Assembly (NCBI RefSeq): GCF_020037015.1
Contig: NZ_JAIQDE010000007.1
Location: forward strand, 243,886 to 307,885
Direction of reading: 5' to 3'
DNA: 64,000 bases
Origin: Corallococcus sp. AS-1-6
GTDB taxonomy: Bacteria; Myxococcota; Myxococcia; Myxococcales; Myxococcaceae
This document shows, piece by piece, positions 1 through 64,000 of this stretch. The position numbers were made by a program, and so were the translations under genes. Under the pieces are notes generated by a model. The model had not been told where the DNA came from. It saw only the letters and a program-made list of their open reading frames with translations, and did no database searches. Within the stretch, counting starts at the first letter, position 1; the number at the start of each line of letters is the position of its first letter.

Positions 1-1
1 G

Positions 2-166
2 CCGCCGGGCCCCATTGGCGCGCCCACGGTGGACTCGCTGCTCGCCGCGCTGCGGCCGGTGAAGAGCGACTACTGGTACTACCTGCACGACGCGCAGAAG
101 GTCCTGCACCCGTCGCGCAACGCGCAGGAGCACGAGGCGCTCCGCGCCAAGTACAACGTGTACTGA
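2..166 (+). CDS. 3' fragment of an upstream gene, function unknown (partial at window edge)
   Basis: The frame is open from the window start to TGA at 164-166 and ends ...QEHEALRAKYNVY*. Codon third positions are GC-rich like the neighbouring genes. There is too little sequence to assign a family. Confidence 0.4.
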   Translation, partial: PPGPIGAPTVDSLLAALRPVKSDYWYYLHDAQKVLHPSRNAQEHEALRAKYNVY

Positions 167-175
167 GGCGCCACC

Positions 176-1870
176 ATGACGTCCCCCCTCCTGGACCCGA
201 GCCGCGTCTCCACGCCCCCCGCCGGCGCGGAGGCCGGCTTGCGAGAGGAGGTGGCCTTCCTGCGTCAGGAGACCGAGCGGCTGCGCCGGCTGCTGGAGAC
301 CGCGGCGCAGGTCACCTGGTCGACGGACCCCGCCAGGGAGGCGCTGACGCCCGTCTCCGCCTCGTGGACGGCCTTCACCGGCCAGACGCCGGAGCAGATG
401 CGCGACCAGGGGTGGCTCCTCGCCCTGCACCCGGATGACCGGGCCGGGGCGCTGGCGGCGTGGGAGCGGGCCAGGGCGGGGCCGTCGCTCTTCTCCACGC
501 GCTACCGGCTGCGGCGCGCGGATGGCGCGTACGTGTGGATGCTCGTCCGGGCCACGCCCATACCGGGGCCGGATGGCGCCGTGAGTGAATGGGTGGGCAC
601 CTGCGTCGACATCCAGGCGCAGGTCCTGGGCGAGCAGCGCTCCGCGTTCCTCGCGCGGGCCAGCGAGCTGTTCGCGTCGTCGCTGGAGGCCTCCGCCACG
701 CTGGCGTCGCTGGCGAACCTGTCGGTGTCGGCGCTCGCGGACTGGTGCATCGTGGACGTGCTGCACCCGGACGGCCACTTCGAGCGCGCCCAGGTGGTGA
801 CGGCGGACCCCTCCCAGGCGCAGCTCGCGGCCGCCGTGCAGCGGCTGGCGCCGGTGCCCCAGGAGCCGCCCGTCTATCCTCCCGCGGTGGCGCTGGCGAC
901 GGGCCAGTCCACCCTGGTGCCGGAGGTCACGGAGGCGGTGATGCGCTCCGTGGCGCAGGACGCGGACCACCTGGAGACGATGCGCCGGGTGGGCATCCGC
1001 TCGCTGCTCACCGTGCCGCTCCTGGCCCGCGGCCACATCCTGGGCGCGCTGTCCTTCCTGGTCACCACCTCCAGCCGCCGGTATGGCGACGAGGATCTGC
1101 GCTTCGCCCAGGAGCTGGCGAACGTGGCCGCGCTCGCGGTGGACAACGCGCGGCTGCTCCAGGGCGCGCGCGAGGCCATCCGCCTGCGCGACGAGTTCCT
1201 CTCCATCGCGAGCCACGAGCTGAAGACGCCGCTCACGCCGCTGAGCCTGAAGCTCCAGGCGCTGTCGCGCGCGGTGAAGTCGCATCCGGACTCGCCGCTG
1301 GCCCCGGTCATCCAGGCCCACGTGGAGACGGGACACCGCCAGGTCCGCCGGCTCACGGAGCTGATGAACGACCTGCTGGACGTGTCCCGCATCAGCGCCG
1401 GCACCTTCCGTTTGCAGCGCGAGGACGTGGACGTCGCGGAGGTGGTGCGCGAGGTGGCCGCGAGCTTCGCGCCCCGGTTCGCCCTGGAGCACTGCGACTT
1501 CCAGGTGGAGGCCCCGGAGTCGGTGCGCGGCAGCTTCGACCGGGCGCGGCTGGCGCAGGTGTTGGATCACCTGCTGGACAACGCCCTCAAGTACGGCGCC
1601 GGGACGCCGGTGTCCGTGCGGCTGGTGGCGGACGGGCCCGTGGCGCGGCTCACGGTGCGGGACGGGGGCATCGGCGTCCCGCCGGAGCAGCGGCCCCGCC
1701 TCTTCGAGCGCTACGGCCGCGCGGTGTCCGAGCGCCACTATGGCGGCCTGGGACTGGGGCTCTACCTCACCCGCACCATCGTGGAGGCCGAGGGCGGGTG
1801 CGTGTCCCTGGAGAGCCGCCTGGGCGAGGGCGCGGCGTTCACGGTGGAGCTGCCGCTCACGCGGTCCTGA
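176..1870 (+). CDS. sensor histidine kinase with PAS and GAF-like sensory domains
   Basis: The H-box is HELKTPLTPLS. The ATP-lid motifs are DNALKYG and GGLGLGLYLTRTIVEAEGG. An N-terminal PAS-like region (WSTDPAREALTPVSASW...RYRLRRADGAYVWM) and a GAF-like core are present. The 564-aa ORF has an ATG start. Confidence 0.9.
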   Translation: MTSPLLDPSRVSTPPAGAEAGLREEVAFLRQETERLRRLLETAAQVTWSTDPAREALTPVSASWTAFTGQTPEQMRDQGWLLALHPDDRAGALAAWERARAGPSLFSTRYRLRRADGAYVWMLVRATPIPGPDGAVSEWVGTCVDIQAQVLGEQRSAFLARASELFASSLEASATLASLANLSVSALADWCIVDVLHPDGHFERAQVVTADPSQAQLAAAVQRLAPVPQEPPVYPPAVALATGQSTLVPEVTEAVMRSVAQDADHLETMRRVGIRSLLTVPLLARGHILGALSFLVTTSSRRYGDEDLRFAQELANVAALAVDNARLLQGAREAIRLRDEFLSIASHELKTPLTPLSLKLQALSRAVKSHPDSPLAPVIQAHVETGHRQVRRLTELMNDLLDVSRISAGTFRLQREDVDVAEVVREVAASFAPRFALEHCDFQVEAPESVRGSFDRARLAQVLDHLLDNALKYGAGTPVSVRLVADGPVARLTVRDGGIGVPPEQRPRLFERYGRAVSERHYGGLGLGLYLTRTIVEAEGGCVSLESRLGEGAAFTVELPLTRS

Positions 1871-1874
1871 GCCG

Positions 1875-2840
1875 CTACGGCGCGCTCGTGCCGGGCGGCT
1901 CGGGCGACGTCTGGAACATGCCCGCGAGGATGCGCTCGGCCGCGTCCGCGAGCAGGTCCCGGGCCATGCGCGTCTCCTCGCCGAAGATGCCGCGCGACGT
2001 GTTCGCGTCCAGCACGTGCGTGGCCAGCAGCGCGAACGCGGAGGGCTCGTCGAACGTCGCCTCCGACGACAGCACGCGCTTGCCGGGCTGTTGATCCTCT
2101 TCGTGGAAGCGCCCCTCCCACGTGTCGCCCAGGGTGATGGAGAAGTACTGCGCCGCCACGTTGCCGGGCCGCGACATGTGCGACGCGGCCACCACGGCGC
2201 GCAACTGGCCGCGCTCGTCCCCGGTCATCTCGCGTTTCCACGCCTCGACCGAGGCGTGCATGGTGTCGATCTGATCCCTCGCCGCGTCCTCGGCGTTCTT
2301 CAGGAGGTCCGGCACCCGGGCGTGGATGAACTCGGAGAGCTCCGCCTGCGTCACCCGGTCCGCCGCCAGCACGCCGTCCACGAGCGCGAGCGACGCGTCG
2401 AGCAGGCGCTGCTGCCGCGCCAGCGCCTCGGCCGGAAGCCCCCGGCCCTCCAGGCTCGCGCGGGAGGCGGTGATGAGGCCGCGCAGGGTGAGGAGCCGCG
2501 TGCGCGTGTCGTCATCGAGCGCGCCCTTGCCGGCGAGCAGGACGTGGAGCGCGAGCGGCACGTGGGTGACGGCCTTGTACACGTGGTAGCGGCGCGTGCG
2601 CGCGGGCGCCTCGAAGCGCTGGCCGCCCTTGCGAAGGATGAGCACGTCGTCGATCTGCGCGATGACGGGCCCCATGCGGGACAGCACGGCGTCACGGCGC
2701 GCGGCGTACGCGTCGCGGAACGCCTGGTTGAGCACGGAGATCGGATCCGCGGGCTCGAGCGCCACGCTTCGCGCGACCTCGGACGGCGGCTCGGGAGGAG
2801 GGGAAGGGGAGGCGGGACCAGCCACGGGGCACTCGGCCAT
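1875..2840 (-). CDS. hypothetical protein
   Basis: The minus-strand ORF has coding-like composition and lies convergent with the kinase, 4 bp away. I chose the start at MAECPVAG. The ORF track extends it to 2909 (MQESGH...), which is less likely. No recognisable catalytic motif. Confidence 0.55.
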   Translation of the reverse strand: MAECPVAGPASPSPPPEPPSEVARSVALEPADPISVLNQAFRDAYAARRDAVLSRMGPVIAQIDDVLILRKGGQRFEAPARTRRYHVYKAVTHVPLALHVLLAGKGALDDDTRTRLLTLRGLITASRASLEGRGLPAEALARQQRLLDASLALVDGVLAADRVTQAELSEFIHARVPDLLKNAEDAARDQIDTMHASVEAWKREMTGDERGQLRAVVAASHMSRPGNVAAQYFSITLGDTWEGRFHEEDQQPGKRVLSSEATFDEPSAFALLATHVLDANTSRGIFGEETRMARDLLADAAERILAGMFQTSPEPPGTSAP

Positions 2841-2989
2841 GGCGCGCACCGTAGCGTCCCGCGCGCGCCCGTCATCCCCGGCCTCGCGCCGGTGTCCGGA
2901 TTCCTGCAACCCGGACGCGAAAGGCCGGCCCCGCGGCGAAGCGGAGGCCGGCCTTCCTTCACGGCTCAGCGGTGACGGCGGTCAGGTGC

Positions 2990-5341
2990 TCAGTCGACCG
3001 GACGCACCTGGACCTGCATCACGGTGTCGCTCTTGTTCACCGACAGCACCTCGATGATGGTGCCCGTCTTCGGGACCTTCACGCCGGCGTACGGCTGCGT
3101 GGCGTACCAGAAGGTGTTGGTGTCGTTGAACACCGGCACCGCGGGCTGCGAGGGGTACTCGCTGCGCGGGAAGCCGTTGGGCTTGAGCGACAGCGGGAAG
3201 CTGGGGTCCAGGCCGAACGTCGCGTCGTGCGTCTGCACGCGGCCGGACCAGTAGCGGCCGTCGCTGCGCTGCAGGGGCTGCGGGCGCGAGTCGATGGGCA
3301 GGATGCGGCCCTCGCCCGGGTGCTGCGACACGTTGTTGTTCGACTGGGAGGTGTCCCAGTAGGTGACGAGCAGGCCGGGGTTGTACGAGTAGCGCTCCGC
3401 CCAGTCATACAGACCGTCCGCGCTGAAGCCGAAGTTGTACGGGCCCGTGGCCAGCCCCTCGTCGTAGCCGCGGAACTGGCGCCACTCGGCGATGTAGTAG
3501 TTGTCGTAGAGGGTGTGGGTGCCGTCCGTCACGAAGAACGTCGACTTGTCCCACCACTTGTGGCCCCACTCACCGTCGTCGCCAAAGACGTAGGTGTTCT
3601 TCGCCCACAACTGCACGGCGTCCACCAGGAAGCCGGCCTGGAAGTAGGCCGCGTCCGTCTTGTAGCGGATGCGCAGCGTGACCTTCTTGCCCGCGTACGA
3701 GGACAGGTCGAACGACAGCGGCACCCAGCCCGTGGACGTGCCGGTGATGCCGTTGCCCAGGTTGTTGCCGTACGGGTTGCTGGTGCGGCTCACCGGGCTG
3801 GGCAGGTTGACGAACGAGCCCCCCTCCTCGGCGATGGAGACGTAGGCGTAGTCCCAGTCCTCCTCGATGTCGAACCACGTCTGGAAGGAGAAGGTGATGG
3901 GCGTCTTGCTCGGCAGCTTCACCGTCTTCTCCAGCACGCGGTCCAGGTTGTTGCCCTGGCCGCCCTGCCACATGCCCTGGCCCTCGAAGGGGGCGGTGGT
4001 GGGCTGCAGCACGGGCTTGCCGGGCAGCTTCACCACGAGCGCCTGCTTCGCGTTCTGCGAGGTGACCTCCGCGGGGCCCAGCCGGTGGTACGAGTACAGG
4101 CCCGCGTCCGTGGTGGCGTAGTCCAGCCAGCCCAACTGCAGCTTGTCCCAGGCGAAGAAGTCACCCGGACGGCTGCCGATGTCCGTGGTGCCGTCGTTCA
4201 GGTACGAGCCGGAGGACATGATGGTCCAGAAGCCCGTCCCGTTGTCCGCCGCGTTCGTCGTGTCGTAGTGGTCCGGCAGGCCCAGGTCGTGGCCGTACTC
4301 GTGCGCGAACACGCCCAGTCCGCCGTTCTCCGGCTGGATGGTGTAGTCGCCCACCCACTTGTCCACGCCTGTCCCGAAGCGCGCGCCGCCGTTCTGGTTG
4401 TACGCGGGACCCGCGCCATCCGGGCCCAGGCCCGTGCTGTACGCGTACCAGCGGTGGCTCCACACCGCGTTCGGACCCTGCGCGCCGCCGCCGACCTCCT
4501 CACCCATGCCGGCGTGGACGATCTGGAAGTGGTCGATGTAGCCGTCCGGCTCGTCGAAGTTGCCGTCGCCGTCGTAGTCGTACCGGTCCCACGTGTCGAA
4601 CGTGTCCAGGTACGCCTTGATCTCCGCGGGCGTCTTGCCGGCGGCCTGCTGCGCGTGGGTCCACGCCTTGATGGCGTCGCTGATGAGCGGCCACACGGAG
4701 TTGGAGCAACTGGAGCTGCCGCACAGGTTGTTGCCGTAGCGCGCGGCGTTGTAGGGCACCTTCACCCACTCGGACACCGCGCCGGACACGGCGTAGCGGC
4801 CGGAGGACGCGGCCTTGTAGAAGTTCGCCACCGAGTCCGCGCCCGGAGTGGTGTCGAAGTAGAGCTTCTCGAAGTGCTCGCGGTTGTAGTCCGGCTGCCA
4901 GATGGTGGTGTTGTCCACCGAGCGGTCCGGGGCCGGAATCTCGTTGTGCAGCGGGCCGGGGATGTCGCCGCCCGGGTTGGTGGTCGGGTTGCCGAACACC
5001 GGGTGGATCTGCGTGCCGTACTCCACCAGGATGACGAAGATGCGGTCCGTGCGCTGCAGCTCCAGCTCCACGAACTTGCCGTTGGCCAGCTTCTGCACGC
5101 GGCCGGGCTGACCGCGACCCTCCAGGCGCTGCTGCAGCGCCTGCGCCTTCAGCTCCTTCTGCTGCTCCCCCAGACGGTGGGGCAGGTCATCCGTGATGTC
5201 CTGGACCACGGACTTGCGCAGCGACGCCGACGGCGGGGCGATGTCCGGTTGCGGCTTCTCGTACCACGCGCGCTCCGCGTACGCGGACGGCGCCGCGAGC
5301 GCGAGCAGGCCCACGGCCAGCCAAGACGGGTTTTTCCGCAT
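2990..5341 (-). CDS. secreted M6-family (immune inhibitor A-like) zinc metalloprotease
   Basis: The zinc-binding motif is HEYGHDLGLPDHYD. The signal peptide is MRKNPSWLAVGLLALAAPSAYA. AAGGAG sits 5 nt upstream of the ATG at 5341. The GTG at 5347 in the ORF track would leave no RBS spacing. The protein is about 780 aa with M6-like length and architecture. Confidence 0.9.
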   Translation of the reverse strand: MRKNPSWLAVGLLALAAPSAYAERAWYEKPQPDIAPPSASLRKSVVQDITDDLPHRLGEQQKELKAQALQQRLEGRGQPGRVQKLANGKFVELELQRTDRIFVILVEYGTQIHPVFGNPTTNPGGDIPGPLHNEIPAPDRSVDNTTIWQPDYNREHFEKLYFDTTPGADSVANFYKAASSGRYAVSGAVSEWVKVPYNAARYGNNLCGSSSCSNSVWPLISDAIKAWTHAQQAAGKTPAEIKAYLDTFDTWDRYDYDGDGNFDEPDGYIDHFQIVHAGMGEEVGGGAQGPNAVWSHRWYAYSTGLGPDGAGPAYNQNGGARFGTGVDKWVGDYTIQPENGGLGVFAHEYGHDLGLPDHYDTTNAADNGTGFWTIMSSGSYLNDGTTDIGSRPGDFFAWDKLQLGWLDYATTDAGLYSYHRLGPAEVTSQNAKQALVVKLPGKPVLQPTTAPFEGQGMWQGGQGNNLDRVLEKTVKLPSKTPITFSFQTWFDIEEDWDYAYVSIAEEGGSFVNLPSPVSRTSNPYGNNLGNGITGTSTGWVPLSFDLSSYAGKKVTLRIRYKTDAAYFQAGFLVDAVQLWAKNTYVFGDDGEWGHKWWDKSTFFVTDGTHTLYDNYYIAEWRQFRGYDEGLATGPYNFGFSADGLYDWAERYSYNPGLLVTYWDTSQSNNNVSQHPGEGRILPIDSRPQPLQRSDGRYWSGRVQTHDATFGLDPSFPLSLKPNGFPRSEYPSQPAVPVFNDTNTFWYATQPYAGVKVPKTGTIIEVLSVNKSDTVMQVQVRPVD

Positions 5342-5542
5342 TGCCACTCCTTAGGGTCAGGTCAGACATCCCGGCGGGGTCCGGGATTGCCCACTTTTTA
5401 GTGGAAGGCTCGTCCCCTTGGGAAGACCGGGTAGTTGAATTTTTACTGCAAGGACGGAGTGAGTCATCCGTCCGCTGGCGGTCGGAAATCCGAGAATGGG
5501 TAGGGGCGGTGGGGGGCCAAAGGACTACGGTTCCGGTCCGTG

Positions 5543-8212
5543 ATGGCGCGTACACGTCCCGTGGATCCCCCGCTGCGGCGGGATGTCCGGCTCTTGGGCC
5601 GGCTGTTGGGTGAGGTGTTGGTGGAACAGGAGGGGCAGGCCCTGTTCGACAAGGAGGAGGAGGTCCGCCACCTGGCCATCCAGCGCCGGCGGGGGCCGGT
5701 GGCCGGACGACGCGCCGCGGCGGCGGAGCTGGCGGCGGTGTTGCGGCGGCTGCCGTCGGAGCAGGTGGAGCCGGTGCTGCGCGCCTTCTCCGTCTACTTC
5801 CAGTTGGTGAACCTGGCCGAGCAGCACCACCGCATCCGCCGCGCGCGGGCCCACGCGAGCCCCACCTCCGCCCGGCCCCAGAAGGGGTCGCTGGAGGCGA
5901 CGCTGCTGACGCTGAAGGCCGCGGGCGTCAGCGCCGACAAGGTGCGTGAGACGCTGGGGACGCTGAAGGTGACGCTGACGTTCACCGCGCACCCGACCCA
6001 GGCGGTGCGCCGCACGCTGCTGGAGAAGCTCTACCGGCTGGCGCAGTTGTTGGAAGAGCGCGACCGCTGCGCGCTCACCCCGCGCGAGTCCGCCGCGAAC
6101 CTCACGGCCATGCGCGAGGAGATCACCGCGCTGTGGCAGACGGACGAGCTGCGCCGCGAGCGCCCCACGGTGGGCGACGAGGTGAAGAACGTCCACTGGT
6201 ACGTGGAGGAGATGCTGTCGGAGCCGGTGGCCCGGCTGCCGGAGGCGCTGGACTGGGCCTTCGAGCGCGCCTACGGCGAGCCCCTGGGCGCGCTGGACAC
6301 GCCCGTGCGCGTGCATTCGTGGGTGGGCGGCGACATGGACGGCAACCCGCTGGTGACCCCGGAGGTGTTCGCGGACACGCTGCGCGCGCACCGCGCCCGG
6401 GGGCTGCGGCTGCTGTTGCGCGACGTGGAGCGGCTGGGCGGGATGCTGTCGCAGTCGGAGCGGCACGCGCGCCCCACGCAGGAGCTGGAGCGCTCGCTGG
6501 ACGAGGACGCGAAGGCGCTGCCGGAGGTGGCCAGGCAGCAGGGGCCGCGCACGCTGGGTGAGCCGTGGCGCCGCAAGCTGCGCTTCATGGAGGAGCGGCT
6601 GACGCTGGCGCTGGAGCACGTGCTGGCGCGGCGCGAGGGGAGGGAGTCCACGCTGCCGGCCGGGGCGTACCGTTCACCGGAGGCGCTGGGGGATGACCTG
6701 GCGGTGCTGGAGCGGTCGCTCTTCGCGGCGAGAGCGGAGCACGCGGGCCTGCGCGAGGTGCGCCGCATGTCCGAGCGCGTCCGCGCGCTGGGCCTGGGCC
6801 TGGGCGAGCTGGAGGTGCGGGCCCCCGCGGAGGACGCGGTGAGCGCGGCGGCGTCCTTCCACGGCGGACCGGCCCCCACCGAAGGCGGCAAGCGGCTTCT
6901 GGAGGTGCTGGCGAAGCTGCGCGAGGGCCAGGACGAGGGCGGCGAGTCCGTCTGCCGCACGCTCATCCTCTCCATGGCCTCCACCGCGGACGACGTGCTG
7001 GCGGCCTTCCAGTGCCTGAAGCACGCGGGGCTCTGGGACAAGGCGCGGCAGTGCGCCACCGTGGACGTGGCGCCCCTCTTCGAGCAGTTGGGCGCGCTGG
7101 ACGGCGGGCCGGACGTGCTGCGCCAGCTCTTCGCGCACCCGGAGTACCGCCAGCACCTGAAGGGCCGCGGGGTGCAGGAGGTGATGGTGGGCTACAGCGA
7201 CTCCGGCAAGGAGGTGGGACTGCTCGCCGCGAGCGCCGCGCTGTACCGCGCCCAGGTGGCGCTCACCCAGGTGGCGGATGAGCACGACGTGCCCCTGCGC
7301 CTGTTCCACGGCCGAGGGGAGACGGTGGCGCGCGGCGGCGGCCCCGCCCAGACGGCCATCCTCGCGCTGCCGCCGGGCACGGTGGCCGGCGCCTACAAGG
7401 CCACCGAACAGGGCGAGGCGATGGACCACAAGTACGCGCGCCCGGAGCTCACCCAGCGCACGCTGGAGCTGGTGGTGGGCGGCGTGCTGCTGCACACGCT
7501 GGACGCGCAGCCGCGCCCGTCGCCGGAGGACGAGTCCGCCTTCCGCGCCGCCTTCGACGCGCTGGCGGAGTCCGGCCGCAAGGCGTACCGCGCGCTCGTC
7601 TGGGAGGACCCGCGCTTCGTGGAGTTCTTCATGAAGGGCACGCCGGTGGATGAAATCTCCGCGCTGCCCATCGGCTCGCGCCCCAGCAAGCGCAAGGCGG
7701 GCGGGCTGGACACGCTGCGCGCCATCCCCTGGAGCTTCGCGTGGACGCAGACGCGCGCCATCCTCCCGGCCTGGTACGGCGTGGGCAGCGCGCTGGAGGA
7801 GTCCGCGGCCACGCCGGAGGGCGCGGCGCTCCTGCAGCGCATGTACAAGGAGTGGCCCTTCTTCCGCGCGGTCATCGACAACGTGACCATGGTGCTGGCC
7901 AAGACGGACATGGCCATCGCGGCGCGGTACGCGAAGCTGGCCCCCGCGGCCACGCGGCCCCTGTGGCTGCGCATCCAGCAGGAGCACTCGCGCACGCGCC
8001 GCGCGGTGAAGTCGCTCACGGGCGAGGCGAAGCTTCTGGACAACAACCCGCAGCTCCAGCGGAGCATCGCGCTGCGCAACCCCTACGTGGACCCCATGTC
8101 CTTCCTCCAGGTGGAGCTGCTCAAGCGCAAGCGGGACGGGGACGCGGAGTGCGACCGGCCGCTCCTCCTGGCGCTCAACGGCATCGCTGCGGGCATGCGG
8201 AACACCGGTTAG
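5543..8212 (+). CDS. ppc: phosphoenolpyruvate carboxylase
   Basis: Hallmark PEPC motifs are VGYSDSGKEVG, FHGRGETVARGGGP and LRNPYVDPMSFLQVELLKR. The C-terminus is ...MRNTG. Length is about 890 aa. The start is the ATG at 5543, one codon after the GTG at 5540. Confidence 0.95.
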   Translation: MARTRPVDPPLRRDVRLLGRLLGEVLVEQEGQALFDKEEEVRHLAIQRRRGPVAGRRAAAAELAAVLRRLPSEQVEPVLRAFSVYFQLVNLAEQHHRIRRARAHASPTSARPQKGSLEATLLTLKAAGVSADKVRETLGTLKVTLTFTAHPTQAVRRTLLEKLYRLAQLLEERDRCALTPRESAANLTAMREEITALWQTDELRRERPTVGDEVKNVHWYVEEMLSEPVARLPEALDWAFERAYGEPLGALDTPVRVHSWVGGDMDGNPLVTPEVFADTLRAHRARGLRLLLRDVERLGGMLSQSERHARPTQELERSLDEDAKALPEVARQQGPRTLGEPWRRKLRFMEERLTLALEHVLARREGRESTLPAGAYRSPEALGDDLAVLERSLFAARAEHAGLREVRRMSERVRALGLGLGELEVRAPAEDAVSAAASFHGGPAPTEGGKRLLEVLAKLREGQDEGGESVCRTLILSMASTADDVLAAFQCLKHAGLWDKARQCATVDVAPLFEQLGALDGGPDVLRQLFAHPEYRQHLKGRGVQEVMVGYSDSGKEVGLLAASAALYRAQVALTQVADEHDVPLRLFHGRGETVARGGGPAQTAILALPPGTVAGAYKATEQGEAMDHKYARPELTQRTLELVVGGVLLHTLDAQPRPSPEDESAFRAAFDALAESGRKAYRALVWEDPRFVEFFMKGTPVDEISALPIGSRPSKRKAGGLDTLRAIPWSFAWTQTRAILPAWYGVGSALEESAATPEGAALLQRMYKEWPFFRAVIDNVTMVLAKTDMAIAARYAKLAPAATRPLWLRIQQEHSRTRRAVKSLTGEAKLLDNNPQLQRSIALRNPYVDPMSFLQVELLKRKRDGDAECDRPLLLALNGIAAGMRNTG

Positions 8213-8222
8213 AGAAGAGACC

Positions 8223-8945
8223 ATGGCCCAGGAGACGTTCGTCGTGGAGGAGATCAACCCCAAGCACGGCTTCGCGCGCGTGCGCCCGGAAGAGGGCACG
8301 GGGTTGTTGCACACCGCCCTCTATCCGGATCCGGAGTTCACCCAGGCGCCGCCCTTCCAGCTCCGCAAGGGGGACCGGGTGACGGGCCTTCGCCGGGGCC
8401 AGACTGTGTCGGAGGTGGCCTGGCTCGAGCGCGTGGAGCCGCCCTGGGAAGAGGTGGAGCGCGTGGCGGAGCTGCTCGCGCTCCTGGAGCGCTGGGAGAT
8501 CCGCGTCCCCCACGAGGCCCGCGTCCTGGCCGAGCACGCCTGGCGCGACAGCAAGGACAACCCGCTGCGCGACGAGCTCCAGGCGCAGTTGCCCACCTTC
8601 TTCGACCTGGAGGGCGCCCACCCCTTCGAGGACCCCACGCTGCTGGAGCGCCTGTCCGCCGCCATGCAGCCGTACCTGCCGGGGTTCGCCCTCCAGCCGG
8701 TGCAGGGCCAGCCCGCGGTGCGCGTGGAGCCCGGCGCCGTGGAGGTCCAGGCGGGCGTGGGGAGCTGGGACGTGCCCCAGCCCACCTTCGCCCCGATGAT
8801 CGCGGAGGTGAACGCGAGGCTCGCCGCCGCCGGAGCCCCCGTGCGATGGGTGCCCACGCGCGAGGACTGGATGCTCGCGCCGCCCGCGCTGGCCGCGCTC
8901 CTCCAGAAGCACGGCCTGCTCGAAGCCGCCGCGCCCTCCGCCTGA
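8223..8945 (+). CDS. hypothetical protein
   Basis: This 240-aa ORF lies 10 bp after ppc with coding-like composition. No recognisable motif. Confidence 0.55.
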   Translation: MAQETFVVEEINPKHGFARVRPEEGTGLLHTALYPDPEFTQAPPFQLRKGDRVTGLRRGQTVSEVAWLERVEPPWEEVERVAELLALLERWEIRVPHEARVLAEHAWRDSKDNPLRDELQAQLPTFFDLEGAHPFEDPTLLERLSAAMQPYLPGFALQPVQGQPAVRVEPGAVEVQAGVGSWDVPQPTFAPMIAEVNARLAAAGAPVRWVPTREDWMLAPPALAALLQKHGLLEAAAPSA

Positions 8946-9022
8946 GGGAAGGGGCCTCCGCCGCGCTGTGTCACAAGGCGGTGTGAGGTCAAAGCATTGT
9001 CTGGTACAGGACGGAGACCCGC

Positions 9023-10933
9023 ATGCGTCTCCGTCACCTCGCGCCCCTCCTCCTGGGTCTCCTCGTCCTCGCCGGGGCCGGCTGTGAGCCCGCCCCCGAG
9101 CGGCGGCTGAACGAAGCCGAGCTCCCCCCGCCCTCCGGTCCACGTGTCACCCTCGACGGGCACGACCCGGACACGCACCGGCTGTTCGGCACGGTGTCGA
9201 GCGACGCCGGCGCCTCACGGGTGCAGGTGTTCGAGGACGGGCGCTTCCTGGGCCACGCCGACATCGACGGTGTCCGCTGGAGCCTGCCCTGGTGGCCGGG
9301 CCCGCGCGCGCTGGGGCTGGAGGTGGTGGCTCGCGACAGGCGGGGCTCCGAGGCGCGGGCCCGCGTCGACTTCCAGCACCTGACGTTCGACGCGCGGCCC
9401 GGGCTCTACCAGCCGGAGACGCTGCTGGCGTTGCCCACGGCCCGGGGGCTGCGGACGTACTTCACGCGGGACGGCTCCACGCCCACGCCCGCGTCGTCGC
9501 GCTACACCGCGCCCATCGCGCTGCTCGCGCGCTCCACGCCTCCGGCGCGGTGGTCCTTCGTCCCCACGACGCCGCTGGACGCGGTGGAGGCCTTGCGGTG
9601 GGTCGCGCCGCTGGAGGAGCCGCCCCAGGTCGCGGTGGTGCGCTACCGGCAGTTCGCGGGCGCGGAGCCGGCGGGCCCGGTCCGCACGCGCACGTTCGTC
9701 ATCGGCCGGGCGCCGTACTCGCTGCCGGTGCTGTCGCTCGTCACCGACGCGGCGAACTTCTTCGACCCGGCGAAGGGCATCTACGTCCCCGGCCTCCTCG
9801 CCGAGGCCCGGCCTGACGACCCATTCGCGGCCAACTACCTGCGGAACGGCAAGGAGTGGGAGCGGCCCGTCCACGTGGAGTGGTTCGAGACGTCCGGCGA
9901 GCGCGTGTTCGACCAGGACGCGGGCGTGCGCATCCACGGCACGGGCAGCGCGGTGATGCCGCAGAAGAGCCTGCGGCTGTACGCGAAGGAGGACTACGGC
10001 CCGAAGACGTTCGCGGGCCCGGTGTTCCCCGTCTCCCCGGTGACGGAGTTCACCCGGCTGCTGGTGCGCACGTCCGGACAGGACCAGGGCATCACCAAGC
10101 TGCGCGACTGCGTGCTGCAGGGCCTGCTGGCGGAGACGCGGCTCGCGCTCCAGGCCTGCCGTCCCACGCTCGTGTTCCTCAACGGCGAGTACTGGGGCTT
10201 GCACGAACTACGCGAGCGCCTGGACGAGTACTACCTGGCGTCGCACTACGGCGTGGACCGCAAGAAGGCCGTCATCCTGGAGGGCTCCGGGGTCCTGGAC
10301 GTGGGGGAGGAGGGGGACGAGCAGCCCTACCAGGAGCTCATCGACTACGTGGCGACGCACGACCTGGCGGTGCCGGAGCACTCCGCCTGGGTGCGCGCGC
10401 GCATGGACGTGGAGGACTTCATCGACTACCAGGTCGCGCAGCTCTACCTGGGCAACACGGACTGGCCGCACAACAACGTGAAGTTCTGGCGGCTGCGCAC
10501 GAAGGAGCCCGAGCCGGACGCGCCCCATGGACACGACGGCCGCTGGCGCTGGCTCGTGTACGACCTGGACGTCGCCCTGGTCCACGGCCCGGCCCAGGAC
10601 AGCCTGGGGCGCGTGCTGGACGGCACGTCGGACGTGGCGCCCTGGTCCACGCTGCTCTTGAGGGGGCTGCTCCAGTCGCCGGAGTTCAAGGCCCGCTTCG
10701 TCGAGCGCTTCCTCTGGCACGCCGAGCACACGTTCGCTCCGGAGCGGGTGACGGCGGCGCTGGACGCGGCGGTGGAGGCGCTCGAACTGGAGATGCCCGG
10801 CCAGGTGGCGCGCTGGAGCCAGCCGGCCTCCATGGCGGGGTGGCGCGCGAACCTCCTGGACCTGCGGGAGACGCTGCGTCAGCGGCCGGCGTTCATGCGC
10901 CGGCTGCTGGAGCAGTACCTGGGGCCTCAGTAG
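9023..10933 (+). CDS. CotH kinase-family lipoprotein
   Basis: The lipoprotein signal is LLGLLVLAGAGC. CotH-family signature stretches are FLNGEYWGLHELRE and YQVAQLYLGNTDWPHNNVKFWR. Confidence 0.8.
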   Translation: MRLRHLAPLLLGLLVLAGAGCEPAPERRLNEAELPPPSGPRVTLDGHDPDTHRLFGTVSSDAGASRVQVFEDGRFLGHADIDGVRWSLPWWPGPRALGLEVVARDRRGSEARARVDFQHLTFDARPGLYQPETLLALPTARGLRTYFTRDGSTPTPASSRYTAPIALLARSTPPARWSFVPTTPLDAVEALRWVAPLEEPPQVAVVRYRQFAGAEPAGPVRTRTFVIGRAPYSLPVLSLVTDAANFFDPAKGIYVPGLLAEARPDDPFAANYLRNGKEWERPVHVEWFETSGERVFDQDAGVRIHGTGSAVMPQKSLRLYAKEDYGPKTFAGPVFPVSPVTEFTRLLVRTSGQDQGITKLRDCVLQGLLAETRLALQACRPTLVFLNGEYWGLHELRERLDEYYLASHYGVDRKKAVILEGSGVLDVGEEGDEQPYQELIDYVATHDLAVPEHSAWVRARMDVEDFIDYQVAQLYLGNTDWPHNNVKFWRLRTKEPEPDAPHGHDGRWRWLVYDLDVALVHGPAQDSLGRVLDGTSDVAPWSTLLLRGLLQSPEFKARFVERFLWHAEHTFAPERVTAALDAAVEALELEMPGQVARWSQPASMAGWRANLLDLRETLRQRPAFMRRLLEQYLGPQ

Positions 10934-11280
10934 CCGTAGGAGCCGCTGCGCACGTCCACCAGCCGGCCGTCGCGGAAGATGGCCACCTGCATCAGCCGGT
11001 GGGGCCCGAAGTTGTAGGTCCACTCCTCCACGGTCGTGGAGGTCGTGACCTCCGTGGAGGCCTCGCCGTAGCGCGTCCGGTCCCGCGTCCCTTCCTTGAC
11101 CTTCTGGGTCACGTACTCCGTCCTGCTCTGCTTCGTCACCGGCTCGCCGCACTTGGCCAGCGCGTCCGTCTGCGAGGCCCCCTCCGACACGAGCTTGTTC
11201 TCACAGCGCAGCGCGGACGCGTGGACGAGCGAGGGCAGGGCGAGGCAGGCGACGACGAGGGCGGCGGGGAGGGTGCGCAT
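10927..11280 (-). CDS. small secreted protein, DUF2845-like
   Basis: The 117-aa ORF has a signal peptide MRTLPAALVVACLALPSLVHASA and a conserved-looking C-terminus. Its 3' end overlaps the convergent CotH gene by 7 bp. Confidence 0.6.
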   Translation of the reverse strand: MRTLPAALVVACLALPSLVHASALRCENKLVSEGASQTDALAKCGEPVTKQSRTEYVTQKVKEGTRDRTRYGEASTEVTTSTTVEEWTYNFGPHRLMQVAIFRDGRLVDVRSGSYGY

Positions 11281-11380
11281 GGGGGACGCTCCGGGGAGTG
11301 GGAAGGGGCAGGGAACACGGCCAGGACGCGGCGGACCCGAAACTATTCAACCCTCCGTGCGCTTTCCCGCCGGGCAGCCG

Positions 11381-12658
11381 CTACAGGCCGCCCTTCGCCT
11401 TGAGGGTGCGCGCCACCTCGTCCGCCATCACGCGGTGGCCTTCCACGGACGGGTGGATGCCGTCCACCTCCAGCCCGTCGATGAAGAGGTCCACGTTGCC
11501 CGGCTGGCGCGTCACGGCCTCCAGGTCGATGAGCTGCGCGCGCGTCTGGGAGCGCAGCCACGCGTTGAACTCGTGGCGCTGGGCCTTCATCAGCTCGAAG
11601 TCCCCGCCGTCCGCGCCCATCTTCTCCTTGGGCAGCAGCGTGCTCACCCACAGCCGGCACAGGGGCTGGAGCTGATCCAGCAACTGCGTCATGCGCTGCT
11701 GCAGCTTCGGCACCGTCATGCCCTCCGCGGCCAGGTCGTTGACGCCCAAGAGGACGATGCAGTCGGTGACGCCCTGCAGGGAGAGCACCTCCTGCGGCAG
11801 TTGGAGGTTCGCGTCCCAGAAGCCCTGCCCGGACGCGCCCGAGTTCACCACCGGCACCCCGAGCTGCTTCTCCACCCGGGACGGCCACGCGTTGCGCGTG
11901 TCGTTGAACGTGCCCGTGTAGCCCTCCGTGATGCTGTCTCCAATGGCGACGAAGGCCCGGCCCGGCGCGCCCTCCACGTCCACCGTCGCCACGCCCGTGG
12001 CGTACTCCCAGGCCTGGCCGCCCAGCGCGCCCTGCGTCGTCGCGTAGGCGCCGGCCTTCATCCAACTGTCCGGGAACGCCTGGATGCGGCTCTTGCCCAG
12101 CGCGCCCTTCACCTCGAAGGAGATGGCCAGCTCGTCGCGGAAGCCCACCGGGAAGGAAACCGGATCCGACGTCACCAGCGTGCGCGTGCCCGTGGTGAAG
12201 CCCGGCTGGCCGCCGAAGGTGAGCGCCACCGGAGCGGAGTCCAGCGCGCCGTTGTTGCCCGCCTTCGCCACCGTGGCCCGCTGCAGCGTCAGGCTGCCGT
12301 CGCCGGAGCGGAAGGTGACGCGCACGCGGCTGCCCGCGCGCCCCAGGGGGACCTTGAGCCGGTACGTGGTGAAGGTCCCCACGGAGACGGATTCGCGCAG
12401 CGACTGGTGGAAGGCGGGCTGGAACTTCGTGGGCAGGGGCGCCACGGGCGGCGTGGCCTGCACCTGGTGCCCGTCATGCAGCGTCAGCGTGGGGGCGGCC
12501 TCCACGGACCCCTCGGCGGCGGGCGCGGTCACCTCCGCGTCCGTGCGGCCCTGCCCGGAGGGCTCCTCGGGCGAGCGGCCGTCATCCATGCCTCCACACC
12601 CCACCAGCACGCCCAGGGCTCCGAAGCACCCCCAGCGCAGCGCCTTCCTCAGACCCAT
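11381..12658 (-). CDS. SGNH/GDSL-family hydrolase lipoprotein
   Basis: The motif is GDSITEGY, with a GVNDL block downstream. The lipobox is LVGCGG after MGLRKALRWGCFGALGVL. The start is the ATG at 12658, 11 codons inside the ORF-track GTG at 12691. Confidence 0.75.
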   Translation of the reverse strand: MGLRKALRWGCFGALGVLVGCGGMDDGRSPEEPSGQGRTDAEVTAPAAEGSVEAAPTLTLHDGHQVQATPPVAPLPTKFQPAFHQSLRESVSVGTFTTYRLKVPLGRAGSRVRVTFRSGDGSLTLQRATVAKAGNNGALDSAPVALTFGGQPGFTTGTRTLVTSDPVSFPVGFRDELAISFEVKGALGKSRIQAFPDSWMKAGAYATTQGALGGQAWEYATGVATVDVEGAPGRAFVAIGDSITEGYTGTFNDTRNAWPSRVEKQLGVPVVNSGASGQGFWDANLQLPQEVLSLQGVTDCIVLLGVNDLAAEGMTVPKLQQRMTQLLDQLQPLCRLWVSTLLPKEKMGADGGDFELMKAQRHEFNAWLRSQTRAQLIDLEAVTRQPGNVDLFIDGLEVDGIHPSVEGHRVMADEVARTLKAKGGL

Positions 12659-12874
12659 GCCCACGACCTCCCGGCGCAAGACAATGTGCACGATCTGCCC
12701 GCGTGGCGACCCGGGGATTCATGGCGCGCGCCAATCCCAGCGGGCCATGAACATCCCCCGCCAGGGAGCGGACGGCGCAGGACTTCCCCCACGCGGTGGC
12801 GGGCCGGGCCCCTGGAGGACCCGCGCGCTCGCCACCCCGGGCAGGGGCGCGGCCTTCCGTGGGCAATCCGTTGC

Positions 12875-13771
12875 CTACGGGACGCAGGCCCCCACGTCGC
12901 CGTCGTTGTTGTTGATGGGCCGGCAGGTCGCGCCGTTCGCGCACCCCGGTGAGCCCGAGGGCAGGCGGCACAGCGTCCGGCACGCGCCGCCGCCGCCGCC
13001 GGTCATCACGCAGGTGCTGCCCCGTGAACACTGGTTGCTGAACTCGCACGCCGCGCCTTCCGTCCGCGACCCCTGGCCCGCGCACACCGAGCCGGTGGCG
13101 GCCGGGTAGCAGGCCAGCGGGCTCTCGCAGTCCTGCGCGAAGGCATCGCACCGCGCGGACGCGGGGCCGCACACCAGCGGCAGCTCGCGCGTGCCGGACA
13201 GCCGCAGCACGGTGTTGCACTCGCCCGTGCCGCAGTCGGAGGTCGCGTGGCACAGCTCGCGGCAGAAGAAGCCGACGCCGCCGTCGCCCTGCGACTCGTC
13301 CTTGCAGTACAGGCCCGCAGCGCACGTGTCGTACGTCTGGCCCGGAGGCGACTCGGCCAGCGTGCACGGCGCGCCCTCCGTGGCGGTGCCCGCCGCGACG
13401 CACTGGCGCTCGGTGGTGCCGGCGTCGGAGCCCACGTACGTGCACCGCTGTCCGGACGGACAGTCCTGGCGGACCACGTCGCACGCGGCCGCGAAGCACT
13501 GGCTGCCCGTGCCGCCGTCCGCCAGGTCCGTGTACAGACAGCTCTGGCCCGCGGCGCAGCCCTCCTGCTTCGTCACGTTGCACGCGAAGTCGGAGCTTCC
13601 ACCGCCGCCGCCATCACCCGCGTCGACAGTCCCGGAATCTCCGGCGTCGGCCCCGGAATCCAGGGTGGTCCCGCCATCCGTTGGCGGGCGGACAGTCCCG
13701 CCGTCATCGCAGCCCGCCACCCACAGCCCCAGCATCAGGGCGCCACCCAACAACACGAGACGTGCACTCAT
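12875..13771 (-). CDS. cysteine-rich repeat lipoprotein (myxobacterial Cys-rich repeat type)
   Basis: The lipobox is LWVAGCDDGG. Recurring C-x2-G-x-C ... C-x2-C spacings appear throughout, for example CAAGQSC, CPSGQRC, CAAGLYC, CGTGEC. A Gly/Asp-rich linker is present. Confidence 0.7.
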   Translation of the reverse strand: MSARLVLLGGALMLGLWVAGCDDGGTVRPPTDGGTTLDSGADAGDSGTVDAGDGGGGGSSDFACNVTKQEGCAAGQSCLYTDLADGGTGSQCFAAACDVVRQDCPSGQRCTYVGSDAGTTERQCVAAGTATEGAPCTLAESPPGQTYDTCAAGLYCKDESQGDGGVGFFCRELCHATSDCGTGECNTVLRLSGTRELPLVCGPASARCDAFAQDCESPLACYPAATGSVCAGQGSRTEGAACEFSNQCSRGSTCVMTGGGGGACRTLCRLPSGSPGCANGATCRPINNNDGDVGACVP

Positions 13772-13901
13772 CCGGAAACTCCTGGCGTCGAAGTAGCCTG
13801 GGACTTACACGAGCCATTCCGTTGTCCGGGGGCCCTTGAACCGGGCCTGGAAACCAGCCGACACTTCCGGTTTGAGAACCGAGGGGGTCAGGGTGCGCAT
13901 G

Positions 13902-14255
13902 AACACGAAGTTGGATGGGCCGGTGGAGCCAGACCCGTACATGAACCGCCGCGCCGAGGAGCGCGTGGCGGCGCGGTTCGAAGTGCGTTTCGAGCAGATG
14001 GAGGACGCGGCGCGCGCGCTGCGGGCCTACTCGCTGAACCTGTCCGCGGGCGGGCTGTGCCTGCGCACGCGCAAGTCCTACGACGTGGGCGCGCAGGTGC
14101 GGCTGGCCATGGTCATCGACGGGGAGGAGTTCCACCTCACCGGCGTCGTGGCCTGGGTGCGCGACGAGGCGGAGGCCATCGGCGTGCGCTTCATCGACGT
14201 GAGCGAGGAGGACCACGAGCGCCTGCGCCGCGTGGTCGCGAGCTTCAAGCGCTGA
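13902..14255 (+). CDS. stand-alone PilZ-domain protein (putative c-di-GMP receptor)
   Basis: The motifs are RRAEERV and NLSAGGLCLRT, matching the RxxxR ... D/NxSxxG PilZ signature. The start is ATG 13902, with GAGGGGG about 11 nt upstream. The ORF-track start at 13836 is less likely. Confidence 0.7.
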   Translation, partial: NTKLDGPVEPDPYMNRRAEERVAARFEVRFEQMEDAARALRAYSLNLSAGGLCLRTRKSYDVGAQVRLAMVIDGEEFHLTGVVAWVRDEAEAIGVRFIDVSEEDHERLRRVVASFKR

Positions 14256-14277
14256 AGCCGCATCCGCCGCGGGAGGT

Positions 14278-14297
14278 GCCCGGCCAGCACGCCGGGC
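14278..14297. terminator. GC hairpin between convergent PilZ and GNAT genes
   Basis: gcccggc-cagcac-gccgggc forms a perfect 7-bp stem 23 nt after the PilZ stop. A possible outer ccgcg/cgcgg extension exists. Confidence 0.35.
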
Positions 14298-14315
14298 CCT
14301 CGCGGCACCCTGCCG

Positions 14316-14783
14316 CTACTTCTGGGGCTCGTACTCCGAGTGGCGGAACACCCCGGAGTCACCCTCCACGTAGCCGCACGCCCGGTAGAAGGCGCGCGTC
14401 TCCTCGGTGACGTTGATGGGGGCGATGAGCTGCAACTGCTTCACGCTCAGCACCTTGCCCCGCTGCGCCACCTGCGCGAGCAGCGCGCGGCCCACGCCCC
14501 GGCGGCGCCAGCCCTCGGACACCACCAGCTCGTCCACGGTGGCCACGCGCCCGCGCAGCCGAAGCTGCGGCCGGTGGGAGAAGGACACCATGCCCACCGC
14601 GCGGTCCTGCGGGTCTCCCGCGACGAAGATCTCAATCTCCGGATGGCTGATGACCCAGTGCACCGTCTGCTGATCGGTGCCCTGGGGGTAGCCCAGCTCA
14701 CGCAGCAGCTGGGCCATGACCTCGGCGTCGCCGCGACGCGCGCGGCGGATCCGGAAGGCGTTGGCGTCTGGGGCGGGGGTCAT
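14316..14783 (-). CDS. GNAT family N-acetyltransferase
   Basis: The acetyl-CoA binding block is VDELVVSEGWRRRGVGRALL (Q/RxxGxG/A). The start is ATG 14783 (MTPAPDANAF). The ORF track extends to 14846. Confidence 0.75.
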   Translation of the reverse strand: MTPAPDANAFRIRRARRGDAEVMAQLLRELGYPQGTDQQTVHWVISHPEIEIFVAGDPQDRAVGMVSFSHRPQLRLRGRVATVDELVVSEGWRRRGVGRALLAQVAQRGKVLSVKQLQLIAPINVTEETRAFYRACGYVEGDSGVFRHSEYEPQK

Positions 14784-14901
14784 GGTGCGGACGATGGGCT
14801 GGGACACGGAAGTTGGGATTCTAACGACTGGGCCGCCGGCCTCCAAAGAGGAACGGCGGCCCGGATGTCTTTCTGCGGTGGGGGCGGAACCGGCGCCGGC
14901 C

Positions 14902-15957
14902 CTACGGCTGCTCGCGGCAGAGCGAGCGCAGGGCGGTGGTGATGTCGTTCTGCTGCGGCACGGACGCCATCTCCAGCGCGTCCGCCAGGCCGATGCCCGG
15001 GACGAACTTGCCGGCGACCAGCCGGGGCGGCGCGAGCAGCGAGTAGAACAGCTCCTCCACGGTGCGCCGGACCAGGTGCTCGCCGAAGTTGGTGACCTCG
15101 GTGTCCTCGTTGACGAAGAGCACGCGGCCCGTCTTCTGGACGGAGGCCTTGATCATCTCCCAGTCGTACGGCCAGAGCGAGCGCAGGTCGATGACCTCCA
15201 CGCTCAGGCCTTCCTCCGCCAACTGCGCGGCGGCCTTGATGCACAGGGGCATGGTGCGGCCGTAGCTGATGACCGTGGCCTGGGTGCCCTCGCGCACGAG
15301 CTTGCCCTTGCCAATGGGGATGGCGAACGCCTCCACCAGCGGCCACTGGGGCTTCCACTGCGAGCGGTCACCCAGGGGCGCGTCGATCATCTTCGACAGC
15401 GCGCGGTCGTCGTCGGGCTCGCCCGGGATGCGCTCCTCGCCCTTCACGCGCAACAGCGCCTTGGGCTCCAGGAACATGACGGGGTTGGGGTCCTGGCACG
15501 CGGAGATGAGCAGGCCGTACGCGTCCAGCGGCGTGGAGGGCATGACGACCTTCCAGCCGGGGATGTGCGTCATCGTCGCGTCGAAGGAATGCGAGTGGTA
15601 CAGCGACCCGCGGATGCCGCTGCCCACGGGCGTGCGCACCACCATGGGCACCGCCCAGTCCCCGTTGGTGGCCCAGTGCGTGTTGCCCGCCAGCTTGAGC
15701 AGGTCGATGGTGTTGTAGATGTAGTCGCAGAACTGGATCTCCGCGACGGGGCGGTGGCCCGCCATCGCCAGGCCCATGGCCGCGCCGATGATGCCGCGCT
15801 CGTCCAGGGGGCTGTTCCACGCCGTCTTCAGGCCCTGCGTGCAGGTGAAGACGCCGCCCAGCGGGGCGCCCACGTCCTCGCCGAAGATGTCGGTGACGCC
15901 CAGGTTCTCTTCCGCGTAGTGCAGGGCCATCCGGATGGCCTGTGCCATGTTCGCCAT
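14902..15957 (-). CDS. 2-oxoisovalerate (branched-chain alpha-keto acid) dehydrogenase E1 component, beta subunit
   Basis: Transketolase-like pyrimidine-binding and C-terminal domains are present, for example GEDVG...GGVF and EPKALL. It lies immediately downstream of the alpha subunit, 2 bp away. Confidence 0.9.
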   Translation of the reverse strand: MANMAQAIRMALHYAEENLGVTDIFGEDVGAPLGGVFTCTQGLKTAWNSPLDERGIIGAAMGLAMAGHRPVAEIQFCDYIYNTIDLLKLAGNTHWATNGDWAVPMVVRTPVGSGIRGSLYHSHSFDATMTHIPGWKVVMPSTPLDAYGLLISACQDPNPVMFLEPKALLRVKGEERIPGEPDDDRALSKMIDAPLGDRSQWKPQWPLVEAFAIPIGKGKLVREGTQATVISYGRTMPLCIKAAAQLAEEGLSVEVIDLRSLWPYDWEMIKASVQKTGRVLFVNEDTEVTNFGEHLVRRTVEELFYSLLAPPRLVAGKFVPGIGLADALEMASVPQQNDITTALRSLCREQP

Positions 15958-15959
15958 GG

Positions 15960-16967
15960 TTACTTCTTCTCCGCGTAGATGTGGTCCCAGATGGAGTCGC
16001 CAGAGGGCTGCGGCTCGTCGCGCACGGTGCGCGCCGCGGCGGCCAGCTCCTCCGTGTAGCGGTTGCGCGCCTCGTCCATCTGCTTGCGGTCGAGGACGCC
16101 CTCCTGCTCCAGCCGCGCCTCGAACAGGCGCAGGCAGTCCTGCTCCTCGTTCACGAAGTTGGCGCCGGACGCGGACGAGTGCCCGTACAGGCGCGACACG
16201 CGCGCCTCGATGAAGTACGGCTTGCGCTCCTTGCGCACGTAGTCCATCGCGGCCTGGAGCTCCTGGTAGGACTCCACCGGATCATTGCCGTTGATGACCT
16301 TCGCCGGGATGTTGAAGGCGCGCGCGCGGTCCGCGATGTTCGTCTCGCCGTGCTGGCCGTCCGAGGTGGTGCTGATGCCCCACTTGTTGTTCGTGACGAT
16401 GATCAGGATGGGCAGCGGGTTCGCCGGGCGGCTGCTCCAGATGAGGCAACTGGCGAAATCGCCCTCGGCCGTCCCCGCGTCGCCGCCGGTGACGATGCTG
16501 ATGCCGTCGCCGCCGTGGCGCTTCTGGGCCATGGCCGTGCCCGGCGCGATGGCGTACTGCACCTCAATGGGGGAGGTGACGGGCGCGATGTTCTTCGAGC
16601 GCCGGCTGAAGTGGCCCGCGAAGTTGCGGCCGCCGGAGTAGGGGTCCGTGGCCGTGTTCTTCATCTGCCGCAGCGCCCCGATGGGCTCCTCGCCCATGGC
16701 GAGCAGCGTCGCGGACTGGCGGTAGTGCGCGTGCAGGTAGTCGTAGGCCGGGCCCTCGCCGACCTTCATCAGCATGCCCAGGGGGACGTTGAACGCCTCC
16801 TCACCGGGGCCGCCGATCCAGAAGTAGCCGTGGCCCTGCTTGTACATCTGGATCAGGCGCTCCTCCAGGACGCGCGCCTTCACCATCAGGTCATGGATGC
16901 GGATGAGCTGCTCTCGGGGCAGGGAGAGCGGCGCGGAGTTTTCTTTGATCAACCGGGGCCGTGACAC
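15960..16967 (-). CDS. 2-oxoisovalerate dehydrogenase E1 component, alpha subunit (TPP-dependent)
   Basis: The TPP-binding block is GDGGTAEGDF...NNKWGIST. The alpha-then-beta gene order matches bkd/esg-type loci. Confidence 0.9.
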   Translation of the reverse strand: MSRPRLIKENSAPLSLPREQLIRIHDLMVKARVLEERLIQMYKQGHGYFWIGGPGEEAFNVPLGMLMKVGEGPAYDYLHAHYRQSATLLAMGEEPIGALRQMKNTATDPYSGGRNFAGHFSRRSKNIAPVTSPIEVQYAIAPGTAMAQKRHGGDGISIVTGGDAGTAEGDFASCLIWSSRPANPLPILIIVTNNKWGISTTSDGQHGETNIADRARAFNIPAKVINGNDPVESYQELQAAMDYVRKERKPYFIEARVSRLYGHSSASGANFVNEEQDCLRLFEARLEQEGVLDRKQMDEARNRYTEELAAAARTVRDEPQPSGDSIWDHIYAEKK

Positions 16968-17296
16968 GGGCGGAGGACCTCGAAGGGAAAGAAAGGGACG
17001 CCCCTATACTCCGAACGCGGCCTCCCGGCTCAAGGACCTGTTGGCCGCCGTGTTCGCCAGCACCTTTCCGCCCCCGGGGTGGCGCGACGCGGCAATGAGC
17101 GGAACTCATCCATGCCCCGTGACGTGCTGTTCCAGGAGCGCTCCCGGTCCGGGTTGATCGCACGGCCGCTGGGGGACCGGCGGAGGGAGCACCCGCGAGG
17201 AATTGCCCGACAGGTGGACTCCTCGCGTCAATCAGGAAGTGCGATACAGTCCGCCCCGCCCCGACCGCGTTCGTCACGACGCGGGCTCCCCCAGGT

Positions 17297-19102
17297 GTGC
17301 CTTTGTCCCGTACGAACACGCGCCTCGACCCCGTGCCCGAATCACCTGATGCGTCCGATGCGGCGCCCGGCACCCCGCCTCCTCCTCCGGAGTACACCGG
17401 CACGCATTCCCGGGAGCTCACCGCGCTGCGCGGGGAGCACACGGCCACCCGGCTGACGGGGGCGCTGGGGCTGCCGGCCGTGGAGCCCACGAGCACGGTC
17501 ATCGCGCCCATGGAGGCCGGCGAGCTGCCCAACGTGGCGGCCATCCGCGGGCTGCGGTTGGATCAACTGCTGCTGCTCACCACGGGCGCGCTGGTCATCG
17601 TCATCGTGGGGCTGCTCGCCGCGCTGTCCGCGAAGACGACGGAGGCGCAGCTCACCGCGACGTCGGACCGCTTCACGCAGCGGCTCCAGTCCCAGGCGCG
17701 CGAGCTGGGCCAGACGGTGAGCCACACGCTGGCGCTCACCTCCGCCACCAGCCTGCGTGACAACAACTACGCGTTCCTCACGGAGGTGGCGCGCTCCATC
17801 ATCGCGGACAACCACAACATCCTGCGCGTGCAGATGTTCGACGCGGACGGGCAGCTCGTCGCGGACAGCGACCCGGCCGCGAAGCTGGGCGAGTCCTCCG
17901 GAGGCCGCACCGCGGAGCGCCGCTGGGCCAGCGCCTTCTTCCAGGGCCAGCCCGTCTTCGAGTTCCAGGAGCCGCTCGACTACGGCTCGCAGGGCGGCAA
18001 GGGCGTGGTGGTCATCAGCTACTCGCTGGAGGACCTGCAGAAGCAGCTCCACGAGCTGGAGGAGACCAACCGCGCCGCGGTGCGCGCCAACACGCTGCGC
18101 ATCGTGGGGCTGGGCGTGGGCTTCGTCGTGCTGGCCGGCGTGCTGGCCGCCTTCCAGAGCCGCCGCATCACCAAGCCGCTGGGCGTGCTCACCCACCGCG
18201 TGATGCAGCTCGCCGCCGGTGACCTGGGCGCCCGCGCGGGCACGGCGCCGGGCGCGGGCCGCGAGGTGACGACGCTGGGCGTGGTGTTCAACCACATGGC
18301 GGAGCGCATCAAGGTCCTGCTGGAGGACGTGCGCGCCAAGGCGCAGTTGGAGCGCGAGGTGTCGCTCGCGCGCACGGTGCAGGAGACGCTCCTGCCGGGC
18401 CGCGAGGCCGTGACGGTGGGGCCGCTGCGGCTGGCCGGGCTGGTGGTGCCCGCGGACGCGTGCGGCGGCGACTGGTGGTTCCGCGCCGCGCTGGACGACC
18501 GGCGCGTCGTCATTGGTATCGGTGACGTGACGGGCCACGGCCTGTCCACGTCGCTGGTCGCCACCAGCGCCACCAGCGGCTTCGCCTCCGCCATGACGCT
18601 GCGCGAGCCGTCGCAGGTGCACGCGCAGATGCTCATCACCGCGCTCAACGTGACGCTGGCCAACGTGGGCCGCGGCGAGCACCAGATGTCCAGCGCGCTC
18701 GCGGTCATCGACGTGTACAGCGGCAGCATCGACTACGCGGCGGGCGCCCACCCGGCGGCGGCCATCTACAACCGGAACACGCGGCAGATGGCGTCGCTGC
18801 CGACGCGCGGTCCGCTGCTGGGCGCGAACGTGGCGTCGCAGTTCACGTCGCGCCAGGCGCAGTTGAGCCCCGGCGACATCATCGTCTGGTACACGGACGG
18901 CCTCACGGAGGCGCGCGACGGCGCCAACCGGCTCTACGGCACGCAGCGGCTGGCCGCAGCGCTCCAGACCCACGCCCACCTCCCCGCCGACGCCCTCCGC
19001 GACGCGCTCCTCGCGGACGTGCGCGCGTTCAGCGCCGGTCAGCCCCAGCGCGACGACATCACCGTCATCGTCGCCGAATTCAGCCCCGCCCCCTCGCCGT
19101 GA
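17297..19102 (+). CDS. membrane-anchored HAMP-domain PP2C-type (SpoIIE/RsbU-like) serine phosphatase
   Basis: A TM helix LLLLTTGALVIVIVGLLAAL and a second TM IVGLGVGFVVLAGVLAAF lie before HAMP (RITKPLGVLTHRVMQLAAGDL). PP2C motifs are CGGDWW, IGIGDVTGHG, IVWYTDGLTEA and DDITVIVAEF. The start could be an internal ATG. Confidence 0.85.
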   Translation: MPLSRTNTRLDPVPESPDASDAAPGTPPPPPEYTGTHSRELTALRGEHTATRLTGALGLPAVEPTSTVIAPMEAGELPNVAAIRGLRLDQLLLLTTGALVIVIVGLLAALSAKTTEAQLTATSDRFTQRLQSQARELGQTVSHTLALTSATSLRDNNYAFLTEVARSIIADNHNILRVQMFDADGQLVADSDPAAKLGESSGGRTAERRWASAFFQGQPVFEFQEPLDYGSQGGKGVVVISYSLEDLQKQLHELEETNRAAVRANTLRIVGLGVGFVVLAGVLAAFQSRRITKPLGVLTHRVMQLAAGDLGARAGTAPGAGREVTTLGVVFNHMAERIKVLLEDVRAKAQLEREVSLARTVQETLLPGREAVTVGPLRLAGLVVPADACGGDWWFRAALDDRRVVIGIGDVTGHGLSTSLVATSATSGFASAMTLREPSQVHAQMLITALNVTLANVGRGEHQMSSALAVIDVYSGSIDYAAGAHPAAAIYNRNTRQMASLPTRGPLLGANVASQFTSRQAQLSPGDIIVWYTDGLTEARDGANRLYGTQRLAAALQTHAHLPADALRDALLADVRAFSAGQPQRDDITVIVAEFSPAPSP

Positions 19103-21624
19103 CGAACCGCATGCGCCCATTCATCCGCTCCCCGCGCCGCGTCTCCACCGCGCTCGCCCTGCTGGCCACCCTGGCCGGCCCTCCGGCGGCGCTCGCCCAG
19201 TTCCGCCCGCCGCCCGCCACCGAGGCGCAGCGCATGACGGAGCAGGGCGAGCAGGTCCTCGTGTCCGCCAACGCCGCGCTCGCGAAGGGCGACAAGAAGG
19301 AGGCCGAGGAGAAGTTCAAGAAGGCGCTCCAGCTCTTTGAACAATCGCTCGCGCAGGAGCCGCAGTCCGTGTTCGCCGCCGCGGGCCTGGGCAGCGCCGC
19401 CAACGCGCTCCAGGACTTCCAGCGCACGGCGACGCGCCTGGCGCCGGTGTTCGCGCAGAACCCGCGGGACCTGTCGCTCGCGTACCCGCTGGGCACCGCG
19501 TACTTCAAGCTGCGCCGCTTCCAGGAGGCGGTGCCGGTGCTGGAGCAGGTGGCCGCCGCGGATCAGCCGGACCACCTCATCGTCCACTACTACCTGGCCA
19601 GCTACTACCTGTACGTCCAGGACGGGAACCGGGCCGTGACGCGGCTGCAGCGCTACCTGGTGCTGCGCCCGGAGAAGCTCGCGGGCAACGACTTCCAGAT
19701 CCACGAACTGCTGGGCAAGGCGCACCTCATCCGCCGGGACGCGGCCGCCGCGCGCGCCTCGTTCGAGAAGGCGCAGGCCGGCCGGGCCGAGTCCGCGACC
19801 GCGCAGATCGGCCTCGCGGCCGTGCTGGAGATGGAAGGCAAGGTGGCGGAGTCCCGCGCGCTCCTGGAGCGGCTGGTGACGAAGTTCCCGCAGGTGGCGG
19901 AGCCGAAGGAGCGCCTCGCGCGCCTGTACCTCGCCGCGGGCGACGTGCCGCGCGCGGACCTCCAGGCCACCGCCTTGATGAAGCTGGGCTCCACGCCCGC
20001 CGCGCACCTGTTGCTGGGTGACGTGCGGCTCGCGCAGAAGCAGCCCGCGCAGGCGGAGGCGGAGTTCCGCAAGGTGCTGGAGCTGCAGCCGGGCCTGCTG
20101 ATGGGGCAGATCGCCGTGGGCAAGGCGCTCCAGGCGCAGGCGCGCCACGAGGAGGCCATCCAGTTCCTGGAGTCCGCCGTGAAGTCGGGCGGCGGCAGCC
20201 TGGAGCTGTGGGCGACGCTGGGCTCCGTCAACCGCCGCGCCGGCCGCTACCAGCGCGCGGTGGAGGTGCACCGGCGCGTGGTGGAGATGGCCCCGCGTCA
20301 GGCGCTGGGGCACATGCTGCTGGGCGCGGATCACTTCGCCACCGGCCAGTGGGACCAGGCCATCGAGGACTACGGCAGCGCGCTCCAGGCCGAACCCGGC
20401 CACCCCGGCGCGAAGCAGTGGCTGGCCCGGGCCCTGGCCCACCGCGCGCGCGACCGCGCCGGCACCCAGCGCCTGGAGGACGCCGTGCGCGACCTGCGCC
20501 GCGCCTATGACCTGGACCGCTCCGTGCCCATGGCCCGCCGGCTGGGCGCGGCGCTCCTGGACAGCCACCAGTTCGCGGAGGCCCGCAAGGTGCTTGAGGG
20601 CGCGGTGACGCTGCCGGGCGTGAGCTGGCGCGAGCACCTGCTGCTGGGCTACGCCCGGCTGGGCGGTGGCGACCCTCAAGCAGCGCTCGCCGCCTTCACC
20701 CAGTCCGGCGAGGCCACGCAGGAGCCGGATCAGCGCGCGGAGGCGTCCGCGGGCGCCGCGCTCGCGGAGGTGGAGCTGGGCCAGGTGGACGCCGCCGTGC
20801 AGCGGCTGACGGACGCGGGCCCCTCCAAGACGGCCGCGAAGGTGGCGGAGGCGAACCTGCCCCGCGTGCTGGTGCGCCGGGCCCTGGCGAAGCTGGAGGC
20901 GGGCGACGCCGCCGCGGCGAACCGGGACCTGGACGCCGTGGACCGCCTGGGCACCGGCAAGCGCGCGGACCTGGCGAAGCTGGCCGCCTTCGCCCGGGCG
21001 CTCACGCGCGCGGAGGAGGGGAGGTTCGCGGAGGCCACCGCCGGCATCAAGCGCTCCCTCACGCCCGCGCCGGAGTGGGCGTGGCCCAACACGCGCGCGC
21101 TCGCGGACGCGTGGGTGCTCTACCGCCAGGGCAAGGTGGCGCCCTCGCGCAAGCTGCTCACCGCCGCCCAGAGGAAGCCCATGCCCGGGCAGCCGAAGTG
21201 GATGGGCAACCTCACCGGCGCGCTGCTGCGGCGTGAGGCCGCGCTCGCGTACGCCTCCGGCAACATGAAGGCGTCCCAGAAGGCGCTGAAGGCCGCGCTC
21301 GCCGCGACGCCGGACGACGTGCTGGTGCAGCACAACCTGGCGTGCGTGGACTGGCGCCAGGGCGACAGCGGCTCGGCGCTCGCGACGTGGAAGCGCCTGG
21401 AGACGTCCGTGCCCGTCGCCTCGCTCAACCTGGGCATCGACGCGCAGGAGCGCCGGCATGAACCCGCCGAGGCCGTGGACGCCTGGCGCCGCTACCTGGC
21501 CTCCGGCGCGGGCCTCCGCGCCGCCCAGGTGCGGGAATGGAAGGACCGCCTGCAGGGCCTCTATGGACTGGGTGACGCGCAGGGCGTCACGCCGGCCGCC
21601 GGGGTCGCGGAGGAGACGCCGTGA
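19099..21624 (+). CDS. secreted tetratricopeptide-repeat (TPR) protein
   Basis: The signal peptide is RPFIRSPRRVSTALALLATLAGPPAALAQ. Many 34-aa TPR-like repeats follow (W/LG/Y...A...F...A...P). A GTG start overlaps the upstream stop as GTGA. ATG 19111 is the alternative start. Confidence 0.8.
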   Translation: MTNRMRPFIRSPRRVSTALALLATLAGPPAALAQFRPPPATEAQRMTEQGEQVLVSANAALAKGDKKEAEEKFKKALQLFEQSLAQEPQSVFAAAGLGSAANALQDFQRTATRLAPVFAQNPRDLSLAYPLGTAYFKLRRFQEAVPVLEQVAAADQPDHLIVHYYLASYYLYVQDGNRAVTRLQRYLVLRPEKLAGNDFQIHELLGKAHLIRRDAAAARASFEKAQAGRAESATAQIGLAAVLEMEGKVAESRALLERLVTKFPQVAEPKERLARLYLAAGDVPRADLQATALMKLGSTPAAHLLLGDVRLAQKQPAQAEAEFRKVLELQPGLLMGQIAVGKALQAQARHEEAIQFLESAVKSGGGSLELWATLGSVNRRAGRYQRAVEVHRRVVEMAPRQALGHMLLGADHFATGQWDQAIEDYGSALQAEPGHPGAKQWLARALAHRARDRAGTQRLEDAVRDLRRAYDLDRSVPMARRLGAALLDSHQFAEARKVLEGAVTLPGVSWREHLLLGYARLGGGDPQAALAAFTQSGEATQEPDQRAEASAGAALAEVELGQVDAAVQRLTDAGPSKTAAKVAEANLPRVLVRRALAKLEAGDAAAANRDLDAVDRLGTGKRADLAKLAAFARALTRAEEGRFAEATAGIKRSLTPAPEWAWPNTRALADAWVLYRQGKVAPSRKLLTAAQRKPMPGQPKWMGNLTGALLRREAALAYASGNMKASQKALKAALAATPDDVLVQHNLACVDWRQGDSGSALATWKRLETSVPVASLNLGIDAQERRHEPAEAVDAWRRYLASGAGLRAAQVREWKDRLQGLYGLGDAQGVTPAAGVAEETP

Positions 21625-22547
21625 AGACGCCATCCCTTGTCGCGCGGGGGAGCCTCCTGCTCGCCGCCGCGCTGTTCGCTGTTTCCGTCGCCAGCCCCGC
21701 CTCCGCCGCGCCGAAGAAGGCCACGCTGGGCGTGTTCCTCGCCACCACGCTGTCGGACGGCCAGGAGCGCTTCCAGTACGCGGAGGCGCTCGCCCAGAAG
21801 CTGGAGGCCAGCCTGGGCCGCCCCGTGGGCGCCAAGAGCTTCGGCCGCTACGAGGACTTCTCCAAGGCGGTGGGGGAGGGGCAGATCGACTTCGCCGTGG
21901 TGGACGGCTGGGCCGCGGTGCAACTGGGCGCCAGGGCGGAGGCGGTGGCGTACGCCCCGCGCGCCGGTGAGACGCAGCAGCGCTGGGCCATCATCTCCCT
22001 CCAGAAGGGCACCGTGAAGGACCTCGCCGGCAAGCGCATGGCGCTGGTCAAGGGCGCGGGCTCCTCGGACCCCAAGTTCGTCTCCCACGTGGTGCTGGGC
22101 GGCGACCTGGACGCCCAGAAGCACTTCAAGCTGGTGCCGGTGCCCAACGTGGAGTCGGCGGTGAAGATGCTGGAGGCCAAGGGCGCGGAGGCCGCGCTCG
22201 TGCCGGTGGCGCACGTGCCCAGGGACATGCGGGTCCTCTTCAAGAGCACCCGGGTGCCGGGCGCCGTCCTGGTGGACCTGAAGGGCGGGGGAGACGCGTT
22301 GTCCCAGTCCCTGTCCTCCGTGGGTGCGGTGGCCCCGTTCGACGCCTTCACCCGCATCCAGGGCCGCGAGTTCGAGGACTTCCGCAAGCTCGTCACCCAG
22401 GGCCCCCCGCGCCGCCAGCCCGTCTTCGCGGACACCCCCGACCTGAGGGTGGAGACCCCCGTGCTCGTCCAGTCCGAGTCGCTGGGTCCCGCGCTCCCGC
22501 CCTTCACGGACGACCTGGCCGTCTCCGCCGAACAGCCCGATGACTGA
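21621..22547 (+). CDS. periplasmic substrate-binding protein, PhnD/SsuA-like (phosphonate-type ABC SBP fold); orphan, no permease or ATPase adjacent
   Basis: The signal peptide is MKTPSLVARGSLLLAAALFAVSVASPASA. It has SBP type-2 architecture. GGAGGAG sits 5 nt upstream of the GTG start, which overlaps the TPR gene stop as GTGA. Confidence 0.8.
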   Translation: MKTPSLVARGSLLLAAALFAVSVASPASAAPKKATLGVFLATTLSDGQERFQYAEALAQKLEASLGRPVGAKSFGRYEDFSKAVGEGQIDFAVVDGWAAVQLGARAEAVAYAPRAGETQQRWAIISLQKGTVKDLAGKRMALVKGAGSSDPKFVSHVVLGGDLDAQKHFKLVPVPNVESAVKMLEAKGAEAALVPVAHVPRDMRVLFKSTRVPGAVLVDLKGGGDALSQSLSSVGAVAPFDAFTRIQGREFEDFRKLVTQGPPRRQPVFADTPDLRVETPVLVQSESLGPALPPFTDDLAVSAEQPDD

Positions 22548-22783
22548 TTGCGCCGTGAGCTGATCCGCGTGGGGCGCCCCCGCCGCCCCGCGCATGTTTC
22601 AGCGCGATCGACAGCCATGACTTGGCCTAAGGCGAGTTATTGCGGTAATTTGAGAAGTCGAGCGGAACGCCACCGTTCAGGGGTGGAAACTCGTCCCTGA
22701 GAACGATTGCCAGTCGCACCGGCTCTGGATCCTGGCGCAACGACCGCGGACATCCCTGCTTCCCCCTCGTGGAATTGAGAACG

Positions 22784-25402
22784 ATGGACTCGACTGAGTA
22801 CGGTGGGCCGCGCACCAACGCGGTGAAGGGGTTTGCCGGTAGGCTGGGCGCGCGCGCCTGCCTCACCCTGGTGGTCTGCGCACTGTCCCTCTTCGCGGTG
22901 GAGACGGCCCAGGCCCAGGAGGCCCAGGAGCCTGCCCCGAAGACGCGGACCAAGGCCGCCCGCAAGCGCGCGGCGGCCGCCGCGGGCGCGAAGGCCACGA
23001 CGCCGGGCGCGAAGGCCGCCACGCCGGGCGCGAAGCCTCCGCGCACGGCGAAGACGCGCCGGGGCGCGAAGACGCCGCCCCCGCCGGTGGAGCCGGAGGT
23101 CATCCCGGCGGATGAGCCCACCCCACAGGAGCCGGCGCTCGCCACCGAGCCGCCGCCCGCGACGCCTCCCGCCCCCGTGGCCGGCCCCGGTCCGTCCGTG
23201 GCCGATCCGCTGCCCGTGGCCTCGCCGGCCTCCGCGTCGCCGTCCCCGTATGACGGGCCGCTGACCACGGACATCCCGTCCAACCCGCCGCCCGCGCCCG
23301 CGCTGGGTGCCGGCGCGGTGCTGCCGGCGTCGCAGCCGCGCATGGCGGACAACGTCCCGGACCGCGCGCCCTTCACGGAGCCCGCCTCCGACCGCGCGCT
23401 GCCGCCGCCCTCCAGCCTCTCCGGCCTGGACGGCCCGGACCTGGGCGGGGGCGACGACCTGGAGAAGAACATCAACATGGCGCTGAGCGAGGCCGTCGTC
23501 ACCACGGCGTCCAAGCGCAGCCAGCGCATCTCCGACGTGCCCCTCACGGTGTCGTGGATCCCGGCGGAGGAGCTGGAGGGCACCGGCCAGTTCTCGCTCT
23601 GCGAGGCCATCCAGTACTTCCCCGGCATGGAGTGCCGCCGGGGCTCCATGCGCAAGGCGGCGGTGAGCGCGCGCGGCCTGGGCTCCAACTACCTGTCCAA
23701 CCGCCTGCTGCTCCTCAAGGACGGCCGTCCGCTGACGGACCCCTGGACGGGCCAGTTCTACGCGGATGAGACGACGCCGCTCACCAACCTGAAGCAGGTG
23801 GAGGTGATTCGCGGCCCGGGCTCCTCGCTCTACGGCTCCAACGCCTTCAGCGGCGTCATCAACATCATCGAGCGCCAGCCCGCGGACCTCATCGCCAAGG
23901 GCCAGAACGTGGGCGCCGACGCGCGCATCCTCGCGGGCCAGGACAAGACCTGGCGCCTGCAGACCAACGTCGCCGGCCGCGGCGGCCCGGTGGAGGCGCT
24001 GCTCGGCTACTACGGCTTCGGCTCGGACGGCCCGCAGCTCTTCAACAACCAGCAGCTCGGCCAGACGGACACCAATGAGGACTCGCTGGTCCACCAGGTG
24101 AACGGCAAGGTCCGCGTGGGGCCGCTCGCGCTGGACGCGGACTTCACGGACGGCAACATCGGCCGGCCCGGCGGGCAGAACATCTCCACCGTGGGCAACT
24201 GCGGCCGCTGCCACTACACCGCGCAGGACAACGAGCACGTCCAGAACCTGAACGCCGCCCTGCAGTTGGATCAGCAGGTGACGGACAACGTGCGCGTGTT
24301 CGCCCAGGGCTACGCCTTCTTCAAGCGCCGCAACGTGACGCTGGAGAATGAGATCACCGGCGCGCTGGAGGACACGCTGGGCAAGCGCAGCCGCCTGGGC
24401 GGTGAGGCGCGCGCGCTGTTCTCCCTGGACAAGCTCTCCGTCACCGTCGGCGGCGACGTGAAGGCCGACCAGGTGAACAACCAGAACATCCTGCCCGGCC
24501 TGACCCTGGACGACACGAAGCAGACCATCCTGGGCGGCTTCGTGGACGCCGAGTACCGCGTCACGGACCGGCTGGTGGTGGGCGCGGGCGCCCGCTACGA
24601 CAACTACCAGATCCCCTCCAGGGTCTGGGAGGCGAAGACGGATCAGATCTCCCCGCGCGCCAGCGTGGTGTTCCACGCCATCCCGGAGCTGCTCACGCTG
24701 CGCACCAACTACGGCCGCGCCTTCCGCGCGCCCACCCTGGCGGAGCTGGCCATCAACCAGCAGATGTACGCCGCGACGCTCTTGGGCAACCCGGCCCTGC
24801 GCGCTGAGACGCTGGACACGGTGGAGGCGGCGGTGGACTTCTGGCCGCTGGACCGCAGGGTGCGCCTGACGGGCACGGGCTTCTACAACCGCGCCCGCAA
24901 CTTCATCAACCAGGAGCTGCTCTTCGGCTCCACGTCCCAGTTCAAGAACCTGGGCGACGCGCGCGTGGCGGGCTTCGAGGCCGAGGCCGCGGCGCAGGTG
25001 CCGTCCATCAACTCGTCCTTCGACGTGGCCTACCAGTTCCTGGACGCCCAGGCGCTGCCGGTGGGCGGCGGGGCCGGCTACCCGCTGGACTACGCGCCCA
25101 CCCACCGCGTCTACCTGCGCGGCCGCACCAACATCGGCAAGTTCGCCTTCGTGGAGCTCTACGGCCTGTTCGTGGGCGCCCGGTATGATCCGGGCTTCGT
25201 GGTGGACGAGAACGCCGGCACCACCACCCGCGTGAAGCTGCCCAGCTACATCACCGCGACCGCGCGCGTGGGCTTCAACGTCCACGAGCGCGTGGCGGTG
25301 TCCCTGCTGGGGACCAACCTCTTCAACGCGAAGTACGAGGAGTCCCACGGCTTCCCCGCCCCGCCGCTGGGCGTCTTCACCGAAGTCCGGCTCCATTATT
25401 AG
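22784..25402 (+). CDS. TonB-dependent outer-membrane receptor with long Pro/Ala/Lys-rich N-terminal extension
   Basis: The signal peptide is followed by about 240 aa of low-complexity P/A/K-rich sequence. A plug domain follows (TTASKRSQRISDVPLTVSWI, IRGPGSSLYGSNAFSGVINI), then a beta-barrel ending in a C-terminal aromatic ...EVRLHY. The ATG start is at 22784. The ORF-track GTG at 22769 is the alternative. Confidence 0.85.
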   Translation: MDSTEYGGPRTNAVKGFAGRLGARACLTLVVCALSLFAVETAQAQEAQEPAPKTRTKAARKRAAAAAGAKATTPGAKAATPGAKPPRTAKTRRGAKTPPPPVEPEVIPADEPTPQEPALATEPPPATPPAPVAGPGPSVADPLPVASPASASPSPYDGPLTTDIPSNPPPAPALGAGAVLPASQPRMADNVPDRAPFTEPASDRALPPPSSLSGLDGPDLGGGDDLEKNINMALSEAVVTTASKRSQRISDVPLTVSWIPAEELEGTGQFSLCEAIQYFPGMECRRGSMRKAAVSARGLGSNYLSNRLLLLKDGRPLTDPWTGQFYADETTPLTNLKQVEVIRGPGSSLYGSNAFSGVINIIERQPADLIAKGQNVGADARILAGQDKTWRLQTNVAGRGGPVEALLGYYGFGSDGPQLFNNQQLGQTDTNEDSLVHQVNGKVRVGPLALDADFTDGNIGRPGGQNISTVGNCGRCHYTAQDNEHVQNLNAALQLDQQVTDNVRVFAQGYAFFKRRNVTLENEITGALEDTLGKRSRLGGEARALFSLDKLSVTVGGDVKADQVNNQNILPGLTLDDTKQTILGGFVDAEYRVTDRLVVGAGARYDNYQIPSRVWEAKTDQISPRASVVFHAIPELLTLRTNYGRAFRAPTLAELAINQQMYAATLLGNPALRAETLDTVEAAVDFWPLDRRVRLTGTGFYNRARNFINQELLFGSTSQFKNLGDARVAGFEAEAAAQVPSINSSFDVAYQFLDAQALPVGGGAGYPLDYAPTHRVYLRGRTNIGKFAFVELYGLFVGARYDPGFVVDENAGTTTRVKLPSYITATARVGFNVHERVAVSLLGTNLFNAKYEESHGFPAPPLGVFTEVRLHY

Positions 25403-25410
25403 GGCCCTGT

Positions 25411-26253
25411 TTGGATACCGTCGCCGCCGTGAAGGATGCTCCCCTGAAGTTGACGCCGGACACGACGCTCACGCCGGAGGCGCTGGAGAAGGCCTCCGGG
25501 GTGCTGGCCCGGGACGGCCTGTTGTTGGGGCGCGGTGACGACGCGGCGCCGCGGCTGGTGCTGTTCGACGGGCGGTTCACCCCCGCCCACGCCGAGCTCC
25601 TGGAGCGCCGTCCCCCGGCGCTGCTGCTGGCCACCCGCGAGGGCGGCCAGCCGTCCGCCTGGGAGGCGCGGTTGCTCAGCGCGCTCCTGCGCGGCGAGCC
25701 CATGATCCCCCAGGAGGCCGCCACGTCCGTGGCGTGGCTGGGCAGCGTGGCGGAGGTGACGGCCGTGGGCGAGCGCGCGGCCGAGGCCGTCCTCCAGGCC
25801 GGCGGCTCCAAGGGCGCGGCCAGCCGGGTGGCGGATGTCGTCCATGAGATTGGTGTGAACGCCCTGCTCGACGCGCCAGTGGACGGAAGCGGCGAGCCGA
25901 AGTACGCCCACCGGCGTGGCCAGGTGCAGTCGGTGGCGGAAGAGGATCGCTGCCTGGTGTCCTGGGCGGTGGCGGACGGCCGGGCCTGGCTGGAGGCGAC
26001 GGATCGCTTCGGCCGCCTGTCGGTGTCACCGCTGGTGCGGGTGGTGAAGGCGTGGGGTGAGAAGGCGCAGGTGGATGCTTCGGGTGGTGGCGCGGGCCTG
26101 GGCCTGCGGCGCATCCTGGAGCACAGCGACGCAGTGGCGGTGCGGGTGAGTCCGGGAAAGCGCACGCAGTTCGCCTGCGGGGTGGATCTGGGAGACGCTC
26201 GCCGCCGGGCCGCGCAGCCCAAGTCGCTGCTGTTCTGTCTGGAACGAGGGTAG
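25411..26253 (+). CDS. hypothetical protein, likely co-transcribed with the downstream kinase
   Basis: The 280-aa frame has GC3-rich coding composition and ends 5 bp before the kinase GTG. The start is uncertain: TTG at 25411 in the ORF track, or GTG at 25429. Confidence 0.5.
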   Translation: MDTVAAVKDAPLKLTPDTTLTPEALEKASGVLARDGLLLGRGDDAAPRLVLFDGRFTPAHAELLERRPPALLLATREGGQPSAWEARLLSALLRGEPMIPQEAATSVAWLGSVAEVTAVGERAAEAVLQAGGSKGAASRVADVVHEIGVNALLDAPVDGSGEPKYAHRRGQVQSVAEEDRCLVSWAVADGRAWLEATDRFGRLSVSPLVRVVKAWGEKAQVDASGGGAGLGLRRILEHSDAVAVRVSPGKRTQFACGVDLGDARRRAAQPKSLLFCLERG

Positions 26254-26257
26254 GCGG

Positions 26258-29200
26258 GTGGAGAGCCAAACTTCCAATGCCAGCATCACCTCCCTGCGCG
26301 TGGGCAGTCTGACCCACGTGCGCGTGGCCGGGGTGATCGACGAAACCTTCCCCCTCTCCCCAGCCTCCAAGGGCCTCCAGGGCCTGGTGGTGGTGGACCT
26401 GGGCCTGGTCGAGCGCATCAGCTCCTTCGGCGTGCGCCGGTGGATTGAGTTCGCCGGCCACCCGCCGCAGGGCGTGTCGGGGCTGTACGTCGTCAACGCG
26501 CCGCCGGTGGTGGTGGATCAGCTCAACATGGTGGAGGGCTTCGCGGGCGTCGCGCGCGTGCTCTCGCTGCTGGCGCCGTACTCGTGCCGCTTCTGCAAGG
26601 AGGACCGGCTGCGGCTGGTGCGCCTGGTGGAGGAGGCGAAGGTGCTGGAGCAGGGCGGGGCCCCGCCGCACCAGTGCCCCGTGTGCGCCCAGCCGCTGGA
26701 GTTCGCGGACGAGCCCACGGAGTTCTTCGACTTCGCGCGCCGCCAGCAGTTCTCCGCGGTGGACCCGGCGGTGCTGCGCTACCTGCGCTCCGGCATCCCC
26801 TCGGAGCCGTCCGAGCTCTCGTCGCACCTGAAGATCATCCAGGACGACATCACCTTCATCACCCTGGCCAGCACGCTCAAGGGCGACCTGAACGTGCGCC
26901 GGCTGGCGTCCGGCCTGGAGGGGCGCGTCGCGTTCGACTGCTGCCACGTGAGCGTGGTGGAGCCGGAGGCGCTGCCGCGCATCGAGCAGGTGCTGGAGGT
27001 GGCGTCGCAGGGCGCCCAGGTGGTGCTCTGCCGCGTGCCGCCGCCGCTGTTGGCCGTGCTGGCGAAGTCCACCAAGACGCTGCCCGCGAAGCTGGCCACG
27101 CTGTGGCTGCCGTGCGACTGCCGCAACTGCGGCCAGGTCACCCACCAGCGCATCCAGACCTCCGAGTACCTGGAGGTGCTGCGCTCCAAGGGCACCATGG
27201 AGCGCGTGTGCCCCGTCTGCGGCGGCAGCGCCCGGGCTCCGGCGCTCTCGCAGTTCCAGGGGCTGCTCGCGCGCACGCCGCTCACCGACAAGCCGCTGGA
27301 CGACATCGAGGCGCTGGAGCAGCGCGCCCTCAGCCAGTACCTCTTCGGCTCCACCAACCAGGACCCCGGCGCCAAGGGCACGTCCGCCACGGACACGCAC
27401 AACAGCGGCGCGCGGCTGCAGATCATCCGCCGGCTGGGGCAGGGCGGCATGGCGGAGGTCTTCCTCGCCAAGCAGCAGGGCGTGAAGGGCTTCGAGAAGT
27501 TCGTCGTGATGAAGAAGATTCTCGCGCAGTTCGCGGAGAATCCTGAGTTCGTCGACATGCTCTTCGCGGAGGCCCGCGCCAACGCGCGCCTCACGCACCC
27601 CAACGTCGTGCAGACCTTCGACGTGGGCGTGACGGACGGCGTGGCGTACATCCTGATGGAGTACGTGCGCGGCCCGGACCTGAAGCGCCTGCTCACGGAG
27701 CTGCGCCGCAAGGGCATGGCGCTGCCGCTGGAGCACGCGCTGCGCATCGTGGCGGAGGTGGCCGCGGGTCTGCACTACGCGCACAGCTACGTGGACCCGT
27801 CCGGCACGGCGCACCCGGTGGTGCACCGCGACGTCAGCCCCCACAACGTGTTGGTGTCGCTGGACGGCGCCATCAAGCTGTCGGACTTCGGCATCGCCAA
27901 GGTGCAGGGCGAGGAGCACACGCAGGCGGGCGTCATCAAGGGGAAGATCTCCTACCTCTCCCCGGAGGCCGCCAGCGGCCGCCCGCTGGACTGGCGCAAC
28001 GACGTGTTCGCGCTGGGCGTGGTGCTCTTCGAGCTGCTCACCGGCCAGTTGCCATTCCGCCGGGACCACGACGCGGCCACGCTCGCGGCCATCGTGCGCG
28101 AGCCCGCGCCGGTGCCCTCGCAGCTTCGGCCCCACATCCCGCAGGACGTGTCGGACCTGATCCTCCGCGCGCTGGTGAAGGACCCGGCGCGGCGCACGCC
28201 CTCCGCGGCGGCGATGCGCGAGGAGATCGAAGCCGTCATCGCGCACCACCGGCTGTCCTCGTCGCCCGCGTCGGTGGCGCAGTTCTTCAAGGAGGCGCTG
28301 GGTGACCGGCTCTCCGAGTACGCGCCGTCGTCCATCGCCGGCTCGGGGACGGGCTCCAACCCCCGGGCGCTGATGCCGGGCACGGGCTCGCACTCGCGCA
28401 ACCTGGGCACGGGCTCCGGCAGCGACATGCGGGCCCCGTCGGACCTGTCCCGGCCGCCCGTGCGCGGCGGCTCCGGCAGCATGCCCCGCATGGAGCCGCC
28501 CCCGGTGGCCTCCCCGCCGGAGCCCGCCGAGCGCGGGACCGAGGTCGTCTCCGTCTCCTCGCCGCCCGTGGCCTCGCCTCCGGTGGCCCCGCCCGTGGCC
28601 GCCGCGCCCCGTCCGTCGCGCCCGGCCGCGGCTCCGCCCACGTCGCCGCTGCCGCCGCCCTCCGCGGTGCGCCCCGCCGCGTCCGCCAACGTGCCCACGC
28701 GCGTGGGCCCCCCGCCGCAGGCGCCCGCGCGCCCATCGGTGTCGGTGCCCTCCGTCGCCCCCATGACCGCGGCCCCGCCGCCGCCCCCTGTGTCCGCCAT
28801 GCCGCCCCCGCCGCCGCATGGGGGCACCCACGCGCAATACGGGGTCGCCCACGTGCAGCAGGGAGGCGCCCCGCAGCCTCAGGCAGGTGCCTACGCACCC
28901 CAGGGAGGCGCCTCGCAGCCGCAGGCGGGTGCCTACGCGCAGGGAGGCGCTTCGCAGCCGCAGGCAGGTGCCTACGCGCCGCAGGGAGGCGCTTCGCAGC
29001 CGCAGGCAGGTGCCCACGCGCCGCAAGGGGGCTCTCCGCGGACGTCAGGCACCCACGCGCCGCCGACGACGGGCACCCACGCCGCCTATGGGGGGAGCCA
29101 TCCCTCGTCCGTGGCCGCGCCGCCGCCGCCTGTCTCGGCGCCCATGGCCCCGCCCACGCGGGCGCCAGCGGCCCACGTGGCCCCGCCGCCGGCTCCCGTC

Positions 29201-29752
29201 CACGCGGTCTCCCCCACGGCTCAAGCGCCCGCCGCCGAAGCGACGGCGAAGGGGCTGACGCCCGGCCAGCGCAAGGGGCTCATCGTGGGCGGCGTGGCCC
29301 TGGTGCTCGCGGGGCTCGCGCTGGTGTTCCTGCTGCCCAAGGGCGGCGTGGAGGTGCGCAACGCCCAGGAGGGTGAGCGCGTCTACGTGTCCGGCGTCCT
29401 GCTGGACGCGAACCAGGGCCTGCCCGAGGGCAACGCCGGCTGGCTCATCTCCACGGCCGTGGACGGCAAGCTGCACCGCTTCGGCAAGGTGCCGAGGTCG
29501 GAGCACATCGACCTGCGCACGCTCGCGGACGCCCCGCCCCAGGCGGAGGCCCGGGGCACGCTCAGCGTCACCGGTGCGCAGGGCTGCCGCGTGGCGCTGG
29601 GCTCGCAGGTGCTGGAGGGCCAGACGCCCCTGTCCAGCCAGATGCCCGCGGGCCGCGAGTTCGAGGTGCGCGTCACCTGCGGCGGCAAGCCGGACCTCGT
29701 CCGCTGGGTGATGGCCGTCCCGGGACAGGGCGTCGCGCTGGACGTGCCCTGA
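26258..29752 (+). CDS. serine/threonine protein kinase with N-terminal double Zn-ribbon region, Pro-rich repeat region, one TM helix and C-terminal PEGA-like domain
   Basis: Two Cys4 clusters are CRFCKE...CPVCAQ and CDCRNCGQ...CPVCGG. Hanks kinase motifs are GQGGMAEVFLAK, VMKKI, HRDVSPHNVLVS, DFGIAKV and SPE. A TM helix IVGGVALVLAGLALVFLL is present. The C-terminal VYVSGVLLDANQGLPEG...VRVTCGG region is PEGA-like. Confidence 0.9.
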   Translation: MESQTSNASITSLRVGSLTHVRVAGVIDETFPLSPASKGLQGLVVVDLGLVERISSFGVRRWIEFAGHPPQGVSGLYVVNAPPVVVDQLNMVEGFAGVARVLSLLAPYSCRFCKEDRLRLVRLVEEAKVLEQGGAPPHQCPVCAQPLEFADEPTEFFDFARRQQFSAVDPAVLRYLRSGIPSEPSELSSHLKIIQDDITFITLASTLKGDLNVRRLASGLEGRVAFDCCHVSVVEPEALPRIEQVLEVASQGAQVVLCRVPPPLLAVLAKSTKTLPAKLATLWLPCDCRNCGQVTHQRIQTSEYLEVLRSKGTMERVCPVCGGSARAPALSQFQGLLARTPLTDKPLDDIEALEQRALSQYLFGSTNQDPGAKGTSATDTHNSGARLQIIRRLGQGGMAEVFLAKQQGVKGFEKFVVMKKILAQFAENPEFVDMLFAEARANARLTHPNVVQTFDVGVTDGVAYILMEYVRGPDLKRLLTELRRKGMALPLEHALRIVAEVAAGLHYAHSYVDPSGTAHPVVHRDVSPHNVLVSLDGAIKLSDFGIAKVQGEEHTQAGVIKGKISYLSPEAASGRPLDWRNDVFALGVVLFELLTGQLPFRRDHDAATLAAIVREPAPVPSQLRPHIPQDVSDLILRALVKDPARRTPSAAAMREEIEAVIAHHRLSSSPASVAQFFKEALGDRLSEYAPSSIAGSGTGSNPRALMPGTGSHSRNLGTGSGSDMRAPSDLSRPPVRGGSGSMPRMEPPPVASPPEPAERGTEVVSVSSPPVASPPVAPPVAAAPRPSRPAAAPPTSPLPPPSAVRPAASANVPTRVGPPPQAPARPSVSVPSVAPMTAAPPPPPVSAMPPPPPHGGTHAQYGVAHVQQGGAPQPQAGAYAPQGGASQPQAGAYAQGGASQPQAGAYAPQGGASQPQAGAHAPQGGSPRTSGTHAPPTTGTHAAYGGSHPSSVAAPPPPVSAPMAPPTRAPAAHVAPPPAPVHAVSPTAQAPAAEATAKGLTPGQRKGLIVGGVALVLAGLALVFLLPKGGVEVRNAQEGERVYVSGVLLDANQGLPEGNAGWLISTAVDGKLHRFGKVPRSEHIDLRTLADAPPQAEARGTLSVTGAQGCRVALGSQVLEGQTPLSSQMPAGREFEVRVTCGGKPDLVRWVMAVPGQGVALDVP
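28859..29032 (+). repeat. in-frame imperfect tandem repeat (about 4 copies of 39-42 bp) encoding QGGA(S/P)QPQAGAYAP units inside the kinase gene
   Basis: Units of cagggaggcgc(c/t)tcgcagccgcaggc(a/g)ggtgcctacgcgcc are directly visible in the sequence and repeat head to tail. Confidence 0.75.
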
Positions 29753-29783
29753 GCCGGACAGGATGACCCGGGCCGGGGGGAAC

Positions 29784-29800
29784 GCCGCTGACACAGCGGC
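29784..29800. terminator. hairpin between convergent kinase gene and small Cys-rich ORF
   Basis: gccgctg-aca-cagcggc forms a 7-bp perfect stem, flanked by G-run and C-run that can extend the stem with one mismatch. Confidence 0.35.
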
Positions 29801-29808
29801 CCCTCCGG

Positions 29809-30114
29809 TCAGTCGTGGGTGCCCACGTGCAGGTCGCCGTGGCGCACGCAGACCCAGTGGAAGGCGCAGGAGCACGCCACCGCGCGCGCGTGCGTGCAGC
29901 AGCGCCCCCCGAAGTCCTCCGGCAGCAACTCGCGCTCCATCGCCGGCGGGGCCGGCAGCTCCCTGGGGGCGCCCCTCCCGGAGTCCGCGGGCGCGCTGCC
30001 GCAGCAGCCGCGCTGGAGACAGCCGGGGCACAGGGACAATTCGCAGTGCGCGCACCAGTCGAACACCTCTCCGGCGGTGCCACGGCGCTCACAACCTCCA
30101 CAGGCGTCGAACAT
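29809..30114 (-). CDS. small cysteine-rich protein (101 aa), putative Zn-ribbon/B-box-like metal-binding protein
   Basis: ATG at 30114 is preceded by GAGGAGG at 6-nt spacing (minus-strand reading of 30121-30127). The product is MFDACGGCERRGTAGEVFDWCAHCELSLCPGCLQRGCCGS...CCTHARAVACSCAFHWVCVRHGDLHVGTHD, 15 Cys of 101 residues with CxxC pairs. This is the 3' 101 codons of an otherwise artefactual 407-aa ORF. Confidence 0.55.
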   Translation of the reverse strand: MFDACGGCERRGTAGEVFDWCAHCELSLCPGCLQRGCCGSAPADSGRGAPRELPAPPAMERELLPEDFGGRCCTHARAVACSCAFHWVCVRHGDLHVGTHD

Positions 30115-30357
30115 GGACGGCCTCCTCGCTTGCTTGTGAAGGACGGTAGAGCAGGGGTCCGACATCACGGGTCGTGCGGGGACGTCTGGCGCTCCGGGAG
30201 GAGGGAAGCGATGGCTGGCCGACGCTCGCGCCACGCACCTTCCACGGGTGGACGGGAGGGAGGACGCACGCCGGTCCGTGAGCCCTTGCGGCGTTGGCCG
30301 GGGATTCGCATGGAACAGGGGCTCACGTAGTTCCAGTTTTTCGGGGAGGACGCAGTC

Positions 30358-30888
30358 ATGCGCAGACACCGCCGCATCATCGGAGTGTTCGGCTCCGGGG
30401 CGCACTCCCACGAGGAGTGGGTCGTCCCCCTGGCGCGGTGGATCGCGGAGGCCGGGTTCGACCTGCTCACCGGCGCGGGCGGCGGCGTCATGAGCGCGGC
30501 GGCGGGCGCCTTCGTCCAGGTGGAGGGGCGGCGGGGGGCGGCCATCGGCATCATCCCCGGCACGGTGGGCCCGGACGGCCGCTACCAGCCCCGGCCCGGC
30601 TACCCGAACACGGACATCGAGATCCCCATCTACACGCACCTGCCGCTCAGCGGAGAGCAGGGCACGGACCCCATGAGCCGCAACCACATCAACGTGCTGA
30701 CGCCGCACGCGCTGGTGGCGCTGCCCGGGGGCGCCGGCACTGCGGCGGAGGCCTCCCTGGCCTTGCGCTATGGCAAGCCGCTCATCCTGCACGGCCCAAC
30801 GGAGGTGTTCCGGCGCTTCCCGGCGGAGGCCGAGCGCACCACCTCCCTGGAGCGGGTGGCCGAGTTCCTCCTGGCCGCCACCCGGTAG
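30358..30888 (+). CDS. LOG-family / TIGR00725-like Rossmann-fold nucleotide-binding protein
   Basis: The N-terminus is IGVFGSG, followed by the GAGGGVMSAAAGA glycine-rich loop and PGGAGTAAE. GGGGAGGA sits 8 nt upstream of the ATG. Confidence 0.8.
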   Translation: MRRHRRIIGVFGSGAHSHEEWVVPLARWIAEAGFDLLTGAGGGVMSAAAGAFVQVEGRRGAAIGIIPGTVGPDGRYQPRPGYPNTDIEIPIYTHLPLSGEQGTDPMSRNHINVLTPHALVALPGGAGTAAEASLALRYGKPLILHGPTEVFRRFPAEAERTTSLERVAEFLLAATR

Positions 30889-31021
30889 GCGGCAGGCGGG
30901 CTGAAGCAGGGCCTGGCCGGGGGGAAGCCACCCCACGGGGTGGCAAAAGATTCTAGGATGGACGGCACGGGGAAGGGCGTGCACCGCGCGCGCACGCCCG
31001 GCACCCGTCACGTCCGCCATC

Positions 31022-31426
31022 ATGCTCATCAACCCCGACTATCCGCTGGCCAGTTGGTTCCTCGCGGTCTCCACCTCGGTCTTCCTGGTCGTCTACGCGC
31101 TGCCGCTGCTGTTCATCCCGCTGCGCTGGGCGCGCTGGTTCGGGTGGGAGCTGCCCACGGGCAACAACGACTTGACGGTCTACTTCGCGCGCTGCCTGGG
31201 CGGCCTGGCGCTGTCCGTCATCATCGCGGTGGTGCAGTTCATCCCGGACCCCAGGAGCCACCTGGTCATCTTCGAGCTCATCGGCCTCATCGGCGGCCTG
31301 ATGACGGCGGTGCACATCTGGGGCGCGCTGAAGAAGCAGCAGCCCTGGCTGGAGACGGCGGAGATCCCCCTCTACGGCGCCATGTGCCTGGGCGCCCTGT
31401 ACCTGCGCTACGCGCACCTGTCCTGA
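31022..31426 (+). CDS. small integral membrane protein (about 4 TM), function unknown
   Basis: The 134-aa ORF has hydrophobic segments, including LASWFLAVSTSVFLVVYALPLLFIPL, GGLALSVIIAVVQFI and VIFELIGLIGGLMTAV. It ends 19 bp before the cyclase gene. Confidence 0.5.
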   Translation: MLINPDYPLASWFLAVSTSVFLVVYALPLLFIPLRWARWFGWELPTGNNDLTVYFARCLGGLALSVIIAVVQFIPDPRSHLVIFELIGLIGGLMTAVHIWGALKKQQPWLETAEIPLYGAMCLGALYLRYAHLS

Positions 31427-31444
31427 GCGGAAAGCCCTTCAAGG

Positions 31445-34400
31445 ATGCCCTCCACGCAGCCCATTGATCCCGCTGTCGCGATGCTGGCGCCATACATGCC
31501 GGCGGCCATCCTCGCGCGGCTCGGGAGCCAGGAGGCGGACGCGCTGCCCCGGGCGGAAGGGGTGCGCGGCGCCATCCTGCTGCTGGACATCGCGGGCTTC
31601 ACGCCCATCGTGGTGGGGCTGAGCGGCGCGGGCCCGCGCGGCATCGACGCGCTCCAGCGCCTGCTGACGAACTACTACACGGAGATGATCGACGTGGTCC
31701 GCGACCACGGCGGGGACATCTACCAGTTCGCCGGTGACTCCATCCTCGCGTGCTTCGAGGCCGCGCCCGGGGAAGCGGACGCGGACGTCGTGCAGCGCGC
31801 GGCGGTGTGCGCGCTGGGCGTGCAGCGGCGGCTGGCGCGCTTCGCCCGGCTGGAGCTGCTGGGCCAGCGCTTCGGCGTGTCGTCGCGCATCGGCATCGGG
31901 TTCGGGGAGGCCACCCGCATCGTGATGGGCGCCACCGGCCTGTGGATGCACCCGGCGCTCGTGGGAGAGCCGCTGGCGCAGGCGGTGGGCGCGGAGAAGC
32001 AGGCCACGGTGTCGGAGGTCGTCCTGAGCCCGCGCGCCTGGGCGGCCCTGCCGGAGTCCGCGCGCAAGGGCGAGCCGCGCGAGGGCGGCAACCACCGGCT
32101 GGCGCTGGACGCGCCGGTGGAGTCGGTGAAGCGCCCGCTGCCCGCGCCCACGGGCGGCGCGGAGCTGGTGGGCCGGTGCGCGCTGCTGCTGCACCCGGTG
32201 CTCTTCACGAAGATCACCACCGCGCACCAGGAGTTCGCGGGCGACTTCCGCGACGTCACCTGCTTCTTCGTGCGCTTCACCCACGCGCAACCGGACGCGG
32301 ATCCGGACACCTTCACCCGCGACCTCAACGCCTACTACGAATATGTCCAGCGCGAGTCCGCCCACCACGGCGGCGTGCTGCTGATGACGGACTTCACGGA
32401 CAAGGGCAACGTGCTCTACGTCCTGTTCGGCGCGCCCACCGCCCAGCAGAACAAGGAGGTGCTGGCGTGCCGGCTGGCCTGCAAGCTGCTCAAGGCCCGC
32501 GAGCAGTTCCCCTTCCTGGACGAGCTGCAGATCGGCATCGCCACCGGCCACGCCTACTGCGGGGACATGGGCTCGCCCACGCGCAAGGGCTACTCGGCGC
32601 TGGGCGAGGTCGTGAACATGGCCGCGCGCCTGATGACGCACGGCGGACGCCAGGACGGCGTGCACCTGTGCGCCAACACCCAGGCGCGCTCGCAGCAGGG
32701 CGGCTTCGCCACCGAGTTCGTGGAGGACGCGAAGCTCAAGGGCGTCTCGCGCTCGGTGCCGGTGTACCGCCTGCTGGGAGAGACGCGCCGCGGCCTCTTC
32801 ATCAAGGGCCGGGGCGACATCATCGGCCGCAGCCGTGAGCTCAACGTGCTGCACGCGTCGCTCAACGCGGCCTTCGCCGGCCAGGGCCGCGTGTGCGTGG
32901 TGTCCGGAGAGGCGGGCATTGGCAAGTCGCGGCTGGGCGCGCGCGTGCTGGAGGACGCGGAGGAGGGCGGCGCCCGGGCGCTGTACGGCGTCTGCTACTC
33001 CTACGAGGCCTTCACCCCCTTCTTCCCCTGGAAGGAGGTCCTGCTCCAGGCGTTCGGCCTGCACGACTCGGACGACACCGACGCGCAGCTCGCGCGCCTG
33101 CGGCAGGGGCTGGAGGGACTGGAGGACGTGGGGCCGGAGTGGATCCCCGTGGTCGCGGGCATCCTCGGCATGTCGCTGGAGGAGACGTCCGCCACCGCCG
33201 GGATGGACGCGCGGCGCAAGCAGCAGAAGGTGTTCCAAATCGTCTTCCAGCTCCTGGAGAAGCTCAGCCGCGCGCAGCCGCTCCTGCTCTTCTTCGAGGA
33301 CCTGCACTGGGCGGACTACATCTCGTTGGACCTGCTCCAGTACCTGGCGGTGCGCGTGGGCTCGCACCGCATCATGGTGCTGGCGACCATGCGCCCGGGC
33401 GACCAGCTCCGCGGGCTGCGCGACCTGCCGGAGTTCATCCCGCTGGACCTGGTGAGCCTGGACGACGAGGACACGCGGGCGCTGTTGCGCGTGCACCTGC
33501 GCCTGTCGCCGCCGGACGTCGCGCTGGAGGACCGGCTGCTCGCGAAGGTGCAGGGCAACCCGTTCTTCATCGAGTCCATCGTGGAGGGCCTGGCGGAGCA
33601 GGGCTACCTGGGACCGGTGGAGCCCGGCTCGCCGCGCATGGAGTTGAAGCGCGGCCTGCAGGACCTGCTCCTGCCGGACTCCATCCAGGACGTGGTGCTG
33701 TCGCGCATCGACCTGCTCAGCGAGACGGAGAAGCTGGTGGTGAAGGTGGCGTCCGTCATCGGGCGCATCTTCACGCTGGACGCGGTGGCGGCGCTGGTGC
33801 CCACGCTGGGCCACGCCATGCTGCGCGAGGCCATGGACACGCTCCAGCGCCTGGGCCTCATCCTGCTGGAGACGGAGGAGCCGTACACCTGCCTCTTCAA
33901 GCACATCGTCATCCGCGACGTGGCCTACAACACGCTGCTGGTGTCCGCGCGCGAGGACCTGCACCGCCGGCTCGCGCGCTACCTGGAGGCCCGCGCCAAC
34001 GACAACCTCGCGGGCTCCGCGGGTCTGCTCGCGTTCCACTTCCTCGCGGGCAACGTGGAGGACAAGGGCCTGGAGTACACGCTGATGGCGGCCCGCAGCG
34101 CGCGGGCGCAGTACGCGAACGACGACGCGCTCTACCACTACAACCGGGGCCTGGAGCTGCTGGGCACCGTCGTGCCGGTGGACCCGGAGGCGACGCTGCT
34201 CCAGACGCGCCGGGTGATGCAGGAGCTGGCGGAGACGCTGCTCCAGGCGGGCGACTACGCCAACGCCATCCTGATGTTCGAGCAGTGCCTGGTGGACGAG
34301 GAGGAGCCTCCCCGCCAGGCGGAGCTGCACCTGGGCCTGGGCCGCGCGCACCAGGAGAAGGGCGAGTCCGCGCTCGCCACGCAGCACCTGGAGAAGTCGC

Positions 34401-35749
34401 TGGTGCTGCGGGGCCGCAGCCTCCCGGGGAACCTGGCCACGCTGGGCCTGCGCACGCTGGCGAACCTCCTGCTGCGGGGGCTCGCGTCGCTTTTGCCCTT
34501 CATCCTGCGCCCGCTGCCGGCGGCGCGGCTGGGCAACTACCTGCAGCAGTTGTCCACGCTCAACTCGCTCATCCGCATCTACTACTTCGCGGACATCACC
34601 AAGCTCACCTGGGCGACGCTGGTGTCCACCAACATGGCGGAGCGCTCGCGCAGCGACTACGCCAGGAGCCTGGCGCGCGGCTACTACGGCACGCTCCTGT
34701 TCGGCGCGGGGCTGCTCGGCCGCGCGCGCTACCACTGCGAGAAGGCGCTGGAGTACGCCCGGCGCTCCAAGGACCCCGTGGCGGAGGGGCTCGCGCTCAG
34801 CCGCCTGGGCATCCAGGCCTTCTTCGCCAACGAGCTGGAGCGCGCGAGAGAGTTCCAGGAGGAGGCCGTCTCCACGCTGCGCCAGGTGGGCGAGCGCTGG
34901 GAGCGCCAGACGTCGCTGATGATGCAGGCCACGGGCGAGTTCCTCCACTCGCGCTTCCGCGCCGCGGTGGCGCTCTACGAGCAGATGGGGGCCATCGGCG
35001 TGGAGCTCAACGCGCTGATGCACCAGGGCTGGGCGCACTCGTGGGCGCCCATGTGCCGCTACCTCATGGGCGAAGGCGACGTGGGCGAATTGTGCGCGGA
35101 GCTGGAGCAGGGCCTGCGCATCAGCGTGGAGGTGGCGGACCTGGCCAACCAGTGCGCCAGCCTGAACCACCTGGCCAACGTCACGGTGCGCGAGCACCAG
35201 GTGGAGGAGGCGGCGCTCGTCGCGGTGCGCTGCTTCAAGAGCATCTGGAGCTACCAGGTGATGGTGCCCTTCCTCCAGGTGGGGCTGGTGGACGCGGCGG
35301 AGGCGGCCCTCTTCGCGCTGGAGGAGGGCGCCACGGTGGTGCCGCGCAAGAAGCTGCTGAAGATCGTCAAGCTGGCGTGCATCAAGGCGCGCGTCATCGC
35401 CCGGCTCTATCCGTACCTGAAGGGCCCGGCGCTGCGCGTGACGGCGCGCTCGCTGGCCCTGCGCAAGGGGCCGAAGGCCGCGGAGCCGGTGTTCCTGGAG
35501 GCCATCGCCGTCCTGGAGCAGAGCCCCAACCGCTGGGAGACGGGCGTGGCCTACTTCGACGCGGCGGTGGCCCTGCCGCACCGGCGCGAGGACTTCCTCG
35601 CCCGGGCGCGCGCCATCTTCACGGAGGTGGAGGCCCGCGCGGAGCTGCGCCGCGTGGACCGCTTCCAGGCCACGCTCCAAGCCCCGCCGACCCCGGCGCT
35701 CGTCGCCGTGCCCCAGGCCTCCCAGGTCCGTGACGCTCGCGTGATGTGA
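31445..35749 (+). CDS. multidomain signalling protein with two class III adenylate/guanylate cyclase domains, a STAND/AAA(16) ATPase and TPR repeats
   Basis: Cyclase domain 1 has LLLDIAGFTPI and FAGDSILACF. Cyclase domain 2 has FFVRFTH, MTDFTDKGNVLYVLFGAP, GIATGHAYCGDMG and NMAARLM. Walker A is VSGEAGIGKSRL. The C-terminal half is TPR-like helical. Length is 1434 aa. Confidence 0.9.
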   Translation: MPSTQPIDPAVAMLAPYMPAAILARLGSQEADALPRAEGVRGAILLLDIAGFTPIVVGLSGAGPRGIDALQRLLTNYYTEMIDVVRDHGGDIYQFAGDSILACFEAAPGEADADVVQRAAVCALGVQRRLARFARLELLGQRFGVSSRIGIGFGEATRIVMGATGLWMHPALVGEPLAQAVGAEKQATVSEVVLSPRAWAALPESARKGEPREGGNHRLALDAPVESVKRPLPAPTGGAELVGRCALLLHPVLFTKITTAHQEFAGDFRDVTCFFVRFTHAQPDADPDTFTRDLNAYYEYVQRESAHHGGVLLMTDFTDKGNVLYVLFGAPTAQQNKEVLACRLACKLLKAREQFPFLDELQIGIATGHAYCGDMGSPTRKGYSALGEVVNMAARLMTHGGRQDGVHLCANTQARSQQGGFATEFVEDAKLKGVSRSVPVYRLLGETRRGLFIKGRGDIIGRSRELNVLHASLNAAFAGQGRVCVVSGEAGIGKSRLGARVLEDAEEGGARALYGVCYSYEAFTPFFPWKEVLLQAFGLHDSDDTDAQLARLRQGLEGLEDVGPEWIPVVAGILGMSLEETSATAGMDARRKQQKVFQIVFQLLEKLSRAQPLLLFFEDLHWADYISLDLLQYLAVRVGSHRIMVLATMRPGDQLRGLRDLPEFIPLDLVSLDDEDTRALLRVHLRLSPPDVALEDRLLAKVQGNPFFIESIVEGLAEQGYLGPVEPGSPRMELKRGLQDLLLPDSIQDVVLSRIDLLSETEKLVVKVASVIGRIFTLDAVAALVPTLGHAMLREAMDTLQRLGLILLETEEPYTCLFKHIVIRDVAYNTLLVSAREDLHRRLARYLEARANDNLAGSAGLLAFHFLAGNVEDKGLEYTLMAARSARAQYANDDALYHYNRGLELLGTVVPVDPEATLLQTRRVMQELAETLLQAGDYANAILMFEQCLVDEEEPPRQAELHLGLGRAHQEKGESALATQHLEKSLVLRGRSLPGNLATLGLRTLANLLLRGLASLLPFILRPLPAARLGNYLQQLSTLNSLIRIYYFADITKLTWATLVSTNMAERSRSDYARSLARGYYGTLLFGAGLLGRARYHCEKALEYARRSKDPVAEGLALSRLGIQAFFANELERAREFQEEAVSTLRQVGERWERQTSLMMQATGEFLHSRFRAAVALYEQMGAIGVELNALMHQGWAHSWAPMCRYLMGEGDVGELCAELEQGLRISVEVADLANQCASLNHLANVTVREHQVEEAALVAVRCFKSIWSYQVMVPFLQVGLVDAAEAALFALEEGATVVPRKKLLKIVKLACIKARVIARLYPYLKGPALRVTARSLALRKGPKAAEPVFLEAIAVLEQSPNRWETGVAYFDAAVALPHRREDFLARARAIFTEVEARAELRRVDRFQATLQAPPTPALVAVPQASQVRDARVM

Positions 35750-35829
35750 CGCGCCGGACGCGCATTCCTTGTCCCGTCAGGCGGGGCCCCTAGACTGCGT
35801 GCTTCTTCCTCGACCTCCGCACCGGGCTC

Positions 35830-36660
35830 ATGAACACCGCGCCGCTCCGCTTCCAGCTCAGTCCCGTCATCGTCGTCTACATGCTCGTGGTCCACGGCCT
35901 GGCCGCGCTGGCGTTCATCCTGCCCTGGCCGCCGTACGCGCTGCCGGTGGCGCTGGCCGTGTACGTGTCCATTGGCCTGGGCACGACGGTGGGGCTGCAC
36001 CGGCTCTTGTGCCACCGCGCCTTCGCGTGCCCCCGCTGGGTGGAGTACGCGCTGGTGACGGTGGCCATGCTCACGGCGCAGGGCAGCCCGCTGCTCTGGG
36101 CCGCCAACCACCGGCTGCACCACGCGAAGGCGGACGCGGACGGGGACGTGCACTCGCCGGTGCGCGGCTTCTGGTACGCGCACATGGGGTGGATCCTCAA
36201 CGAGGCCTCCACGGAGGAGGACGGCTGGCGCACCTGGTGCCGCGACATGGCGGACGACGGCTACTACCACTGGCTCTTGCGCTACCGCATCGCGCCGCAG
36301 GTGCTGGCGGTGCTCTTCGTGGGGCTGACCTTCGGCTGGCGTACGGTGCCCGCGTACTTCTTCCTGCCCGTGGTGTGCTGGATGCAGAGCACCTACGCGG
36401 TGAACTCCGTGTGCCACGCCGCGTTCGGGCACCGCGACCACGACACGCGCGACCACAGCCGCAACGTGTGGTGGGTGAGCGTGCTCGCGCTGGGCGAGGG
36501 CTGGCACAACAACCACCACGCCTTCCCCGCGTCCGCGCGGCACGGCTGGGTGTGGTGGCAGTGGGACCCGGGCTGGCTCTTCATCCGGGCGCTCCAGGCG
36601 CTGGGGCTGGCGTGGGACGTGCGCCTGCCGTCCCGGCTCAGGTCAGGACCTGCGGCGTGA
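35830..36660 (+). CDS. membrane fatty-acid desaturase, stearoyl-CoA desaturase (SCD/Ole1/DesC)-like
   Basis: The three His boxes are HRLLCHR, NHRLHHAKADADGDVHSP and GEGWHNNHHAFPASARHG, the SCD-family pattern HRxxxH / HRxHH / HNxHH. Four TM segments are present. Confidence 0.85.
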   Translation: MNTAPLRFQLSPVIVVYMLVVHGLAALAFILPWPPYALPVALAVYVSIGLGTTVGLHRLLCHRAFACPRWVEYALVTVAMLTAQGSPLLWAANHRLHHAKADADGDVHSPVRGFWYAHMGWILNEASTEEDGWRTWCRDMADDGYYHWLLRYRIAPQVLAVLFVGLTFGWRTVPAYFFLPVVCWMQSTYAVNSVCHAAFGHRDHDTRDHSRNVWWVSVLALGEGWHNNHHAFPASARHGWVWWQWDPGWLFIRALQALGLAWDVRLPSRLRSGPAA

Positions 36661-38053
36661 GGCCCAGCGCGGGCATCCGCTCCGCGTCCCACGCCTCGAT
36701 GGCGTCCAGCCCCGCGATGTAGCGGCGCTCCGGGTTCTTCACCGGGTTGCGGATGCTGACGATCTCGGGCCCGGAGAAGAGGATGGTCTGCTTGTAGCGG
36801 GGCAGGTCGCTCATCATCAGCTTGGACGCGTAGTGCCGCGCGATGTTGGGCAGGCTGCCCAGCGTGCGGCACAGCCGCTGGAAGTGCTCCACCACCTCCG
36901 ACGCGTGCATCTGCTTGGGCCGGTGGCACAGCGTGTAGCCGTCGTAGTCGCGGCTGGTGGTGCCGGGCAGGAGCCGGTCCTCGGCCTTCAGTTCGCGGAA
37001 GAAGGGCGTCTCCGGATACGGGCACACGATGCCCAGGAACGTGACGGAGAAGTACTTCAGGTCCGCCAGGTAGTCCGGCAGCCGGTGCAGGTACTCGTTG
37101 GTGTCGCCGTCCGAGCCAACGATGAGCCCGAAGGACAGCAGGATGCCGGCGGAGAAGACGCGGCGGATGACGGCGTCCACCTCCGACAGCTTGTTCTGGC
37201 CCTTGTTCATCGCCTTGAGCGAGTCCGGGTTGAGCGACTCCAGGCCGGTGTAGACGTAGCGGCAGCCCGCCTTCGCCATCAGCTTCACCAGCGACTCGTC
37301 CTTGAGCACGTTGAAGGTGAGCGCGCAGCCCCACGTCTTCTTCAGGGGGATGAGCGCCTCGCACAGCGCGCGCAGGTACTTGGGCGAGCCGCCCAGGTTG
37401 TTGTCCAGGAAGACGAACGCGTCCCCCATCAGCCCCAGGAAGTTCGGGTTCCAGCGCATGCGCGTCTGGATTTCGTCGATGACCTCCGGGATGGGCCGGA
37501 AGCGGTAGCGCTCGTGGCCGGTGAGCACGCAGAAGTTGCACGTGAAGGGGCAGCCGCGCGACGCCTCGATGCCCGGCAGGCGCACCTTGTTGTGCGTGAA
37601 GTCGATGAGCTCGTAGCGGTACGGCCGGATGGCCGCGGCGCCCTGCGACGGCAGGCTGTAGCGGGGCTTGAGCTCACCCTTCTCGAAGTCCGCGATGAGC
37701 GCCGGCACGTTGGACTCCGGCTCCCCGGTGATGACCGCGTCGAAGTACTTCGCCGCGTCGTCCGGGAAGTGGCTCGCGTGCCGGCCTCCCGCCACCGTCG
37801 TCATTCCGCGCTGACGGAAGAGGGTGGAGAGCACCTTGGTGTGCTCGTAGTACGAGTGCAGGTACGAGAAGAAGACCAGGTCCCAGTGCCGGTCCAGCGG
37901 CAGGTCCGCCTCCTTCTCGTTGAAGATCTCCACCTCGGCGTGCTCCGGGCACAGGCCCGCGATGAGCTCCGGCACGGAGGACTGCATGATGGAGGGTTCC
38001 TTGATTCGCAGCCGGGTCGGATGGGTGTACGTGGCGATGATGGCGATGCGCAT
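36638..38053 (-). CDS. B12-binding-domain radical SAM enzyme
   Basis: The N-terminal B12-binding Rossmann start is MRIAIIATYTHP. The radical SAM cluster motif is GCPFTCNFC (CxxxCxxC). The start is ATG 38053. The ORF-track GTG at 38194 adds an implausible Arg/Pro-rich leader. The 3' end overlaps the desaturase 3' end by 23 bp. Confidence 0.85.
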   Translation of the reverse strand: MRIAIIATYTHPTRLRIKEPSIMQSSVPELIAGLCPEHAEVEIFNEKEADLPLDRHWDLVFFSYLHSYYEHTKVLSTLFRQRGMTTVAGGRHASHFPDDAAKYFDAVITGEPESNVPALIADFEKGELKPRYSLPSQGAAAIRPYRYELIDFTHNKVRLPGIEASRGCPFTCNFCVLTGHERYRFRPIPEVIDEIQTRMRWNPNFLGLMGDAFVFLDNNLGGSPKYLRALCEALIPLKKTWGCALTFNVLKDESLVKLMAKAGCRYVYTGLESLNPDSLKAMNKGQNKLSEVDAVIRRVFSAGILLSFGLIVGSDGDTNEYLHRLPDYLADLKYFSVTFLGIVCPYPETPFFRELKAEDRLLPGTTSRDYDGYTLCHRPKQMHASEVVEHFQRLCRTLGSLPNIARHYASKLMMSDLPRYKQTILFSGPEIVSIRNPVKNPERRYIAGLDAIEAWDAERMPALGLTPQVLT

Positions 38054-38274
38054 GCGAGCGGGCCCGGCGGCGCACGCGGCGGAAACGGGCGCGCGCGTTC
38101 GTGTTTTCACCTGCCGGACCGCGTCCCCCTTCGTCGGTGGAGGATCACCCGGAGTCCGGGCGGTGGCAAAGGATCTCCGTCGCGAACACCGCACGCTCCG
38201 CGTGTTTCCGGTGGCAGCGGACGACCCAGGAGGACCTATCTCGCGTGGGGGGCGTACTGATAGATCTTTGAAAC

Positions 38275-40062
38275 ATGGATACTTCTCCTTCGCCAGCCGC
38301 CCCGGGTTGGCCGTTTAAGCGTTACTTCTGGATTTCCATCGTGCTCGCGGTGGCGCTGGGCGCGACGGCGTTGCGCTCGGGGTTCATGCCGGATGACTTC
38401 ATCTGGCTGGGCGTCTGGGACAACATTCCGCCGCCCGCGCCGCTGGGCAACACGCACCTGGACGTGTACCGCACGGCCACCGGCATCCCGGAGCACACGC
38501 TGCGTCTGGCGGAGGTGGGCGTCTTCCCGTGGTGGGTGGAGCCCACCGTGCGCGTCGCGTTCTTCCGGCCCCTGGGCAGCCTGCTCTACGGACTGGACCA
38601 TGTGCTCTACAACCGCGTCGCCGTGGCCTACCAGTTCCACTCGCTGCTCTGGTACGTGGGCCTGGTGGCGGTGGCGGGCCTGCTGCTCAAGCGCGTGCTG
38701 CCCACGGCGGTGGCGGGCGTGGCGATGGTCCTCTTCGCCCTCTGGGGCTCCCACGCGGCGGTGCTGGGCTGGCTGTCCTACCGCAGCGTGGTGATGTCGC
38801 TGCTCTTCGGCATCCTCGGCATCTTCCTGCACGTGAAGTGGCGCGAGGAGAAGCGCACGGGCGCGCTGGTGGGCGCGCTGGTGTCCTTCGCGCTCGCGCT
38901 CCTCTGCGGTGAGACGATGGTCATCCTCAGCCCGTACGTGCTGGCCTACGAGGCCTTCTCCGGCCCGGGGCAGGCGAAGGACAAGCTCAAGGGGCTCATC
39001 CCGTTCGGCGTGCTGATGGCCCTCTACTTCGCGGCGTACCGGGCCATGGGCTACGGCGCGGGCGGCTCGGACATGTACCTGGACGCGCTGGGGACGCCGG
39101 TGGCGTGGTTCCAGGCGATGCTCGGGCGCGTGCCGGCCGCCATCGCGGGGCTGACGCTGAACGCACCGCCGGACTTCATCTTCGATCAATCCCTGGTGCC
39201 CCTCTTCACCGTCCTGGGCGCGGTGGGCTTCACGTTGTTCGCGCTGCTCGTGTGGGGCGTGTGGCCCCGGCTGGAGGCCGCGGAGAAGCGCACGGTGGGC
39301 TGGATGCTGACGGGCGCGTTCGTGTCCACGTGGCTGTCCAACTCCGCCTTCGCCGGCTCGCGCACGCTCATCGTGCCCAGCCTGGGCATGGCGGTGGGTT
39401 TGGCCGTGGTGCTGCGCCACGCGTGGAAGGGGCGGGCGCTCAAGCTCCGCGCGGGCGCGGTGGTGGCCGGCGCGGCGGTGATGGCCCTCATCCACGTCGT
39501 GGGCTCGCCGTACCTCTGGTGGCAGACCATGGAGCAGTACTCGCAGGCGGACGCGCTCATGGGGCGCGTGCAGGCGCGCTACGAGGAGGCGTTCGATCAG
39601 ACGAAGCTCCCCAACCAGCGCGTGGTGGTGCTCAACGCCCCCAACGGCATCATCGGCATCTACGGCTCCGTGCGCTGGTGGTCCTCGGGCAACCCCCTGC
39701 CGAAGGCCTGGTGGGTGCTGTCCTATTCGCTCCACGAGCAGAAGGTGACGCGCACCGGCCCCAACTCGCTGGAGCTGGCGCTCACCCGGGGCGGCCACTT
39801 CCTGGACTCCGTGGAGGAGCGCATCCACCGCGCCGCGCGCCACCCGGTGCGCCAGGGCGACGAGTTCGACATGAAGGGCATGAAGGTGCGGATCGAGGAG
39901 GCGGACGCGCAGGGCCCCACGCGCATCTCCTACACCTTCGACGTGCCGCTGGAGGACCCGTCGCTGAAGCTGGTCCAGTGGCAGAACAAGAAGGTGGTGC
40001 CCTGGGTGCCGCCGGCCGTGGGCGGGCCGCCGTCCGCCCTCAACGTCCGGGCCGTGCAGTAG
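38275..40062 (+). CDS. large polytopic membrane protein (about 12 TM) with C-terminal soluble domain; GT-C-like glycosyl/lipid transferase candidate
   Basis: The 595-aa ORF has many hydrophobic helices and an acidic first loop (FMPDDFIWLGVWDN). The C-terminal 170 aa or so are hydrophilic. Confidence 0.7.
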   Translation: MDTSPSPAAPGWPFKRYFWISIVLAVALGATALRSGFMPDDFIWLGVWDNIPPPAPLGNTHLDVYRTATGIPEHTLRLAEVGVFPWWVEPTVRVAFFRPLGSLLYGLDHVLYNRVAVAYQFHSLLWYVGLVAVAGLLLKRVLPTAVAGVAMVLFALWGSHAAVLGWLSYRSVVMSLLFGILGIFLHVKWREEKRTGALVGALVSFALALLCGETMVILSPYVLAYEAFSGPGQAKDKLKGLIPFGVLMALYFAAYRAMGYGAGGSDMYLDALGTPVAWFQAMLGRVPAAIAGLTLNAPPDFIFDQSLVPLFTVLGAVGFTLFALLVWGVWPRLEAAEKRTVGWMLTGAFVSTWLSNSAFAGSRTLIVPSLGMAVGLAVVLRHAWKGRALKLRAGAVVAGAAVMALIHVVGSPYLWWQTMEQYSQADALMGRVQARYEEAFDQTKLPNQRVVVLNAPNGIIGIYGSVRWWSSGNPLPKAWWVLSYSLHEQKVTRTGPNSLELALTRGGHFLDSVEERIHRAARHPVRQGDEFDMKGMKVRIEEADAQGPTRISYTFDVPLEDPSLKLVQWQNKKVVPWVPPAVGGPPSALNVRAVQ

Positions 40063-40072
40063 GCAGCCAGGT

Positions 40073-40098
40073 GGCGCGGGGGAAGCCTCCCCCGCGCC
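40073..40098. terminator. bidirectional GC-rich hairpin between convergent membrane-protein and PiT genes
   Basis: ggcgcggggga-agcc-tcccccgcgcc forms a perfect 11-bp stem, 11 nt after the upstream stop and 11 nt before the PiT stop. Confidence 0.5.
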
Positions 40099-40108
40099 CG
40101 GGCCTGCT

Positions 40109-41134
40109 TCAGCCCACCATCCGCACCACCGCCAGCGTGAGTCCGTAGACGATGACGGACACCAGCGCGGCGGCGGGGATGGTGAACACCCACGCCCAGA
40201 TGATGCGGCCGGCGGTGCCCCACTTCACGGCCCGCCAGCCGCGCGTGGACCCCACGCCGACGATGGCGCCGGTGATGGTGTGCGTGGTGGAGACGGGGAT
40301 GCCCAGCTCCGCCAGCGCGATGATGGTGACGCCGCCGCCCGTCTCCGCGCTGAAGCCGCCAATGGGCGCCAGCTTCGTGAGGCTGTGGCCCATGGTGCGG
40401 ATGATGCGCCAGCCGCCGAAGAAGGTGCCCAGCGCGATGGCGGCGTGGCAGGAGATGATCATCCACCAGTCGATGTGGAACGGCCGGTCGCGCCAGATGG
40501 TGCCGAAGAGCACCACCGCGATGATGCCCATGACCTTCTGCGCGTCGTTGGTGCCGTGGCTGAAGGAGAAGATGGCGGACGACACCAACTGCAGCCGGCG
40601 GAACCAGGTGTCCACGCGCAGCGGCGTCTGACGGTGCACCGCCCAGGTGCTGGCCAGCATCATCCCGATGCCCAGCGTCATGCCGATGAGCGGCGACAGC
40701 ACGATGAAGGCCGCGATGCGCGCGATGCCGCTGCCCACCAGGCCCTCGAAGCCCAGCACGGGGAGCGTGGCGCCAATCATCCCGCCCGCCAGCGCGTGCG
40801 ACGACGACGAGGGCAGCCCCCACCACCAGGTGAGCAGGTTCCAGACGATGGCGCCCATCAGCGACGAGAAGATGACCATCAGCACCGCGGTGGGGCCGGC
40901 GGCGCGGAGCATCTCGAAGTTGATGATGCCCTTGCCCATGGTGTTGGCCACGTGCACGCCGCCCGCGAAGGCCGCCACGAAGTTGAAGAACGCGGCCCAC
41001 GCCACGGCCAGGTTCGGCGACAGCACGCGCGTGGACACCACGGTGGCGATGGAGTTCGCCGCGTCGTGGAAGCCGTTGATGAAATCGAAGATGAGCGCGA
41101 CGACGACGATGGTGACGACCGCTGCGAGCAGCAT
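40109..41134 (-). CDS. pitA: inorganic phosphate transporter, PiT family
   Basis: PiT signature blocks are FINGFHDAANSIATVVST and the repeat block FSHGTNDAQKVMGII. It has 10 or more TM segments. Confidence 0.9.
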   Translation of the reverse strand: MLLAAVVTIVVVALIFDFINGFHDAANSIATVVSTRVLSPNLAVAWAAFFNFVAAFAGGVHVANTMGKGIINFEMLRAAGPTAVLMVIFSSLMGAIVWNLLTWWWGLPSSSSHALAGGMIGATLPVLGFEGLVGSGIARIAAFIVLSPLIGMTLGIGMMLASTWAVHRQTPLRVDTWFRRLQLVSSAIFSFSHGTNDAQKVMGIIAVVLFGTIWRDRPFHIDWWMIISCHAAIALGTFFGGWRIIRTMGHSLTKLAPIGGFSAETGGGVTIIALAELGIPVSTTHTITGAIVGVGSTRGWRAVKWGTAGRIIWAWVFTIPAAALVSVIVYGLTLAVVRMVG

Positions 41135-41135
41135 C

Positions 41136-41762
41136 TCAGCTATGCTCCAGCACGACGCCTTCGATGACGTTGGCCACGCCCTGGCACTTGTCCGTGGCCG
41201 TCTCGATGAGGTCGTAGATCTCCTTCCACTTGATGATGGTCAGGGTGTCCACGCCGCTCTTGAACAGCCGGCCCATGCCCGCGCGCAGGACCTCGTCCGC
41301 CTGGGTCTCCAGGTGCTTGATCTCCTTGCACCCCGCGAGGATCTGCTCCGGCTTCTTGATGAGCCGCAGCGCCGCGACGACCTCCTGCACCTTGCGCGTG
41401 GAGAGCACCAGCAGCCGCGCCAGCTCCGTGGCGTCCTCGCGGCTGGACTCAATCTCGTAGTAGAGCAGCCGCGCCGCCGCCGCGTTGGTCAGGTCCAGCA
41501 CGTCGTCGATGCGCGACAGGAGCGTGTGGATCTGACCCCGGTCGAACGGGGTGATGAACTGCTGGTGGAGCCGGTTGAAGGCCGTGTGGGTGACCTCGTC
41601 GCCCCGGTGCTCCACGTCCTTGAGGGCCTGGACTCGCGCGGGCACGTCCCGGAAGTCGCTCAAGAGTTCGTGCAGGAGCTTCGCTCCCTCGACAGTTCTG
41701 GCGCATTGCGCGTCGAAGTCGTCGAAGAACTCGTCCGACTTCGGCATCAGCTTTTCGAGCAT
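41136..41762 (-). CDS. DUF47 / PhoU-like TIGR00153-family protein, the usual PiT partner
   Basis: It is a 208-aa helical protein. Its stop lies 1 bp from the PiT start. This gene pairing is widespread. Confidence 0.85.
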   Translation of the reverse strand: MLEKLMPKSDEFFDDFDAQCARTVEGAKLLHELLSDFRDVPARVQALKDVEHRGDEVTHTAFNRLHQQFITPFDRGQIHTLLSRIDDVLDLTNAAAARLLYYEIESSREDATELARLLVLSTRKVQEVVAALRLIKKPEQILAGCKEIKHLETQADEVLRAGMGRLFKSGVDTLTIIKWKEIYDLIETATDKCQGVANVIEGVVLEHS

Positions 41763-41836
41763 GGGGATCTCCCTCGGCGCCTGGAGGGACAGGAGCTGTC
41801 CGCCGCGGGAGGTGGGTGGCGCCTCTGGAGGGGTGA

Positions 41837-41857
41837 CACTCCCGTGACGCGGGAGTG
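41837..41857 (-). terminator. hairpin downstream of the CADD/TenA-like gene
   Basis: cactcccg-tgacg-cgggagtg forms a perfect 8-bp stem about 85 nt after the stop at 41941. Confidence 0.35.
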
Positions 41858-41940
41858 AGTACCCTACCTGGAGAGATTCGCCAGTGTTCCGTGCGAAAAC
41901 GTACGGATTCCGAGGGGTTGTGCTTGACGCGAGGCGCCGC

Positions 41941-42603
41941 TCAGACGACGCGGTTGCGCAGCTCCTCGAAGAATCCCACCCACAACTGCCACATCTCCTC
42001 GGCGCCGCGCGTGATGGTGGCCAGCTCCGCGTCCGTGTACTGGAGGCCCACCGTGTGGCCGGCCGTCTCCACGTGGTCCGGCTCCTGCTTCACGTGGATG
42101 TCCACCCAGGGCAGGGCCTTGAGGCCCGTGGTGCGGCGCACCAGCTTGCCCAGCTTGGCCACCATGGTGAGGTCCGCCACCTCCGTGCCGTAGAGGAAGC
42201 CCAGGCCCGTGAGGTGGCTGTCCGTGGAGCGCTGGTAACCGTCGATGAGCCGGCGCGTCGCGGGCGTCATGTCCGCCTCGGACACGCCCGCCTTCGTGAA
42301 GCCCGCGTCCGTCATCGTCTGGATGAAGAAGCGCTCGTGCGCCCTCGCCGGGTCTCCCTCGCCCACCTCCTGGTTGAGGATGTGCGTCACCGCCGTCTTC
42401 ATCTCCATCTGCGGACAGACGGCGATGAGCTTGCCCAGGAAGGTGGGGAAGTAGTGCAGGGGGTGCCACCACTGACCCAGCACCATCTCCGCCTGTTCGC
42501 GGCTGAAGGCCTTCTCATCCACCACCTCGAAGAACCGGTGCTTGATCAACTGCTCTCGGTGGGAGTTCTTCGCCAGTGCCGCCTCGATGGTCTGGTTCCG
42601 CAT
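41941..42603 (-). CDS. iron-containing redox enzyme of the haem-oxygenase-like fold (CADD/PqqC/TenA-like di-metal oxidase family)
   Basis: Two E...H metal-ligand blocks are ILNQEVGEGDPARAHERFF and VKQEPDHVETAGH. It has about 220 aa and an all-helical composition. GGAGG sits 5 nt upstream of the ATG. Confidence 0.8.
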   Translation of the reverse strand: MRNQTIEAALAKNSHREQLIKHRFFEVVDEKAFSREQAEMVLGQWWHPLHYFPTFLGKLIAVCPQMEMKTAVTHILNQEVGEGDPARAHERFFIQTMTDAGFTKAGVSEADMTPATRRLIDGYQRSTDSHLTGLGFLYGTEVADLTMVAKLGKLVRRTTGLKALPWVDIHVKQEPDHVETAGHTVGLQYTDAELATITRGAEEMWQLWVGFFEELRNRVV

Positions 42604-42822
42604 TGCCGCCTCCAGGTGGGTCCAAAAGGGCTGGGTCGGCGTTTATCACAAAGCAGGACTGAGATTCTTGGAAATGTAGAAAGACAAGTTCAACACGACT
42701 ACGTGGTTTGCCGTCAGTGTGGAACGTGCAGGCAGGCGAGGGTGGGCTGTTCGGCGTGGGGGCTGACAGCCTACAGTTGGAAAATCGGCATTTTCTCCCT
42801 GGCCCCCTTGTACGGAAGACGC

Positions 42823-43707
42823 ATGACCCTGTTCCGGCACCCTGAAGATCGCATCCCGGTCCTGATGTTCCTTGGCGTCTTCGCGCTCGACATGACGGTG
42901 TTCCTCACGGCGCGAAGCTGGTGGGTACCGGTGCTGTGGTTCGGGCTGGGCATCATCCCCAAGGGGTGGATCTGCTCGTGGAACCACCACCACCAGCACC
43001 TGTCCTTCTTCAAGCACGCGCTGCCCAACCGGCTCCTGGAGATCGTCTTCGGCTTCCAGACGGGCGTGACGTCGCAGGCGTGGTTCCTCCACCACGTGCT
43101 GGGCCACCACAAGAACTACCTGGACCAGTCGCAGGACGAGTCGCGCTGGAAGCGGGAGGACGGCTCGACGATGGGCGAGGTGGAGTACTCGCTGGGCACG
43201 GCGCTGACCGCCTACCCGCGCGCGTTCCAGGTGGGCCGGAAGCACCACCCCAAGGCGCTGCGCACGTTCGTGGTGATGGCCGCGCTCCAGGTGGTGCTGC
43301 TGGCGGGCCTGTTCTGGGTGAACCCCTACAACGCGCTCTTCGTGTTCCTGCTGCCCATGATGGCGTCGCTCTACGTGACGACCTGGGCCACGTACTTCCA
43401 CCACGTGGGCCTGGACACGGCGAACCACTCGGAGGCCTCGTACAACATCCTCCACAAGGGCTACAACCTGATGACGGGCAACCTGGGCTACCACACCGCG
43501 CATCACACGCGGCACGGCCTGCACTGGTCCAAGCTGCCGGAGCTGCACGCGCAGTTGGCGCGCGACATCCCCGCGAACCTGTACCGCCAGCCGGGCATCC
43601 CGTTCGTCTGGCGCGGCTCCGAGGAGAAGCTGGTGCTGAGCGAGCACGAGGTCGCCGCACTCACCGGCGGGCCCGTGGAGGGCCGCGGGGAGAAGCTGGC
43701 CGCCTAG
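42823..43707 (+). CDS. membrane fatty-acid desaturase / hydroxylase-family di-iron enzyme
   Basis: His boxes are WNHHHQH, HHVLGHH and HTAHHTRH, with a further FHHVG. Four TM segments are present. The start is ATG 42823. The 607-aa ORF in the track is artefactual upstream of this. Confidence 0.8.
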   Translation: MTLFRHPEDRIPVLMFLGVFALDMTVFLTARSWWVPVLWFGLGIIPKGWICSWNHHHQHLSFFKHALPNRLLEIVFGFQTGVTSQAWFLHHVLGHHKNYLDQSQDESRWKREDGSTMGEVEYSLGTALTAYPRAFQVGRKHHPKALRTFVVMAALQVVLLAGLFWVNPYNALFVFLLPMMASLYVTTWATYFHHVGLDTANHSEASYNILHKGYNLMTGNLGYHTAHHTRHGLHWSKLPELHAQLARDIPANLYRQPGIPFVWRGSEEKLVLSEHEVAALTGGPVEGRGEKLAA

Positions 43708-43736
43708 CGGTCCCGCCGTCCCCGCTGCAAGCCCCC

Positions 43737-43758
43737 GCCGGAAGCGCTCCCTTCCGGC
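43737..43758. terminator. bidirectional hairpin between convergent desaturase and M28 peptidase genes
   Basis: gccggaag-cgctcc-cttccggc forms a perfect 8-bp stem, flanked by C-run and G-run. Confidence 0.45.
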
Positions 43759-43777
43759 GGCGGGGTTCGACGGACGG

Positions 43778-45196
43778 CTACTTCGGCTGCTGCGGCTCCG
43801 TCGTGCGGTTCGCCGCGAGGCTGATGACGTTGAGGAGCAGGTCCTTCACGCGGCGGGGCTTGTTGCCGCCGTTGTCCTCGATGATCTTCTCGATGTCGTC
43901 ATCCTGCCGGTGGTACTCGGGGATGAGGTCGCCGCCGCCCTCGGGGTTGGACAGGCCCTCGAAGAGGAAGAGCACGTCCTCGCCCTTGCGCCCGAAGGAC
44001 GCGCCGTCCTGCCGGTCGCGGTAGACGTTGATGTCGCGGTTGATGCGGTCGAACGGATCCGCCAACTGCTGGTTCGCCTGGTCCACCACGTCGCGGAAGT
44101 AGTTGGGCTGGCCCTTGGTGTTGGTGTCCACCACGGACAGGCGCTGATCATCCCAGCGGCCCACCATGTCCGTGTTGATGACGCCGGCGATGTTCTTCAG
44201 CTCCAGGCCGGGGATGGGGTGGTCCACGAAGTACTGCGAGCCCACCAGGCCCTTCTCCTCCGCGCCCGTCCAGATGAAGAGCACGGAGCGGTCCAGCTTG
44301 CCGTTCTTCGCGGCCTCCGCCAGCTCCGGCACCGCCGCCATCAGCACCGCGCTGCCGGACGCGTTGTCGTCCGCGCCGTTGAACGGGTTGCCCTTGCGGT
44401 CCACGCCCACGTGGTCCAGGTGGGCCATCACCACGATGACCTCGTCCTTGTGGGGGCCCGTGCCGGGCAGCATGGCCATGGTGTTCACCGCCTGGCCCGT
44501 GGCCGTGGCCACCTGCTGGAGCTCCTCCACGCTGCGCTGCTTGCCCGCGCGCGCCGGCACCACCGACTGGCCCGCCGCCTTCATCGTCTGCTCGTACTGC
44601 TGGTTGAGCCGCTTCAGCGTGTCCTTGGGCATCTTCTCGTCCAGGTAGAAGCCCTCCTGGAAGAGCGTGTGGCCGAACTCCTTGTGCTCGGCGTGGGCTC
44701 CGGCCGTCTCGCCCGCCTTGTCCGCGCCCAGCCAGGAGTAGACCTTGAACTTCTGCTGGAAGGGGTTCTCCGGGTTGTTGATGTTGGGCCCCACCAGCCC
44801 GTACTTCTCCGCGTGGGCCTGCACGTAGACGGAAGCGGCGTCCAGGCCCGCGGAGGGGCTGTCACGCCCCTGCAGCGCGTCCGAGGCCAGGTACTCGAGG
44901 TGCGTCATCGGGTCCGAGTCGGCCGACACGGGCGGCTCGGTGGGCGCCTCCGGCGGCACGGGCGTCGTCGGCGCGGGCGTCGGGGTGGTGGGCGCGGGCA
45001 GCCCCAAAATCGGCGGCGGCGCGGGCAGCCGGGGCAGTTGGCCGGGCGCGGGGCGCGTGCCGCCGGAGGACTCGAAGCCGTCCTTCCAGGCGATGGGGCG
45101 GTTCCGGGACTTCGCCTCCGTCGTCCGGGCGTCCTGCGAGGACAGCCGCGAGACGGAGGTGAGGGGACGCGAGCTGTCGTTGATCTTCGAGGCCAT
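43778..45196 (-). CDS. M28-family metallo-aminopeptidase
   Basis: Zinc-ligand blocks are HLDHVG, GADDNASG and GAEEKGLVGSQ. An unusual N-terminal 95 aa or so is Pro/Thr-rich and low-complexity with no obvious signal peptide. An alternative start exists at MTHLEYLAS (44908). Confidence 0.8.
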   Translation of the reverse strand: MASKINDSSRPLTSVSRLSSQDARTTEAKSRNRPIAWKDGFESSGGTRPAPGQLPRLPAPPPILGLPAPTTPTPAPTTPVPPEAPTEPPVSADSDPMTHLEYLASDALQGRDSPSAGLDAASVYVQAHAEKYGLVGPNINNPENPFQQKFKVYSWLGADKAGETAGAHAEHKEFGHTLFQEGFYLDEKMPKDTLKRLNQQYEQTMKAAGQSVVPARAGKQRSVEELQQVATATGQAVNTMAMLPGTGPHKDEVIVVMAHLDHVGVDRKGNPFNGADDNASGSAVLMAAVPELAEAAKNGKLDRSVLFIWTGAEEKGLVGSQYFVDHPIPGLELKNIAGVINTDMVGRWDDQRLSVVDTNTKGQPNYFRDVVDQANQQLADPFDRINRDINVYRDRQDGASFGRKGEDVLFLFEGLSNPEGGGDLIPEYHRQDDDIEKIIEDNGGNKPRRVKDLLLNVISLAANRTTEPQQPK

Positions 45197-45472
45197 GGTG
45201 GGGAGTCCGGGGGGAGGAACCGCGCTCCCCAGATTATCCGCCGGACCCCCCGCGGAGTTGTGCCCCCCGGCGAAGTTCCGCCTGGGAGTGCGGCGCCATG
45301 ACGCTCCGTGTGAGACCCGGCTTGCTACAAATCACATGTTTCATGTGACATCCGGCGCTACCCTGTTTTCTCAATCATTGAACAACGTGACTGAAGACAG
45401 ACGGACCTGGGGTGTTGGCGCGCGGGGTGCAGTGGGGACGGGGGCAGTCCACCCCACACGACGAGGTAGTAC

Positions 45473-46285
45473 ATGCATCTGAGAATCACGGGTTCCCTGC
45501 TGGCGTCCATGCTGTTGAGCATCACGGGCTGCGCGGGCGGCGCCGACGACGGCCAGGCCGGCTCCCTGGGCGCGCAGGAGGCCGCGGCGTCCCAGTGCGT
45601 GAAGCGGTTCGACGGCATCACGAGCTGCGCGCTGGGCCGCGCGAAGGTGGAGTCCGTCGCGGAGGGGCTGGCGGTGTCCAACCTCACGACGCAGAAGGAC
45701 GGCGTCTCCAGCAGCTTCACGCAGGCCGTGAAGTGGGAGCAGCGCGTGGCGATGAGCCTGGGGGCGCAGGGCGGCTACCAGTTGGCCGCGCGCGATGGCG
45801 ATCAGGTCGTCAGCACGCTGCGGGTGACGCCGGGCCGCGAGGCGAACACGGTCAACATGGCCCCCACGTTCACGGGCTCGCCGGGCGGCTCCGCGTACCG
45901 GATGAACATCTACCGCGGGGGCGTGCTCCAGGGCAGCAGCAGCCAGCCCGCCGGGATGGTCATCACCTTCACCAACTGGCGGGACTTCATCCGCTGGGCG
46001 GAGATGAACCACTTCTTCCTGAACGACTTCGACATCGACGGGCTGTCCACCGGCTCCGCGGAGACGAACGTGGGCGCGTGCGTGTGGCGCTTGAACGCGG
46101 AGAAGAACACCTTCACCGTGGACATCGACGGCAAGTCCATCACCGGTGACTCGGTGGAGTTCATCGAGACCGTCGCGGATGGCGCGTACCCGTACCGCCA
46201 CTTCACGGGCATCGACACGAACGCCATCGCCGGCCAGTACACCGTCCGCTCCGAGTCCATCACCCAGCCCACGGGCGTGAAGTAG
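45473..46285 (+). CDS. lipoprotein, function unknown
   Basis: The lipobox is LLSITGCAGG. GAGG sits 7 nt upstream of the ATG. Length is 270 aa. Confidence 0.65.
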   Translation: MHLRITGSLLASMLLSITGCAGGADDGQAGSLGAQEAAASQCVKRFDGITSCALGRAKVESVAEGLAVSNLTTQKDGVSSSFTQAVKWEQRVAMSLGAQGGYQLAARDGDQVVSTLRVTPGREANTVNMAPTFTGSPGGSAYRMNIYRGGVLQGSSSQPAGMVITFTNWRDFIRWAEMNHFFLNDFDIDGLSTGSAETNVGACVWRLNAEKNTFTVDIDGKSITGDSVEFIETVADGAYPYRHFTGIDTNAIAGQYTVRSESITQPTGVK

Positions 46286-46307
46286 CCCCAGGGCCCGGAG
46301 TCCAGGC

Positions 46308-46336
46308 GCCGGACGGGGATCACGGTCCCGTCCGGC
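46308..46336. terminator. bidirectional hairpin between convergent lipoprotein and lytic transglycosylase genes
   Basis: gccggacggg-gatcacggt-cccgtccggc forms a perfect 10-bp stem. Confidence 0.45.
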
Positions 46337-46346
46337 GTCTTCGCGC

Positions 46347-48797
46347 CTAGCGCCTCCCGGAGACGGAGGACGTGGGCGTCGCCACGTTCCGGCCGCTGCC
46401 CCCCACGCCCGTGGCGGGGCTCACCGTGGGCGTGCGCGCGGCCTCCAGCGGGGCCTTGCGGGCTGGCGCGAAGGCGGCGGGGACTTCATTGGCGTAGAGC
46501 AGCTTGTAGGCGCTGTAGCTGCTGAGCACGCGCTTCACGTAGTCGCGGGTCTCGTCGAAGGCGATGTGCTCCACCCACTCGTCCAGCTCCGCCTGGGGCA
46601 GGGCCTTGCGCCAGCGCTCCACCGCCGCGGGGCCCGCGTTGTAGGCGGCCACCGCGTAGGCGGGGTTGCCGTCGAAGTGCTTGAGCAGCGAGCCCAGGTA
46701 CGCCGCCCCCAGCCGGATGTTCTGCGCGGGCTGGAGCAGCGACGACACGTCGAACGACGCCAGCTTGAGCGAGTCCGCCACCGCCTGGGCCGTCGTGGGC
46801 ATGAGCTGCGCGAGCCCCAGCGCGCCGGTGGACGAGCGCGCGCGAGGGTTGAAGCGGCTCTCCTCGCGGATGAGGCCCTGGAGCAGGTCGGGGTCCACGC
46901 GCGCGGCCCGCGAATGGCTCTGGATGAGCGGCCGGAACGCGAGCGGCCACGTCGCCTCCCACACCGGACGGGACGCGGCGCTGAGCGGCCCGGCGGCCTC
47001 CTGGCGCAGCGTCACGCGGGCCACCTGCCGCGTGGCCCGGCCCCGGCCGGTGCGGCGCATGGTCTGGTAGAGCAGCCGCGCGGGCGCCTCCGCCAGGCCG
47101 CGCGTGTCCACCGCGAGCAGCTCCTCCACCACGCCCGGCTGGCCCAGGCGCAAAAGCTCCACGCCCGCCGCGAAGCGCGCGTCCTTCTGGAGCGGGCCGG
47201 GGGGCAGGGGCCAGACCTCGTCGTTGGCCGGCGCGGCGGTGTTCACCGCCTTCACCGTGGCCGGCCGCGCGGCGGCCTCCGTCAACCGCGCCAGCCGCTC
47301 CGGCGCGTGCTGGGCCAGCCGCGTCCGGGACAGCAGCCCGTACCAGGCCGTGGGCCGCTCGGTGGCGATGAGCTCGTAGCGCGCGAGCGCCGCGTCCACC
47401 GCGCCGGCGTTCTCCTGGGTCCGCGCCTGCCAGTAGCGCGCGCGCCAGAGGGCGTCGTCCGTGCGCGCGGCCTCCGGCAACTGCTCCACCGACATCAGCG
47501 ACGCCAGGCCCGGCTGCGTCTCGCCCTTGCGCAGGTGCAGCCAGAAGGCGCGGAAGAGGGCCTCGGCGGCGAAGTTGCCGGCCGGGTAGCGCTTCGCCAG
47601 CGCCTCGTAGTTCTCCAGCGCCTCGTCCGCGCGGCCCAGGCGCTGCTGCGTCCAGGCCTCGAAGAAGAGCGCGTCGTCCGCGTAGCCGTGCTCCGGGTAG
47701 TCCCGCGCCAGCGTGGCGTACGTCTCCACCGCCGCCTCGGGCTGCACCACGGACTGCGAATAGGCGAGCAGGTAGAGCGCCTGCGGACGCTGCTCGGGCG
47801 ACTGGCACTCGCGCGCCACCGGCTCCAGCACCTGGATGGCGCGGCGGTGCTGACGCTCCTTGCGCAGGGCGCGGCCCAGGGTGAGCTGGGCGCGGCAGGC
47901 CAGCTCGTCCGGGAGCTCCGTGCGGGGCCCCGAGCGGGCCAGCATGTTCATGGCCGCGACGTTCTGGTGCAGCTCCACCAGCGCCTCCGCGCGGCGCACG
48001 CGCCACTTCATGGGCAGGGGCAGGTCGCGCAGCAGGGCGCGCGCGCGGTCCGCCTCCGGCGACAGGGGCGCGGTGGCCCAGACCTCCAGCAGCGCGCGGT
48101 GCTCCGCGTTGTACTGCCCTGCCGCGCGCGCCAGGTCGCAGTAGGCGAGCAGCGCCTTCATGCGCAGCGCGTCCGGCCCGCGGGCCTGCCGGTTGTCGAT
48201 GAACTCCTGGAGCGCGGCGAGCGCCTCCGGGATGCGGAGCTGGCGCTTGAGCACGCGCGCCATGGTGAAGCGGGCCTCCGGATAGAGCGGGGAGCCGGGG
48301 CTCACCTGGCCATACTGCTCCGCCGCGCGCAGCGGCTTGCGCAGCCGCTCATGCGCCTGCGCGGCCTTCATCAGGCAGTGGTCTCGCAGCGGGACGTAGT
48401 CCTCCGCGAGCGCCGTGAACTCGGCGGCGGCGGTCGCGAAGTCCCGCGCGAGGAACGCGCTCTGCGCCTGGAGGAAGCGGCCGGGGAGGGAAGGGGAGGG
48501 CTCCGTCGCCAGCAGCGCCCGCGCGGACTTGTACCGGCCGCGGTCGAACTCCGCCTTCGCCTTGGCCAGCAGGCCCTCCGCGAAGTAGGGCGTCAGCCGC
48601 TCCGGCCCGAAGGCCTCCGCCGTCACCTCGTCCTGCGAGGGCTGCGCCGCGGGCGTGTCGAGCAGGGCCTCCAGCTTCTCCTCCGACATCACGTCGCCGG
48701 AGTCGTCCTCGCCGGGCGCCTGCGCCCACGCGGTGCCCGGGGCCCACAGGCCCGCGCACGCGAGCACCACCGCTGCTGTTCCTCGAAGTCCGTCCAT
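46347..48797 (-). CDS. soluble lytic murein transglycosylase (Slt70-like: superhelical N-domain plus SLT catalytic domain)
   Basis: The SLT catalytic block is GLIREESRFNPRARSSTGALGLAQLMPTTA...AYNAGP. The signal peptide is MDGLRGTAAVVLACAGLWAPGTAWA. The start is ATG 48797. The ORF track extends to 49148 through an Arg/Pro-rich non-coding-like leader. Confidence 0.85.
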   Translation of the reverse strand: MDGLRGTAAVVLACAGLWAPGTAWAQAPGEDDSGDVMSEEKLEALLDTPAAQPSQDEVTAEAFGPERLTPYFAEGLLAKAKAEFDRGRYKSARALLATEPSPSLPGRFLQAQSAFLARDFATAAAEFTALAEDYVPLRDHCLMKAAQAHERLRKPLRAAEQYGQVSPGSPLYPEARFTMARVLKRQLRIPEALAALQEFIDNRQARGPDALRMKALLAYCDLARAAGQYNAEHRALLEVWATAPLSPEADRARALLRDLPLPMKWRVRRAEALVELHQNVAAMNMLARSGPRTELPDELACRAQLTLGRALRKERQHRRAIQVLEPVARECQSPEQRPQALYLLAYSQSVVQPEAAVETYATLARDYPEHGYADDALFFEAWTQQRLGRADEALENYEALAKRYPAGNFAAEALFRAFWLHLRKGETQPGLASLMSVEQLPEAARTDDALWRARYWQARTQENAGAVDAALARYELIATERPTAWYGLLSRTRLAQHAPERLARLTEAAARPATVKAVNTAAPANDEVWPLPPGPLQKDARFAAGVELLRLGQPGVVEELLAVDTRGLAEAPARLLYQTMRRTGRGRATRQVARVTLRQEAAGPLSAASRPVWEATWPLAFRPLIQSHSRAARVDPDLLQGLIREESRFNPRARSSTGALGLAQLMPTTAQAVADSLKLASFDVSSLLQPAQNIRLGAAYLGSLLKHFDGNPAYAVAAYNAGPAAVERWRKALPQAELDEWVEHIAFDETRDYVKRVLSSYSAYKLLYANEVPAAFAPARKAPLEAARTPTVSPATGVGGSGRNVATPTSSVSGRR

Positions 48798-49236
48798 GCC
48801 AGCCCTCGTTCGTCCGCCAGGGACCCCGATGGATTGGCACTGCCCGTGCGCTTGGAACCTGCCCGCCTGTCCCCTTGCCAGGCCCGCGTTGCCTTTCGTG
48901 CATCCGCCCCCAGGCACACATCCGGAGCGCTGCAAGAAAGCCAACGGCTGGCGGGCCGGGCGTCTGGCGCCTGGGGTGCTACATACCCAGGGGCGCCTGC
49001 CTGCTGTCAGGGCGTGCGTGACGCAAAGGCCGCCGGGATTGTCCTGGATGGCGGAGCCCTCGCCGTGTCCTCGACTTCGCGCCAGAGGGGATGAGCGTCT
49101 GCCTTTGGGGTTCGCCGGAGCGGGGCGGGCTGTAGACAGGTGATACATGAGGGAAACCGATGTGAAGCATTGGGTCCTCTTGCGGTTGGCGGGCCTGTAG
49201 CTTTACCGTGCGCCTGCTGCCCTCCCCCGGACATCC

Positions 49237-50166
49237 ATGGCCACTCCGAGTCTCCCGTCGTCGAGTGTCGCAGTCGAAGAAGCCAGGCCCTCGCTGGCCC
49301 GCGTCTGGTGGGTCGCGCTGCGGCCCAAGACGCTCACGGCCTCCATCGCGCCCACGCTGGTGGGGTGGGCCTTCGCCAACGTGGAAGGGGGCTGGCGGCC
49401 GGTGCCGGCGCTGACCTTCCTGGTGGGCTTCATGCTGGCGCAGATCGTCAGCAACCTGGTGAACGACTACTCGGACTTCGAGCGCGGCGCGGACACGGCG
49501 GCCCGTCTGGGGCCCGCGCGCGTCACGCAGAAGGGCTGGCTGTCCTCACGTGAGGTGGCGGGCGCCGCGGCCCTGGCCTTCACCGGCGCCGCGCTGGCGC
49601 TGCTGCTCCTGACGCAGGCGGGAGGCTGGCCCGTGCTCGCGGGCGGCGCGGTCTGCCTGGCGGGCGCGGTCCTCTATTCCGCGGGCCCCGTGCCGCTGGG
49701 CTACATGGGCCTGGGGGACCTGCTGGTGCTGCTCATCTCCGGCCTCCTGGGCGTCACCGGCAGCTACGGGGTGCTCACCCATCACCTCTCCGGCGACGTG
49801 GTGCTCGCGGGCCTGTCCATGGGGCTCATCGCCGCGGGCATCCTCGCGGTGAACAACCTGCGCGACCGCGAGACGGACGTCCTCGCCGGCAAGCGCACGC
49901 TGGTGGTGCGCTTCGGCCGCCGCTTCGGCCAGTGGGAGTACACGCTCGCGGTGGCGGGGGCGTTCGCGCTGCCGCTCATCGCCTGGGCGCTGTCGCCGGA
50001 GCATCCGCGCGCGTGGCTCTTCACGCTGGCGGGCCTGCCGCTCGCGGCGGTGCAGATCCGCGCCATCTGGAAGGAGGACGGCGGCGCGCTCAACCCGCAC
50101 CTGGGGCGCACCGCGGGGCTGGGGCTGGTGTTCGCCGTGCTCCTGTCCGCCGGTCTCAGCCTCTGA
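49237..50166 (+). CDS. menA: 1,4-dihydroxy-2-naphthoate polyprenyltransferase (UbiA superfamily)
   Basis: The motif is NDYSDFERGAD (NDxxDxxxGxD), with a second Asp-rich motif NNLRDRETD. Eight to nine TM segments are present. Confidence 0.85.
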   Translation: MATPSLPSSSVAVEEARPSLARVWWVALRPKTLTASIAPTLVGWAFANVEGGWRPVPALTFLVGFMLAQIVSNLVNDYSDFERGADTAARLGPARVTQKGWLSSREVAGAAALAFTGAALALLLLTQAGGWPVLAGGAVCLAGAVLYSAGPVPLGYMGLGDLLVLLISGLLGVTGSYGVLTHHLSGDVVLAGLSMGLIAAGILAVNNLRDRETDVLAGKRTLVVRFGRRFGQWEYTLAVAGAFALPLIAWALSPEHPRAWLFTLAGLPLAAVQIRAIWKEDGGALNPHLGRTAGLGLVFAVLLSAGLSL

Positions 50167-50236
50167 CTCGGCTAGACTCGCAAGCCCCCGCCCGTCCCCC
50201 GTTGCCTCCCCCGTCGTCGTTCGCTCCGGAGTCCCC

Positions 50237-50692
50237 GTGTTCTTCGCGCCGAAGGTCTTCCCCGCCTGGGGTTCGCTCAGCCATGCCGCCCGGTCCCTCT
50301 ACGGTTGGACCTTCTACACGGTGCCGCTGGCGCTCCTGACGCTCTTGAGCCCCGCCACCTTCCTCACCGTGGCGGGCATGCAGCCGGACCCCGCGGATCC
50401 GCACCACTTCGCGGTCCGCATGTTCGGGTCGCTCCTCACGTCGCTGTCCTTCATGTCCCACCAGGCCGCGGTGCGGGAGGTCCGCCCGTTCTTCCACTGG
50501 GCCGTCATCGGCCGGACCTTCATCACCGGCGTGGTGCTGCTCTGCACGGCGCTGGGGCAGTGCCCGCCCATCATGGCCTTCTTCGCCTGCATCGACTTCG
50601 GGGGCGGCATGTGGACCTTCGTGGGCCTCAAGCGCGACGCCGCCGAGGCCGCCCGCGGCGCCCAGCCCGCCCTGGCCCATCCGACGCCCTGA
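50237..50692 (+). CDS. small membrane protein, function unknown
   Basis: The 151-aa frame has 3-4 hydrophobic segments and a GTG start. GGAG sits 6 nt upstream. Confidence 0.5.
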   Translation: MFFAPKVFPAWGSLSHAARSLYGWTFYTVPLALLTLLSPATFLTVAGMQPDPADPHHFAVRMFGSLLTSLSFMSHQAAVREVRPFFHWAVIGRTFITGVVLLCTALGQCPPIMAFFACIDFGGGMWTFVGLKRDAAEAARGAQPALAHPTP

Positions 50693-50711
50693 GTCACCCG
50701 CGCGATCTGAA

Positions 50712-50730
50712 GTCCGCGAATTGCGCGGAC
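50712..50730. promoter_or_regulatory. palindrome/hairpin gtccgcg-aattg-cgcggac upstream of the multihaem cytochrome gene
   Basis: The perfect 7-bp inverted repeat lies 20 nt after the upstream stop and about 175 nt before the cytochrome ATG. It could be a terminator or an operator. Confidence 0.3.
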
Positions 50731-50905
50731 TCTCATAATGTGGTCAGTTTGAACCGATGAGGTGTTCTCCTCCCAACCCTTTCCTGGCTTCACCATCTCC
50801 GCGTGGCGGAGCGCTGGCGGCGTCGGGAAGGGTGGGGCGCGCGGGCCCGCGCGTGAGGATACCTGCTCCCTTTCCTCCCCCCGACTGCCTCCGGCCTCGT
50901 CTTCC

Positions 50906-52816
50906 ATGAACCGCTCAATCCTGCTGAAGAGCGCGTGGTGCGCCCTGCTGGTGCCCCTGCTGTCCTGCAACCTCCTCAAGGTCACTGACGACGAGGGGTC
51001 CACGACGGGCCGCGGTGCCAAGCGGTTCGACCCCTACCAGGGCCTCAACTCCGGCGCGATCCGGCTGAGCCTCCAGTACATCAACGGCTGCGCCTTCCTG
51101 CCCAACGGGCAGATGGTGGCGAAGAACAGCGTGACCCCGGGGTATCCGGACACGTGCATCACGCCGCTCGCGCAGAACCCGCTGACGCTGTCGCCTCCCA
51201 CCGGGACGCTGCAGATCCTGTCGGACACGCAGTACTTCCTGAACCAGTTCTCCGTGTCGGAGACGGTGGTCAACCAGCACAACAACCCCAACGACCAGAC
51301 CGCCGCGCTGGCGTGGATCAAGAACCAGTCCGTGTTCTCCGGCCTGGACTGGACCAACGTCAACCAGGGCCCGGACGAGTGGAGCTTCTACAGCCTCGCG
51401 GGCGCGGTGGAGGACTGCTGGACCCGCGAGGTGCAGTTCGGCAACGCGAACTGGCAGAAGGTGAAGGACGACACCATCACCGTGGAGGTGCTGGACGAGA
51501 CGGGCACCCCGCGCGCGAGCCAGACGTACCTGCGCTCGGAGCTGCTGGCCTCCTCGCCCTACGCCGGCCACAGCCGCTTCTCCTGGCGCTCGGAGAACCT
51601 GAAGCCGCCGCGCTTCCCCGGCGACAAGGACCCCGGCACCGTGACGGGCTTCGCGGGCGGCCTGGACCAGAGCGCCATCACGCGCACCATCGCGCGCGTG
51701 GACTGGGTGGGCAGCACCAACCCCTTCAAGGTGCTGCGCGTGCCGCGCCTGTCGGGCCCCGGCGCGCTCCGGGCCACCTGGAGCCAGTTGCCGGACAAGC
51801 CGTTCTACTTCCCCGTCACGTACATCATCCCGGATGACCGCCCGTCCACCTGCACGGACGACGCCGGCAACCCGGTGCAGTGCAGCCCGGGCCTGGACTC
51901 GCGGCTGGTGTTCTCGCCCCCGAAGGAGGGCAGCTTCTACAAGCCCGGCGAGGACGTGAGCGTCTACGTGGACCTGCGCGACAGCGCGGGCGCGCACCTG
52001 CACTCGCGCGACCTGCTGCCCAGCGCGCGGGAGATCATCGGCGGCCAGTCCAACGGCATCCAGACCTTCGTCCCCAACGTCATCGCGACCGTCACGGAGA
52101 ACGACTCCATCTCCAACGTGGCCATCGCCGGTCCCATCCAGGACCTGAAGGTGCTGGGCAATCCCAGCGACAAGCCCGAGTTCTTCGCGCGGCCGTTCCC
52201 GTTCGCCATGCTGGATGACGCCACGCTCACGGGGCTGACGCCGGGCCTCATCGACTACAAGTGGCCCACCCGCCAGACGTTCACGCTGCCCGCGAACGCG
52301 AAGCCGGGCACCTACGTGGCGCTGGTGAAGTTCAACCGCGCGGCCCTGGGCGAGCGCGTCGCCAAGCTGAACCCCTTCTTCTTCCAGGTGGGCCAGGACG
52401 AGCCCACGACGTACCCGGGCAACGTGGGCAACTGCCAGATCTGCCACCGCGGCGTGCTGTCGCTGGACAACCTGCGCCACGGCCTGTCGGTGGACCACAT
52501 CGAGAGCTGCAAGGTCTGCCACCACTACGACACGGACACGGTGGGCCGCACGCAGGAGATGGTGCACCGCATCCACATGAACTCGCCCAGCTACCCGGCG
52601 AACCGCGCGGACTGCACCGTGTGCCACCTGACGCGCAAGAGCACGGAGCGGCCCAGCCTGGCGCTGTGCGGCTCGTGCCACATCTCCCAGCACGGGGACG
52701 AGTTCTTCCAGATCGCCTTCAACCAGCGCGGCACGCCCAGCCGGTTCGGCAACTGCGCGCAGACCTGCCACGGCGGCGAGCAGCTCCCCGCCCGACACAT
52801 CCTCCCCGCGAAGTAG
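50906..52816 (+). CDS. multihaem c-type cytochrome lipoprotein (large N-terminal non-haem domain plus C-terminal 4-5 haem module)
   Basis: The lipobox is LLVPLLSCNLL. Haem-binding sites are CQICH, CKVCH, CTVCH, CGSCH and a CxxxCH (CAQTCH), clustered in the last 140 aa or so. The start is ATG 50906. The ORF track starts at 50762. Confidence 0.85.
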   Translation: MNRSILLKSAWCALLVPLLSCNLLKVTDDEGSTTGRGAKRFDPYQGLNSGAIRLSLQYINGCAFLPNGQMVAKNSVTPGYPDTCITPLAQNPLTLSPPTGTLQILSDTQYFLNQFSVSETVVNQHNNPNDQTAALAWIKNQSVFSGLDWTNVNQGPDEWSFYSLAGAVEDCWTREVQFGNANWQKVKDDTITVEVLDETGTPRASQTYLRSELLASSPYAGHSRFSWRSENLKPPRFPGDKDPGTVTGFAGGLDQSAITRTIARVDWVGSTNPFKVLRVPRLSGPGALRATWSQLPDKPFYFPVTYIIPDDRPSTCTDDAGNPVQCSPGLDSRLVFSPPKEGSFYKPGEDVSVYVDLRDSAGAHLHSRDLLPSAREIIGGQSNGIQTFVPNVIATVTENDSISNVAIAGPIQDLKVLGNPSDKPEFFARPFPFAMLDDATLTGLTPGLIDYKWPTRQTFTLPANAKPGTYVALVKFNRAALGERVAKLNPFFFQVGQDEPTTYPGNVGNCQICHRGVLSLDNLRHGLSVDHIESCKVCHHYDTDTVGRTQEMVHRIHMNSPSYPANRADCTVCHLTRKSTERPSLALCGSCHISQHGDEFFQIAFNQRGTPSRFGNCAQTCHGGEQLPARHILPAK

Positions 52817-52831
52817 GGGAAGCACCCCGCC

Positions 52832-53953
52832 ATGCAAAGAGCTCTCTTCGTCGGAACGCTCCTCGGCGCGGCCCTGCTGAACGCGGGCTGCCAGGACTCC
52901 ACCAACCCCGCGGCGTCCACCTTCACGCCGCGCCCCACGTATGAGAACCGCGAGCCGGAGGGCCTCACCTCCCGCGTGACGGGCTTCACCGTGGATCCGG
53001 AGGCCTACTTCCTCAACCTGGCCAACTGCGCGCCGCCGCCCGCGCAGTGCGCGCTGCCGCCGCTGTACGCGGAGTTCAGCCCGCTCCTGCAGCGCGCGGT
53101 GGTGCGCAACGCGCCCATCACCCTGCAGGACACGCAGCCGGACCCCGCCACGGGCCAGCCGCCCGCGCCGGGCGCGCCCACGGTGTCGGACGCCAACGGC
53201 ATCTGGACCCTGGACAAGGTGCCCACCCGCCGGGGCGCGCCGTTCCTCGTGCTGTCGCTGGGAGGGCAGGCCACGCTGGCCAACAACGCCACGTTGCCGC
53301 TGCCGCCTCCGCTGCCGACGCTGCCGCCCGTGCCGGAGGGGAACTATGTCCCCACGCTGACGGTGCGGCCGGTCGTGCCCGCGCACAGCGCCTGCGTGGG
53401 CCTGGAGGCCCTGCAGATGAGCGACAAGGGCATCCTGGAGGCGGTCGCGAAGTCCCTGACCGCCGAGGGCACGCCCACCACGGTGGCGGACCTGCTCAAC
53501 CCGGCCCGCTTCGGCGGCGTGACGGTGTTCTGGATGTACCGGCCGGGCTTCCCCGTGTTCCGCGTGCCGGCGGCGAACACCACCGTGACGGCCACCTCCG
53601 GCCGCGTGCTGAACGTCGAGTGGGCGCCCCCGGGCGCGCTGCCGCCGGCGCTGGCGCCGTTCCAGTCCACGCGCGGCTTCTTCATCCCGCCGGGGCCGCC
53701 GGCGCCCAACAGCTCCCTGGGCATCGTCGCCGTCGTCCACCCGCCGCTGATGGGGCCGCCGCCCGTGGTCCACTACGAGGCGAAGGACGTCACCACGAGC
53801 GACCCGGAAGGGCGCCCCTGGTCGCTGATGCAGCCGGTGGACCTCCCCGTCATCCCGGGGGTCGTGACGTTCGCCGGCCTCCAGTTGGTCAGCAAGACGC
53901 CGTCCTCGACGCCCCAGATTCCCCCGCCCAGCACCTGCCTGCCGGGCCAGTAG
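52832..53953 (+). CDS. Pro-rich lipoprotein, function unknown
   Basis: The lipobox is LLNAGCQDS. It lies 15 bp after the multihaem cytochrome, with GGGGA before the ATG. Length is 373 aa. Confidence 0.65.
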   Translation: MQRALFVGTLLGAALLNAGCQDSTNPAASTFTPRPTYENREPEGLTSRVTGFTVDPEAYFLNLANCAPPPAQCALPPLYAEFSPLLQRAVVRNAPITLQDTQPDPATGQPPAPGAPTVSDANGIWTLDKVPTRRGAPFLVLSLGGQATLANNATLPLPPPLPTLPPVPEGNYVPTLTVRPVVPAHSACVGLEALQMSDKGILEAVAKSLTAEGTPTTVADLLNPARFGGVTVFWMYRPGFPVFRVPAANTTVTATSGRVLNVEWAPPGALPPALAPFQSTRGFFIPPGPPAPNSSLGIVAVVHPPLMGPPPVVHYEAKDVTTSDPEGRPWSLMQPVDLPVIPGVVTFAGLQLVSKTPSSTPQIPPPSTCLPGQ

Positions 53954-54052
53954 CCGCCTCACCCGTCCCAACGCCGGCGCTCCCTCCACGCCTCCCCGTG
54001 GTGCGGACGGAGCGCCGTGTGCCGTCCCCGTTCATCCGGAGAAGCGTTCCCC

Positions 54053-55306
54053 ATGATGAAGAAGATCCTGATCGCCATTGGTGCGTTGGTCGCCCTGGTC
54101 CTGATTGGCGCGGGCACCGCCATGGGCGTGGCCAGCCACAAGATCAACAAGTCGTATGACTACGTCGCGCTGCCCAACATCACGCGAGACAGCTCTCCGG
54201 AGGGCATTGCCCGCGGTGAGCAGGTGTTCCGCGCGGTGTGCGCGGAGTGTCACGCGGGCGGTGGCAACACCAAGCCCACGGGCGTGCAGATGCACGACTT
54301 CCCGCCGGAGCTGGGCACGTTCTACTCGGCGAACATCACCTCCGACCCGGAGAAGGGCGTGGGCGCCTGGACGGACCAGGAGATCGCCCGCATGGTGATC
54401 AACTCCATCGACAAGAACCACCACGTGCGCCCCATGCCCGCGTTCCCCAACATGGGTGACAAGGACCTGGCGGCGGTCATCGGGTTCATGCGCTCGGGGC
54501 ACCCGGACTTCGCGCCGGAGAAGACCCAGCCGCCGCGCTCCACGCTGACCCCCATGGGCCGGATGGTGTTCTCCTTCGCCATGGGCATCAACGACAAGGG
54601 CCGCACGGAGGCGGTGCCCGTGCCCGCGAAGGCGGCGGACTCCGTGGAGTACGGCCGCTACGTGTCCGCCAGCGTCTACGACTGCGTCTTCTGCCACTCG
54701 CCGGGCTTCGAGGGCAGCGCGGCGAAGATGAAGAACCCGGACACCGTGCTGAGCGGCGGCTTCGAGTTCGACCTGACGCCGCTGGGCGGCGAGGGCAAGC
54801 TGCTGTCGCCCAACATCACCGTCAGCGAGACGGCCGGCATCGGCAAGTGGACGCTGGACGAGTTCAAGCACGCCATGCGCACGGGCGTGACGCCCGCGGG
54901 CCACATCCTGCGCGCGCCCATGCCCAAGTACCGCTACGCGGACGACGTGGAACTCACGGCCATCTACACCTTCCTGCGCTCCATGAAGCCCAACGACACC
55001 GTGGTGCCGCCCCCCGCCGGTGGCCGCCCCAAGGCGGAGCCCTCCAGCGACCCGGAGAAGATGTTCAGCTCCCTGGGCTGCGCGACCTGCCACGCCCCCG
55101 GCAAGGCCTACGAGGCCAAGCTCCAGGGCGCCAAGGGCAAGGCCCCGGAGGAAGTGGCCAAGTGGATCCGCAACCCGGAGTCCTTCAAGCCCGGCACGCA
55201 GATGCCCACCTACGAGTCGCTCGTCGACGAGACCAACGCCCTGGCGCTGGCGAAGTACGTCCTGGGCAGGACGGGCGGCACCGTGAGTGAAGGCACCACG
55301 CCCTGA
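54053..55306 (+). CDS. membrane-anchored trihaem c-type cytochrome
   Basis: The N-terminal TM anchor is ILIAIGALVALVLIGAGTAMG. Three CxxCH sites are CAECH, CVFCH and CATCH. GGAGAAG sits 10 nt upstream of the ATG. Confidence 0.85.
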   Translation: MMKKILIAIGALVALVLIGAGTAMGVASHKINKSYDYVALPNITRDSSPEGIARGEQVFRAVCAECHAGGGNTKPTGVQMHDFPPELGTFYSANITSDPEKGVGAWTDQEIARMVINSIDKNHHVRPMPAFPNMGDKDLAAVIGFMRSGHPDFAPEKTQPPRSTLTPMGRMVFSFAMGINDKGRTEAVPVPAKAADSVEYGRYVSASVYDCVFCHSPGFEGSAAKMKNPDTVLSGGFEFDLTPLGGEGKLLSPNITVSETAGIGKWTLDEFKHAMRTGVTPAGHILRAPMPKYRYADDVELTAIYTFLRSMKPNDTVVPPPAGGRPKAEPSSDPEKMFSSLGCATCHAPGKAYEAKLQGAKGKAPEEVAKWIRNPESFKPGTQMPTYESLVDETNALALAKYVLGRTGGTVSEGTTP

Positions 55307-55327
55307 GTTTGACGGCGGTGTGACAAA

Positions 55328-55378
55328 GGCCCCCGCGTGAGTGTCAACACGCGGGGGGCCCGTGAAACATCACGTTTC
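55328..55378 (+). terminator. tandem hairpins after the trihaem cytochrome gene
   Basis: ggcccccgcgtg-agtgtcaa-cacgcggggggcc forms a 12-bp stem with one bulge. gaaac-atcac-gtttc follows, then a T-rich run. Confidence 0.5.
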
Positions 55379-55464
55379 TTCCGGGGGGGCGGGAGTCACA
55401 GGAAGTACAGGTTGGTATAAGCTTTCATGTGAAGTCGTTCCCCCACCCCGTGGAGCGTCATTCC

Positions 55465-56427
55465 ATGAATGTTTCATCCGCCTCCCCCTCGGCACACCGG
55501 ACGCAGTCCCCCCAGCCGCTTCACCTCCACGAGACGAAGCACCCGGACGCGCAGGGCCCCATCCGGTTGGATGACGTGCTCTGGAACCCGGTCAACGCGG
55601 AGGAGGCGCTGGAAGGGCTGGAGAAGATCCTCGCCCGGCTGAACGCGCGGAATGACTCACGCGCCATCTTCCTGGACATCTACGCCATCGTCACGCGCAA
55701 GGTCGTCCACCTGCTGAGCCGGGAGGACGCGGGCGGCTTCCTCGAACCCGAGTGGCTGTCGCACCTGACGGGCCGCTTCGCGGAGGAGGCGCTCATCGCG
55801 GTGCGGGACTCGCTGAAGAACCTGCCGCTGCCCACCGCGGCGTGGCGCTTCGCGACGCACTACCCGGCGCAGGGCCTGACGCAGCCGTACCAGGACGCGC
55901 TCCTGGGCGTGAGCGCGCACATCAACCACGACCTGGGAATGGTCGTCTACGACAACATCGCCCACCAGTCGCCGCCGGTGGACGCGCGCCGCCTGGCGCG
56001 CTACCGGCATGACTACTTCCACGTGAACGAGATCCTCCGCTCGTGCATCCCGGAGTGCCTGGACCTGCTCGCGGAGCGCTACCGGTGCGCGTCCACGCGG
56101 CTGCTGCTGCGCGTGCCCTTCAGCCGCCCCGTGGTGGAGCGGGCGGTGATGCAGATGCTCATCGTGTGGCGGCAGCGCGTCTGGGACAACGTCGTCGCGA
56201 TGCTGGAGGCGCAGACGCCCGAGGAGCACCAGGCCGTCGTGGAGCGCGTGCGCACCACGTCCGGCCGCATCGCGCAGGCGCTGTGCGCGGACAAGGCGCT
56301 CTGGTGGACGGTGCGCGGCGAGTCTCCGCCGTTCAGCCTGGACCTGCCGCCGGAGGCGTGGCCCGGCGTGGTGCCGCCTCCGGAGCCCGGGCCGGACGCG
56401 GACGCGAGCGCTGCCCGCGCCGGCTAG
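55465..56427 (+). CDS. hypothetical protein
   Basis: The start is ATG 55465 with GGAG 10 nt upstream. The ORF-track GTG at 55429 is the alternative. Length is about 320 aa. A conserved-looking block is GVSAHINHDLGMVVYDNI. Confidence 0.55.
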   Translation: MNVSSASPSAHRTQSPQPLHLHETKHPDAQGPIRLDDVLWNPVNAEEALEGLEKILARLNARNDSRAIFLDIYAIVTRKVVHLLSREDAGGFLEPEWLSHLTGRFAEEALIAVRDSLKNLPLPTAAWRFATHYPAQGLTQPYQDALLGVSAHINHDLGMVVYDNIAHQSPPVDARRLARYRHDYFHVNEILRSCIPECLDLLAERYRCASTRLLLRVPFSRPVVERAVMQMLIVWRQRVWDNVVAMLEAQTPEEHQAVVERVRTTSGRIAQALCADKALWWTVRGESPPFSLDLPPEAWPGVVPPPEPGPDADASAARAG

Positions 56428-56437
56428 CAGGCCGCCT

Positions 56438-57835
56438 TCAGGAGGGCGTGACTCCGGCCACGAGGTAGAAGCGCACCTGGCCGGAGTTGACGGCGTAGGC
56501 GACGTCCACGCCCAGCAGGGGAAGCACGACGTTGTTGAGGTACAGCCGCAGGCCCGCGCCCACGCCCTGGGCCACGGTGACGGGGTTCTGGCCCGTGAGG
56601 GTCTCCCGCAGGTAGTCGCGGATGACGCGCCCGTTGGCGTCGCGGAGGACTCCATCCTCGGGGACGTCCCACCACGCGATGGCGCCCGTGTCGGAGAAGG
56701 CCACGCCCCGGAAGGCCAGCGACTGCACCTTGAAGAGGGGGAAGTGGTACTCGGCCGTGAAGGTGAGGCGGGTGTCGCCGCGGAACTGCCGGTACTGGAA
56801 GCCGCGCAGCGTGGTGCCGCCCATCACCAGCTCCTGGTGGAAGGGCAGGTCCCGGCCCAGGGCCAGCTCGCCGCGCAGCACCAGGTTGTGCTCCGTGAAG
56901 AAGCGGATGCCGTGGCGGTAGAGCAGGCCGAACTTGCGGTAGTCGAACTCGCTCCACACGCCCGGGGTGGAGACCTCGTAGGAGGCCTCCAGGTTGAGCC
57001 CCTCCGTCACCGCGTGCAGCGTCTGGCGCGAGTCCAGGCCCACCATGAGGCGCAGCGACGTGTCCCGCATGGCGGGCCCGGTGGAGAAGGGCGGCACCGT
57101 CACCGGCATCTCGGGGTCCGGAGCCTTCGCGTCGATGCTGGCCAGGCGGTACTTCGCCGCCGCGCGCACGCGCTCGAAGAGGATGAAGCCCAGCTCGGAG
57201 CTGAGGGACGCGGAGTTGAAGCGCGTGCGCCGGAGGATCTCCGGGTCGTCCTCGCTGGCGTCCATGCTGTACTCGTCCACGCGGTCGCTCTTGAGCTGCC
57301 CCTCCAGGCTGAACTTGAGCTGCGGCAGCCCGAAGAGGATGGGGTCCAGGAAGCCCACGTACAGGCCGCTCTCGCCGGTGCTCACCTGCGCCGCGACGGC
57401 GAACTTCTTCGCGCGGCCGCCCAGGTTGTTCTCCGCGTAGAGCAGCCCGCCGCCGGTGTTCGCGGAGGACAGGGCCACCGTGGGCGCCACCACCCACGAC
57501 GCCTTGTCCTTCACGCGCAGCACCAGCCGCACGCGCCCGTCGGGCATCGGCTCCGTGCTCACGCGGGCGTCCTGGAAGAGGCCCGTGGCCAGCAGGCGCC
57601 GCTTCACCTTCTCCAGCTCCTCGTCGTCCACCTCGTCGCCCACGTCCACCTTGCCGAACGAGCGCACCGTCGAGGACCGCGTCTTGTTCGCGCCCTCCAC
57701 CGTCACGTCCCCGACCTCCGAGCGTTGGGAGGTGGACAAGGGCGTGTCCTCGTCGGCGTGGGCCACGGCGGCCCCCAGGCCCGTCAGGGCCAGGGCGAGG
57801 ACGGACAGGTGACGGCGCAGGCAGGAGAGACGCAC
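56438..57835 (-). CDS. Omp85/BamA-superfamily outer-membrane protein with a single POTRA-like domain
   Basis: The C-terminal beta-barrel ends ...VRFYLVAGVTPS. A POTRA-like N-domain is present. The signal peptide begins at a GTG start (MRLSCLRRHLSVLALALTGLGAAVAHA). The ORF-track start at 57931 gives a 40-aa n-region. Confidence 0.7.
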   Translation of the reverse strand: MRLSCLRRHLSVLALALTGLGAAVAHADEDTPLSTSQRSEVGDVTVEGANKTRSSTVRSFGKVDVGDEVDDEELEKVKRRLLATGLFQDARVSTEPMPDGRVRLVLRVKDKASWVVAPTVALSSANTGGGLLYAENNLGGRAKKFAVAAQVSTGESGLYVGFLDPILFGLPQLKFSLEGQLKSDRVDEYSMDASEDDPEILRRTRFNSASLSSELGFILFERVRAAAKYRLASIDAKAPDPEMPVTVPPFSTGPAMRDTSLRLMVGLDSRQTLHAVTEGLNLEASYEVSTPGVWSEFDYRKFGLLYRHGIRFFTEHNLVLRGELALGRDLPFHQELVMGGTTLRGFQYRQFRGDTRLTFTAEYHFPLFKVQSLAFRGVAFSDTGAIAWWDVPEDGVLRDANGRVIRDYLRETLTGQNPVTVAQGVGAGLRLYLNNVVLPLLGVDVAYAVNSGQVRFYLVAGVTPS

Positions 57836-58013
57836 GCACCGCTCATACTCCACGGGCCTCGGGCCCTGGTTGTTCCGGCGTGCGGCGAACGGCGCGTGCG
57901 CGCGATGCTCAACGTTCCGCGCCCAGCTCAACCTGGCGGCGGCTTGCCGTGCGCCCTGGAGAACAATCGCCTTCGGACGGGCGTCCCGGCGCCAGACGTA
58001 TTATCGTCATCAT

Positions 58014-58523
58014 ATGGATGTGCAGCCATCCGGAAGGGACGCGGGCATGGCATCGACGGACGAGGGCGGGCGCCAGGAGCTGTTCCTGGACGACCTGTCG
58101 GTGGGGCAGAAGTTCACCAGCGGTACGCACACGCTGGACGCGGCGCAGATCATCGCCTTCGCGCGGGAGTTCGATCCGCAGGGCTTCCACCTGGACGACG
58201 CCGCGGCGAAGGACACGCTGTTCGAGGGGCTCGCGGCGAGCGGCTGGCACACGGCGGCCCTCACCATGAAGCTCAACGTCCAGAGCGGCCTGCCCTTCAA
58301 GGGCGGCATCGTGGGGGCGGGCGGGGAGCTGCGCTGGCCCAGGCCCACGCGCCCGGGGGACGTCCTTCACGTGGAGAGCGAGGTGCTGGAGATCATCTCC
58401 TCGCGCACGCGGCAGGACCGGGGCATCGCCACCGTGCGCAGCGAGACGCGCAACCAGAGGGGCGACGTGGTGCAGGTGCTCATCGCGAAGCTGGTGCTGC
58501 CCCGCCGCCCGGTGGGCGGGTGA
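58014..58523 (+). CDS. MaoC-like (R)-specific enoyl-CoA hydratase / hot-dog fold dehydratase
   Basis: Hot-dog motifs are FAREFDPQGFHLD and GGIVGAG. Confidence 0.8.
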   Translation: MDVQPSGRDAGMASTDEGGRQELFLDDLSVGQKFTSGTHTLDAAQIIAFAREFDPQGFHLDDAAAKDTLFEGLAASGWHTAALTMKLNVQSGLPFKGGIVGAGGELRWPRPTRPGDVLHVESEVLEIISSRTRQDRGIATVRSETRNQRGDVVQVLIAKLVLPRRPVGG

Positions 58524-58617
58524 GCGGGACGGGACGCTTTGCGTCAGGGCGTGTGGAGGCTACGGTGCGCCCCGCATCGGCCGTGGTCCCCGTCCTGCTC
58601 CCGAGGAGTTCTTCCGC

Positions 58618-59769
58618 ATGTCCCGCGCCGCCCCCGACTTCGACCTGGCCTCCGTGGATGTGGAGGGCTTCTACCGGGAGCTGAAGGAGCTGAGAGCCCG
58701 GCTGGACGCGAACCTGGGGGAGGCGGACGCGGCGCACCTGCGGAAGATGGAGCGCTGGGGGAAGGTGGCGTCGGCGCTGGGGCTGGCCACGGCGTGGATC
58801 GCCCCCAACCCGCTCTCCGCGGTGGCGCTGGGGCTGGGGCGCTCCACGCGCTGGCTGCTCATGCACCACGTGGGGCACCGGGGCTATGACCGCGTGCCGG
58901 GCATGCCCGCGTCGCGCACCAGCAAGGGCTTCGCGAAGGGCCACCGCCGGTTCGTGGACTGGCTGGACTGGATGCTGCCGGAGGCGTGGGTCTTCGAGCA
59001 CAACGTGCTGCACCACTCGCACACCGGCGAGGAGGCGGATCCGGACCTCCTGGAGCGCAACGCGGAGGGCTCGCTGCGCGACACCGGCCGGCCGCTGCCG
59101 CTGCGCTACGTGCAGCTCGCGCTGCTGGCCGTCACCTGGCGCGCGAGCTACTACGCGCCGGAGACGCTGGGCTCGCTGCGCCGCAAGGGCCGGCGCGAGG
59201 GCGGGGCGCTGACGCGCGCGGAGCTGTGGGAGCTCTTCACGCGCTGCTACCTGCCGTACGCGACCGTCTTCTTCGGGCTGTACCCGGCGGCGTTCCTGCT
59301 GGTGTCGCCGTGGGCGGCGTTCAGCGTGTTCTGCAACTCCGTGCTGGCGGACGTCGTCACCAACCTGCACACGTTCTTCGTGGTGGGCCCCAACCACACC
59401 GGCGAGGACCTGTACCGCTTCGACTCCGCGCCCGCGAACAAGGCGGAGCGCATGGTGCAGCAGGTGGTGGGCAGCGCGAACTACCGCACGGGCGGCGACC
59501 TCAACGACTACGCCCACCTGTGGCTGAACTACCAGATCGAGCACCACCTCTGGCCAGACCTGCCGATGCTGAAGTACCGCGAGGCGCAGCCGCACGTGCG
59601 CGCCCTCTGCGAGAAGTACGGCATCCCCTACGTGCAGGAGAGCGTCTGGACGCGCGCGCGGAAGATGGTGGACGTCGTCGTGGGCAAGGCGTCCATGAAG
59701 CGGCTGGTGAAGGCGGCGGCGCCCGGGATGTCGGCCGCGGACGCGCGGGCGGAGGCCTCCGCGGCCTGA
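58618..59769 (+). CDS. membrane fatty-acid desaturase with QxxHH third box (front-end / sphingolipid-type family)
   Basis: His boxes are HHVGHRGY, HNVLHHSH and QIEHHLWPD. GAGGAG sits 10 nt upstream of the ATG. Confidence 0.85.
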   Translation: MSRAAPDFDLASVDVEGFYRELKELRARLDANLGEADAAHLRKMERWGKVASALGLATAWIAPNPLSAVALGLGRSTRWLLMHHVGHRGYDRVPGMPASRTSKGFAKGHRRFVDWLDWMLPEAWVFEHNVLHHSHTGEEADPDLLERNAEGSLRDTGRPLPLRYVQLALLAVTWRASYYAPETLGSLRRKGRREGGALTRAELWELFTRCYLPYATVFFGLYPAAFLLVSPWAAFSVFCNSVLADVVTNLHTFFVVGPNHTGEDLYRFDSAPANKAERMVQQVVGSANYRTGGDLNDYAHLWLNYQIEHHLWPDLPMLKYREAQPHVRALCEKYGIPYVQESVWTRARKMVDVVVGKASMKRLVKAAAPGMSAADARAEASAA

Positions 59770-59772
59770 GCG

Positions 59773-60270
59773 TCAGGCGGGCGGCGCGCGGCGGCGGCGG
59801 GGCAGCGGGGCGAGCGCCACGGGCGTTGCTTCCGCGGCCACGTCCTCCTGGCGCACGGCCTCCACGTTCACCACGCGCACGCCGTCGGGTTGGACGGGCA
59901 GCCCCAGGGTCTCCACGAAGAGGCGGTAGCTCTCCTCCAGGCGGCGGTGCAGCGCGCTGAAGGTCTGGTGCGCGGTGCCGGGCATGTCCTCGGTGTAGGT
60001 GAAGTACCAGCGCAGCTCGTCCAGGCGCCCGTAGAAGTGGTCCACCACCGCCTGCTCCTGCTCGGTCAGGTGGATGAGCTGGGCGAAGGCGCCGTCCGCG
60101 TAGCGCGAGGCCACCGTCTCCACCAGCGGGTCGCGGCTGCGCAGGCGGGAGAAGAGGAGGAACATCTCCTCCCGGCGCGCGGCCAGCCTGCGCATGATGC
60201 CGGCGGCGTCGAGGGCGAGCAGGTTGCGCACGCGCGCGGAGGTTTCGTCGGCCTTCTTGCGGCGAGCCAT
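59773..60270 (-). CDS. hypothetical protein
   Basis: The 165-aa frame has an ATG start at 60270. The ORF track extends to 60948 through non-coding-like sequence. It is convergent with the desaturase, 3 bp away. Confidence 0.5.
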   Translation of the reverse strand: MARRKKADETSARVRNLLALDAAGIMRRLAARREEMFLLFSRLRSRDPLVETVASRYADGAFAQLIHLTEQEQAVVDHFYGRLDELRWYFTYTEDMPGTAHQTFSALHRRLEESYRLFVETLGLPVQPDGVRVVNVEAVRQEDVAAEATPVALAPLPRRRRAPPA

Positions 60271-60408
60271 GGTGCGACACAGCCTACCGTCAGTGGCACC
60301 CCTCCACGCCAGGGGTTGCCCTCTCCTTGGAGAACCGGGCGGCCGAGGCCAGGCCCGCCTCACGGCGATGCGGCGCGGCGGGAGAGCGGTTGTTACGGTG
60401 GGGCCACC

Positions 60409-61035
60409 ATGGTGCTCAAGATCGTCCAGGCGGGGGAGCCGGTGCTGCGCCAGCGCGCGCGGGAGCTGACCCCGGAAGAAATCGGCAGCGAGGACACGCG
60501 GCGGCTCATCCAGTTGATGCGCGACACGATGCGGGACGCGCCCGGCGTGGGGCTCGCGGCACCCCAGGTGGGCGTGGGCCTGCGGCTGGTGGTCATCGAG
60601 GACCGCGCCGAGTACCAGGCCGGCGCGTCGCCTGCGGACCTGGCGCTGCGCGAGCGCTCGCCGGTGGCCTTCCACGTGTTGATCAACCCGAGGCTGGTGG
60701 TGGAGGACCCTACGCCGATGGAGTTCCACGAGGGCTGCCTGAGCGTGAACGGCTTCGCGGCGCTGGTGGCCCGGGCGCGCGGCGTGCGGGTGGAGGCGCT
60801 GGGTGAGCACGGCGAGCCGGTGACGGTGTCCGCGCGCGGCTGGTACGCGCGCATCCTCCAGCATGAATTGGATCACCTGGACGGCACGCTCTACGTGGAC
60901 CGCATGGAGACGCGCAGCCTCACGACGCAGGAGAACCACCGCCGGCACTGGCTGGGCAGGAGCACGGCCCAGGTGCGCACGGCGCTGGGGCTGCCGGAGC
61001 AGACCCCTTCGCTTCCCCGAAAGGACCCGACATGA
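60409..61035 (+). CDS. def: peptide deformylase
   Basis: The three signature motifs are GVGLAAPQVG, EGCLS and HELDHLDG. Confidence 0.9.
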   Translation: MVLKIVQAGEPVLRQRARELTPEEIGSEDTRRLIQLMRDTMRDAPGVGLAAPQVGVGLRLVVIEDRAEYQAGASPADLALRERSPVAFHVLINPRLVVEDPTPMEFHEGCLSVNGFAALVARARGVRVEALGEHGEPVTVSARGWYARILQHELDHLDGTLYVDRMETRSLTTQENHRRHWLGRSTAQVRTALGLPEQTPSLPRKDPT

Positions 61036-62099
61036 GCAGCAAGCTGTTCTCTCCCTTGAAGCTGCGGGACATCACCCTGCGCAACCGGGTGGTCGTCTCG
61101 CCCATGTGCCAGTACTCGAGCGACGACGGTTTCGCGAACGAGTGGCACGTGGTGCACCTGGGCAGCCGCGCGGTGGGTGGCGCGGGGCTGGTGGTGACGG
61201 AGGCCACGGCGGTGGAGCCGGAGGGCCGCATCTCGCCGCAGGACCTGGGGCTGTGGAAGGACGCGCACGTGGAGCAGTTGGCGCGCATCAACCGGTTCAT
61301 GCACCAGAACGGCGCCGCGTCCGGCGTGCAGCTCGCGCACGCGGGCCGCAAGGCCTCCACGCCCCGGCCGTGGGACGCGGGCAAGCGCGTGGAGCCGGAG
61401 CACGGCGGCTGGCAGGTGCTGGGGCCCACGACGGAGGCGTTCGAGGAGGGCTACCCGGTGCCCGCGGCGCTGGACGAGGCGGGCATCCAGCGCATCGTGA
61501 AGGCGTTCGCGGACGCGGCGGTGCGCGCGAAGGCCGCGGGGTTCCAGGTCATCGAGCTGCACGCGGCGCACGGCTACCTGCTGCACGAGTTCCTGTCGCC
61601 GCTGTCGAACAAGCGCACGGACCGGTACGGCGGCACGTTCGAGAACCGGACGCGCTTCGCGCTGGAGGTGACGCGCGCCGTGCGGGCGAAGTGGCCGGAG
61701 TCGCTGCCGCTCTTCATGCGCATCTCCGCGACGGACTGGGTGGAGGGCGGCTGGACGCCGGAGGACTCGGTGGCGCTGGCGAAGCTCGTGAAGAAGGAGG
61801 GCGTGGACCTGCTGGATTGCTCGTCGGGCGGCGTGGTGCCGAACGCGAAGATCCCGGTGGGGCCGGGCTACCAGACGCAGTTGGCGGAGCAGGTGCGCAA
61901 GGAGGCGGGCCTGCTCACGGGCGCGGTGGGGATGATCCGCTCCGCGTACCAGGCCGAGCACATCCTGGCCACGGGACAGGCGGACGTCGTCTTCCTGGCG
62001 CGCGAGCTCTTGAGGGACCCGTACTGGCCGCTGCGCGCCGCGAAAGAGCTGCGCGCGGACGTGCTGTGGCCGCACCAGTACGAGCGCGCGAAGAACTGA
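61032..62099 (+). CDS. NADH:flavin oxidoreductase, Old Yellow Enzyme family (YqjM/NamA-like)
   Basis: The N-terminus is LKLRDITLRNRVVVSPMCQY. HAAHGYLLHEFLSP and further OYE blocks are present. The ATG overlaps the def stop as ATGA. Confidence 0.9.
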   Translation: MSSKLFSPLKLRDITLRNRVVVSPMCQYSSDDGFANEWHVVHLGSRAVGGAGLVVTEATAVEPEGRISPQDLGLWKDAHVEQLARINRFMHQNGAASGVQLAHAGRKASTPRPWDAGKRVEPEHGGWQVLGPTTEAFEEGYPVPAALDEAGIQRIVKAFADAAVRAKAAGFQVIELHAAHGYLLHEFLSPLSNKRTDRYGGTFENRTRFALEVTRAVRAKWPESLPLFMRISATDWVEGGWTPEDSVALAKLVKKEGVDLLDCSSGGVVPNAKIPVGPGYQTQLAEQVRKEAGLLTGAVGMIRSAYQAEHILATGQADVVFLARELLRDPYWPLRAAKELRADVLWPHQYERAKN

Positions 62100-62121
62100 T
62101 GCGCGCGGAGGGGACGCCGGT

Positions 62122-63015
62122 TCAGTCGAGGAACCGGCGGTCCCACCCCATGAAATCGTCGTCGGAAAAGTTGGCCGGGCGCACGCTGGCGTGGAAAGCC
62201 CAGGGTTCCAGGACACGGGCCAGCTCCCGGTAGGCAAGAAGCGGTTGGTCTGGACCGCCAGCGAGGGGCTCGGGGCCCAGGATGACGACGGCCCTGGACG
62301 CGTCGAGAGCTTCCACGGTGGTTCCGGGCGCGTGCAGTTGAGAGCGCAGGAAGTCCACGCCGCCCATGGCGCTCAGCGATGGCTCACCGATGAAGGTCAT
62401 CCAGTGCGGGACACGTAGGCGGGTGCCAATCTCAAAGGAAGTCCGGTCGAAGCTCTGGACGTCTACTCCGGGGAAGGGGGCTAGCAGGGGAACGAGGTCC
62501 GACATCACAGTCCCTGAGTTCAGGTATCCGCTGACCGACAGCCCCGCGTGCCCGGAACTGAACGGCAGTGGTGCAGCCAGAGCCAGTGCCAGTTCGCGGA
62601 CACGGAGGGCACCGTGAGCATTCACCCATGACAGGGGCACGATGAAACGAACCGCTGTCACGGGACCCGGATCGTGACGGAATATGGCTGCATGGATGTC
62701 CTTGCCCAGGTATTCGAACTCGAACTTTTCCGGGTAGGGCGCATCATTGGTGAGCAGGACAGAGGGCGCGACCGGATGATGGAGCTTCGTGTGAATGAAT
62801 GCCCATCCGGCGTCATCCAGTTCACGCGGTTCGTCGTCGTCCCCGATGTAGTAATTGAGTGCACGGATGCCGATGGCATCGACAAAGTATTGAAGAGACA
62901 GTGCGATGGATTGAGAGACCTCTGCCGTCGGTCTGGGAAGATAGAAGCAGATGCTTACATCCTCCTGCGTGACGGCCCTGTTCCTGCGCATGACCTGCAG
63001 TCTTGGGGATGTCAT
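62122..63015 (-). CDS. hypothetical cytoplasmic protein in lower-GC islet; candidate immunity protein
   Basis: The 297-aa frame is translationally coupled to the upstream lipoprotein gene (TGA-ag-ATG). GC content is visibly lower than the flanks. Confidence 0.6.
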   Translation of the reverse strand: MTSPRLQVMRRNRAVTQEDVSICFYLPRPTAEVSQSIALSLQYFVDAIGIRALNYYIGDDDEPRELDDAGWAFIHTKLHHPVAPSVLLTNDAPYPEKFEFEYLGKDIHAAIFRHDPGPVTAVRFIVPLSWVNAHGALRVRELALALAAPLPFSSGHAGLSVSGYLNSGTVMSDLVPLLAPFPGVDVQSFDRTSFEIGTRLRVPHWMTFIGEPSLSAMGGVDFLRSQLHAPGTTVEALDASRAVVILGPEPLAGGPDQPLLAYRELARVLEPWAFHASVRPANFSDDDFMGWDRRFLD

Positions 63016-63017
63016 CT

Positions 63018-63818
63018 TCAGAGACCTGCTCCGAGATATGGCTGAACCAGCATCACTTCGTCCAGTTTGAAGGCCCTGAGATACAGGTCACCTTGGTTGC
63101 TTCCATGGTAGGGATGTCCTGCAGGATATTTCCGCCATTGGGCCTGTCGCGTCAGGTCTACACACGGGAACTTGAAGTCATAGACGGCTTCAACCTGCGC
63201 CGGGTCGCCCGTGTGAAGCACCACGTCGGGAACAAGAGTCCCTTTCAACTCTCCCAGACTGCCATGCTGCCGGATGCGAGCCACTTGCGCGGGTGACAGC
63301 CAGATCGTCTTCCCGCTGTCCAGTTCGTAGCGATACGTGGGCTCCAGACTGAACCCACCCGGACGGAGTTCTGTCAGCCTCTCCTCCGCGCACTGCAATG
63401 CGACCCGGTGCATCTCCTCCCCGAGCTTCATGGCGCGGGTGATGGTCTGGCCTTGTGCATCGCGGACCAGTTCGTTGCACTCCTGCGGCGTCGGGCTCCG
63501 GGTTCCGAAGTTCGCGAGGATGACCGTTGTTCGCGCCTTGTCCGCGCACTCTTCCAGCGCTTCTGTCACCTGCTGCTTCAGCGCGGCATCCAGGAGCTTC
63601 ACGGCCGCCGCGGCGGAGCTTCCCGTCGTCGCGAACGTCCGCACGGCCCTGGGAACCACCGCTTCCTCTCCCGCGACCTGGGCACAGTAGGCAGGCTGCG
63701 TCCTGCAGGAGTTCGTCGCGCTGTCGAAGTCGTACTGACTCCGCCTGTGCGCGCCTCCGCATGCCTGCAAGAGCACCGAAGCGGTGAGGAGCCATGGCCA
63801 CCGTTGACTCATCCTCAC
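63018..63818 (-). CDS. lipoprotein in lower-GC islet; candidate lipoprotein toxin (SitA-like architecture)
   Basis: The lipobox is [12 protein letters not shown]. The GTG start has AGGAAGG at 5-nt spacing. Length is 266 aa. Confidence 0.6.
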
Positions 63819-63855
63819 GAACGCCTTCCTTCCGAAGTCCGCATAAGCTTCCCCT

Positions 63856-64000
63856 CATGCTGACCGAGGTGCAGGCGGGACCCTATACCGTGCGTGGCGT
63901 GTCCGTGGGCGGCGTGTACACGTCGCTCCTGGTGCCGGAGCTGGGGGTGCTGCTCGACGCGGGCATCCCCATCCGCTCCTTCGCCACCACGGACCGCATC
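63856..64000 (+). CDS. 5' fragment of a gene, probable MBL-fold metallo-hydrolase (partial at window edge)
   Basis: The product [42 protein letters not shown]... resembles N-termini of metallo-beta-lactamase-fold hydrolases. It is truncated by the window end. Confidence 0.4.

What the first reader, a model, noticed from the sequence alone, without database searches (positions are those of the whole stretch)
35830..40062. SCD-like desaturase, B12-binding radical SAM enzyme and large GT-C-like membrane protein form a compact, overlapping lipid-modification neighbourhood
The SCD-type desaturase (HRLLCHR / HRLHH / HNNHH) and the B12-binding radical SAM gene are convergent, and their 3' ends overlap by 23 bp (36638-36660). 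The radical SAM gene is divergent from a 595-aa, roughly 12-TM protein with an acidic first periplasmic loop and a C-terminal soluble domain. B12-radical SAM enzymes typically methylate or cross-link unactivated carbons, for example in hopanoid methylation and tetraether/ring formation in membrane lipids. Next to a desaturase and a polytopic transferase-like protein, this suggests production of an unusual methylated or otherwise modified membrane lipid or glycolipid. The window also carries two further desaturases and the bkd E1 genes, so it is strongly lipid-themed. I do not recognise a characterised pathway with this gene set.
Basis: partly seen in the sequence, partly recalled or inferred. 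Interest (0 to 1): 0.6.

Follow-up and report, generated by a model that had tools for sequence, protein, structure and literature searches.

The report
Conserved radical SAM–desaturase lipid pair
An uncharacterised, unusually conserved radical SAM enzyme sits beside a fatty-acid desaturase in both myxobacteria and soil Acidobacteria, which suggests an unknown membrane-lipid modification, while the large glycosyltransferase-like membrane protein next to it is only a local neighbour.

Summary
They are an SCD-type desaturase (35830-36660, +), a radical SAM protein (36638-38053, −) and a 595-aa GT-C-fold membrane protein (38275-40062, +). The 23-bp convergent overlap is also real.

Only part of the "three-gene lipid neighbourhood" survives comparison with relatives. 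The GT-C gene is next to the radical SAM gene only in Corallococcus. Its homologues elsewhere sit in unrelated contexts.

The desaturase–radical SAM link recurs in four different gene arrangements across Myxococcota and Pyrinomonadaceae (Acidobacteriota). In Pyrinomonadaceae a fatty-acid 2-hydroxylase-like gene lies between the two.

The radical SAM protein belongs to a tight clade that is 70–75% identical across the two phyla, with the next relatives at ≤41%. It fits no curated family. Its B12-type domain is degenerate, and its best structural match is the cobalamin-free enzyme AprD4.

Its most widespread neighbour is a cyclase- or kinase-AAA-TPR signalling protein.

My best reading is acyl-chain tailoring of a membrane lipid, with the chemistry unresolved. 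I found no published work on this clade.

The parts
36638..38053 (-). Radical SAM enzyme (471 aa) with class-B-type architecture: an N-terminal Rossmann (B12-like) domain, a radical SAM barrel and a helical C-terminal domain. This is the core of the conserved module.
   Evidence: PF04055 at 58 bits, B12-binding at 19.2 bits (below the 32.1 cut-off). C168/C172/C175 are invariant. No NCBIfam family is reached. Orthologues are 70-75% identical across two phyla, and the next relatives are at most 41% identical. The AF2 model has pLDDT 92.4, and its best structural match is AprD4 6fd2 (TM 0.67-0.70).
35830..36660 (+). SCD-type (stearoyl-CoA-desaturase-like) membrane acyl desaturase, 276 aa. It is a recurrent partner of the radical SAM gene.
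   Evidence: His boxes HRLLCHR, HRLHH and HNNHH. PF00487 at 64.9 bits. SCD1 4ymk at 8.7e-28. Orthologues at 55% identity or more lie next to the radical SAM gene in four arrangements. The orthologue set covers the same two phyla.
36638..36660 (.). 23-bp overlap of the convergent 3' ends of the desaturase and radical SAM genes.
   Evidence: Both stop codons were read directly. The overlap is present only in L004-L009; other Corallococcus have short gaps. It is incidental, not a conserved feature.
31445..35749 (+). STAND-type signalling protein (two cyclase-homology regions, AAA_16 and TPR; 1434 aa), directly upstream of the desaturase. It is the most widely conserved neighbour of the radical SAM gene and a putative regulator.
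   Evidence: Pfam Guanylate_cyc, AAA_16 and TPR. PycC-like cyclase hits at residues 43-208 and 346-396. A homologue is adjacent in 47 of 89 radical SAM loci. The N-terminus is a Ser/Thr kinase instead in distant Myxococcota and Acidobacteria.
30358..31426 (+). A SLOG/LOG-like gene (30358-30888) and a 134-aa gene with no family match (31022-31426). They head the co-directional string SLOG, 134 aa, STAND, desaturase.
   Evidence: PF18306 at 2.9e-24. Both are conserved next to the STAND gene and the radical SAM gene throughout Cystobacterineae.
38275..40062 (+). GT-C-fold polytopic membrane protein (595 aa), a putative polyprenyl-phosphate-sugar-dependent glycosyltransferase. It is a local neighbour, not part of the conserved module.
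38054..38274 (.). 221-bp divergent intergenic region between the radical SAM and GT-C genes.
   Evidence: No sigma-70-like promoter, riboswitch or other Rfam match was found.

Best explanation
The conserved unit is the radical SAM enzyme together with the SCD-type desaturase. In Pyrinomonadaceae a fatty-acid 2-hydroxylase-like enzyme joins them. A STAND-type cyclase or kinase signalling protein probably controls the unit. The GT-C protein is not part of it.

I propose that the radical SAM enzyme tailors the acyl (or alkyl) chain of a membrane lipid. It would reductively cleave SAM at its CxxxCxxC [4Fe-4S] cluster (the cluster motif is shown; the cleavage is inferred). The resulting 5'-deoxyadenosyl radical would abstract a hydrogen from an unactivated chain carbon (inferred). 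The membrane-bound di-iron desaturase, and the hydroxylase where present, would introduce a double bond or hydroxyl on the same lipid (inferred from gene linkage).

What follows hydrogen abstraction is unresolved. It could be cobalamin-mediated C-methylation, the commonest class-B outcome. It could also be a cobalamin-free rearrangement, dehydration or desaturation, as in AprD4 or the archaeal enzyme Ted. The degenerate B12 domain and the AprD4-like fold make the second option at least as likely as methylation.
For: (1) Linkage. The desaturase orthologue (55% identity or more) is adjacent in 11/11 Corallococcus, 1/1 Citreicoccus, 7/8 Archangium, 1/3 Hyalangium and 12/34 acidobacterial loci. 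It lies about 5.5 kb away in L077 and L084. These are four distinct arrangements, so proximity was kept through rearrangements.
(2) Hydroxylase. A FA_hydroxylase gene whose best solved relative is yeast ceramide fatty-acid 2-hydroxylase Scs7p (2e-13) lies immediately upstream of the radical SAM gene in 25/34 acidobacterial loci. In L001 and L055 its stop overlaps the radical SAM start.
(3) Control. None of 80 loci with generic SCD-like desaturases (38-46% identity) carries this radical SAM.
(4) Paralogous pairings. A second B12-radical SAM lies beside a second SCD-like desaturase in L072, and a similar pair occurs in L160.
(5) Phyletic pattern. The radical SAM and desaturase orthologue sets share the same unusual distribution, Myxococcota plus Pyrinomonadaceae. 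Seven contig lengths recur in both top-120 hit lists, which suggests shared contigs; this is my own reading of those two tables.
(6) Relatives. The best NCBIfam hit is a ladderane-lipid family, with HpnJ fourth, all far below cut-off. One relative at 34% identity is fused to a PLD/cardiolipin-synthase-like domain.
(7) Precedent. B12-type radical SAM enzymes methylate, cyclise and desaturate lipid tails (bioRxiv 10.1101/2025.10.20.683597).
Against: There are no lipid data and no experiments. Myxococcus, Pyxidicoccus and Stigmatella keep the radical SAM gene without an adjacent desaturase (0/12 Myxococcus-type loci including one Pyxidicoccus-labelled record, and 0/2 Stigmatella). No orthologue labelled Myxococcus or Stigmatella appears among the top 120 desaturase hits, so the enzyme does not need this desaturase. 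Its most widespread neighbours are signalling proteins (STAND cyclase or kinase, and a cNMP-binding CPBP protease), not lipid enzymes. About 73% identity across phyla is unusually high for a lipid-tailoring enzyme, although horizontal transfer may explain part of it. All similarity to lipid radical SAM families is far below curated cut-offs. Fusions among distant relatives are heterogeneous: PLD, GNAT and STAS. The second-best structural match, MgmA, modifies a protein.
Confidence: 0.45

Rival explanations
1. First reader's model. The desaturase, radical SAM enzyme and GT-C protein form one pathway that makes a methylated or otherwise modified glycolipid.
For: The three genes are tightly packed in Corallococcus. 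The 595-aa protein has a GT-C fold with an invariant DD pair in loop 1.
Against: The GT-C gene is adjacent in 10/11 Corallococcus loci and in 0/78 others. Homologues in Citreicoccus (63% identity), Archangium minus (48%) and a metagenome (27%) have no radical SAM or desaturase within 6 kb. The family has only 33 members. It diverges far faster than its neighbours: 64-92% identity within Corallococcus, against 92-98% for the radical SAM.
Confidence: 0.05
2. The radical SAM enzyme acts on a non-lipid substrate, either a protein or a small signalling or cofactor-type molecule, as the output or partner of the adjacent STAND cyclase/kinase and CPBP protease. The desaturase and hydroxylase are merely co-regulated membrane-adaptation genes.
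For: A STAND AAA_16-TPR protein is adjacent in 47/89 loci, across Cystobacterineae, distant Myxococcota and Acidobacteria. Orthologous CPBP/Rce1-like proteases, often with a cNMP-binding domain, lie alongside in 8 distinct loci (10 records, two of them duplicates). About 73% identity across phyla is typical of enzymes that act on conserved macromolecules. MgmA, a protein glutamine methylase, is the second-best structural match.
Against: No precursor-peptide-like ORF, transporter or RiPP recognition element is conserved nearby. RiPP radical SAM families score far below cut-off. The hydroxylase-radical SAM start/stop overlap and the four separate desaturase arrangements are hard to explain by co-regulation alone. 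There are no PADLOC defence hits for the radical SAM.
Confidence: 0.25
3. The radical SAM enzyme is an oxygen-independent counterpart of the neighbouring O2-dependent di-iron enzymes. It would desaturate (or hydroxylate through a hydration step) the same lipid when oxygen is scarce, by analogy with BchE versus AcsF or with the archaeal desaturase Ted.
For: A B12-type radical SAM lipid desaturase exists (Ted). BchE is among the best NCBIfam hits. A truncated globin lies directly upstream in L088. Myxococcus keeps the radical SAM gene without the desaturase, as expected if the two can substitute for each other.
Against: In Pyrinomonadaceae the three genes are co-directional and partly overlapping, so they are probably co-expressed rather than used alternately. 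The carriers are described as aerobes (my own background knowledge, not tested). The BchE score is 66 bits against a cut-off of 481.
Confidence: 0.1

Closest known systems
AprD4 (radical SAM 1,2-diol dehydratase of apramycin biosynthesis; PDB 6fd2)
   Same: It is the best sequence hit (1.9e-11) and the best structural hit (TM 0.67-0.70, aligned across both chains). Both have an N-terminal Rossmann domain resembling a B12-binding domain, a radical SAM barrel and a C-terminal helical domain.
   Different: Identity is only 18-19%. The NF033070 score is 44 bits against a cut-off of 500. AprD4 acts on an aminoglycoside within an antibiotic gene cluster. This clade is core-like, with desaturase, hydroxylase and STAND neighbours.
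Cobalamin-dependent (class B) radical SAM enzymes that tailor lipids: HpnP/HpnR hopanoid methylases, HpnJ, the ladderane-associated family TIGR04072, archaeal GrsA, GDGT methylases and Ted
   Same: They share the domain architecture, and all act on unactivated carbons of lipid tails. TIGR04072, BchE and HpnJ are among the top NCBIfam hits.
   Different: All scores are far below curated cut-offs: 68/360, 66/481, 65/578 and 38/650. The B12 domain of this clade is degenerate (19-27 bits against 32.1), whereas more distant relatives score 36-46 bits. Pairing with an SCD-type desaturase has not been described for any of these, to my knowledge.
Stearoyl-CoA desaturase (SCD1, PDB 4ymk) and bacterial acyl-CoA/acyl-lipid front-end desaturases
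   Same: The window desaturase has the same three histidine boxes and aligns with SCD1 over its full length at 8.7e-28.
   Different: The NCBIfam DesA-family equivalog is not reached (96 bits against 400). Regiospecificity and substrate are unknown. The orthologue clade is restricted to Myxococcota and Pyrinomonadaceae.
GT-C glycosyltransferases (STT3/AglB/PglB, PMT, ArnT, ALG, Aft/Emb)
   Different: No Pfam or NCBIfam sequence family matches. The family is tiny, evolves fast and has no conserved gene partners.

Membership tests
Radical SAM superfamily (PF04055) | A CxxxCxxC motif that ligates the [4Fe-4S] cluster within a partial TIM barrel | tested here: met
   C168-x3-C172-x2-C175 is invariant in 50 sequences. 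PF04055 scores 58.2 bits against a cut-off of 29.5. The barrel is modelled at pLDDT 92.
Class B (cobalamin-dependent) radical SAM | An N-terminal Rossmann-type cobalamin-binding domain preceding the radical SAM barrel | tested here: inconclusive
   The fold and architecture match TsrM, OxsB, TokK, CysS and MgmA. However, PF02310 scores 19.2 bits, below the 32.1 cut-off, and the top structural match, AprD4, is described as cobalamin-free (my own recollection of the AprD4 structure paper).
Class B (cobalamin-dependent) radical SAM | Actual binding of cobalamin and methyl transfer (SAH formed together with 5'-deoxyadenosine) | not testable with these tools
   This needs purified, reconstituted protein. 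No cobalamin riboswitch lies nearby.
Named lipid or tetrapyrrole B12-radical SAM equivalogs (TIGR04072 ladderane, BchE, HpnJ, HpnR) | Score at or above the NCBIfam curated cut-off | tested here: not met
   Scores are 67.7/360, 66.4/481, 64.7/578 and 38.1/650. The nearest out-clade relatives also fall short.
RiPP-maturase radical SAMs (ApyD, rSAM_ocin_1, CUAEP) | Score at or above the curated cut-off, plus an adjacent precursor peptide | tested here: not met
   Scores are 46/750, 43/282 and 32/500. No conserved small ORF or transporter lies in the neighbourhoods examined.
SCD-type membrane fatty-acid desaturase (PF00487) | Three histidine boxes (HxxxxH, HxxHH, HxxHH) in a four-transmembrane-helix protein | tested here: met
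   HRLLCHR, HRLHH and HNNHH are present. PF00487 scores 64.9 bits against 29.7. SCD1 matches at 8.7e-28 over residues 12-268.
GT-C glycosyltransferase superfamily | The GT-C transmembrane fold | tested here: met
GT-C glycosyltransferase superfamily | Conserved acidic residue(s) in the first extracytoplasmic loop | tested here: met
   D40 and D41 are invariant in 28 homologues. They lie just after transmembrane helix 1 (H14-34) in the model.
GT-C glycosyltransferase superfamily | Membership of a sequence family (GT39/PMT, GT83/ArnT, PMT_2, DUF2079 and related) | tested here: not met
   No Pfam or NCBIfam hit at E ≤ 0.01. Only a UniRef label, 'RgtA/B/C/D-like domain', appears on some homologues.
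Three-gene functional cluster (desaturase + radical SAM + GT-C) | Conserved synteny of all three genes in relatives | tested here: not met
   The desaturase-radical SAM pairing is conserved across two phyla. The GT-C gene is adjacent only in Corallococcus.

The most novel reading that the evidence does not exclude
The radical SAM clade is a bacterial lipid C-H-functionalising enzyme that operates in aerobes. In Pyrinomonadaceae and Bryobacteraceae it could be the missing enzyme for iso-diabolic-acid or brGDGT-type chemistry, meaning tail-to-tail coupling or mid-chain methylation of iso-C15 chains. No mss homologue exists in Acidobacteria (PMC13159169). The gene would have been acquired from Myxococcota, which share the iso-C15 and ether-lipid background.
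Probability: 0.05. Interest if true: 0.85.

Novelty: new variant of a known kind. Interest (0 to 1): 0.45.

Why it matters
Myxobacteria and Acidobacteria are major soil bacteria with unusual iso-branched, ether and, in Acidobacteria, membrane-spanning lipids. Those lipids underpin widely used palaeoclimate proxies, yet several of the enzymes that make them are unknown. This is a sharply delimited, extremely conserved radical SAM clade with no assigned function. It is genetically tied to a desaturase, a fatty-acid 2-hydroxylase-like enzyme and a cyclase/kinase STAND regulator. It is present in the genetically tractable Myxococcus xanthus, so a knock-out followed by lipidomics would be a direct test. 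If the enzyme proves to be cobalamin-free, it would also add a second reaction type to the small AprD4-like branch of class-B-like radical SAM enzymes.

Tried and rejected
- **Curated classification of the radical SAM.** Nothing reaches a cut-off, either for it or for its nearest out-clade relatives.
- **Sequence search against solved structures.** Only AprD4, TsrM, MgmA and a fragment matched. No tetraether-synthase-type hit appeared at E ≤ 0.01.
- **GT-C as part of the module.** Rejected on synteny and on the unrelated contexts of its homologues.
- **Anti-phage defence reading of STAND plus radical SAM.** PADLOC gives nothing for the radical SAM and only generic cyclase similarity for the STAND protein.
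- **Cobalamin riboswitch or other RNA element, promoter and terminator scans.** Nothing significant.
- **Literature.** Searches by topic, by M. xanthus locus tags near esg, and by protein accessions found no paper on this clade.
- **Reciprocal synteny test via a metagenome scan with the desaturase profile.** I used these as a negative control instead.
- **Domain fusions in relatives at about 33% identity.** They are heterogeneous (PLD, GNAT, STAS) and so only weakly informative.
- **AFDB fold library.** Unavailable.
- **The 23-bp overlap as a regulatory feature.** Rejected because it is not conserved within the genus.

Full report
**Source and gene calls**

The window matches Corallococcus coralloides KYC2213 (NZ_CP172866.1) at 100% identity over the radical SAM gene. 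G+C is about 70%.

A GC3 filter picks out the three genes of the finding, with third-position G+C of 0.93-0.97:
- 35830-36660 (+), 276 aa
- 36638-38194 (−) as an ORF
- 38275-40062 (+), 595 aa

Alignment with 11 orthologues shows that the radical SAM protein starts at the Met at 38053 (MRIAII…) and is 471 aa long. Both stop codons lie within 36638-36660, so the 23-bp convergent overlap is real. The radical SAM and 595-aa genes diverge from a 221-bp spacer. That spacer holds no recognisable promoter, riboswitch or other Rfam element.

**The three proteins**

It matches PF00487 at 64.9 bits. It aligns end to end with mouse SCD1 (4ymk, 8.7e-28). It does not reach the NCBIfam DesA equivalog (96 bits against 400).

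*Radical SAM protein.*
- It has CPFTCNFC and matches PF04055 at 58 bits. Its B12-binding score is only 19.2 bits against a gathering score of 32.1.
- It reaches no NCBIfam family. The best scores are ladderane TIGR04072 68/360, BchE 66/481, HpnJ 65/578, AprD4 44/500 and HpnR 38/650, and the RiPP families score lower still.
- An AlphaFold model (pLDDT 92.4) has the class-B architecture.
- The best structural match is AprD4 (TM 0.67-0.70). MgmA, TsrM, OxsB, CysS and TokK follow.

*595-aa protein.* It has no Pfam or NCBIfam hit. Its model (pLDDT 89.8) is clearly GT-C:
- Foldseek gives probability 1.0 to AglB, ArnT, STT3 and PglB.
- D40 and D41 in the first loop are invariant.

**The radical SAM clade**

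Orthologues are 70-75% identical between Corallococcus and Pyrinomonadaceae or Bryobacteraceae (Acidobacteriota). An exhaustive search of 1.84 billion cluster representatives shows one full-length relative at 60% identity. After that comes a gap to ≤41%, followed by a broad family at about 30-36%. None of the out-clade relatives I sampled belongs to a curated family. Several of them score above the Pfam B12 cut-off (36-46 bits), whereas this clade and its closest relatives score 19-27 bits. The B12-type domain therefore looks degenerate here.

A neighbour-joining tree, without bootstrap support, places the acidobacterial sequences as one clade sister to Cystobacterineae, with Sorangium and other Myxococcota branching earlier. 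That points to horizontal transfer from Myxococcota into Pyrinomonadaceae. Transfer would explain part of the high cross-phylum identity.

**Synteny test**

I fetched 80 genome loci and 9 metagenome or genome loci around orthologues, then located each window gene in them with tblastn.

| Neighbour of the radical SAM gene | Where it is adjacent |
|---|---|
| GT-C gene (with the PHO4, PhoU-like, haem-oxygenase-like and M28 genes) | 10/11 Corallococcus loci; none of the other 78 |
| Desaturase orthologue (≥55% identity), convergent downstream | 11/11 Corallococcus; Citreicoccus |
| Desaturase orthologue, 66-90 bp upstream on the same strand | 7/8 Archangium; Hyalangium versicolor |
| Desaturase orthologue, upstream with a hydroxylase in between | 12/34 acidobacterial loci |
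| Desaturase orthologue, about 5.5 kb away, separated by CPBP and STAND genes | L077; L084/L085 |
| FA_hydroxylase | 25/34 acidobacterial loci, immediately upstream |

GT-C homologues in Citreicoccus (63% identity), Archangium minus (48%) and a metagenome (27%) lie in unrelated contexts. Within Corallococcus the GT-C gene is 64-92% identical, while its neighbours are 92-98% identical.

The best solved relative of the acidobacterial hydroxylase is yeast ceramide fatty-acid 2-hydroxylase Scs7p (2e-13). Its stop overlaps the radical SAM start in L001 and L055.

Two further observations bear on specificity:
- In L072 a second B12-radical SAM paralogue lies next to a second SCD-like desaturase.
- As a control, I examined 80 metagenomic loci with generic SCD-like desaturases (38-46% identity, 721 kb in total). 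None contains this radical SAM, and only one contains a distant B12-radical SAM.

The desaturase orthologue set has the same odd distribution as the radical SAM: Corallococcus, Citreicoccus, Pyxidicoccus xibeiensis, Archangium, Sorangium, Minicystis and Pyrinomonadaceae. No hit labelled Myxococcus or Stigmatella appears in the top 120. Those genera keep the radical SAM gene without an adjacent desaturase.

**Other conserved neighbours**

The most widespread neighbour is a large STAND protein with AAA_16 and TPR domains, present in 47/89 loci.
- In Cystobacterineae it has two cyclase-homology regions and is preceded by a SLOG/LOG-like gene and a gene of about 134 aa.
- In distant Myxococcota and in a second acidobacterial subclade it has a Ser/Thr kinase instead. 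One further locus, L060, carries a kinase-TPR protein without AAA_16 in the same upstream position.

Orthologous CPBP/Rce1-like proteases, often with a cNMP-binding domain, accompany it in 8 distinct loci, including Sorangium. In the window the desaturase is the last gene of the co-directional string SLOG, 134 aa, STAND, desaturase.

**Interpretation**

The evidence supports a functional link between the radical SAM enzyme and acyl-chain-modifying di-iron enzymes. The lipid reading is therefore the best available, and I put it at about 0.45.

The chemistry is open. Methylation is the commonest class-B outcome. However, the degenerate B12 domain and the AprD4-like fold allow a cobalamin-free reaction, and a B12-type radical SAM lipid desaturase (Ted) has recently been described.

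The main rival, at about 0.25, is a non-lipid substrate tied to the STAND/CPBP signalling partners. The reasons are that these are the most widespread neighbours, that the enzyme persists without the desaturase, and that its conservation is extreme.

The three-gene glycolipid model is essentially refuted for the GT-C component.

One speculative reading remains possible. Acidobacteria lack mss homologues yet make iso-diabolic acid (PMC13159169), so this clade could supply related chemistry in Pyrinomonadaceae. Two points weigh against it: the clade's apparent origin in Myxococcota, and the lack of any evidence for it in other producer lineages. I put this reading at about 0.05.

**Literature**

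Topic, locus-tag and accession searches found no study of this clade. NCBI names it only "B12-binding domain-containing radical SAM protein".

**Verdict**

- The radical SAM belongs to an uncharacterised, sharply bounded clade within a known enzyme class, with a gene partnership not previously described.
- It is testable in M. xanthus.

Noticed in passing
window 42823-43707 (+) and 41941-42603 (-): A second membrane fatty-acid desaturase (PF00487 3.4e-29, GC3 0.97; boxes HHHQH, HHVLGHH, HTAHH) lies divergent from a Haem_oxygenas_2 'iron-containing redox enzyme' gene. This pair belongs to the Corallococcus-specific block beside the GT-C gene.
   Followed up: partly
window 30358-35749 (+): The string SLOG/LOG-like, 134-aa unknown, double-cyclase/AAA_16/TPR STAND is conserved next to the radical SAM gene in all Cystobacterineae examined. 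Other lineages carry a Ser/Thr-kinase-AAA_16-TPR version plus a cNMP-binding CPBP protease. This looks like a conserved signalling partnership of unknown meaning.
   Followed up: partly
window 38275-40062; loci L006, L009, L062: The GT-C gene is only 64-65% identical in C. carmarthensis, C. aberystwythensis and C. praedator, while its flanking genes are 92-98% identical. This is a hypervariable gene in a conserved frame, suggesting allelic replacement or diversifying selection on a surface-glycan function.
   Followed up: no
radical SAM orthologues, loci L001-L089: A neighbour-joining tree places all acidobacterial radical SAMs as one clade sister to Cystobacterineae and inside Myxococcota diversity. 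This suggests horizontal transfer into Pyrinomonadaceae. The acidobacterial sequences split into a hydroxylase/desaturase-linked subclade and a kinase/second-radical-SAM-linked subclade.
   Followed up: partly
L072 7462-9999 (-); L160 2231-5536: Independent pairings of a different B12-radical SAM (about 25% identical, with a true B12-binding domain scoring 59 bits in L072) with a different SCD-like desaturase. This hints that radical SAM plus desaturase pairing is a more general theme.
   Followed up: partly
L022 (BNCN01000007.1) and L070 (CAYHHL010000068.1): Two public records appear taxonomically mislabelled. L022 ('Comamonas sp. KCTC 72670') carries the Myxococcus-type gene order with a radical SAM 86% identical to the window's. 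L070 ('uncultured Enterobacteriaceae bacterium') carries the kinase-STAND/CPBP arrangement seen in other Myxococcota, with a 72% identical radical SAM.
   Followed up: no
window 40109-41762 (-): A PHO4-family phosphate transporter (PF01384 5e-94) and a PhoU_div/DUF47 gene form a pair convergent on the GT-C gene. This is an ordinary Pit-type phosphate uptake module.
   Followed up: no
window 13797-17003: A PilZ-domain gene (13797-14255, +) lies near bkd-type E1 beta (14902-15957, -) and E1 alpha (15960-17003, -) genes. From my own background knowledge, these E1 genes may correspond to the esg locus that supplies iso-fatty-acid primers in M. xanthus; this was not tested.
   Followed up: no
P0165, P0196, P0184 (radical SAM relatives at about 33% identity): Distant relatives carry C-terminal fusions to a PLD/cardiolipin-synthase-like domain, a GNAT acetyltransferase and a STAS domain respectively. 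The wider family appears functionally diverse.
   Followed up: partly

Follow-up and report, generated by a model that had tools for sequence, protein, structure and literature searches.

Two genes facing away from each other lie at the centre of the locus described here, which was analysed in a window of 64,000 nucleotides (the whole stretch of DNA, from Corallococcus sp. AS-1-6). The reverse-strand gene encodes a soluble protein, hereafter HDO, and the forward-strand gene a membrane protein, hereafter DES. The genes and features of the locus are the following.

40109-41134, minus strand: PiT/PHO4 phosphate transporter (PF01384), downstream of HDO and co-directional with it
41136-41762, minus strand: PhoU_div (DUF47; PF01865), downstream of HDO and co-directional with it
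41941-42603, minus strand: HDO, a 220-aa soluble haem-oxygenase-like dimetal oxidase, probably di-iron (PF14518, ligands and fold)
42604-42822, no strand: divergent intergenic region of 219 bp, which must hold the promoters of HDO and DES
42823-43707, plus strand: DES, a 294-aa integral-membrane, predicted di-iron enzyme of the FA_desaturase superfamily (PF00487, His boxes and fold)
43732-43764, no strand: GC-rich hairpin in the gap that separates DES from the convergent M28-peptidase gene (RNA fold)

The initial annotation had proposed a haem-oxygenase-fold oxidase and a desaturase-like membrane enzyme, transcribed divergently from a shared 219-bp region. Both family assignments are confirmed, by the PF14518 and PF00487 matches, by a full six-ligand site in the soluble protein and by three His boxes in the membrane protein; the divergent layout and the length of the spacer are borne out as well. 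HDO and DES are both new members of known families.

The soluble haem-oxygenase-like protein

The 220-aa ORF of HDO holds QEVGEGDPARAHERF and QEPDHVETAGH. It matches PF14518 (Haem_oxygenas_2) with an E-value of 1.1e-27 (97.4 bits for a cut-off of 28.9), over positions 3-176 of the 177 of the profile. The predicted ligands E79, H89, E141, H170, E174 and H177 are invariant among 21 homologues, down to 48% identity, and so are E82, E90 and D144. Three His and three carboxylate primary ligands carried by core helices define the HDO enzymes (PMC13108848). This 3His/3carboxylate set is complete in the Corallococcus protein and aligns with the E/H, E and H-x3-E-x2-H positions of BesC. Its AF2 model (pLDDT 80.5, pTM 0.81) consists of helices throughout and has the seven-helix haem-oxygenase fold, with Foldseek probabilities of 1.00 and TM values of 0.65-0.75 against BesC, CADD, PolF, UndA and HrmI. 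Comparison with orthologues shows purifying selection (dN/dS 0.05-0.37). HDO most likely holds a dimetal centre that serves for O2 activation.

Loss of the metal site together with a grouping with the thiaminase TenA had been named as an observation that would speak against this assignment. Neither is seen. The six ligands are intact, PF03070 (TENA_THI-4/PqqC) gives no match at E <= 0.01, and TenA structures rank under BesC, CADD and PolF as fold matches; a TenA identity was therefore ruled out. The names 'TenA family transcriptional regulator' and 'PqqC' in the source annotations are automatic.

The enzymes nearest to HDO are BesC, CADD and PolF, rather than TenA or UndA. BesC, the 4-chloro-allylglycine synthase of Streptomyces cattleya (PDB 7TWA), is its best sequence match (profile E 2.8e-9) and its best fold match (TM 0.75, followed by CADD and PolF at 0.73). 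The two proteins share the E...H / E / H-x3-E-x2-H ligand pattern and a similar size, and BesC takes part in the biosynthesis of an amino-acid natural product. However, identity is only ~21% and the substrate-pocket residues are not conserved. Moreover, the BesC pathway has no NRPS and its substrate is free 4-Cl-lysine, whereas the HDO clade adjoins NRPS genes. PolF (PDB 9J3V, 9PRR), the HDO that forms an azetidine in the polyoxin pathway, turns an aliphatic amino acid into a cyclic imino acid for a peptide-type natural product. It resembles HDO in fold (TM ~0.73) but its sequence similarity is insignificant (E ~0.27). In one subclade of HDO-linked NRPSs, the first A-domain code, DVQFIAQLA, is proline-like, the codes having been read against a GrsA reference. 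From these A-domain codes alone, we infer that the HDO clade may have a tie to cyclic imino acids. LynB7/BarH, which belongs to an NRPS cluster and is termed a 'non-haem di-iron oxygenase', was also considered as a model for HDO and was rejected, as it has an amidohydrolase fold and is a relative of PtmU3.

The resemblance to CADD raises the question of whether HDO could be a self-sacrificing p-aminobenzoate (pABA) synthase of the CADD/PabS type, supplying folate or a pABA starter unit. The sole NCBIfam match of HDO is indeed TIGR04305 (CADD), and NePabS (9pj4, E 5e-7) and CtCADD (E 6e-5) are among its PDB profile matches. Fold (TM 0.73 for CADD), 3His/3carboxylate site and length are also alike in HDO and these synthases (PDB 1RCW, 8VA9, 9PJ4). 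Nevertheless, the TIGR04305 score of 44.6 bits falls short of the cut-off of 200, and BesC matches HDO better both by sequence and by fold. The context differs too, being folate for CADD/PabS and NRPS for the HDO clade. In CtCADD, Tyr27 is the sacrificial residue that is turned into pABA and Lys152 is the amine donor (PMC13108848). The 'HTFY27' of CtCADD aligns with 'HRFF25' of HDO, so that the sacrificial tyrosine is replaced by Phe25, a residue invariant across the HDO clade; the HMMER alignment of the two proteins ends at residue 139, before the equivalent of Lys152. With a phenylalanine at this position, a pABA synthase activity is scarcely credible.

The membrane desaturase-family protein

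The start ATG of DES is conserved in all Corallococcus orthologues and the N-terminus agrees with the MTLFRHPEDRIP of its homologues. The protein contains the motifs HHHQH, HHVLGHH and HTAHHTRH and matches PF00487 (FA_desaturase) with an E-value of 1.7e-29 (103.8 bits for a cut-off of 29.7). Its three His boxes, H55-H57-H59, H90-H91-H95-H96 and H224-H227-H228, follow the FADS pattern HX3-4H, HX2-3HH, HX2-3HH and are invariant among 19 homologues, down to 54% identity; histidines H193, H194 and H234 are invariant in the same set. In the AF2 model (pLDDT 89.6), long helices span residues 7-29, 34-56, 119-141, 143-166 and 168-194, and the model together with its fold matches describes a core of transmembrane helices, capped on the cytosolic side by a His-rich region. 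AlkB (8sbb) is the best fold match (TM 0.54) and SCD1 a weaker one. Both have a histidine-only di-iron site, as predicted for DES. However, DES, with its 294 residues, is shorter than either, and a rubredoxin or cytochrome b5 partner gene is absent from its vicinity. A PDB sequence search with DES found no significant relative in any chain, and an NCBIfam search gave no match at E <= 0.01 and no equivalog. Another desaturase of the window, at 35830-36660, has a weak DesA_fam match.

UndA, a soluble HDO, and UndB, a membrane enzyme of the FADS type, are fatty-acid decarboxylases giving 1-alkenes, and they are alternatives to each other rather than paired enzymes. They belong to the same two superfamilies as HDO and DES, and an analogy had been drawn on this basis. 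It does not hold. UndA is absent from the PDB profile matches of HDO even at E <= 10, and its fold match (TM 0.65, rmsd 6.6 Å) is poorer than those of the amino-acid HDOs. When the DES family profile was compared by hhalign with UndB of Pseudomonas mendocina (sequence taken from the SI of PMC12746148), the alignment was limited to 50 columns in the area of His boxes 1-2, with a probability of 0.07% and an E-value of 0.72. By this profile comparison, DES is not UndB-like and the two are unrelated past the superfamily level.

The genomic neighbourhoods of DES were sampled at 83 loci. Clustering of the ORFs within 4 kb revealed no conserved partner at these loci, the commonest neighbour occurring at 6 of the 83, in closely related contigs. 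In Myxococcus and Pyxidicoccus, DES is the last gene of a LOX-LOX-P450-DES cluster, in which the P450 and DES genes overlap by 4 nt (L004, L089 and L093); outside this cluster, it stands alone. In Myxococcus xanthus (lipoxygenases MXAN_1745 and MXAN_1744, P450, desaturase), the desaturase is a 72-74% identical orthologue that shares the His boxes of DES. Its translation is coupled to that of the P450, whereas Corallococcus DES stands alone beside HDO. The two lipoxygenases upstream in the M. xanthus cluster are characterised arachidonate lipoxygenases (PMC5760719). The desaturase gene itself would be MXAN_1742, a locus tag for which a literature search returned no paper on the desaturase. This coupling, downstream of two lipoxygenases, suggests that the DES orthologue acts in fatty-acid or oxylipin chemistry.

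Gene neighbourhoods, spacer and transcription units

Relatives of HDO form a clade of more than 1000 proteins, distributed among Acidobacteriota, Eisenbacteria, Cyanobacteria, Gamma- and Betaproteobacteria and Myxococcota. Neighbourhoods were compared at 80 genome loci, 9 in Corallococcus and 71 elsewhere. An NRPS is found in the flank at 64 of the 71 non-Corallococcus loci, within 500 bp in 48 cases, and is as often co-directional with the HDO gene (30 loci) as divergent from it (30 loci). As a rule, it is the beginning of the NRPS gene that the HDO gene adjoins. The Dyella orthologue (L072) belongs to a compact cluster with the domain order C-A-T-C-A-T-TE. Outside Corallococcus, three loci with full flanks have no NRPS (L017, L027 and L079). 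In many of the HDO-linked NRPSs, the first domain is of the starter C or the FAAL-like type. The A-domain specificity codes are clade-specific and none was found to be common to all HDO-linked NRPSs, so that the HDO substrate may be either an amino acid or an acyl chain.

DES adjoins HDO at 8 of the 8 Corallococcus loci with enough flank, out of nine in all (L008, L010-L016). Elsewhere, it lies beside none of the 71 HDO genes, including those of Citreicoccus (L017) and Pyxidicoccus (L018), and HDO is found at none of the 83 DES loci. In Citreicoccus, the nearest outgroup, whose HDO is 87% identical, the gene order shared with Corallococcus ends precisely between HDO and DES: HDO is kept and a flavoprotein/allantoinase region occupies the place where DES would be. 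Within Corallococcus, the whole block of ~10 kb around the pair is syntenic, and the conservation of the pair in this genus therefore carries no extra signal. HDO and DES, neighbours in Corallococcus only, do not form a conserved module; they are probably two independent genes, and the locus is an ordinary one. The two-step lipid- or hydrocarbon-tailoring module suggested at the outset is not co-conserved and was thus abandoned.

Restricted to Corallococcus, such a module would have the two enzymes share a bidirectional promoter and act serially on one lipid, for instance by desaturation or hydroxylation and then oxidative C-C cleavage, with an olefin as product. By family, both proteins are di-iron enzymes that depend on O2, eight Corallococcus species keep the divergent pair together with its spacer of ~219 bp, and the starter C or FAAL-like domains at the head of many HDO-linked NRPSs suggest that the HDO clade may see acyl chains. 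But the distribution of the two genes outside the genus, the Citreicoccus arrangement and the synteny of the whole block argue against serial action, as do the proximity of HDO to the amino-acid enzymes BesC and PolF rather than to UndA and the distance between DES and UndB. We regard it as very unlikely. A more recent association may also be imagined, in which an HDO detached from its NRPS pathway and DES would have been recruited, via the divergent promoter region conserved in Corallococcus, into a lineage-specific joint lipid-tailoring step. Possibly, this would be the oxidative modification of a desaturated acyl chain, such as the lipid tail of a lipopeptide. If true, it would represent a newly born two-enzyme di-iron pathway that is not described anywhere; such a recruitment is extremely unlikely.

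The spacer had been described as conspicuously AT-rich. Its GC content, ~55%, is below the ~65-70% of the flanks, but this is nothing special: other intergenic stretches of the window dip similarly (57.5% GC at 45300-45499, 61.5% at 38200-38399), so that a normal intergenic signature of a high-GC genome is sufficient to account for it. A consensus scan of 41700-43900 matched neither a sigma-70-like promoter nor an intrinsic terminator, an Rfam search of the same interval found no family and one chance sub-threshold snoRNA match, and a repeat search of the spacer gave a single, uninformative 9-nt imperfect inverted repeat. The spacer is conserved within Corallococcus, with an insertion of ~115 bp in C. 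llansteffanensis (L011), and as such does not exist outside the genus. HDO and DES may be co-regulated within the genus, the divergent arrangement and the spacer being present in every Corallococcus species examined. On the other side of DES, the region 43690-43800 has a folding energy of -59.9 kcal/mol (z -2.3) and a perfect 10-bp core stem. The hairpin at 43732-43764 lacks a U-tract, for which reason it was missed by the terminator consensus scan. It is likely to stop transcription from both sides, in which case DES would be monocistronic.

Downstream of HDO, the co-directional PhoU_div and PiT genes are the only neighbours that stay with it in both Corallococcus and Citreicoccus (L008-L017), while both flanks of this group of three differ between the genera. 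Together with the absence of a canonical intrinsic terminator from the 179-bp gap that follows the HDO stop codon, this arrangement could suggest an HDO-PhoU_div-PiT operon, with HDO as first gene and a role in phosphate uptake or homeostasis. However, the gap is long (157-179 bp) and contains stable hairpins (~41837-41857, z -3.1), PhoU_div or PiT is near none of the other HDO loci, and no chemistry ties HDO to phosphate transport. In addition, PhoU_div-PiT is a self-sufficient and widespread gene pair, encoding a Pit accessory protein and PitA. A phosphate-related role of HDO is thus quite unlikely.

Proposed roles of the two enzymes

Considering these data, it is probable that the locus combines a functionally independent HDO, detached from an NRPS pathway, with a stand-alone lipid desaturase or hydroxylase, DES, the two being adjacent by virtue of Corallococcus gene order. 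In this proposal, HDO would bind two Fe(II) ions via E79/H89, E141 and H170/E174/H177, and would then activate O2 in order to oxidise an amino-acid-derived or acyl building block, or an intermediate, of a nonribosomal (lipo)peptide. Free amino acids are oxidised in this way by BesC, PolF and HrmI. In Corallococcus and Citreicoccus, the HDO gene would have been split from any NRPS, to lie now upstream of PhoU_div-PiT, and its product would probably act in trans.

The best candidate partner is an MFS-NRPS cluster found at another genomic location in C. coralloides, at 7,026,764-7,038,320 of CP034669.1, because the orthologous cluster of Pyxidicoccus has HDO immediately upstream, in the order HDO-MFS-NRPS. 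The C. coralloides cluster comprises an EntS-type MFS and a three-module NRPS: a 411-aa MFS, 71% identical to that of Pyxidicoccus, immediately precedes a 3435-aa NRPS, for which the identity is 58%. The A-domain codes of the two NRPSs differ and, therefore, the two clusters need not share their product. Among the myxobacterial NRPSs compared, only the Corallococcus cluster shows MFS synteny with that of Pyxidicoccus, and the trans partnership is proposed from this one case of synteny. The Archangium and Myxococcus NRPSs most like that of Pyxidicoccus were discarded as candidates. They belong to different clusters, which carry LysW/LysX and a gene of the ornithine-cyclodeaminase family but neither MFS_3 nor HDO. 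As for DES, it would desaturate or hydroxylate the acyl chain of a lipid; about nine histidines would hold its two irons, and the electrons would come from an external donor.

Since the paired module was not upheld, no new type of pathway is implied by the locus. Each family nevertheless has its own interest. The LOX-LOX-P450-desaturase operon of Myxococcus and Pyxidicoccus is a testable lead as to what the desaturase does in the oxylipin chemistry of bacteria. With respect to HDO, chemistry is known for about a dozen of the ~20,000 predicted members of the superfamily (PMC13108848, PMC13185094). An uncharacterised and phylogenetically broad clade with a consistent link to NRPSs is a reasonable target for the study of function, possibly as the source of a new non-proteinogenic building block.

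Two divergent oxidase genes and their surroundings

The window has a high GC content and is of myxobacterial origin; in a genome scan it is 100% identical to Corallococcus coralloides KYC2213. The features discussed below are the following.

35830-36660, forward strand: second membrane desaturase, 276 aa, weak DesA_fam match
36638-38194, reverse strand: B12-binding radical-SAM enzyme, convergent with the second desaturase (23-bp overlap)
38275-40062, forward strand: multi-pass membrane protein, 595 aa, no Pfam family
40109-41134, reverse strand: PiT gene
41136-41762, reverse strand: PhoU_div gene
41941-42603, reverse strand: HDO, haem-oxygenase-like dimetal oxidase, 220 aa, containing QEVGEGDPARAHERF and QEPDHVETAGH
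42823-43707, forward strand: DES, desaturase-family membrane protein, 294 aa, N-terminus MTLFRHPEDRIP, its ATG (42823) lying within a long frame (41884-43707)
43732-43764: GC-rich perfect hairpin between the convergent DES and M28-peptidase genes, with a strong fold and no U-tract

The initial annotation described a soluble oxidase with E...H blocks, encoded divergently from a membrane protein with three histidine boxes, and both the reading frames and Pfam agree with this description. HDO matches PF14518 (Haem_oxygenas_2, E 1.1e-27) and DES, with the boxes HHHQH, HHVLGHH and HTAHHTRH, matches PF00487 (FA_desaturase, E 1.7e-29), both far above the gathering threshold. The DES start at 42823 is kept in all Corallococcus orthologues and agrees with the N-termini of homologues.

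The HDO-DES spacer (42604-42822, 219 bp) had been singled out as conspicuously AT-rich. Its GC content is indeed about 55%, versus 65-70% nearby, but this is unremarkable since other intergenic stretches of the window show comparable dips. In this spacer, a consensus promoter scan gave no match, an Rfam search no family and a repeat search nothing notable. The Corallococcus alignment contains short blocks invariant in the genus, CGTTTATCACAA..GCAGGACTG.GATTCTTGGAA and TACAGT.GGAAAATCGGCA, which may be regulator-binding sites. In C. llansteffanensis (locus L011, about 9660-10000), the spacer is enlarged, as compared to the other species, by about 115 bp of inserted sequence. The same wider spacing is seen in Corallococcus sp. 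CA053C (L015), as deduced from tblastn coordinates.

DES is likely monocistronic, because it is followed by the 43732-43764 hairpin, ahead of the convergent M28 peptidase gene. This hairpin is absent from the calls of the consensus terminator scan. On the 3′ side of HDO, a 179-bp gap with hairpins, in which the consensus scan found no canonical terminator, is followed by PhoU_div and PiT, and HDO may be co-transcribed with these two genes.

Family assignment of HDO and DES

Haem-oxygenase-like dimetal oxidases use a 3His/3carboxylate ligand set (PMC13108848). In 21 HDO homologues (at least 48% identity), E79, E82, H89, E90, E141, D144, H170, E174 and H177 are invariant, and these residues include the canonical six-ligand set E...H / E / H-x3-E-x2-H. 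Against the PDB, the HDO-clade profile retrieves BesC (E 2.8e-9), NePabS (5e-7) and CtCADD (6e-5). In the AlphaFold model (pLDDT 80.5), the predicted fold is closest to BesC (TM 0.75), followed by a CADD-like protein, CtCADD and PolF (about 0.73); UndA (TM 0.65), haem oxygenases and TenA rank below. Since the ligands are invariant and the Pfam search gave no match to PF03070 (TenA/PqqC), HDO keeps its predicted metal site and does not group with TenA, contrary to what would have refuted the initial annotation. A function as CADD-type pABA synthase was also considered and rejected: HDO scores 44.6 bits with the CADD model of NCBIfam, for which the cut-off is 200, and Phe25, invariant in the clade, aligns with the sacrificial Tyr27. 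Pairwise dN/dS values of HDO against eight orthologues are 0.05-0.37, and therefore indicate purifying selection.

In DES, all histidines of the boxes, together with H193, H194 and H234, are invariant in 19 homologues (at least 54% identity). The closest fold to its AlphaFold model (pLDDT 89.6) is that of AlkB (TM 0.54), SCD1 being a weaker match. The analogy with UndB did not survive comparison with the Pseudomonas mendocina enzyme (sequence from the SI of PMC12746148), to which the DES family profile aligns with an hhalign probability of 0.07%. Because of this value, and because no relative was found among PDB chain sequences and no family match in NCBIfam, DES is placed, on sequence comparison, in a FADS subfamily that is uncharacterised and distinct from the UndB type.

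Conservation of the gene pair

HDO and DES had been proposed to form a paired oxidative module for lipids or olefins, by analogy with UndA and UndB. According to homologue lists, DES orthologues (70-94% identical) occur across Myxococcaceae, in Myxococcus, Pyxidicoccus, Cystobacter, Archangium and Hyalangium, and close relatives of HDO are confined to Corallococcus, Citreicoccus and a single clade of Pyxidicoccus, the next being those of Acidobacteriota, at about 55% identity. A scan with the HDO alignment, using one genome per species, gave 80 loci with flanks of up to 10 kb on each side, which were compared with the window proteins by tblastn. Corallococcus is the one genus in which DES adjoins HDO (L008 and L010-L016; the L009 contig stops at HDO), within a syntenic block comprising a lipoprotein, the M28 peptidase, DES, HDO, PhoU_div, PiT, the 595-aa membrane protein, the B12-radical-SAM enzyme and the second desaturase. 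DES is found at none of the 71 other HDO loci. Conversely, an HDO homologue is present at 0 of 83 DES loci (80 from metagenomes, plus M. xanthus, Cystobacter fuscus and Pyxidicoccus parkwayensis). Thus, the two genes are not co-conserved, an outcome named beforehand as refuting the proposal. They are genuine genes for predicted di-iron oxidases, most probably independent of each other, and the "module" would be an accident of gene order in Corallococcus.

In Citreicoccus inhibens (HDO 87% identical), only HDO-PhoU_div-PiT is shared with Corallococcus (L017 8290-12470; window 40109-42603), and both flanks differ. Upstream, HDO is divergent from an ORF for a 481-aa flavoprotein-like protein, beyond which lie genes of the allantoinase region; a desaturase gene is missing from the 10 kb around HDO. 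The 35830-40062 trio (second desaturase, radical-SAM enzyme and 595-aa protein) keeps its gene order in all Corallococcus loci but does not occur at the locus of Citreicoccus. The best NCBIfam matches of the radical-SAM enzyme, all sub-threshold, are 'lipid biosynthesis B12-binding/radical SAM protein' (TIGR04072), BchE and HpnJ, and the trio may be a separate lipid-modification group.

In M. xanthus, P. parkwayensis and one metagenome contig (L004 2247-8846; L089 2379-8867; L093), DES is the last gene of a lipoxygenase/PLAT-lipoxygenase/P450/desaturase cluster, where the P450 stop and the DES start overlap by 4 nt. The two lipoxygenases of M. xanthus, MXAN_1745 (12-LOX) and MXAN_1744 (11-LOX), have been characterised (PMC5760719); the P450 and the desaturase of the cluster are uncharacterised. 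DES loci outside this cluster have no conserved neighbour.

A probable nonribosomal peptide context for HDO

NRPS sequence flanks HDO at 64 of the 71 non-Corallococcus loci, within 500 bp in 48; it is co-directional downstream of HDO in 30 cases and divergent upstream in 30. These loci belong to Thermoanaerobaculia, Terriglobia/Angelobacter, Holophagales, Blastocatellia, Eisenbacteria, Microcoleus, Dyella, Rudaea, Paraburkholderia, Kofleriaceae and Polyangiaceae. The NRPS-linked clade, with HDO at the head of the NRPS genes, spans at least six phyla. For instance, the gene table of a Thermoanaerobaculia locus has a 6311-aa FAAL-initiated NRPS divergent from HDO. A compact Dyella tabacisoli cluster (L072 4554-19603) encodes a DegT aminotransferase, a sulfotransferase, an SDR, a methyltransferase, HDO, an NRPS (C-A-T-C-A-T-TE) and an AMP-ligase. 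In Pyxidicoccus caerfyrddinensis (HDO 81% identical), HDO is followed by a 411-aa MFS protein and NRPS genes of 2105 and 1410 aa. On these neighbourhood statistics, HDO probably assists, as an accessory enzyme, in the biosynthesis of nonribosomal (lipo)peptides.

In C. coralloides, a cluster orthologous by synteny to that of P. caerfyrddinensis lies elsewhere in the genome, without HDO (L170 8752-20308, CP034669.1). A 411-aa EntS-type MFS_3 protein (71% identical to the Pyxidicoccus MFS) precedes a 3435-aa three-module NRPS (58% identical to the Pyxidicoccus NRPS). A TonB-dependent receptor gene is located about 7 kb upstream. This cluster is the best candidate for a trans partner of HDO. The link is weak, because the A-domain codes of the C. 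coralloides and Pyxidicoccus NRPSs differ, and because similar Archangium and Myxococcus NRPSs belong to other cluster types without HDO.

The substrate of HDO may be an amino acid or the acyl starter. Among characterised proteins, those closest to HDO are BesC, PolF and HrmI, whose substrates are free amino acids. A-domain codes were extracted with a GrsA reference. All clusters from Dyella, Rudaea, Paraburkholderia, Kofleriaceae and Pyxidicoccus have a proline-like code (DVQFIAQLA) in the first A domain; a code common to all HDO-linked NRPS clades was not found. By analogy with PolF, an amino-acid substrate would perhaps be a cyclic imino-acid precursor.

A literature search found no paper describing the NRPS-linked HDO clade. 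HDO and DES are both new, uncharacterised members of known superfamilies, and modest leads come from this clade and from the LOX-P450-desaturase operon.

Follow-up and report, generated by a model that had tools for sequence, protein, structure and literature searches.

A putative lipoprotein nuclease and its TsiV-family partner as a probable SitA-like toxin-immunity module at a polymorphic chromosomal locus of Corallococcus

A low-GC islet of two genes in Corallococcus sp. AS-1-6 probably encodes a SitA/SitI-like polymorphic toxin-immunity module, a reading to which we assign a probability of roughly 0.68. SitA/SitI are outer-membrane-exchange toxins of myxobacteria (Vassallo et al. 2017 eLife; Vassallo et al. 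2021 mBio), and we propose that the pair described here is probably a kin-discrimination weapon too. The islet lies near one end of a 64-kb stretch of DNA, referred to below as the window, and all coordinates are positions within that stretch.

In the mechanism that we favor, the first gene product would be an outer-membrane lipoprotein that hangs from a flexible tether of ~55 residues bearing a conserved two-cysteine motif, and its C-terminal 190 residues would form a PD-(D/E)xK metal-dependent DNase (D198, D214, and K216). When outer membranes fuse between Corallococcus cells that have compatible TraA receptors, the lipoprotein would pass to the neighbor in a TraAB-dependent manner. The nuclease would then get into the neighbor's cytoplasm and cut its DNA. 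The translationally coupled second gene would supply a cytoplasmic TsiV-family protein to bind and inhibit its cognate nuclease, and therefore clonemates would survive while non-kin would die.

Both genes are on the reverse strand. The lipoprotein toxin gene (63018 to 63818) codes for 266 amino acids, running from a GTG start at 63818 to a TGA stop at 63020 to 63018, and an in-frame ATG at 63812, two codons past the GTG, is an alternative start. Its type II signal peptide (63759 to 63818) carries the lipobox L-L-Q-A-C, in which the lipidated Cys20 (63761 to 63759) is followed at +2 to +7 by G-G-A-H-R-R. A spacer of 2 nucleotides (63016 to 63017) separates the toxin stop from the ATG of the immunity gene, and the two genes are translationally coupled; in homologous pairs from Myxococcus xanthus, Pyxidicoccus, and metagenomic contigs, the toxin and immunity genes overlap by 1 to 4 bp. 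The immunity gene (62122 to 63015) codes for a protein of 297 amino acids that has no signal peptide and belongs to the TsiV/DUF3396 family, as evidenced by Pfam and PADLOC. The gene coordinates, LLQAC lipobox, protein lengths, and 2-nucleotide gap given in the initial annotation all agree with the list of open reading frames and the sequence.

Two genes on the forward strand flank the module. An OYE-type NADH:flavin oxidoreductase gene (61032 to 62099), which served as the conserved anchor, converges with the immunity gene, and its product has 100% amino acid identity to that of C. coralloides KYC2213. On the other side, the gene for an MBL-fold hydrolase (63857 to 64000, continuing beyond the window) diverges from the toxin gene, with a start only 38 bp from the toxin start codon. 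The neighborhood of def and OYE on one side and an MBL hydrolase on the other was recovered at the orthologous C. exercitus locus, which has Pfam matches to Pep_deformylase, Oxidored_FMN, and Lactamase_B_2. An imperfect, unstranded hairpin found by repeat search (62107 to 62147; 17-nucleotide arms and a 7-nucleotide loop) lies where the OYE and immunity genes converge and extends across the stop codon of the latter, and its position suggests a possible bidirectional terminator. Promoter and terminator scans of 61.9 to 64.0 kb made no calls; the terminator scan missed this hairpin because it has no T-run.

The base composition of the islet sets it apart, as the initial annotation had noted from the letters. 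In 600-bp windows, GC content reaches a minimum of 0.558 at 62601, which is ~4.4 standard deviations below the mean of the 64-kb stretch (0.710; standard deviation, 0.035) and makes the islet its lowest-GC portion. The two genes have GC contents of 0.615 and 0.628 and GC3 values of 0.711 and 0.738, while the three flanking genes have values of 0.715 to 0.719 and 0.93 to 0.98, respectively. The median GC3 over ~40 coding frames in the window is 0.94, and the pair are clear outliers. The cassette has this low GC3 consistently, in all of the alleles and genera examined.

Variation at the Corallococcus locus supports an interbacterial function. Against C. coralloides KYC2213, the flank has 35 mismatches in 8,260 bp (99.6% identity), while the cassette has 293 in 1,740 bp (83% identity); the corresponding dS values are 0.003 to 0.03 for the flanks and 0.39 to 0.52 for the cassette. 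Likewise, two C. exercitus strains with flanks that are 96 to 98% identical share only 80% identity in the toxin and 68% in the immunity protein. Cassette alleles group across species lines, and variation is highest at toxin residues 221 to 266 and TsiV residues 1 to 120. Positive selection was not detected in any gene or segment compared; dN/dS was below 1 for all, at 0.13 to 0.45 in every segment.

The site is also variable in occupancy. In Corallococcus sp. RDP092CA it is empty, with only 19 bp between the OYE stop and the ATG of the MBL hydrolase. Breakpoints from blastn and the junction sequences delimit an unstranded cassette of 1,737 bp (62101 to 63837). Corallococcus CA053C has two tandem pairs, and at least nine other Corallococcus genomes have the pair at the same position. 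The suggestion that the islet is an insertion is therefore upheld by a clean empty site but does not extend to a recent, strain-specific event. A search of the cassette ends revealed no target-site duplication and no flanking direct or terminal inverted repeats; a 10-nucleotide repeat at 62050 and 62100 has both copies on the same side and was attributed to chance. There is no integrase or transposase near the pair, and we rejected insertion by a mobile element on these grounds. Also, tblastn against plasmids gave no match, which leaves the pair unconnected with pMF1-type elements. Instead, alleles have probably been replaced by homologous recombination within the flanking sequences. The best reading of these comparisons is that old, diverged allele pairs have been kept and reassorted at a single fixed position in the chromosome, and therefore close relatives would carry non-identical toxin-immunity specificities.

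The features of the lipoprotein are consistent with an exported nuclease. There are 380 full-length homologs of ~250 to 290 amino acids from Corallococcus, Myxococcus, Pyxidicoccus, and Archangium, and the depositors labeled the one from M. xanthus DK1622 a 'putative lipoprotein'. Conservation of Cys20 among 108 homologs is 90% or higher. Moreover, the sequence LLQA-C20-GGAHRR conforms to the outer-membrane sorting rule of M. xanthus, which is no Lys at +2 and no Ala at +7 (PMC5562445). The tether (residues 21 to 75; 63594 to 63758, reverse strand) is predicted to be disordered, with AF2 pLDDT values of <55 at residues 1 to 70. It bears the motif D32-S-A-T-N-x-C38-R-x-x-P42-x-x-C45-A-x-x-x-G50-x-E52, of which D32, C38, P42, C45, and G50 are invariant in an alignment of 28 sequences and at least 90% conserved in an alignment of 108. 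Besides the lipobox cysteine, six cysteines are conserved in the 28-sequence alignment, which would suit an extracytoplasmic protein.

The C-terminal domain (residues 76 to 266; 63021 to 63593, reverse strand) is modeled with confidence, and the predicted structure supports a PD-(D/E)xK fold. It contains the restriction-endonuclease-like alpha-beta-beta-beta-alpha-beta core with D...(D/E)-x-K on adjacent strands. The candidate catalytic motif (63171 to 63230, reverse strand), PD198...D214-F-K216, is invariant in 108 sequences and lies on predicted strands 199 to 202 and 209 to 215. It comprises P197-D198 (D198 codon, 63227 to 63225), D214 (63179 to 63177), F215, and K216 (63173 to 63171), with H202 in between. 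From this model, we infer that the domain would be a metal-dependent DNase with toxic nuclease activity. Searches of the window lipoprotein against Pfam and NCBIfam gave noise matches only, and the 108 family members matched no nuclease family in Pfam. Searches of PDB sequences, with the single protein and with a profile, gave no relevant toxin match, and Foldseek of the toxin model against PDB gave no significant match.

The initial annotation held that neither protein could be named. This holds for the lipoprotein in Pfam and NCBIfam but not for the second protein, which matches Pfam PF11876 (TsiV) at an E value of 7.3e-40 over profile positions 6 to 271 of 271. It also has a weak sequence match to PA0821 (7drg; E value, 0.03). 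Members of the TsiV family experimentally neutralize PD-(D/E)xK VRR-Nuc toxins (PMC9635880), which is the activity that the partner would have here.

Linkage between the toxin domain and TsiV is strict across three N-terminal architectures, one of them of the SitA6 family. Wherever the lipoprotein gene was seen, TsiV came next: in 10 Corallococcus loci, M. xanthus DK1622, Pyxidicoccus, and an Archangium-like genome. This toxin-then-immunity order holds in all ~15 loci examined, and the neighbors differ among these four groups. In the metagenomic protein P0141, this nuclease domain is joined to an N-terminus of the SitA6 family, which scores 91.6 bits with TIGR02269 (cutoff, 85.75), and the gene that follows P0141 is TsiV (E value, 1e-58). 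The nuclease domain is also found behind a long N-terminus with a type I signal, again with TsiV next to it; for the 696-amino-acid form P0155, the TsiV match has an E value of 6e-34. P0141, P0155, and P0152 carry other N-terminal modules in place of the tether region, and the variant N-termini all retain a Sec or lipoprotein signal. No record matched the proteins P0016, P0088, and P0093 exactly.

Taxonomic spread was judged on named sources, many further matches being metagenomic contigs. Among the 380 lipoprotein matches and the best 120 TsiV matches, the named sources are Corallococcus, Myxococcus, Pyxidicoccus, Archangium, Cystobacter, Hyalangium, and Myxococcaceae. The matches thus support a distribution that appears restricted to myxobacteria of the Myxococcaceae/Archangiaceae type. 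We infer that the homologous pair in DK1622 is MXAN_6321/6322.

The SitA/SitI families reported in the papers cited above and by Vassallo and Wall (2019 PNAS) are SitA1/2, 3, 4, 5, 6, and 7. The window pair shares with them an outer-membrane-type lipobox, a C-terminal nuclease domain, and a cytoplasmic immunity gene that is next in the operon. Among named sources it appears, like them, to be confined to myxobacteria of the traAB type, and it further shares alleles that differ among close relatives and occasional tandem duplication. C. coralloides carries homologs of SitA1 and SitA3, which have been reported solely from traAB-bearing species (PMC5562445). Nevertheless, the window protein has no detectable homology to the SitA families tested by model, a comparison to which the sequences of SitA4, 5, and 7 are external. 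Searches of NCBIfam and Pfam, the SitA6 models TIGR02269 and DUF2380 included, gave no match to an escort domain of a defined SitA family for the window protein, the DK1622 homolog, or any of the 108 members. SitA1/2 and SitA3 have conserved regions of 441 to 507 amino acids, while the window lipoprotein has a disordered tether of ~55 residues. Further differences are that its immunity protein is TsiV/DUF3396 and that its locus is a fixed chromosomal site and not a prophage, plasmid, or transposon. The central proposal of the initial annotation, that a lipoprotein toxin precedes its own immunity gene, has strong support. The designation 'SitA/SitI-type' is supported in part, by analogy of architecture and logic: there is neither a match to a recognized SitA model among those tested nor a long escort domain.

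Two known systems help to place the pair. The SitA6/SitI6 system (DUF2380/TIGR02269, with a double-CXXCG immunity protein, PF09535) also has a compact lipoprotein toxin of ~200 to 300 amino acids with its immunity gene downstream, and P0141 joins an N-terminus of that family to a nuclease domain of the window type. However, the window protein matches neither TIGR02269 nor DUF2380, the immunity families differ, and tested SitA6 alleles carry AHH nucleases (PMC8546572) as opposed to the PD-(D/E)xK domain here. Nuclease colicins and CdiA-CT resemble the proposed module in having an exported nuclease that re-enters the target cytoplasm, an adjacent, allele-specific cytoplasmic immunity protein, and a variable toxin C-terminus. 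Unlike them, the window toxin has no receptor-binding or translocation domain, lysis gene, or two-partner secretion, and its delivery is presumed to occur by membrane fusion.

We tentatively suggest, at somewhat less than even odds, that the pair represents an additional, hitherto unrecognized family of outer-membrane-exchange toxins. Such a family would have a minimal lipoprotein, a 55-residue Cys-loop tether that replaces the long escort, a co-opted TsiV fold that is known elsewhere from type VI secretion effectors, and an old, trans-species balanced polymorphism at a fixed Corallococcus site and not on mobile elements. The lack of a long escort domain means that there is no known vehicle for entry into the cytoplasm, and with a tether in its place, entry would have to be encoded in the tether or the nuclease domain. 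The DK1622 homolog, which is presumably MXAN_6321, is missing from a 2026 list of DK1622 SitA loci by the Wall laboratory, family 7 included, and so it was either overlooked in that systematic search or not counted as SitA. The DK1622 sitAI6 locus is only 8 kb from the homologous pair.

It is unlikely that the pair functions without any role in kin discrimination, as a predatory or scavenging nuclease displayed on the outer membrane and on vesicles against prey or extracellular DNA, with an inhibitor for self-protection. A lipoprotein nuclease that is probably in the outer membrane of a predatory bacterium would fit this idea, as would the chromosomal, non-mobile setting. Also, the M. xanthus group homolog shows conservation of 90% or more among many strains, as for a non-discriminating enzyme, and is less polymorphic than expected of a kin-discrimination toxin, which counts against the SitA-like reading. 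Nevertheless, a role in nutrition gives no reason for toxin and inhibitor to co-diverge ~40-fold faster than their flanks in conspecific strains. Tandem pairs, and a SitA6-family N-terminus on the same domain with its own TsiV, are likewise left unexplained.

A role in phage defense is more doubtful still. Here, the pair would be the candidate system PDC-M20 of PADLOC, an abortive-infection or toxin-antitoxin pair in which a TsiV-like partner restrains the nuclease until infection releases or activates it. The two protein families are the same, as evidenced by full-length matches of the lipoprotein to PDC-M20A (E value, 4.3e-124) and of the immunity protein to PDC-M20B (E value, 6.9e-94), which are the strongest library matches obtained. 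Moreover, the Pyxidicoccus pair sits between two very large helicase-type genes, surroundings that resemble a defense island. However, PDC systems are unvalidated candidates whose PADLOC label reflects association, and the neighbors in Corallococcus, M. xanthus, and the Archangium-like genome are housekeeping genes. The nuclease keeps a lipoprotein or Sec signal in every architecture, while its partner has none, and so export would place the nuclease outside the cytoplasm, which is the site of phage DNA replication. The partner family is characterized as immunity to interbacterial toxins, and hypervariability of allele pairs among near-identical strains is a hallmark of such toxins. Signal peptide, immunity family, and population pattern thus all point to an interbacterial toxin. 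No mention of PDC-M20 was found in the literature searched, nor was any found of DUF3396 in Myxococcus, of Q1CYS8/ABF89164, or of MXAN_6319-6324.

We also give very little credence to a type VI secretion system (T6SS) effector pair of the TseV/TsiV type, fired into neighbors by the single myxobacterial T6SS. Work by Hespanhol et al. (2022 eLife) described such pairs in Salmonella bongori SPI-22 and in Pseudomonas aeruginosa (PA0822/PA0821). As in those systems, the immunity protein is PF11876, and NCBI names its homologs 'type VI immunity family protein'; the toxin gene is directly upstream and codes for a member of the PD-(D/E)xK superfamily. The motif spacing is comparable to that of TseV3, which is D230...D245-V-K247 (PMC9635880). 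Myxobacteria do employ T6SS for kin discrimination (PMC12077181). Nevertheless, a cleavable lipoprotein signal, in place of a PAAR-like domain, would direct the toxin to Sec/Lol and not to the cytoplasmic T6SS loading pathway, and the toxin has no PAAR, VgrG, Hcp, or other trafficking domain. Pfam VRR_NUC (PF08774) has no match to the window toxin at an E value of ≤1 and none in the 108 members (0/108), being absent among the 25 families listed for them, and support is limited to the broader PD-(D/E)xK fold. There are no T6SS genes within 10 kb at any locus examined, and the lineage is Myxococcota. The remaining alternative, an inert remnant of a once-active pair drifting under relaxed selection, might account for the depressed GC3 and high divergence of the cassette and for public toxin annotations often shortened to 194 to 250 amino acids, but it is highly improbable, given that both open reading frames are intact and full length at all loci examined by tblastn, that dN/dS is well below 1 throughout with the catalytic motif and cysteines invariant, and that the short annotations reflect start-codon choices of pipelines and not frameshifts.

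If the SitA-like reading is correct, then the catalog of myxobacterial 'self-identity barcode' toxins is incomplete. It would gain a family of compact lipoprotein nucleases that occurs in Corallococcus, Myxococcus (among them the model strain DK1622, presumably as MXAN_6321/6322), Pyxidicoccus, and Archangium, and for which current annotation pairs a 'hypothetical protein' with a 'type VI immunity family protein' or gives a phage-defense candidate. Such a family, having no long escort domain, would be a simple test case for how outer-membrane lipoprotein toxins enter the cytoplasm, and the TsiV immunity fold would be common to T6SS effectors and lipoprotein toxins. The case also advises caution, in that association-based catalogs of defense systems can take in interbacterial toxin modules. 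The Corallococcus locus amounts to a natural experiment, with flanks that are nearly identical, one empty and one duplicated site, and nine or more diverged allele pairs, and it is well suited to work on toxin-immunity specificity and on balancing selection at kin-recognition loci.

The window has one other dip in GC content, to 0.60 at 42.3 to 42.6 kb. We asked whether the patch at 42.2 to 42.8 kb might be a second cassette and decided against it; the genes there are a Haem_oxygenas_2 gene and one for a fatty-acid desaturase.

Both genes lie on the minus strand. The lipoprotein ORF (266 aa; 63818..63018) has a GTG start, an in-frame ATG two codons on, and a TGA stop, and only 2 nt separate that stop from the ATG of the immunity ORF (297 aa; 63015..62122). 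The lipoprotein N-terminus runs from basic residues through a hydrophobic stretch to L-L-Q-A-C, ending in Cys20, a layout that fits the PROSITE-type lipobox rule. The deepest GC trough of the window falls here (0.558 at 62601 in 600-bp windows, versus a mean of 0.710 and a standard deviation of 0.035), and GC3 is 0.711 for the lipoprotein gene and 0.738 for its partner, versus 0.93 to 0.98 in three adjacent genes and a median of 0.94 for the roughly 40 coding frames of the window. On one flank, def overlaps by 4 bp with a gene for an OYE-type flavin oxidoreductase; on the opposite flank is a gene for an MBL-fold hydrolase, whose start codon lies 38 bp from that of the lipoprotein. The initial annotation had described this low-GC islet, its two ORFs, and these neighbors, and all three descriptions hold.

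The only other GC dip of the window, 0.60 near 42.4 kb in 600-bp windows, belongs to a patch at 41941-43707 (about 0.60 at 42.3-42.6 kb). It was rejected as a toxin cassette; it contains a Haem_oxygenas_2 "iron-containing redox enzyme" gene on the minus strand (41941-42603; Pfam E 1e-27) and a fatty-acid desaturase domain (E 6e-29) within a plus-strand ORF at 41884-43707. Also, on the minus strand at 59773-60300, a fatty-acid desaturase gene and def flank a conserved ORF of 165 aa that has no Pfam family; in the window it sits inside a longer stop-to-stop frame, and in the C. exercitus ortholog it is annotated as a gene (L001 13552-14049).

The 297-aa protein, which has no signal peptide, matches the whole of PF11876 (TsiV, formerly DUF3396, "Type VI immunity for VRR-NUC") with an E value of 7.3e-40. 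Among its best 120 homologues (E <1e-59), those named by organism all come from Corallococcus, Hyalangium, Cystobacter, Archangium, Pyxidicoccus, and Myxococcus; these homologues frequently occur several per genome, under the NCBI name "type VI immunity family protein." In Salmonella bongori, TsiV proteins neutralize TseV effectors, which are PD-(D/E)xK nucleases of the VRR-Nuc type, and each TsiV neutralizes only its own effector (PMC9635880).

For the lipoprotein, Pfam and NCBIfam gave no family, and a Pfam scan of 108 homologues likewise assigned none. The initial statement that neither protein belongs to a nameable family fails for the partner, TsiV. The lipoprotein family has 380 matches in a set of 5.8 billion proteins and 254 representative clusters by exhaustive HMM search of 1.84 billion proteins; it is compact, with nearly all members spanning 250 to 290 aa and aligning end to end. 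Homologue alignments reveal invariant or near-invariant residues at Cys20 of the lipobox, C38, C45, C91, C114, C143, and C219, as well as at H137, P197-D198, H202, D214-F215-K216, Q242, and Y246. AlphaFold2, run on a 108-sequence alignment, modeled residues 75-266 confidently (pLDDT above 90), whereas pLDDT stayed under 55 over residues 1-70. In the model, D198 opens a strand at 199-202 and D214-x-K216 closes the next strand (209-215), which is the canonical arrangement, and the spacing resembles D230...D245-V-K247 of TseV3 (PMC9635880). Residues 76-266 are a predicted PD-(D/E)xK nuclease domain. Toxin and immunity protein are thus of matching kinds, a predicted PD-(D/E)xK nuclease beside a member of a family that inhibits nucleases of this type. 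The initial proposal of a lipoprotein toxin with an immunity protein was right in kind.

Shortened gene models conceal the lipoprotein nature of the family. Public models often begin at internal codons (194, 199, 208, or 250 aa; the homologues P0001, P0014, P0017, P0018, and P0290-P0293 are among them) and so lose the signal peptide and lipobox, although tblastn finds the full 266-aa ORF intact in genomes so annotated, for instance C. coralloides KYC2213.

The exhaustive search identified three architectures for the nuclease domain. The commonest is the short lipoprotein form, to which the window protein belongs. In the second, a 451-aa homologue (P0141), the N-terminus matches TIGR02269, "SitA6 family polymorphic toxin lipoprotein" (91.6 bits versus a curated cutoff of 85.75), and Pfam DUF2380; its residues 261-443 align with residues 76-257 of the window protein at 52% identity (E 1e-62), and the edge of homology coincides exactly with the boundary of the confidently folded domain. 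By sequence, then, the predicted nuclease domain is found at least once behind an N-terminus matching the SitA6 family model. The third, a 696-aa homologue (P0155), combines a type I signal peptide with an unrelated 500-residue N-terminus. A TsiV gene directly follows each of the two, with a 4-bp overlap (E 1e-58 and 6e-34, respectively), and in further variants the tether is swapped while the lipobox or Sec signal is retained. Retention of the signal across different N-termini, together with the TsiV partner, indicates that the domain is a portable toxin module, exported in every form and served by an immunity protein of its own.

Scanning reference genomes with the OYE protein yielded eleven Corallococcus species or strains with the orthologous locus. 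Between the OYE and MBL hydrolase genes, the pair is present in C. coralloides, C. interemptor, C. exercitus (two strains), C. carmarthensis, C. aberystwythensis, C. terminator, and C. sicarius. In Corallococcus sp. CA053C, the locus carries two pairs in tandem (L010 3781-7170), apparently an array of toxin and immunity genes that has been duplicated or stacked; compared with the window proteins, the toxins share 61 to 63% identity and the immunity proteins 42 to 44%. Corallococcus sp. RDP092CA presents a clean empty site, in which 19 bp lie between the OYE stop and the hydrolase ATG, and the equivalent of window 62101-63837 is absent. Neither marking repeats nor mobile-element genes were found at the cassette boundaries. 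The suspected insertion is an indel-polymorphic site, but the locus is old, hypervariable, and found across the genus, and not newly acquired. In the empty-site genome (L004 9378-11231), def, OYE, and the hydrolase gene are codirectional, with a 4-bp overlap and the 19-bp gap, and appear operon-like; in the window (60409-64000), the opposite-strand cassette separates OYE from the hydrolase gene, leaving 38 bp upstream of the hydrolase ATG.

The OYE and def proteins of the window match those of KYC2213 at 100% identity, and its lipoprotein and TsiV protein match proteins of Corallococcus sp. AS-1-6 at 100%, so the window comes from a C. coralloides-group strain. Comparison with KYC2213 localizes the divergence. 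Mismatches number 35 of 8,260 positions in the flanks and 293 of 1,740 in the cassette; identity drops no more than 15 bp from the OYE stop and recovers within the N-terminal coding region of the lipoprotein. Flanking proteins are 99.7 to 100% identical, versus 83.5% for the lipoprotein and 77.1% for TsiV, and dS is 0.003 to 0.03 in flanking genes, versus 0.39 and 0.52. Two caveats are that synonymous substitutions approach saturation and that flank dS is lowered by extreme codon bias, yet this contrast with a conspecific strain, at least 13-fold, exceeds what these two effects alone explain. Values of dN/dS are 0.25 for the lipoprotein and 0.28 for TsiV (0 to 0.34 in the flanks, where changes are too few to be meaningful). 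Likewise, two C. exercitus strains share 96 to 98% identity in the flanks, only 80% in the toxin, and 68% in the immunity protein; one allele clusters with C. carmarthensis and C. aberystwythensis and the other with C. coralloides. No two genomes compared share an allele; toxins reach at most 90% identity and immunity proteins at most 88%. The most variable segments, toxin residues 221-266 (mean identity, 58%) and TsiV residues 1-120 (56 to 59%), are contiguous in the DNA, and the catalytic core is most conserved (80%). We read this sequence pattern as pointing to old allele lineages, retained and swapped across species borders by recombination through conserved flanks, and not to recent positive selection.

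Every Corallococcus allele is low in GC3 (0.71 to 0.81), and copies from M. xanthus and an Archangium-like genome have GC3 values of 0.75 to 0.79, versus 0.93 to 0.95 in their neighbors; the Pyxidicoccus lipoprotein gene has a GC3 of 0.76, with the single measured neighbor itself at only 0.81. Because low GC3 is common to the Corallococcus alleles and recurs in other genera, it is a property of the module and not a sign of recent arrival. The neighborhoods are unrelated: a PLD-family gene and ppx in M. xanthus DK1622, a tRNA-editing gene and a Wzy-type gene in the Archangium-like genome, and two very large helicase-type genes in Pyxidicoccus sp. MSG2 (L083 3691-13554). It follows that the two-gene module is the moving unit. 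The Pyxidicoccus flank proteins (1,407 aa, HIT-DEAD/ResIII-SNF2-helicase-S24 peptidase; 1,292 aa, DUF8344-SNF2 helicase) give surroundings that look like a defense island, which may account for the inclusion of both families in PADLOC-DB as PDC-M20, an unvalidated candidate. Searchable literature yielded no paper discussing PDC-M20. The pair is, thus, already visible in PADLOC, though under a different, candidate label.

The initial annotation likened the pair to SitA/SitI. The likeness holds for architecture, whereas membership in a recognized SitA family does not. SitA1/2 and SitA3 have conserved N-terminal regions of 441 to 507 aa and total lengths of about 430 to 780 aa, versus 266 aa here, and tested alleles of SitA4 and of SitA6 (PMC8546572) carry AHH nucleases rather than a PD-(D/E)xK domain. 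SitA6 corresponds to DUF2380/TIGR02269 and is paired with a double-CXXCG immunity protein; neither the window protein nor its DK1622 homologue matches that model. SitA7 is described as nonmodular with a predicted DNase. The DK1622 homologue is ABF89164 (Q1CYS8; 7,799,977-7,800,816), and nine genes downstream of it lies a sitAI6 locus, made up of a DUF2380 gene and then a double-CXXCG gene. As an indirect test, we used Table S4 of Weltzer et al. 2026 (PMC13310138), a list, by family, of every DK1622 SitA locus; the sitAI6 locus corresponds there to MXAN_6330, which places the homologue at MXAN_6321. UniProt accession-order arithmetic from MglA (Q1DB04, which we take to be MXAN_1925) leads to the same number. 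MXAN_6321 is absent from that list, in which the family 7 entries are 598.5 and 6560, and no DK1622 locus near 6321 is paired there with a strain A06 gene, despite at least 90% conservation of the M. xanthus-group homologue. For these reasons, we place the lipoprotein family, with moderate confidence, outside the six recognized SitA families, SitA7 having been compared by description and the DK1622 list only.

As a mechanism, we propose that Cys20 and a flexible tether would hold the lipoprotein in the inner leaflet of the outer membrane and that TraA/TraB-mediated outer membrane exchange would pass it to neighbors. Residues +2 to +7 (G-G-A-H-R-R) satisfy the M. xanthus outer-membrane sorting rule, outer membrane exchange efficiently moves outer-membrane lipoproteins, including a lipobox-mCherry reporter, and C. 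coralloides has homologues of SitA1 and SitA3, which are reported from traAB-bearing species only (PMC5562445). The nuclease domain would then enter the recipient cytoplasm and cut DNA unless the cognate TsiV allele is present. Cytoplasmic entry is the weakest step, because characterized SitA toxins enter by long escort domains and none is present here.

Delivery by a type VI secretion system is disfavored: the toxin bears a lipoprotein signal and no trafficking domain, and no T6SS genes are linked to the pair. Phage defense is disfavored as well: every architecture puts an export signal on the nuclease, whereas the partner is cytoplasmic; TsiV proteins form a family of toxin-immunity proteins; and variation across the population follows the pattern of an interbacterial toxin. 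A nuclease serving predation or nutrition, with an inhibitor for self-protection, does not account for allele pairs that diverge together between conspecific strains, for pairs in tandem, or for a fusion of the SitA6 type. Decay of the pair is excluded by intact ORFs, dN/dS values of 0.13 to 0.45, and invariant catalytic residues.

Two further observations concern Myxococcus. The sitAI6 locus of DK1622 (L088 19126-20529; CP000113, about 7.809 Mb; probably MXAN_6330/6331), a DUF2380 lipoprotein with a Gmx_para_CXXCG immunity protein, is only 8 kb from the lipoprotein-TsiV pair, so two different lipoprotein toxin modules are neighbors in the model strain. Also, the M. xanthus-group copy (cluster P0029/P0275) keeps at least 90% identity over many strains and named species (M. 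xanthus, M. virescens, and M. vastator), with one member sequence present on 90 contigs, and the family seems much less polymorphic in this group than in Corallococcus.
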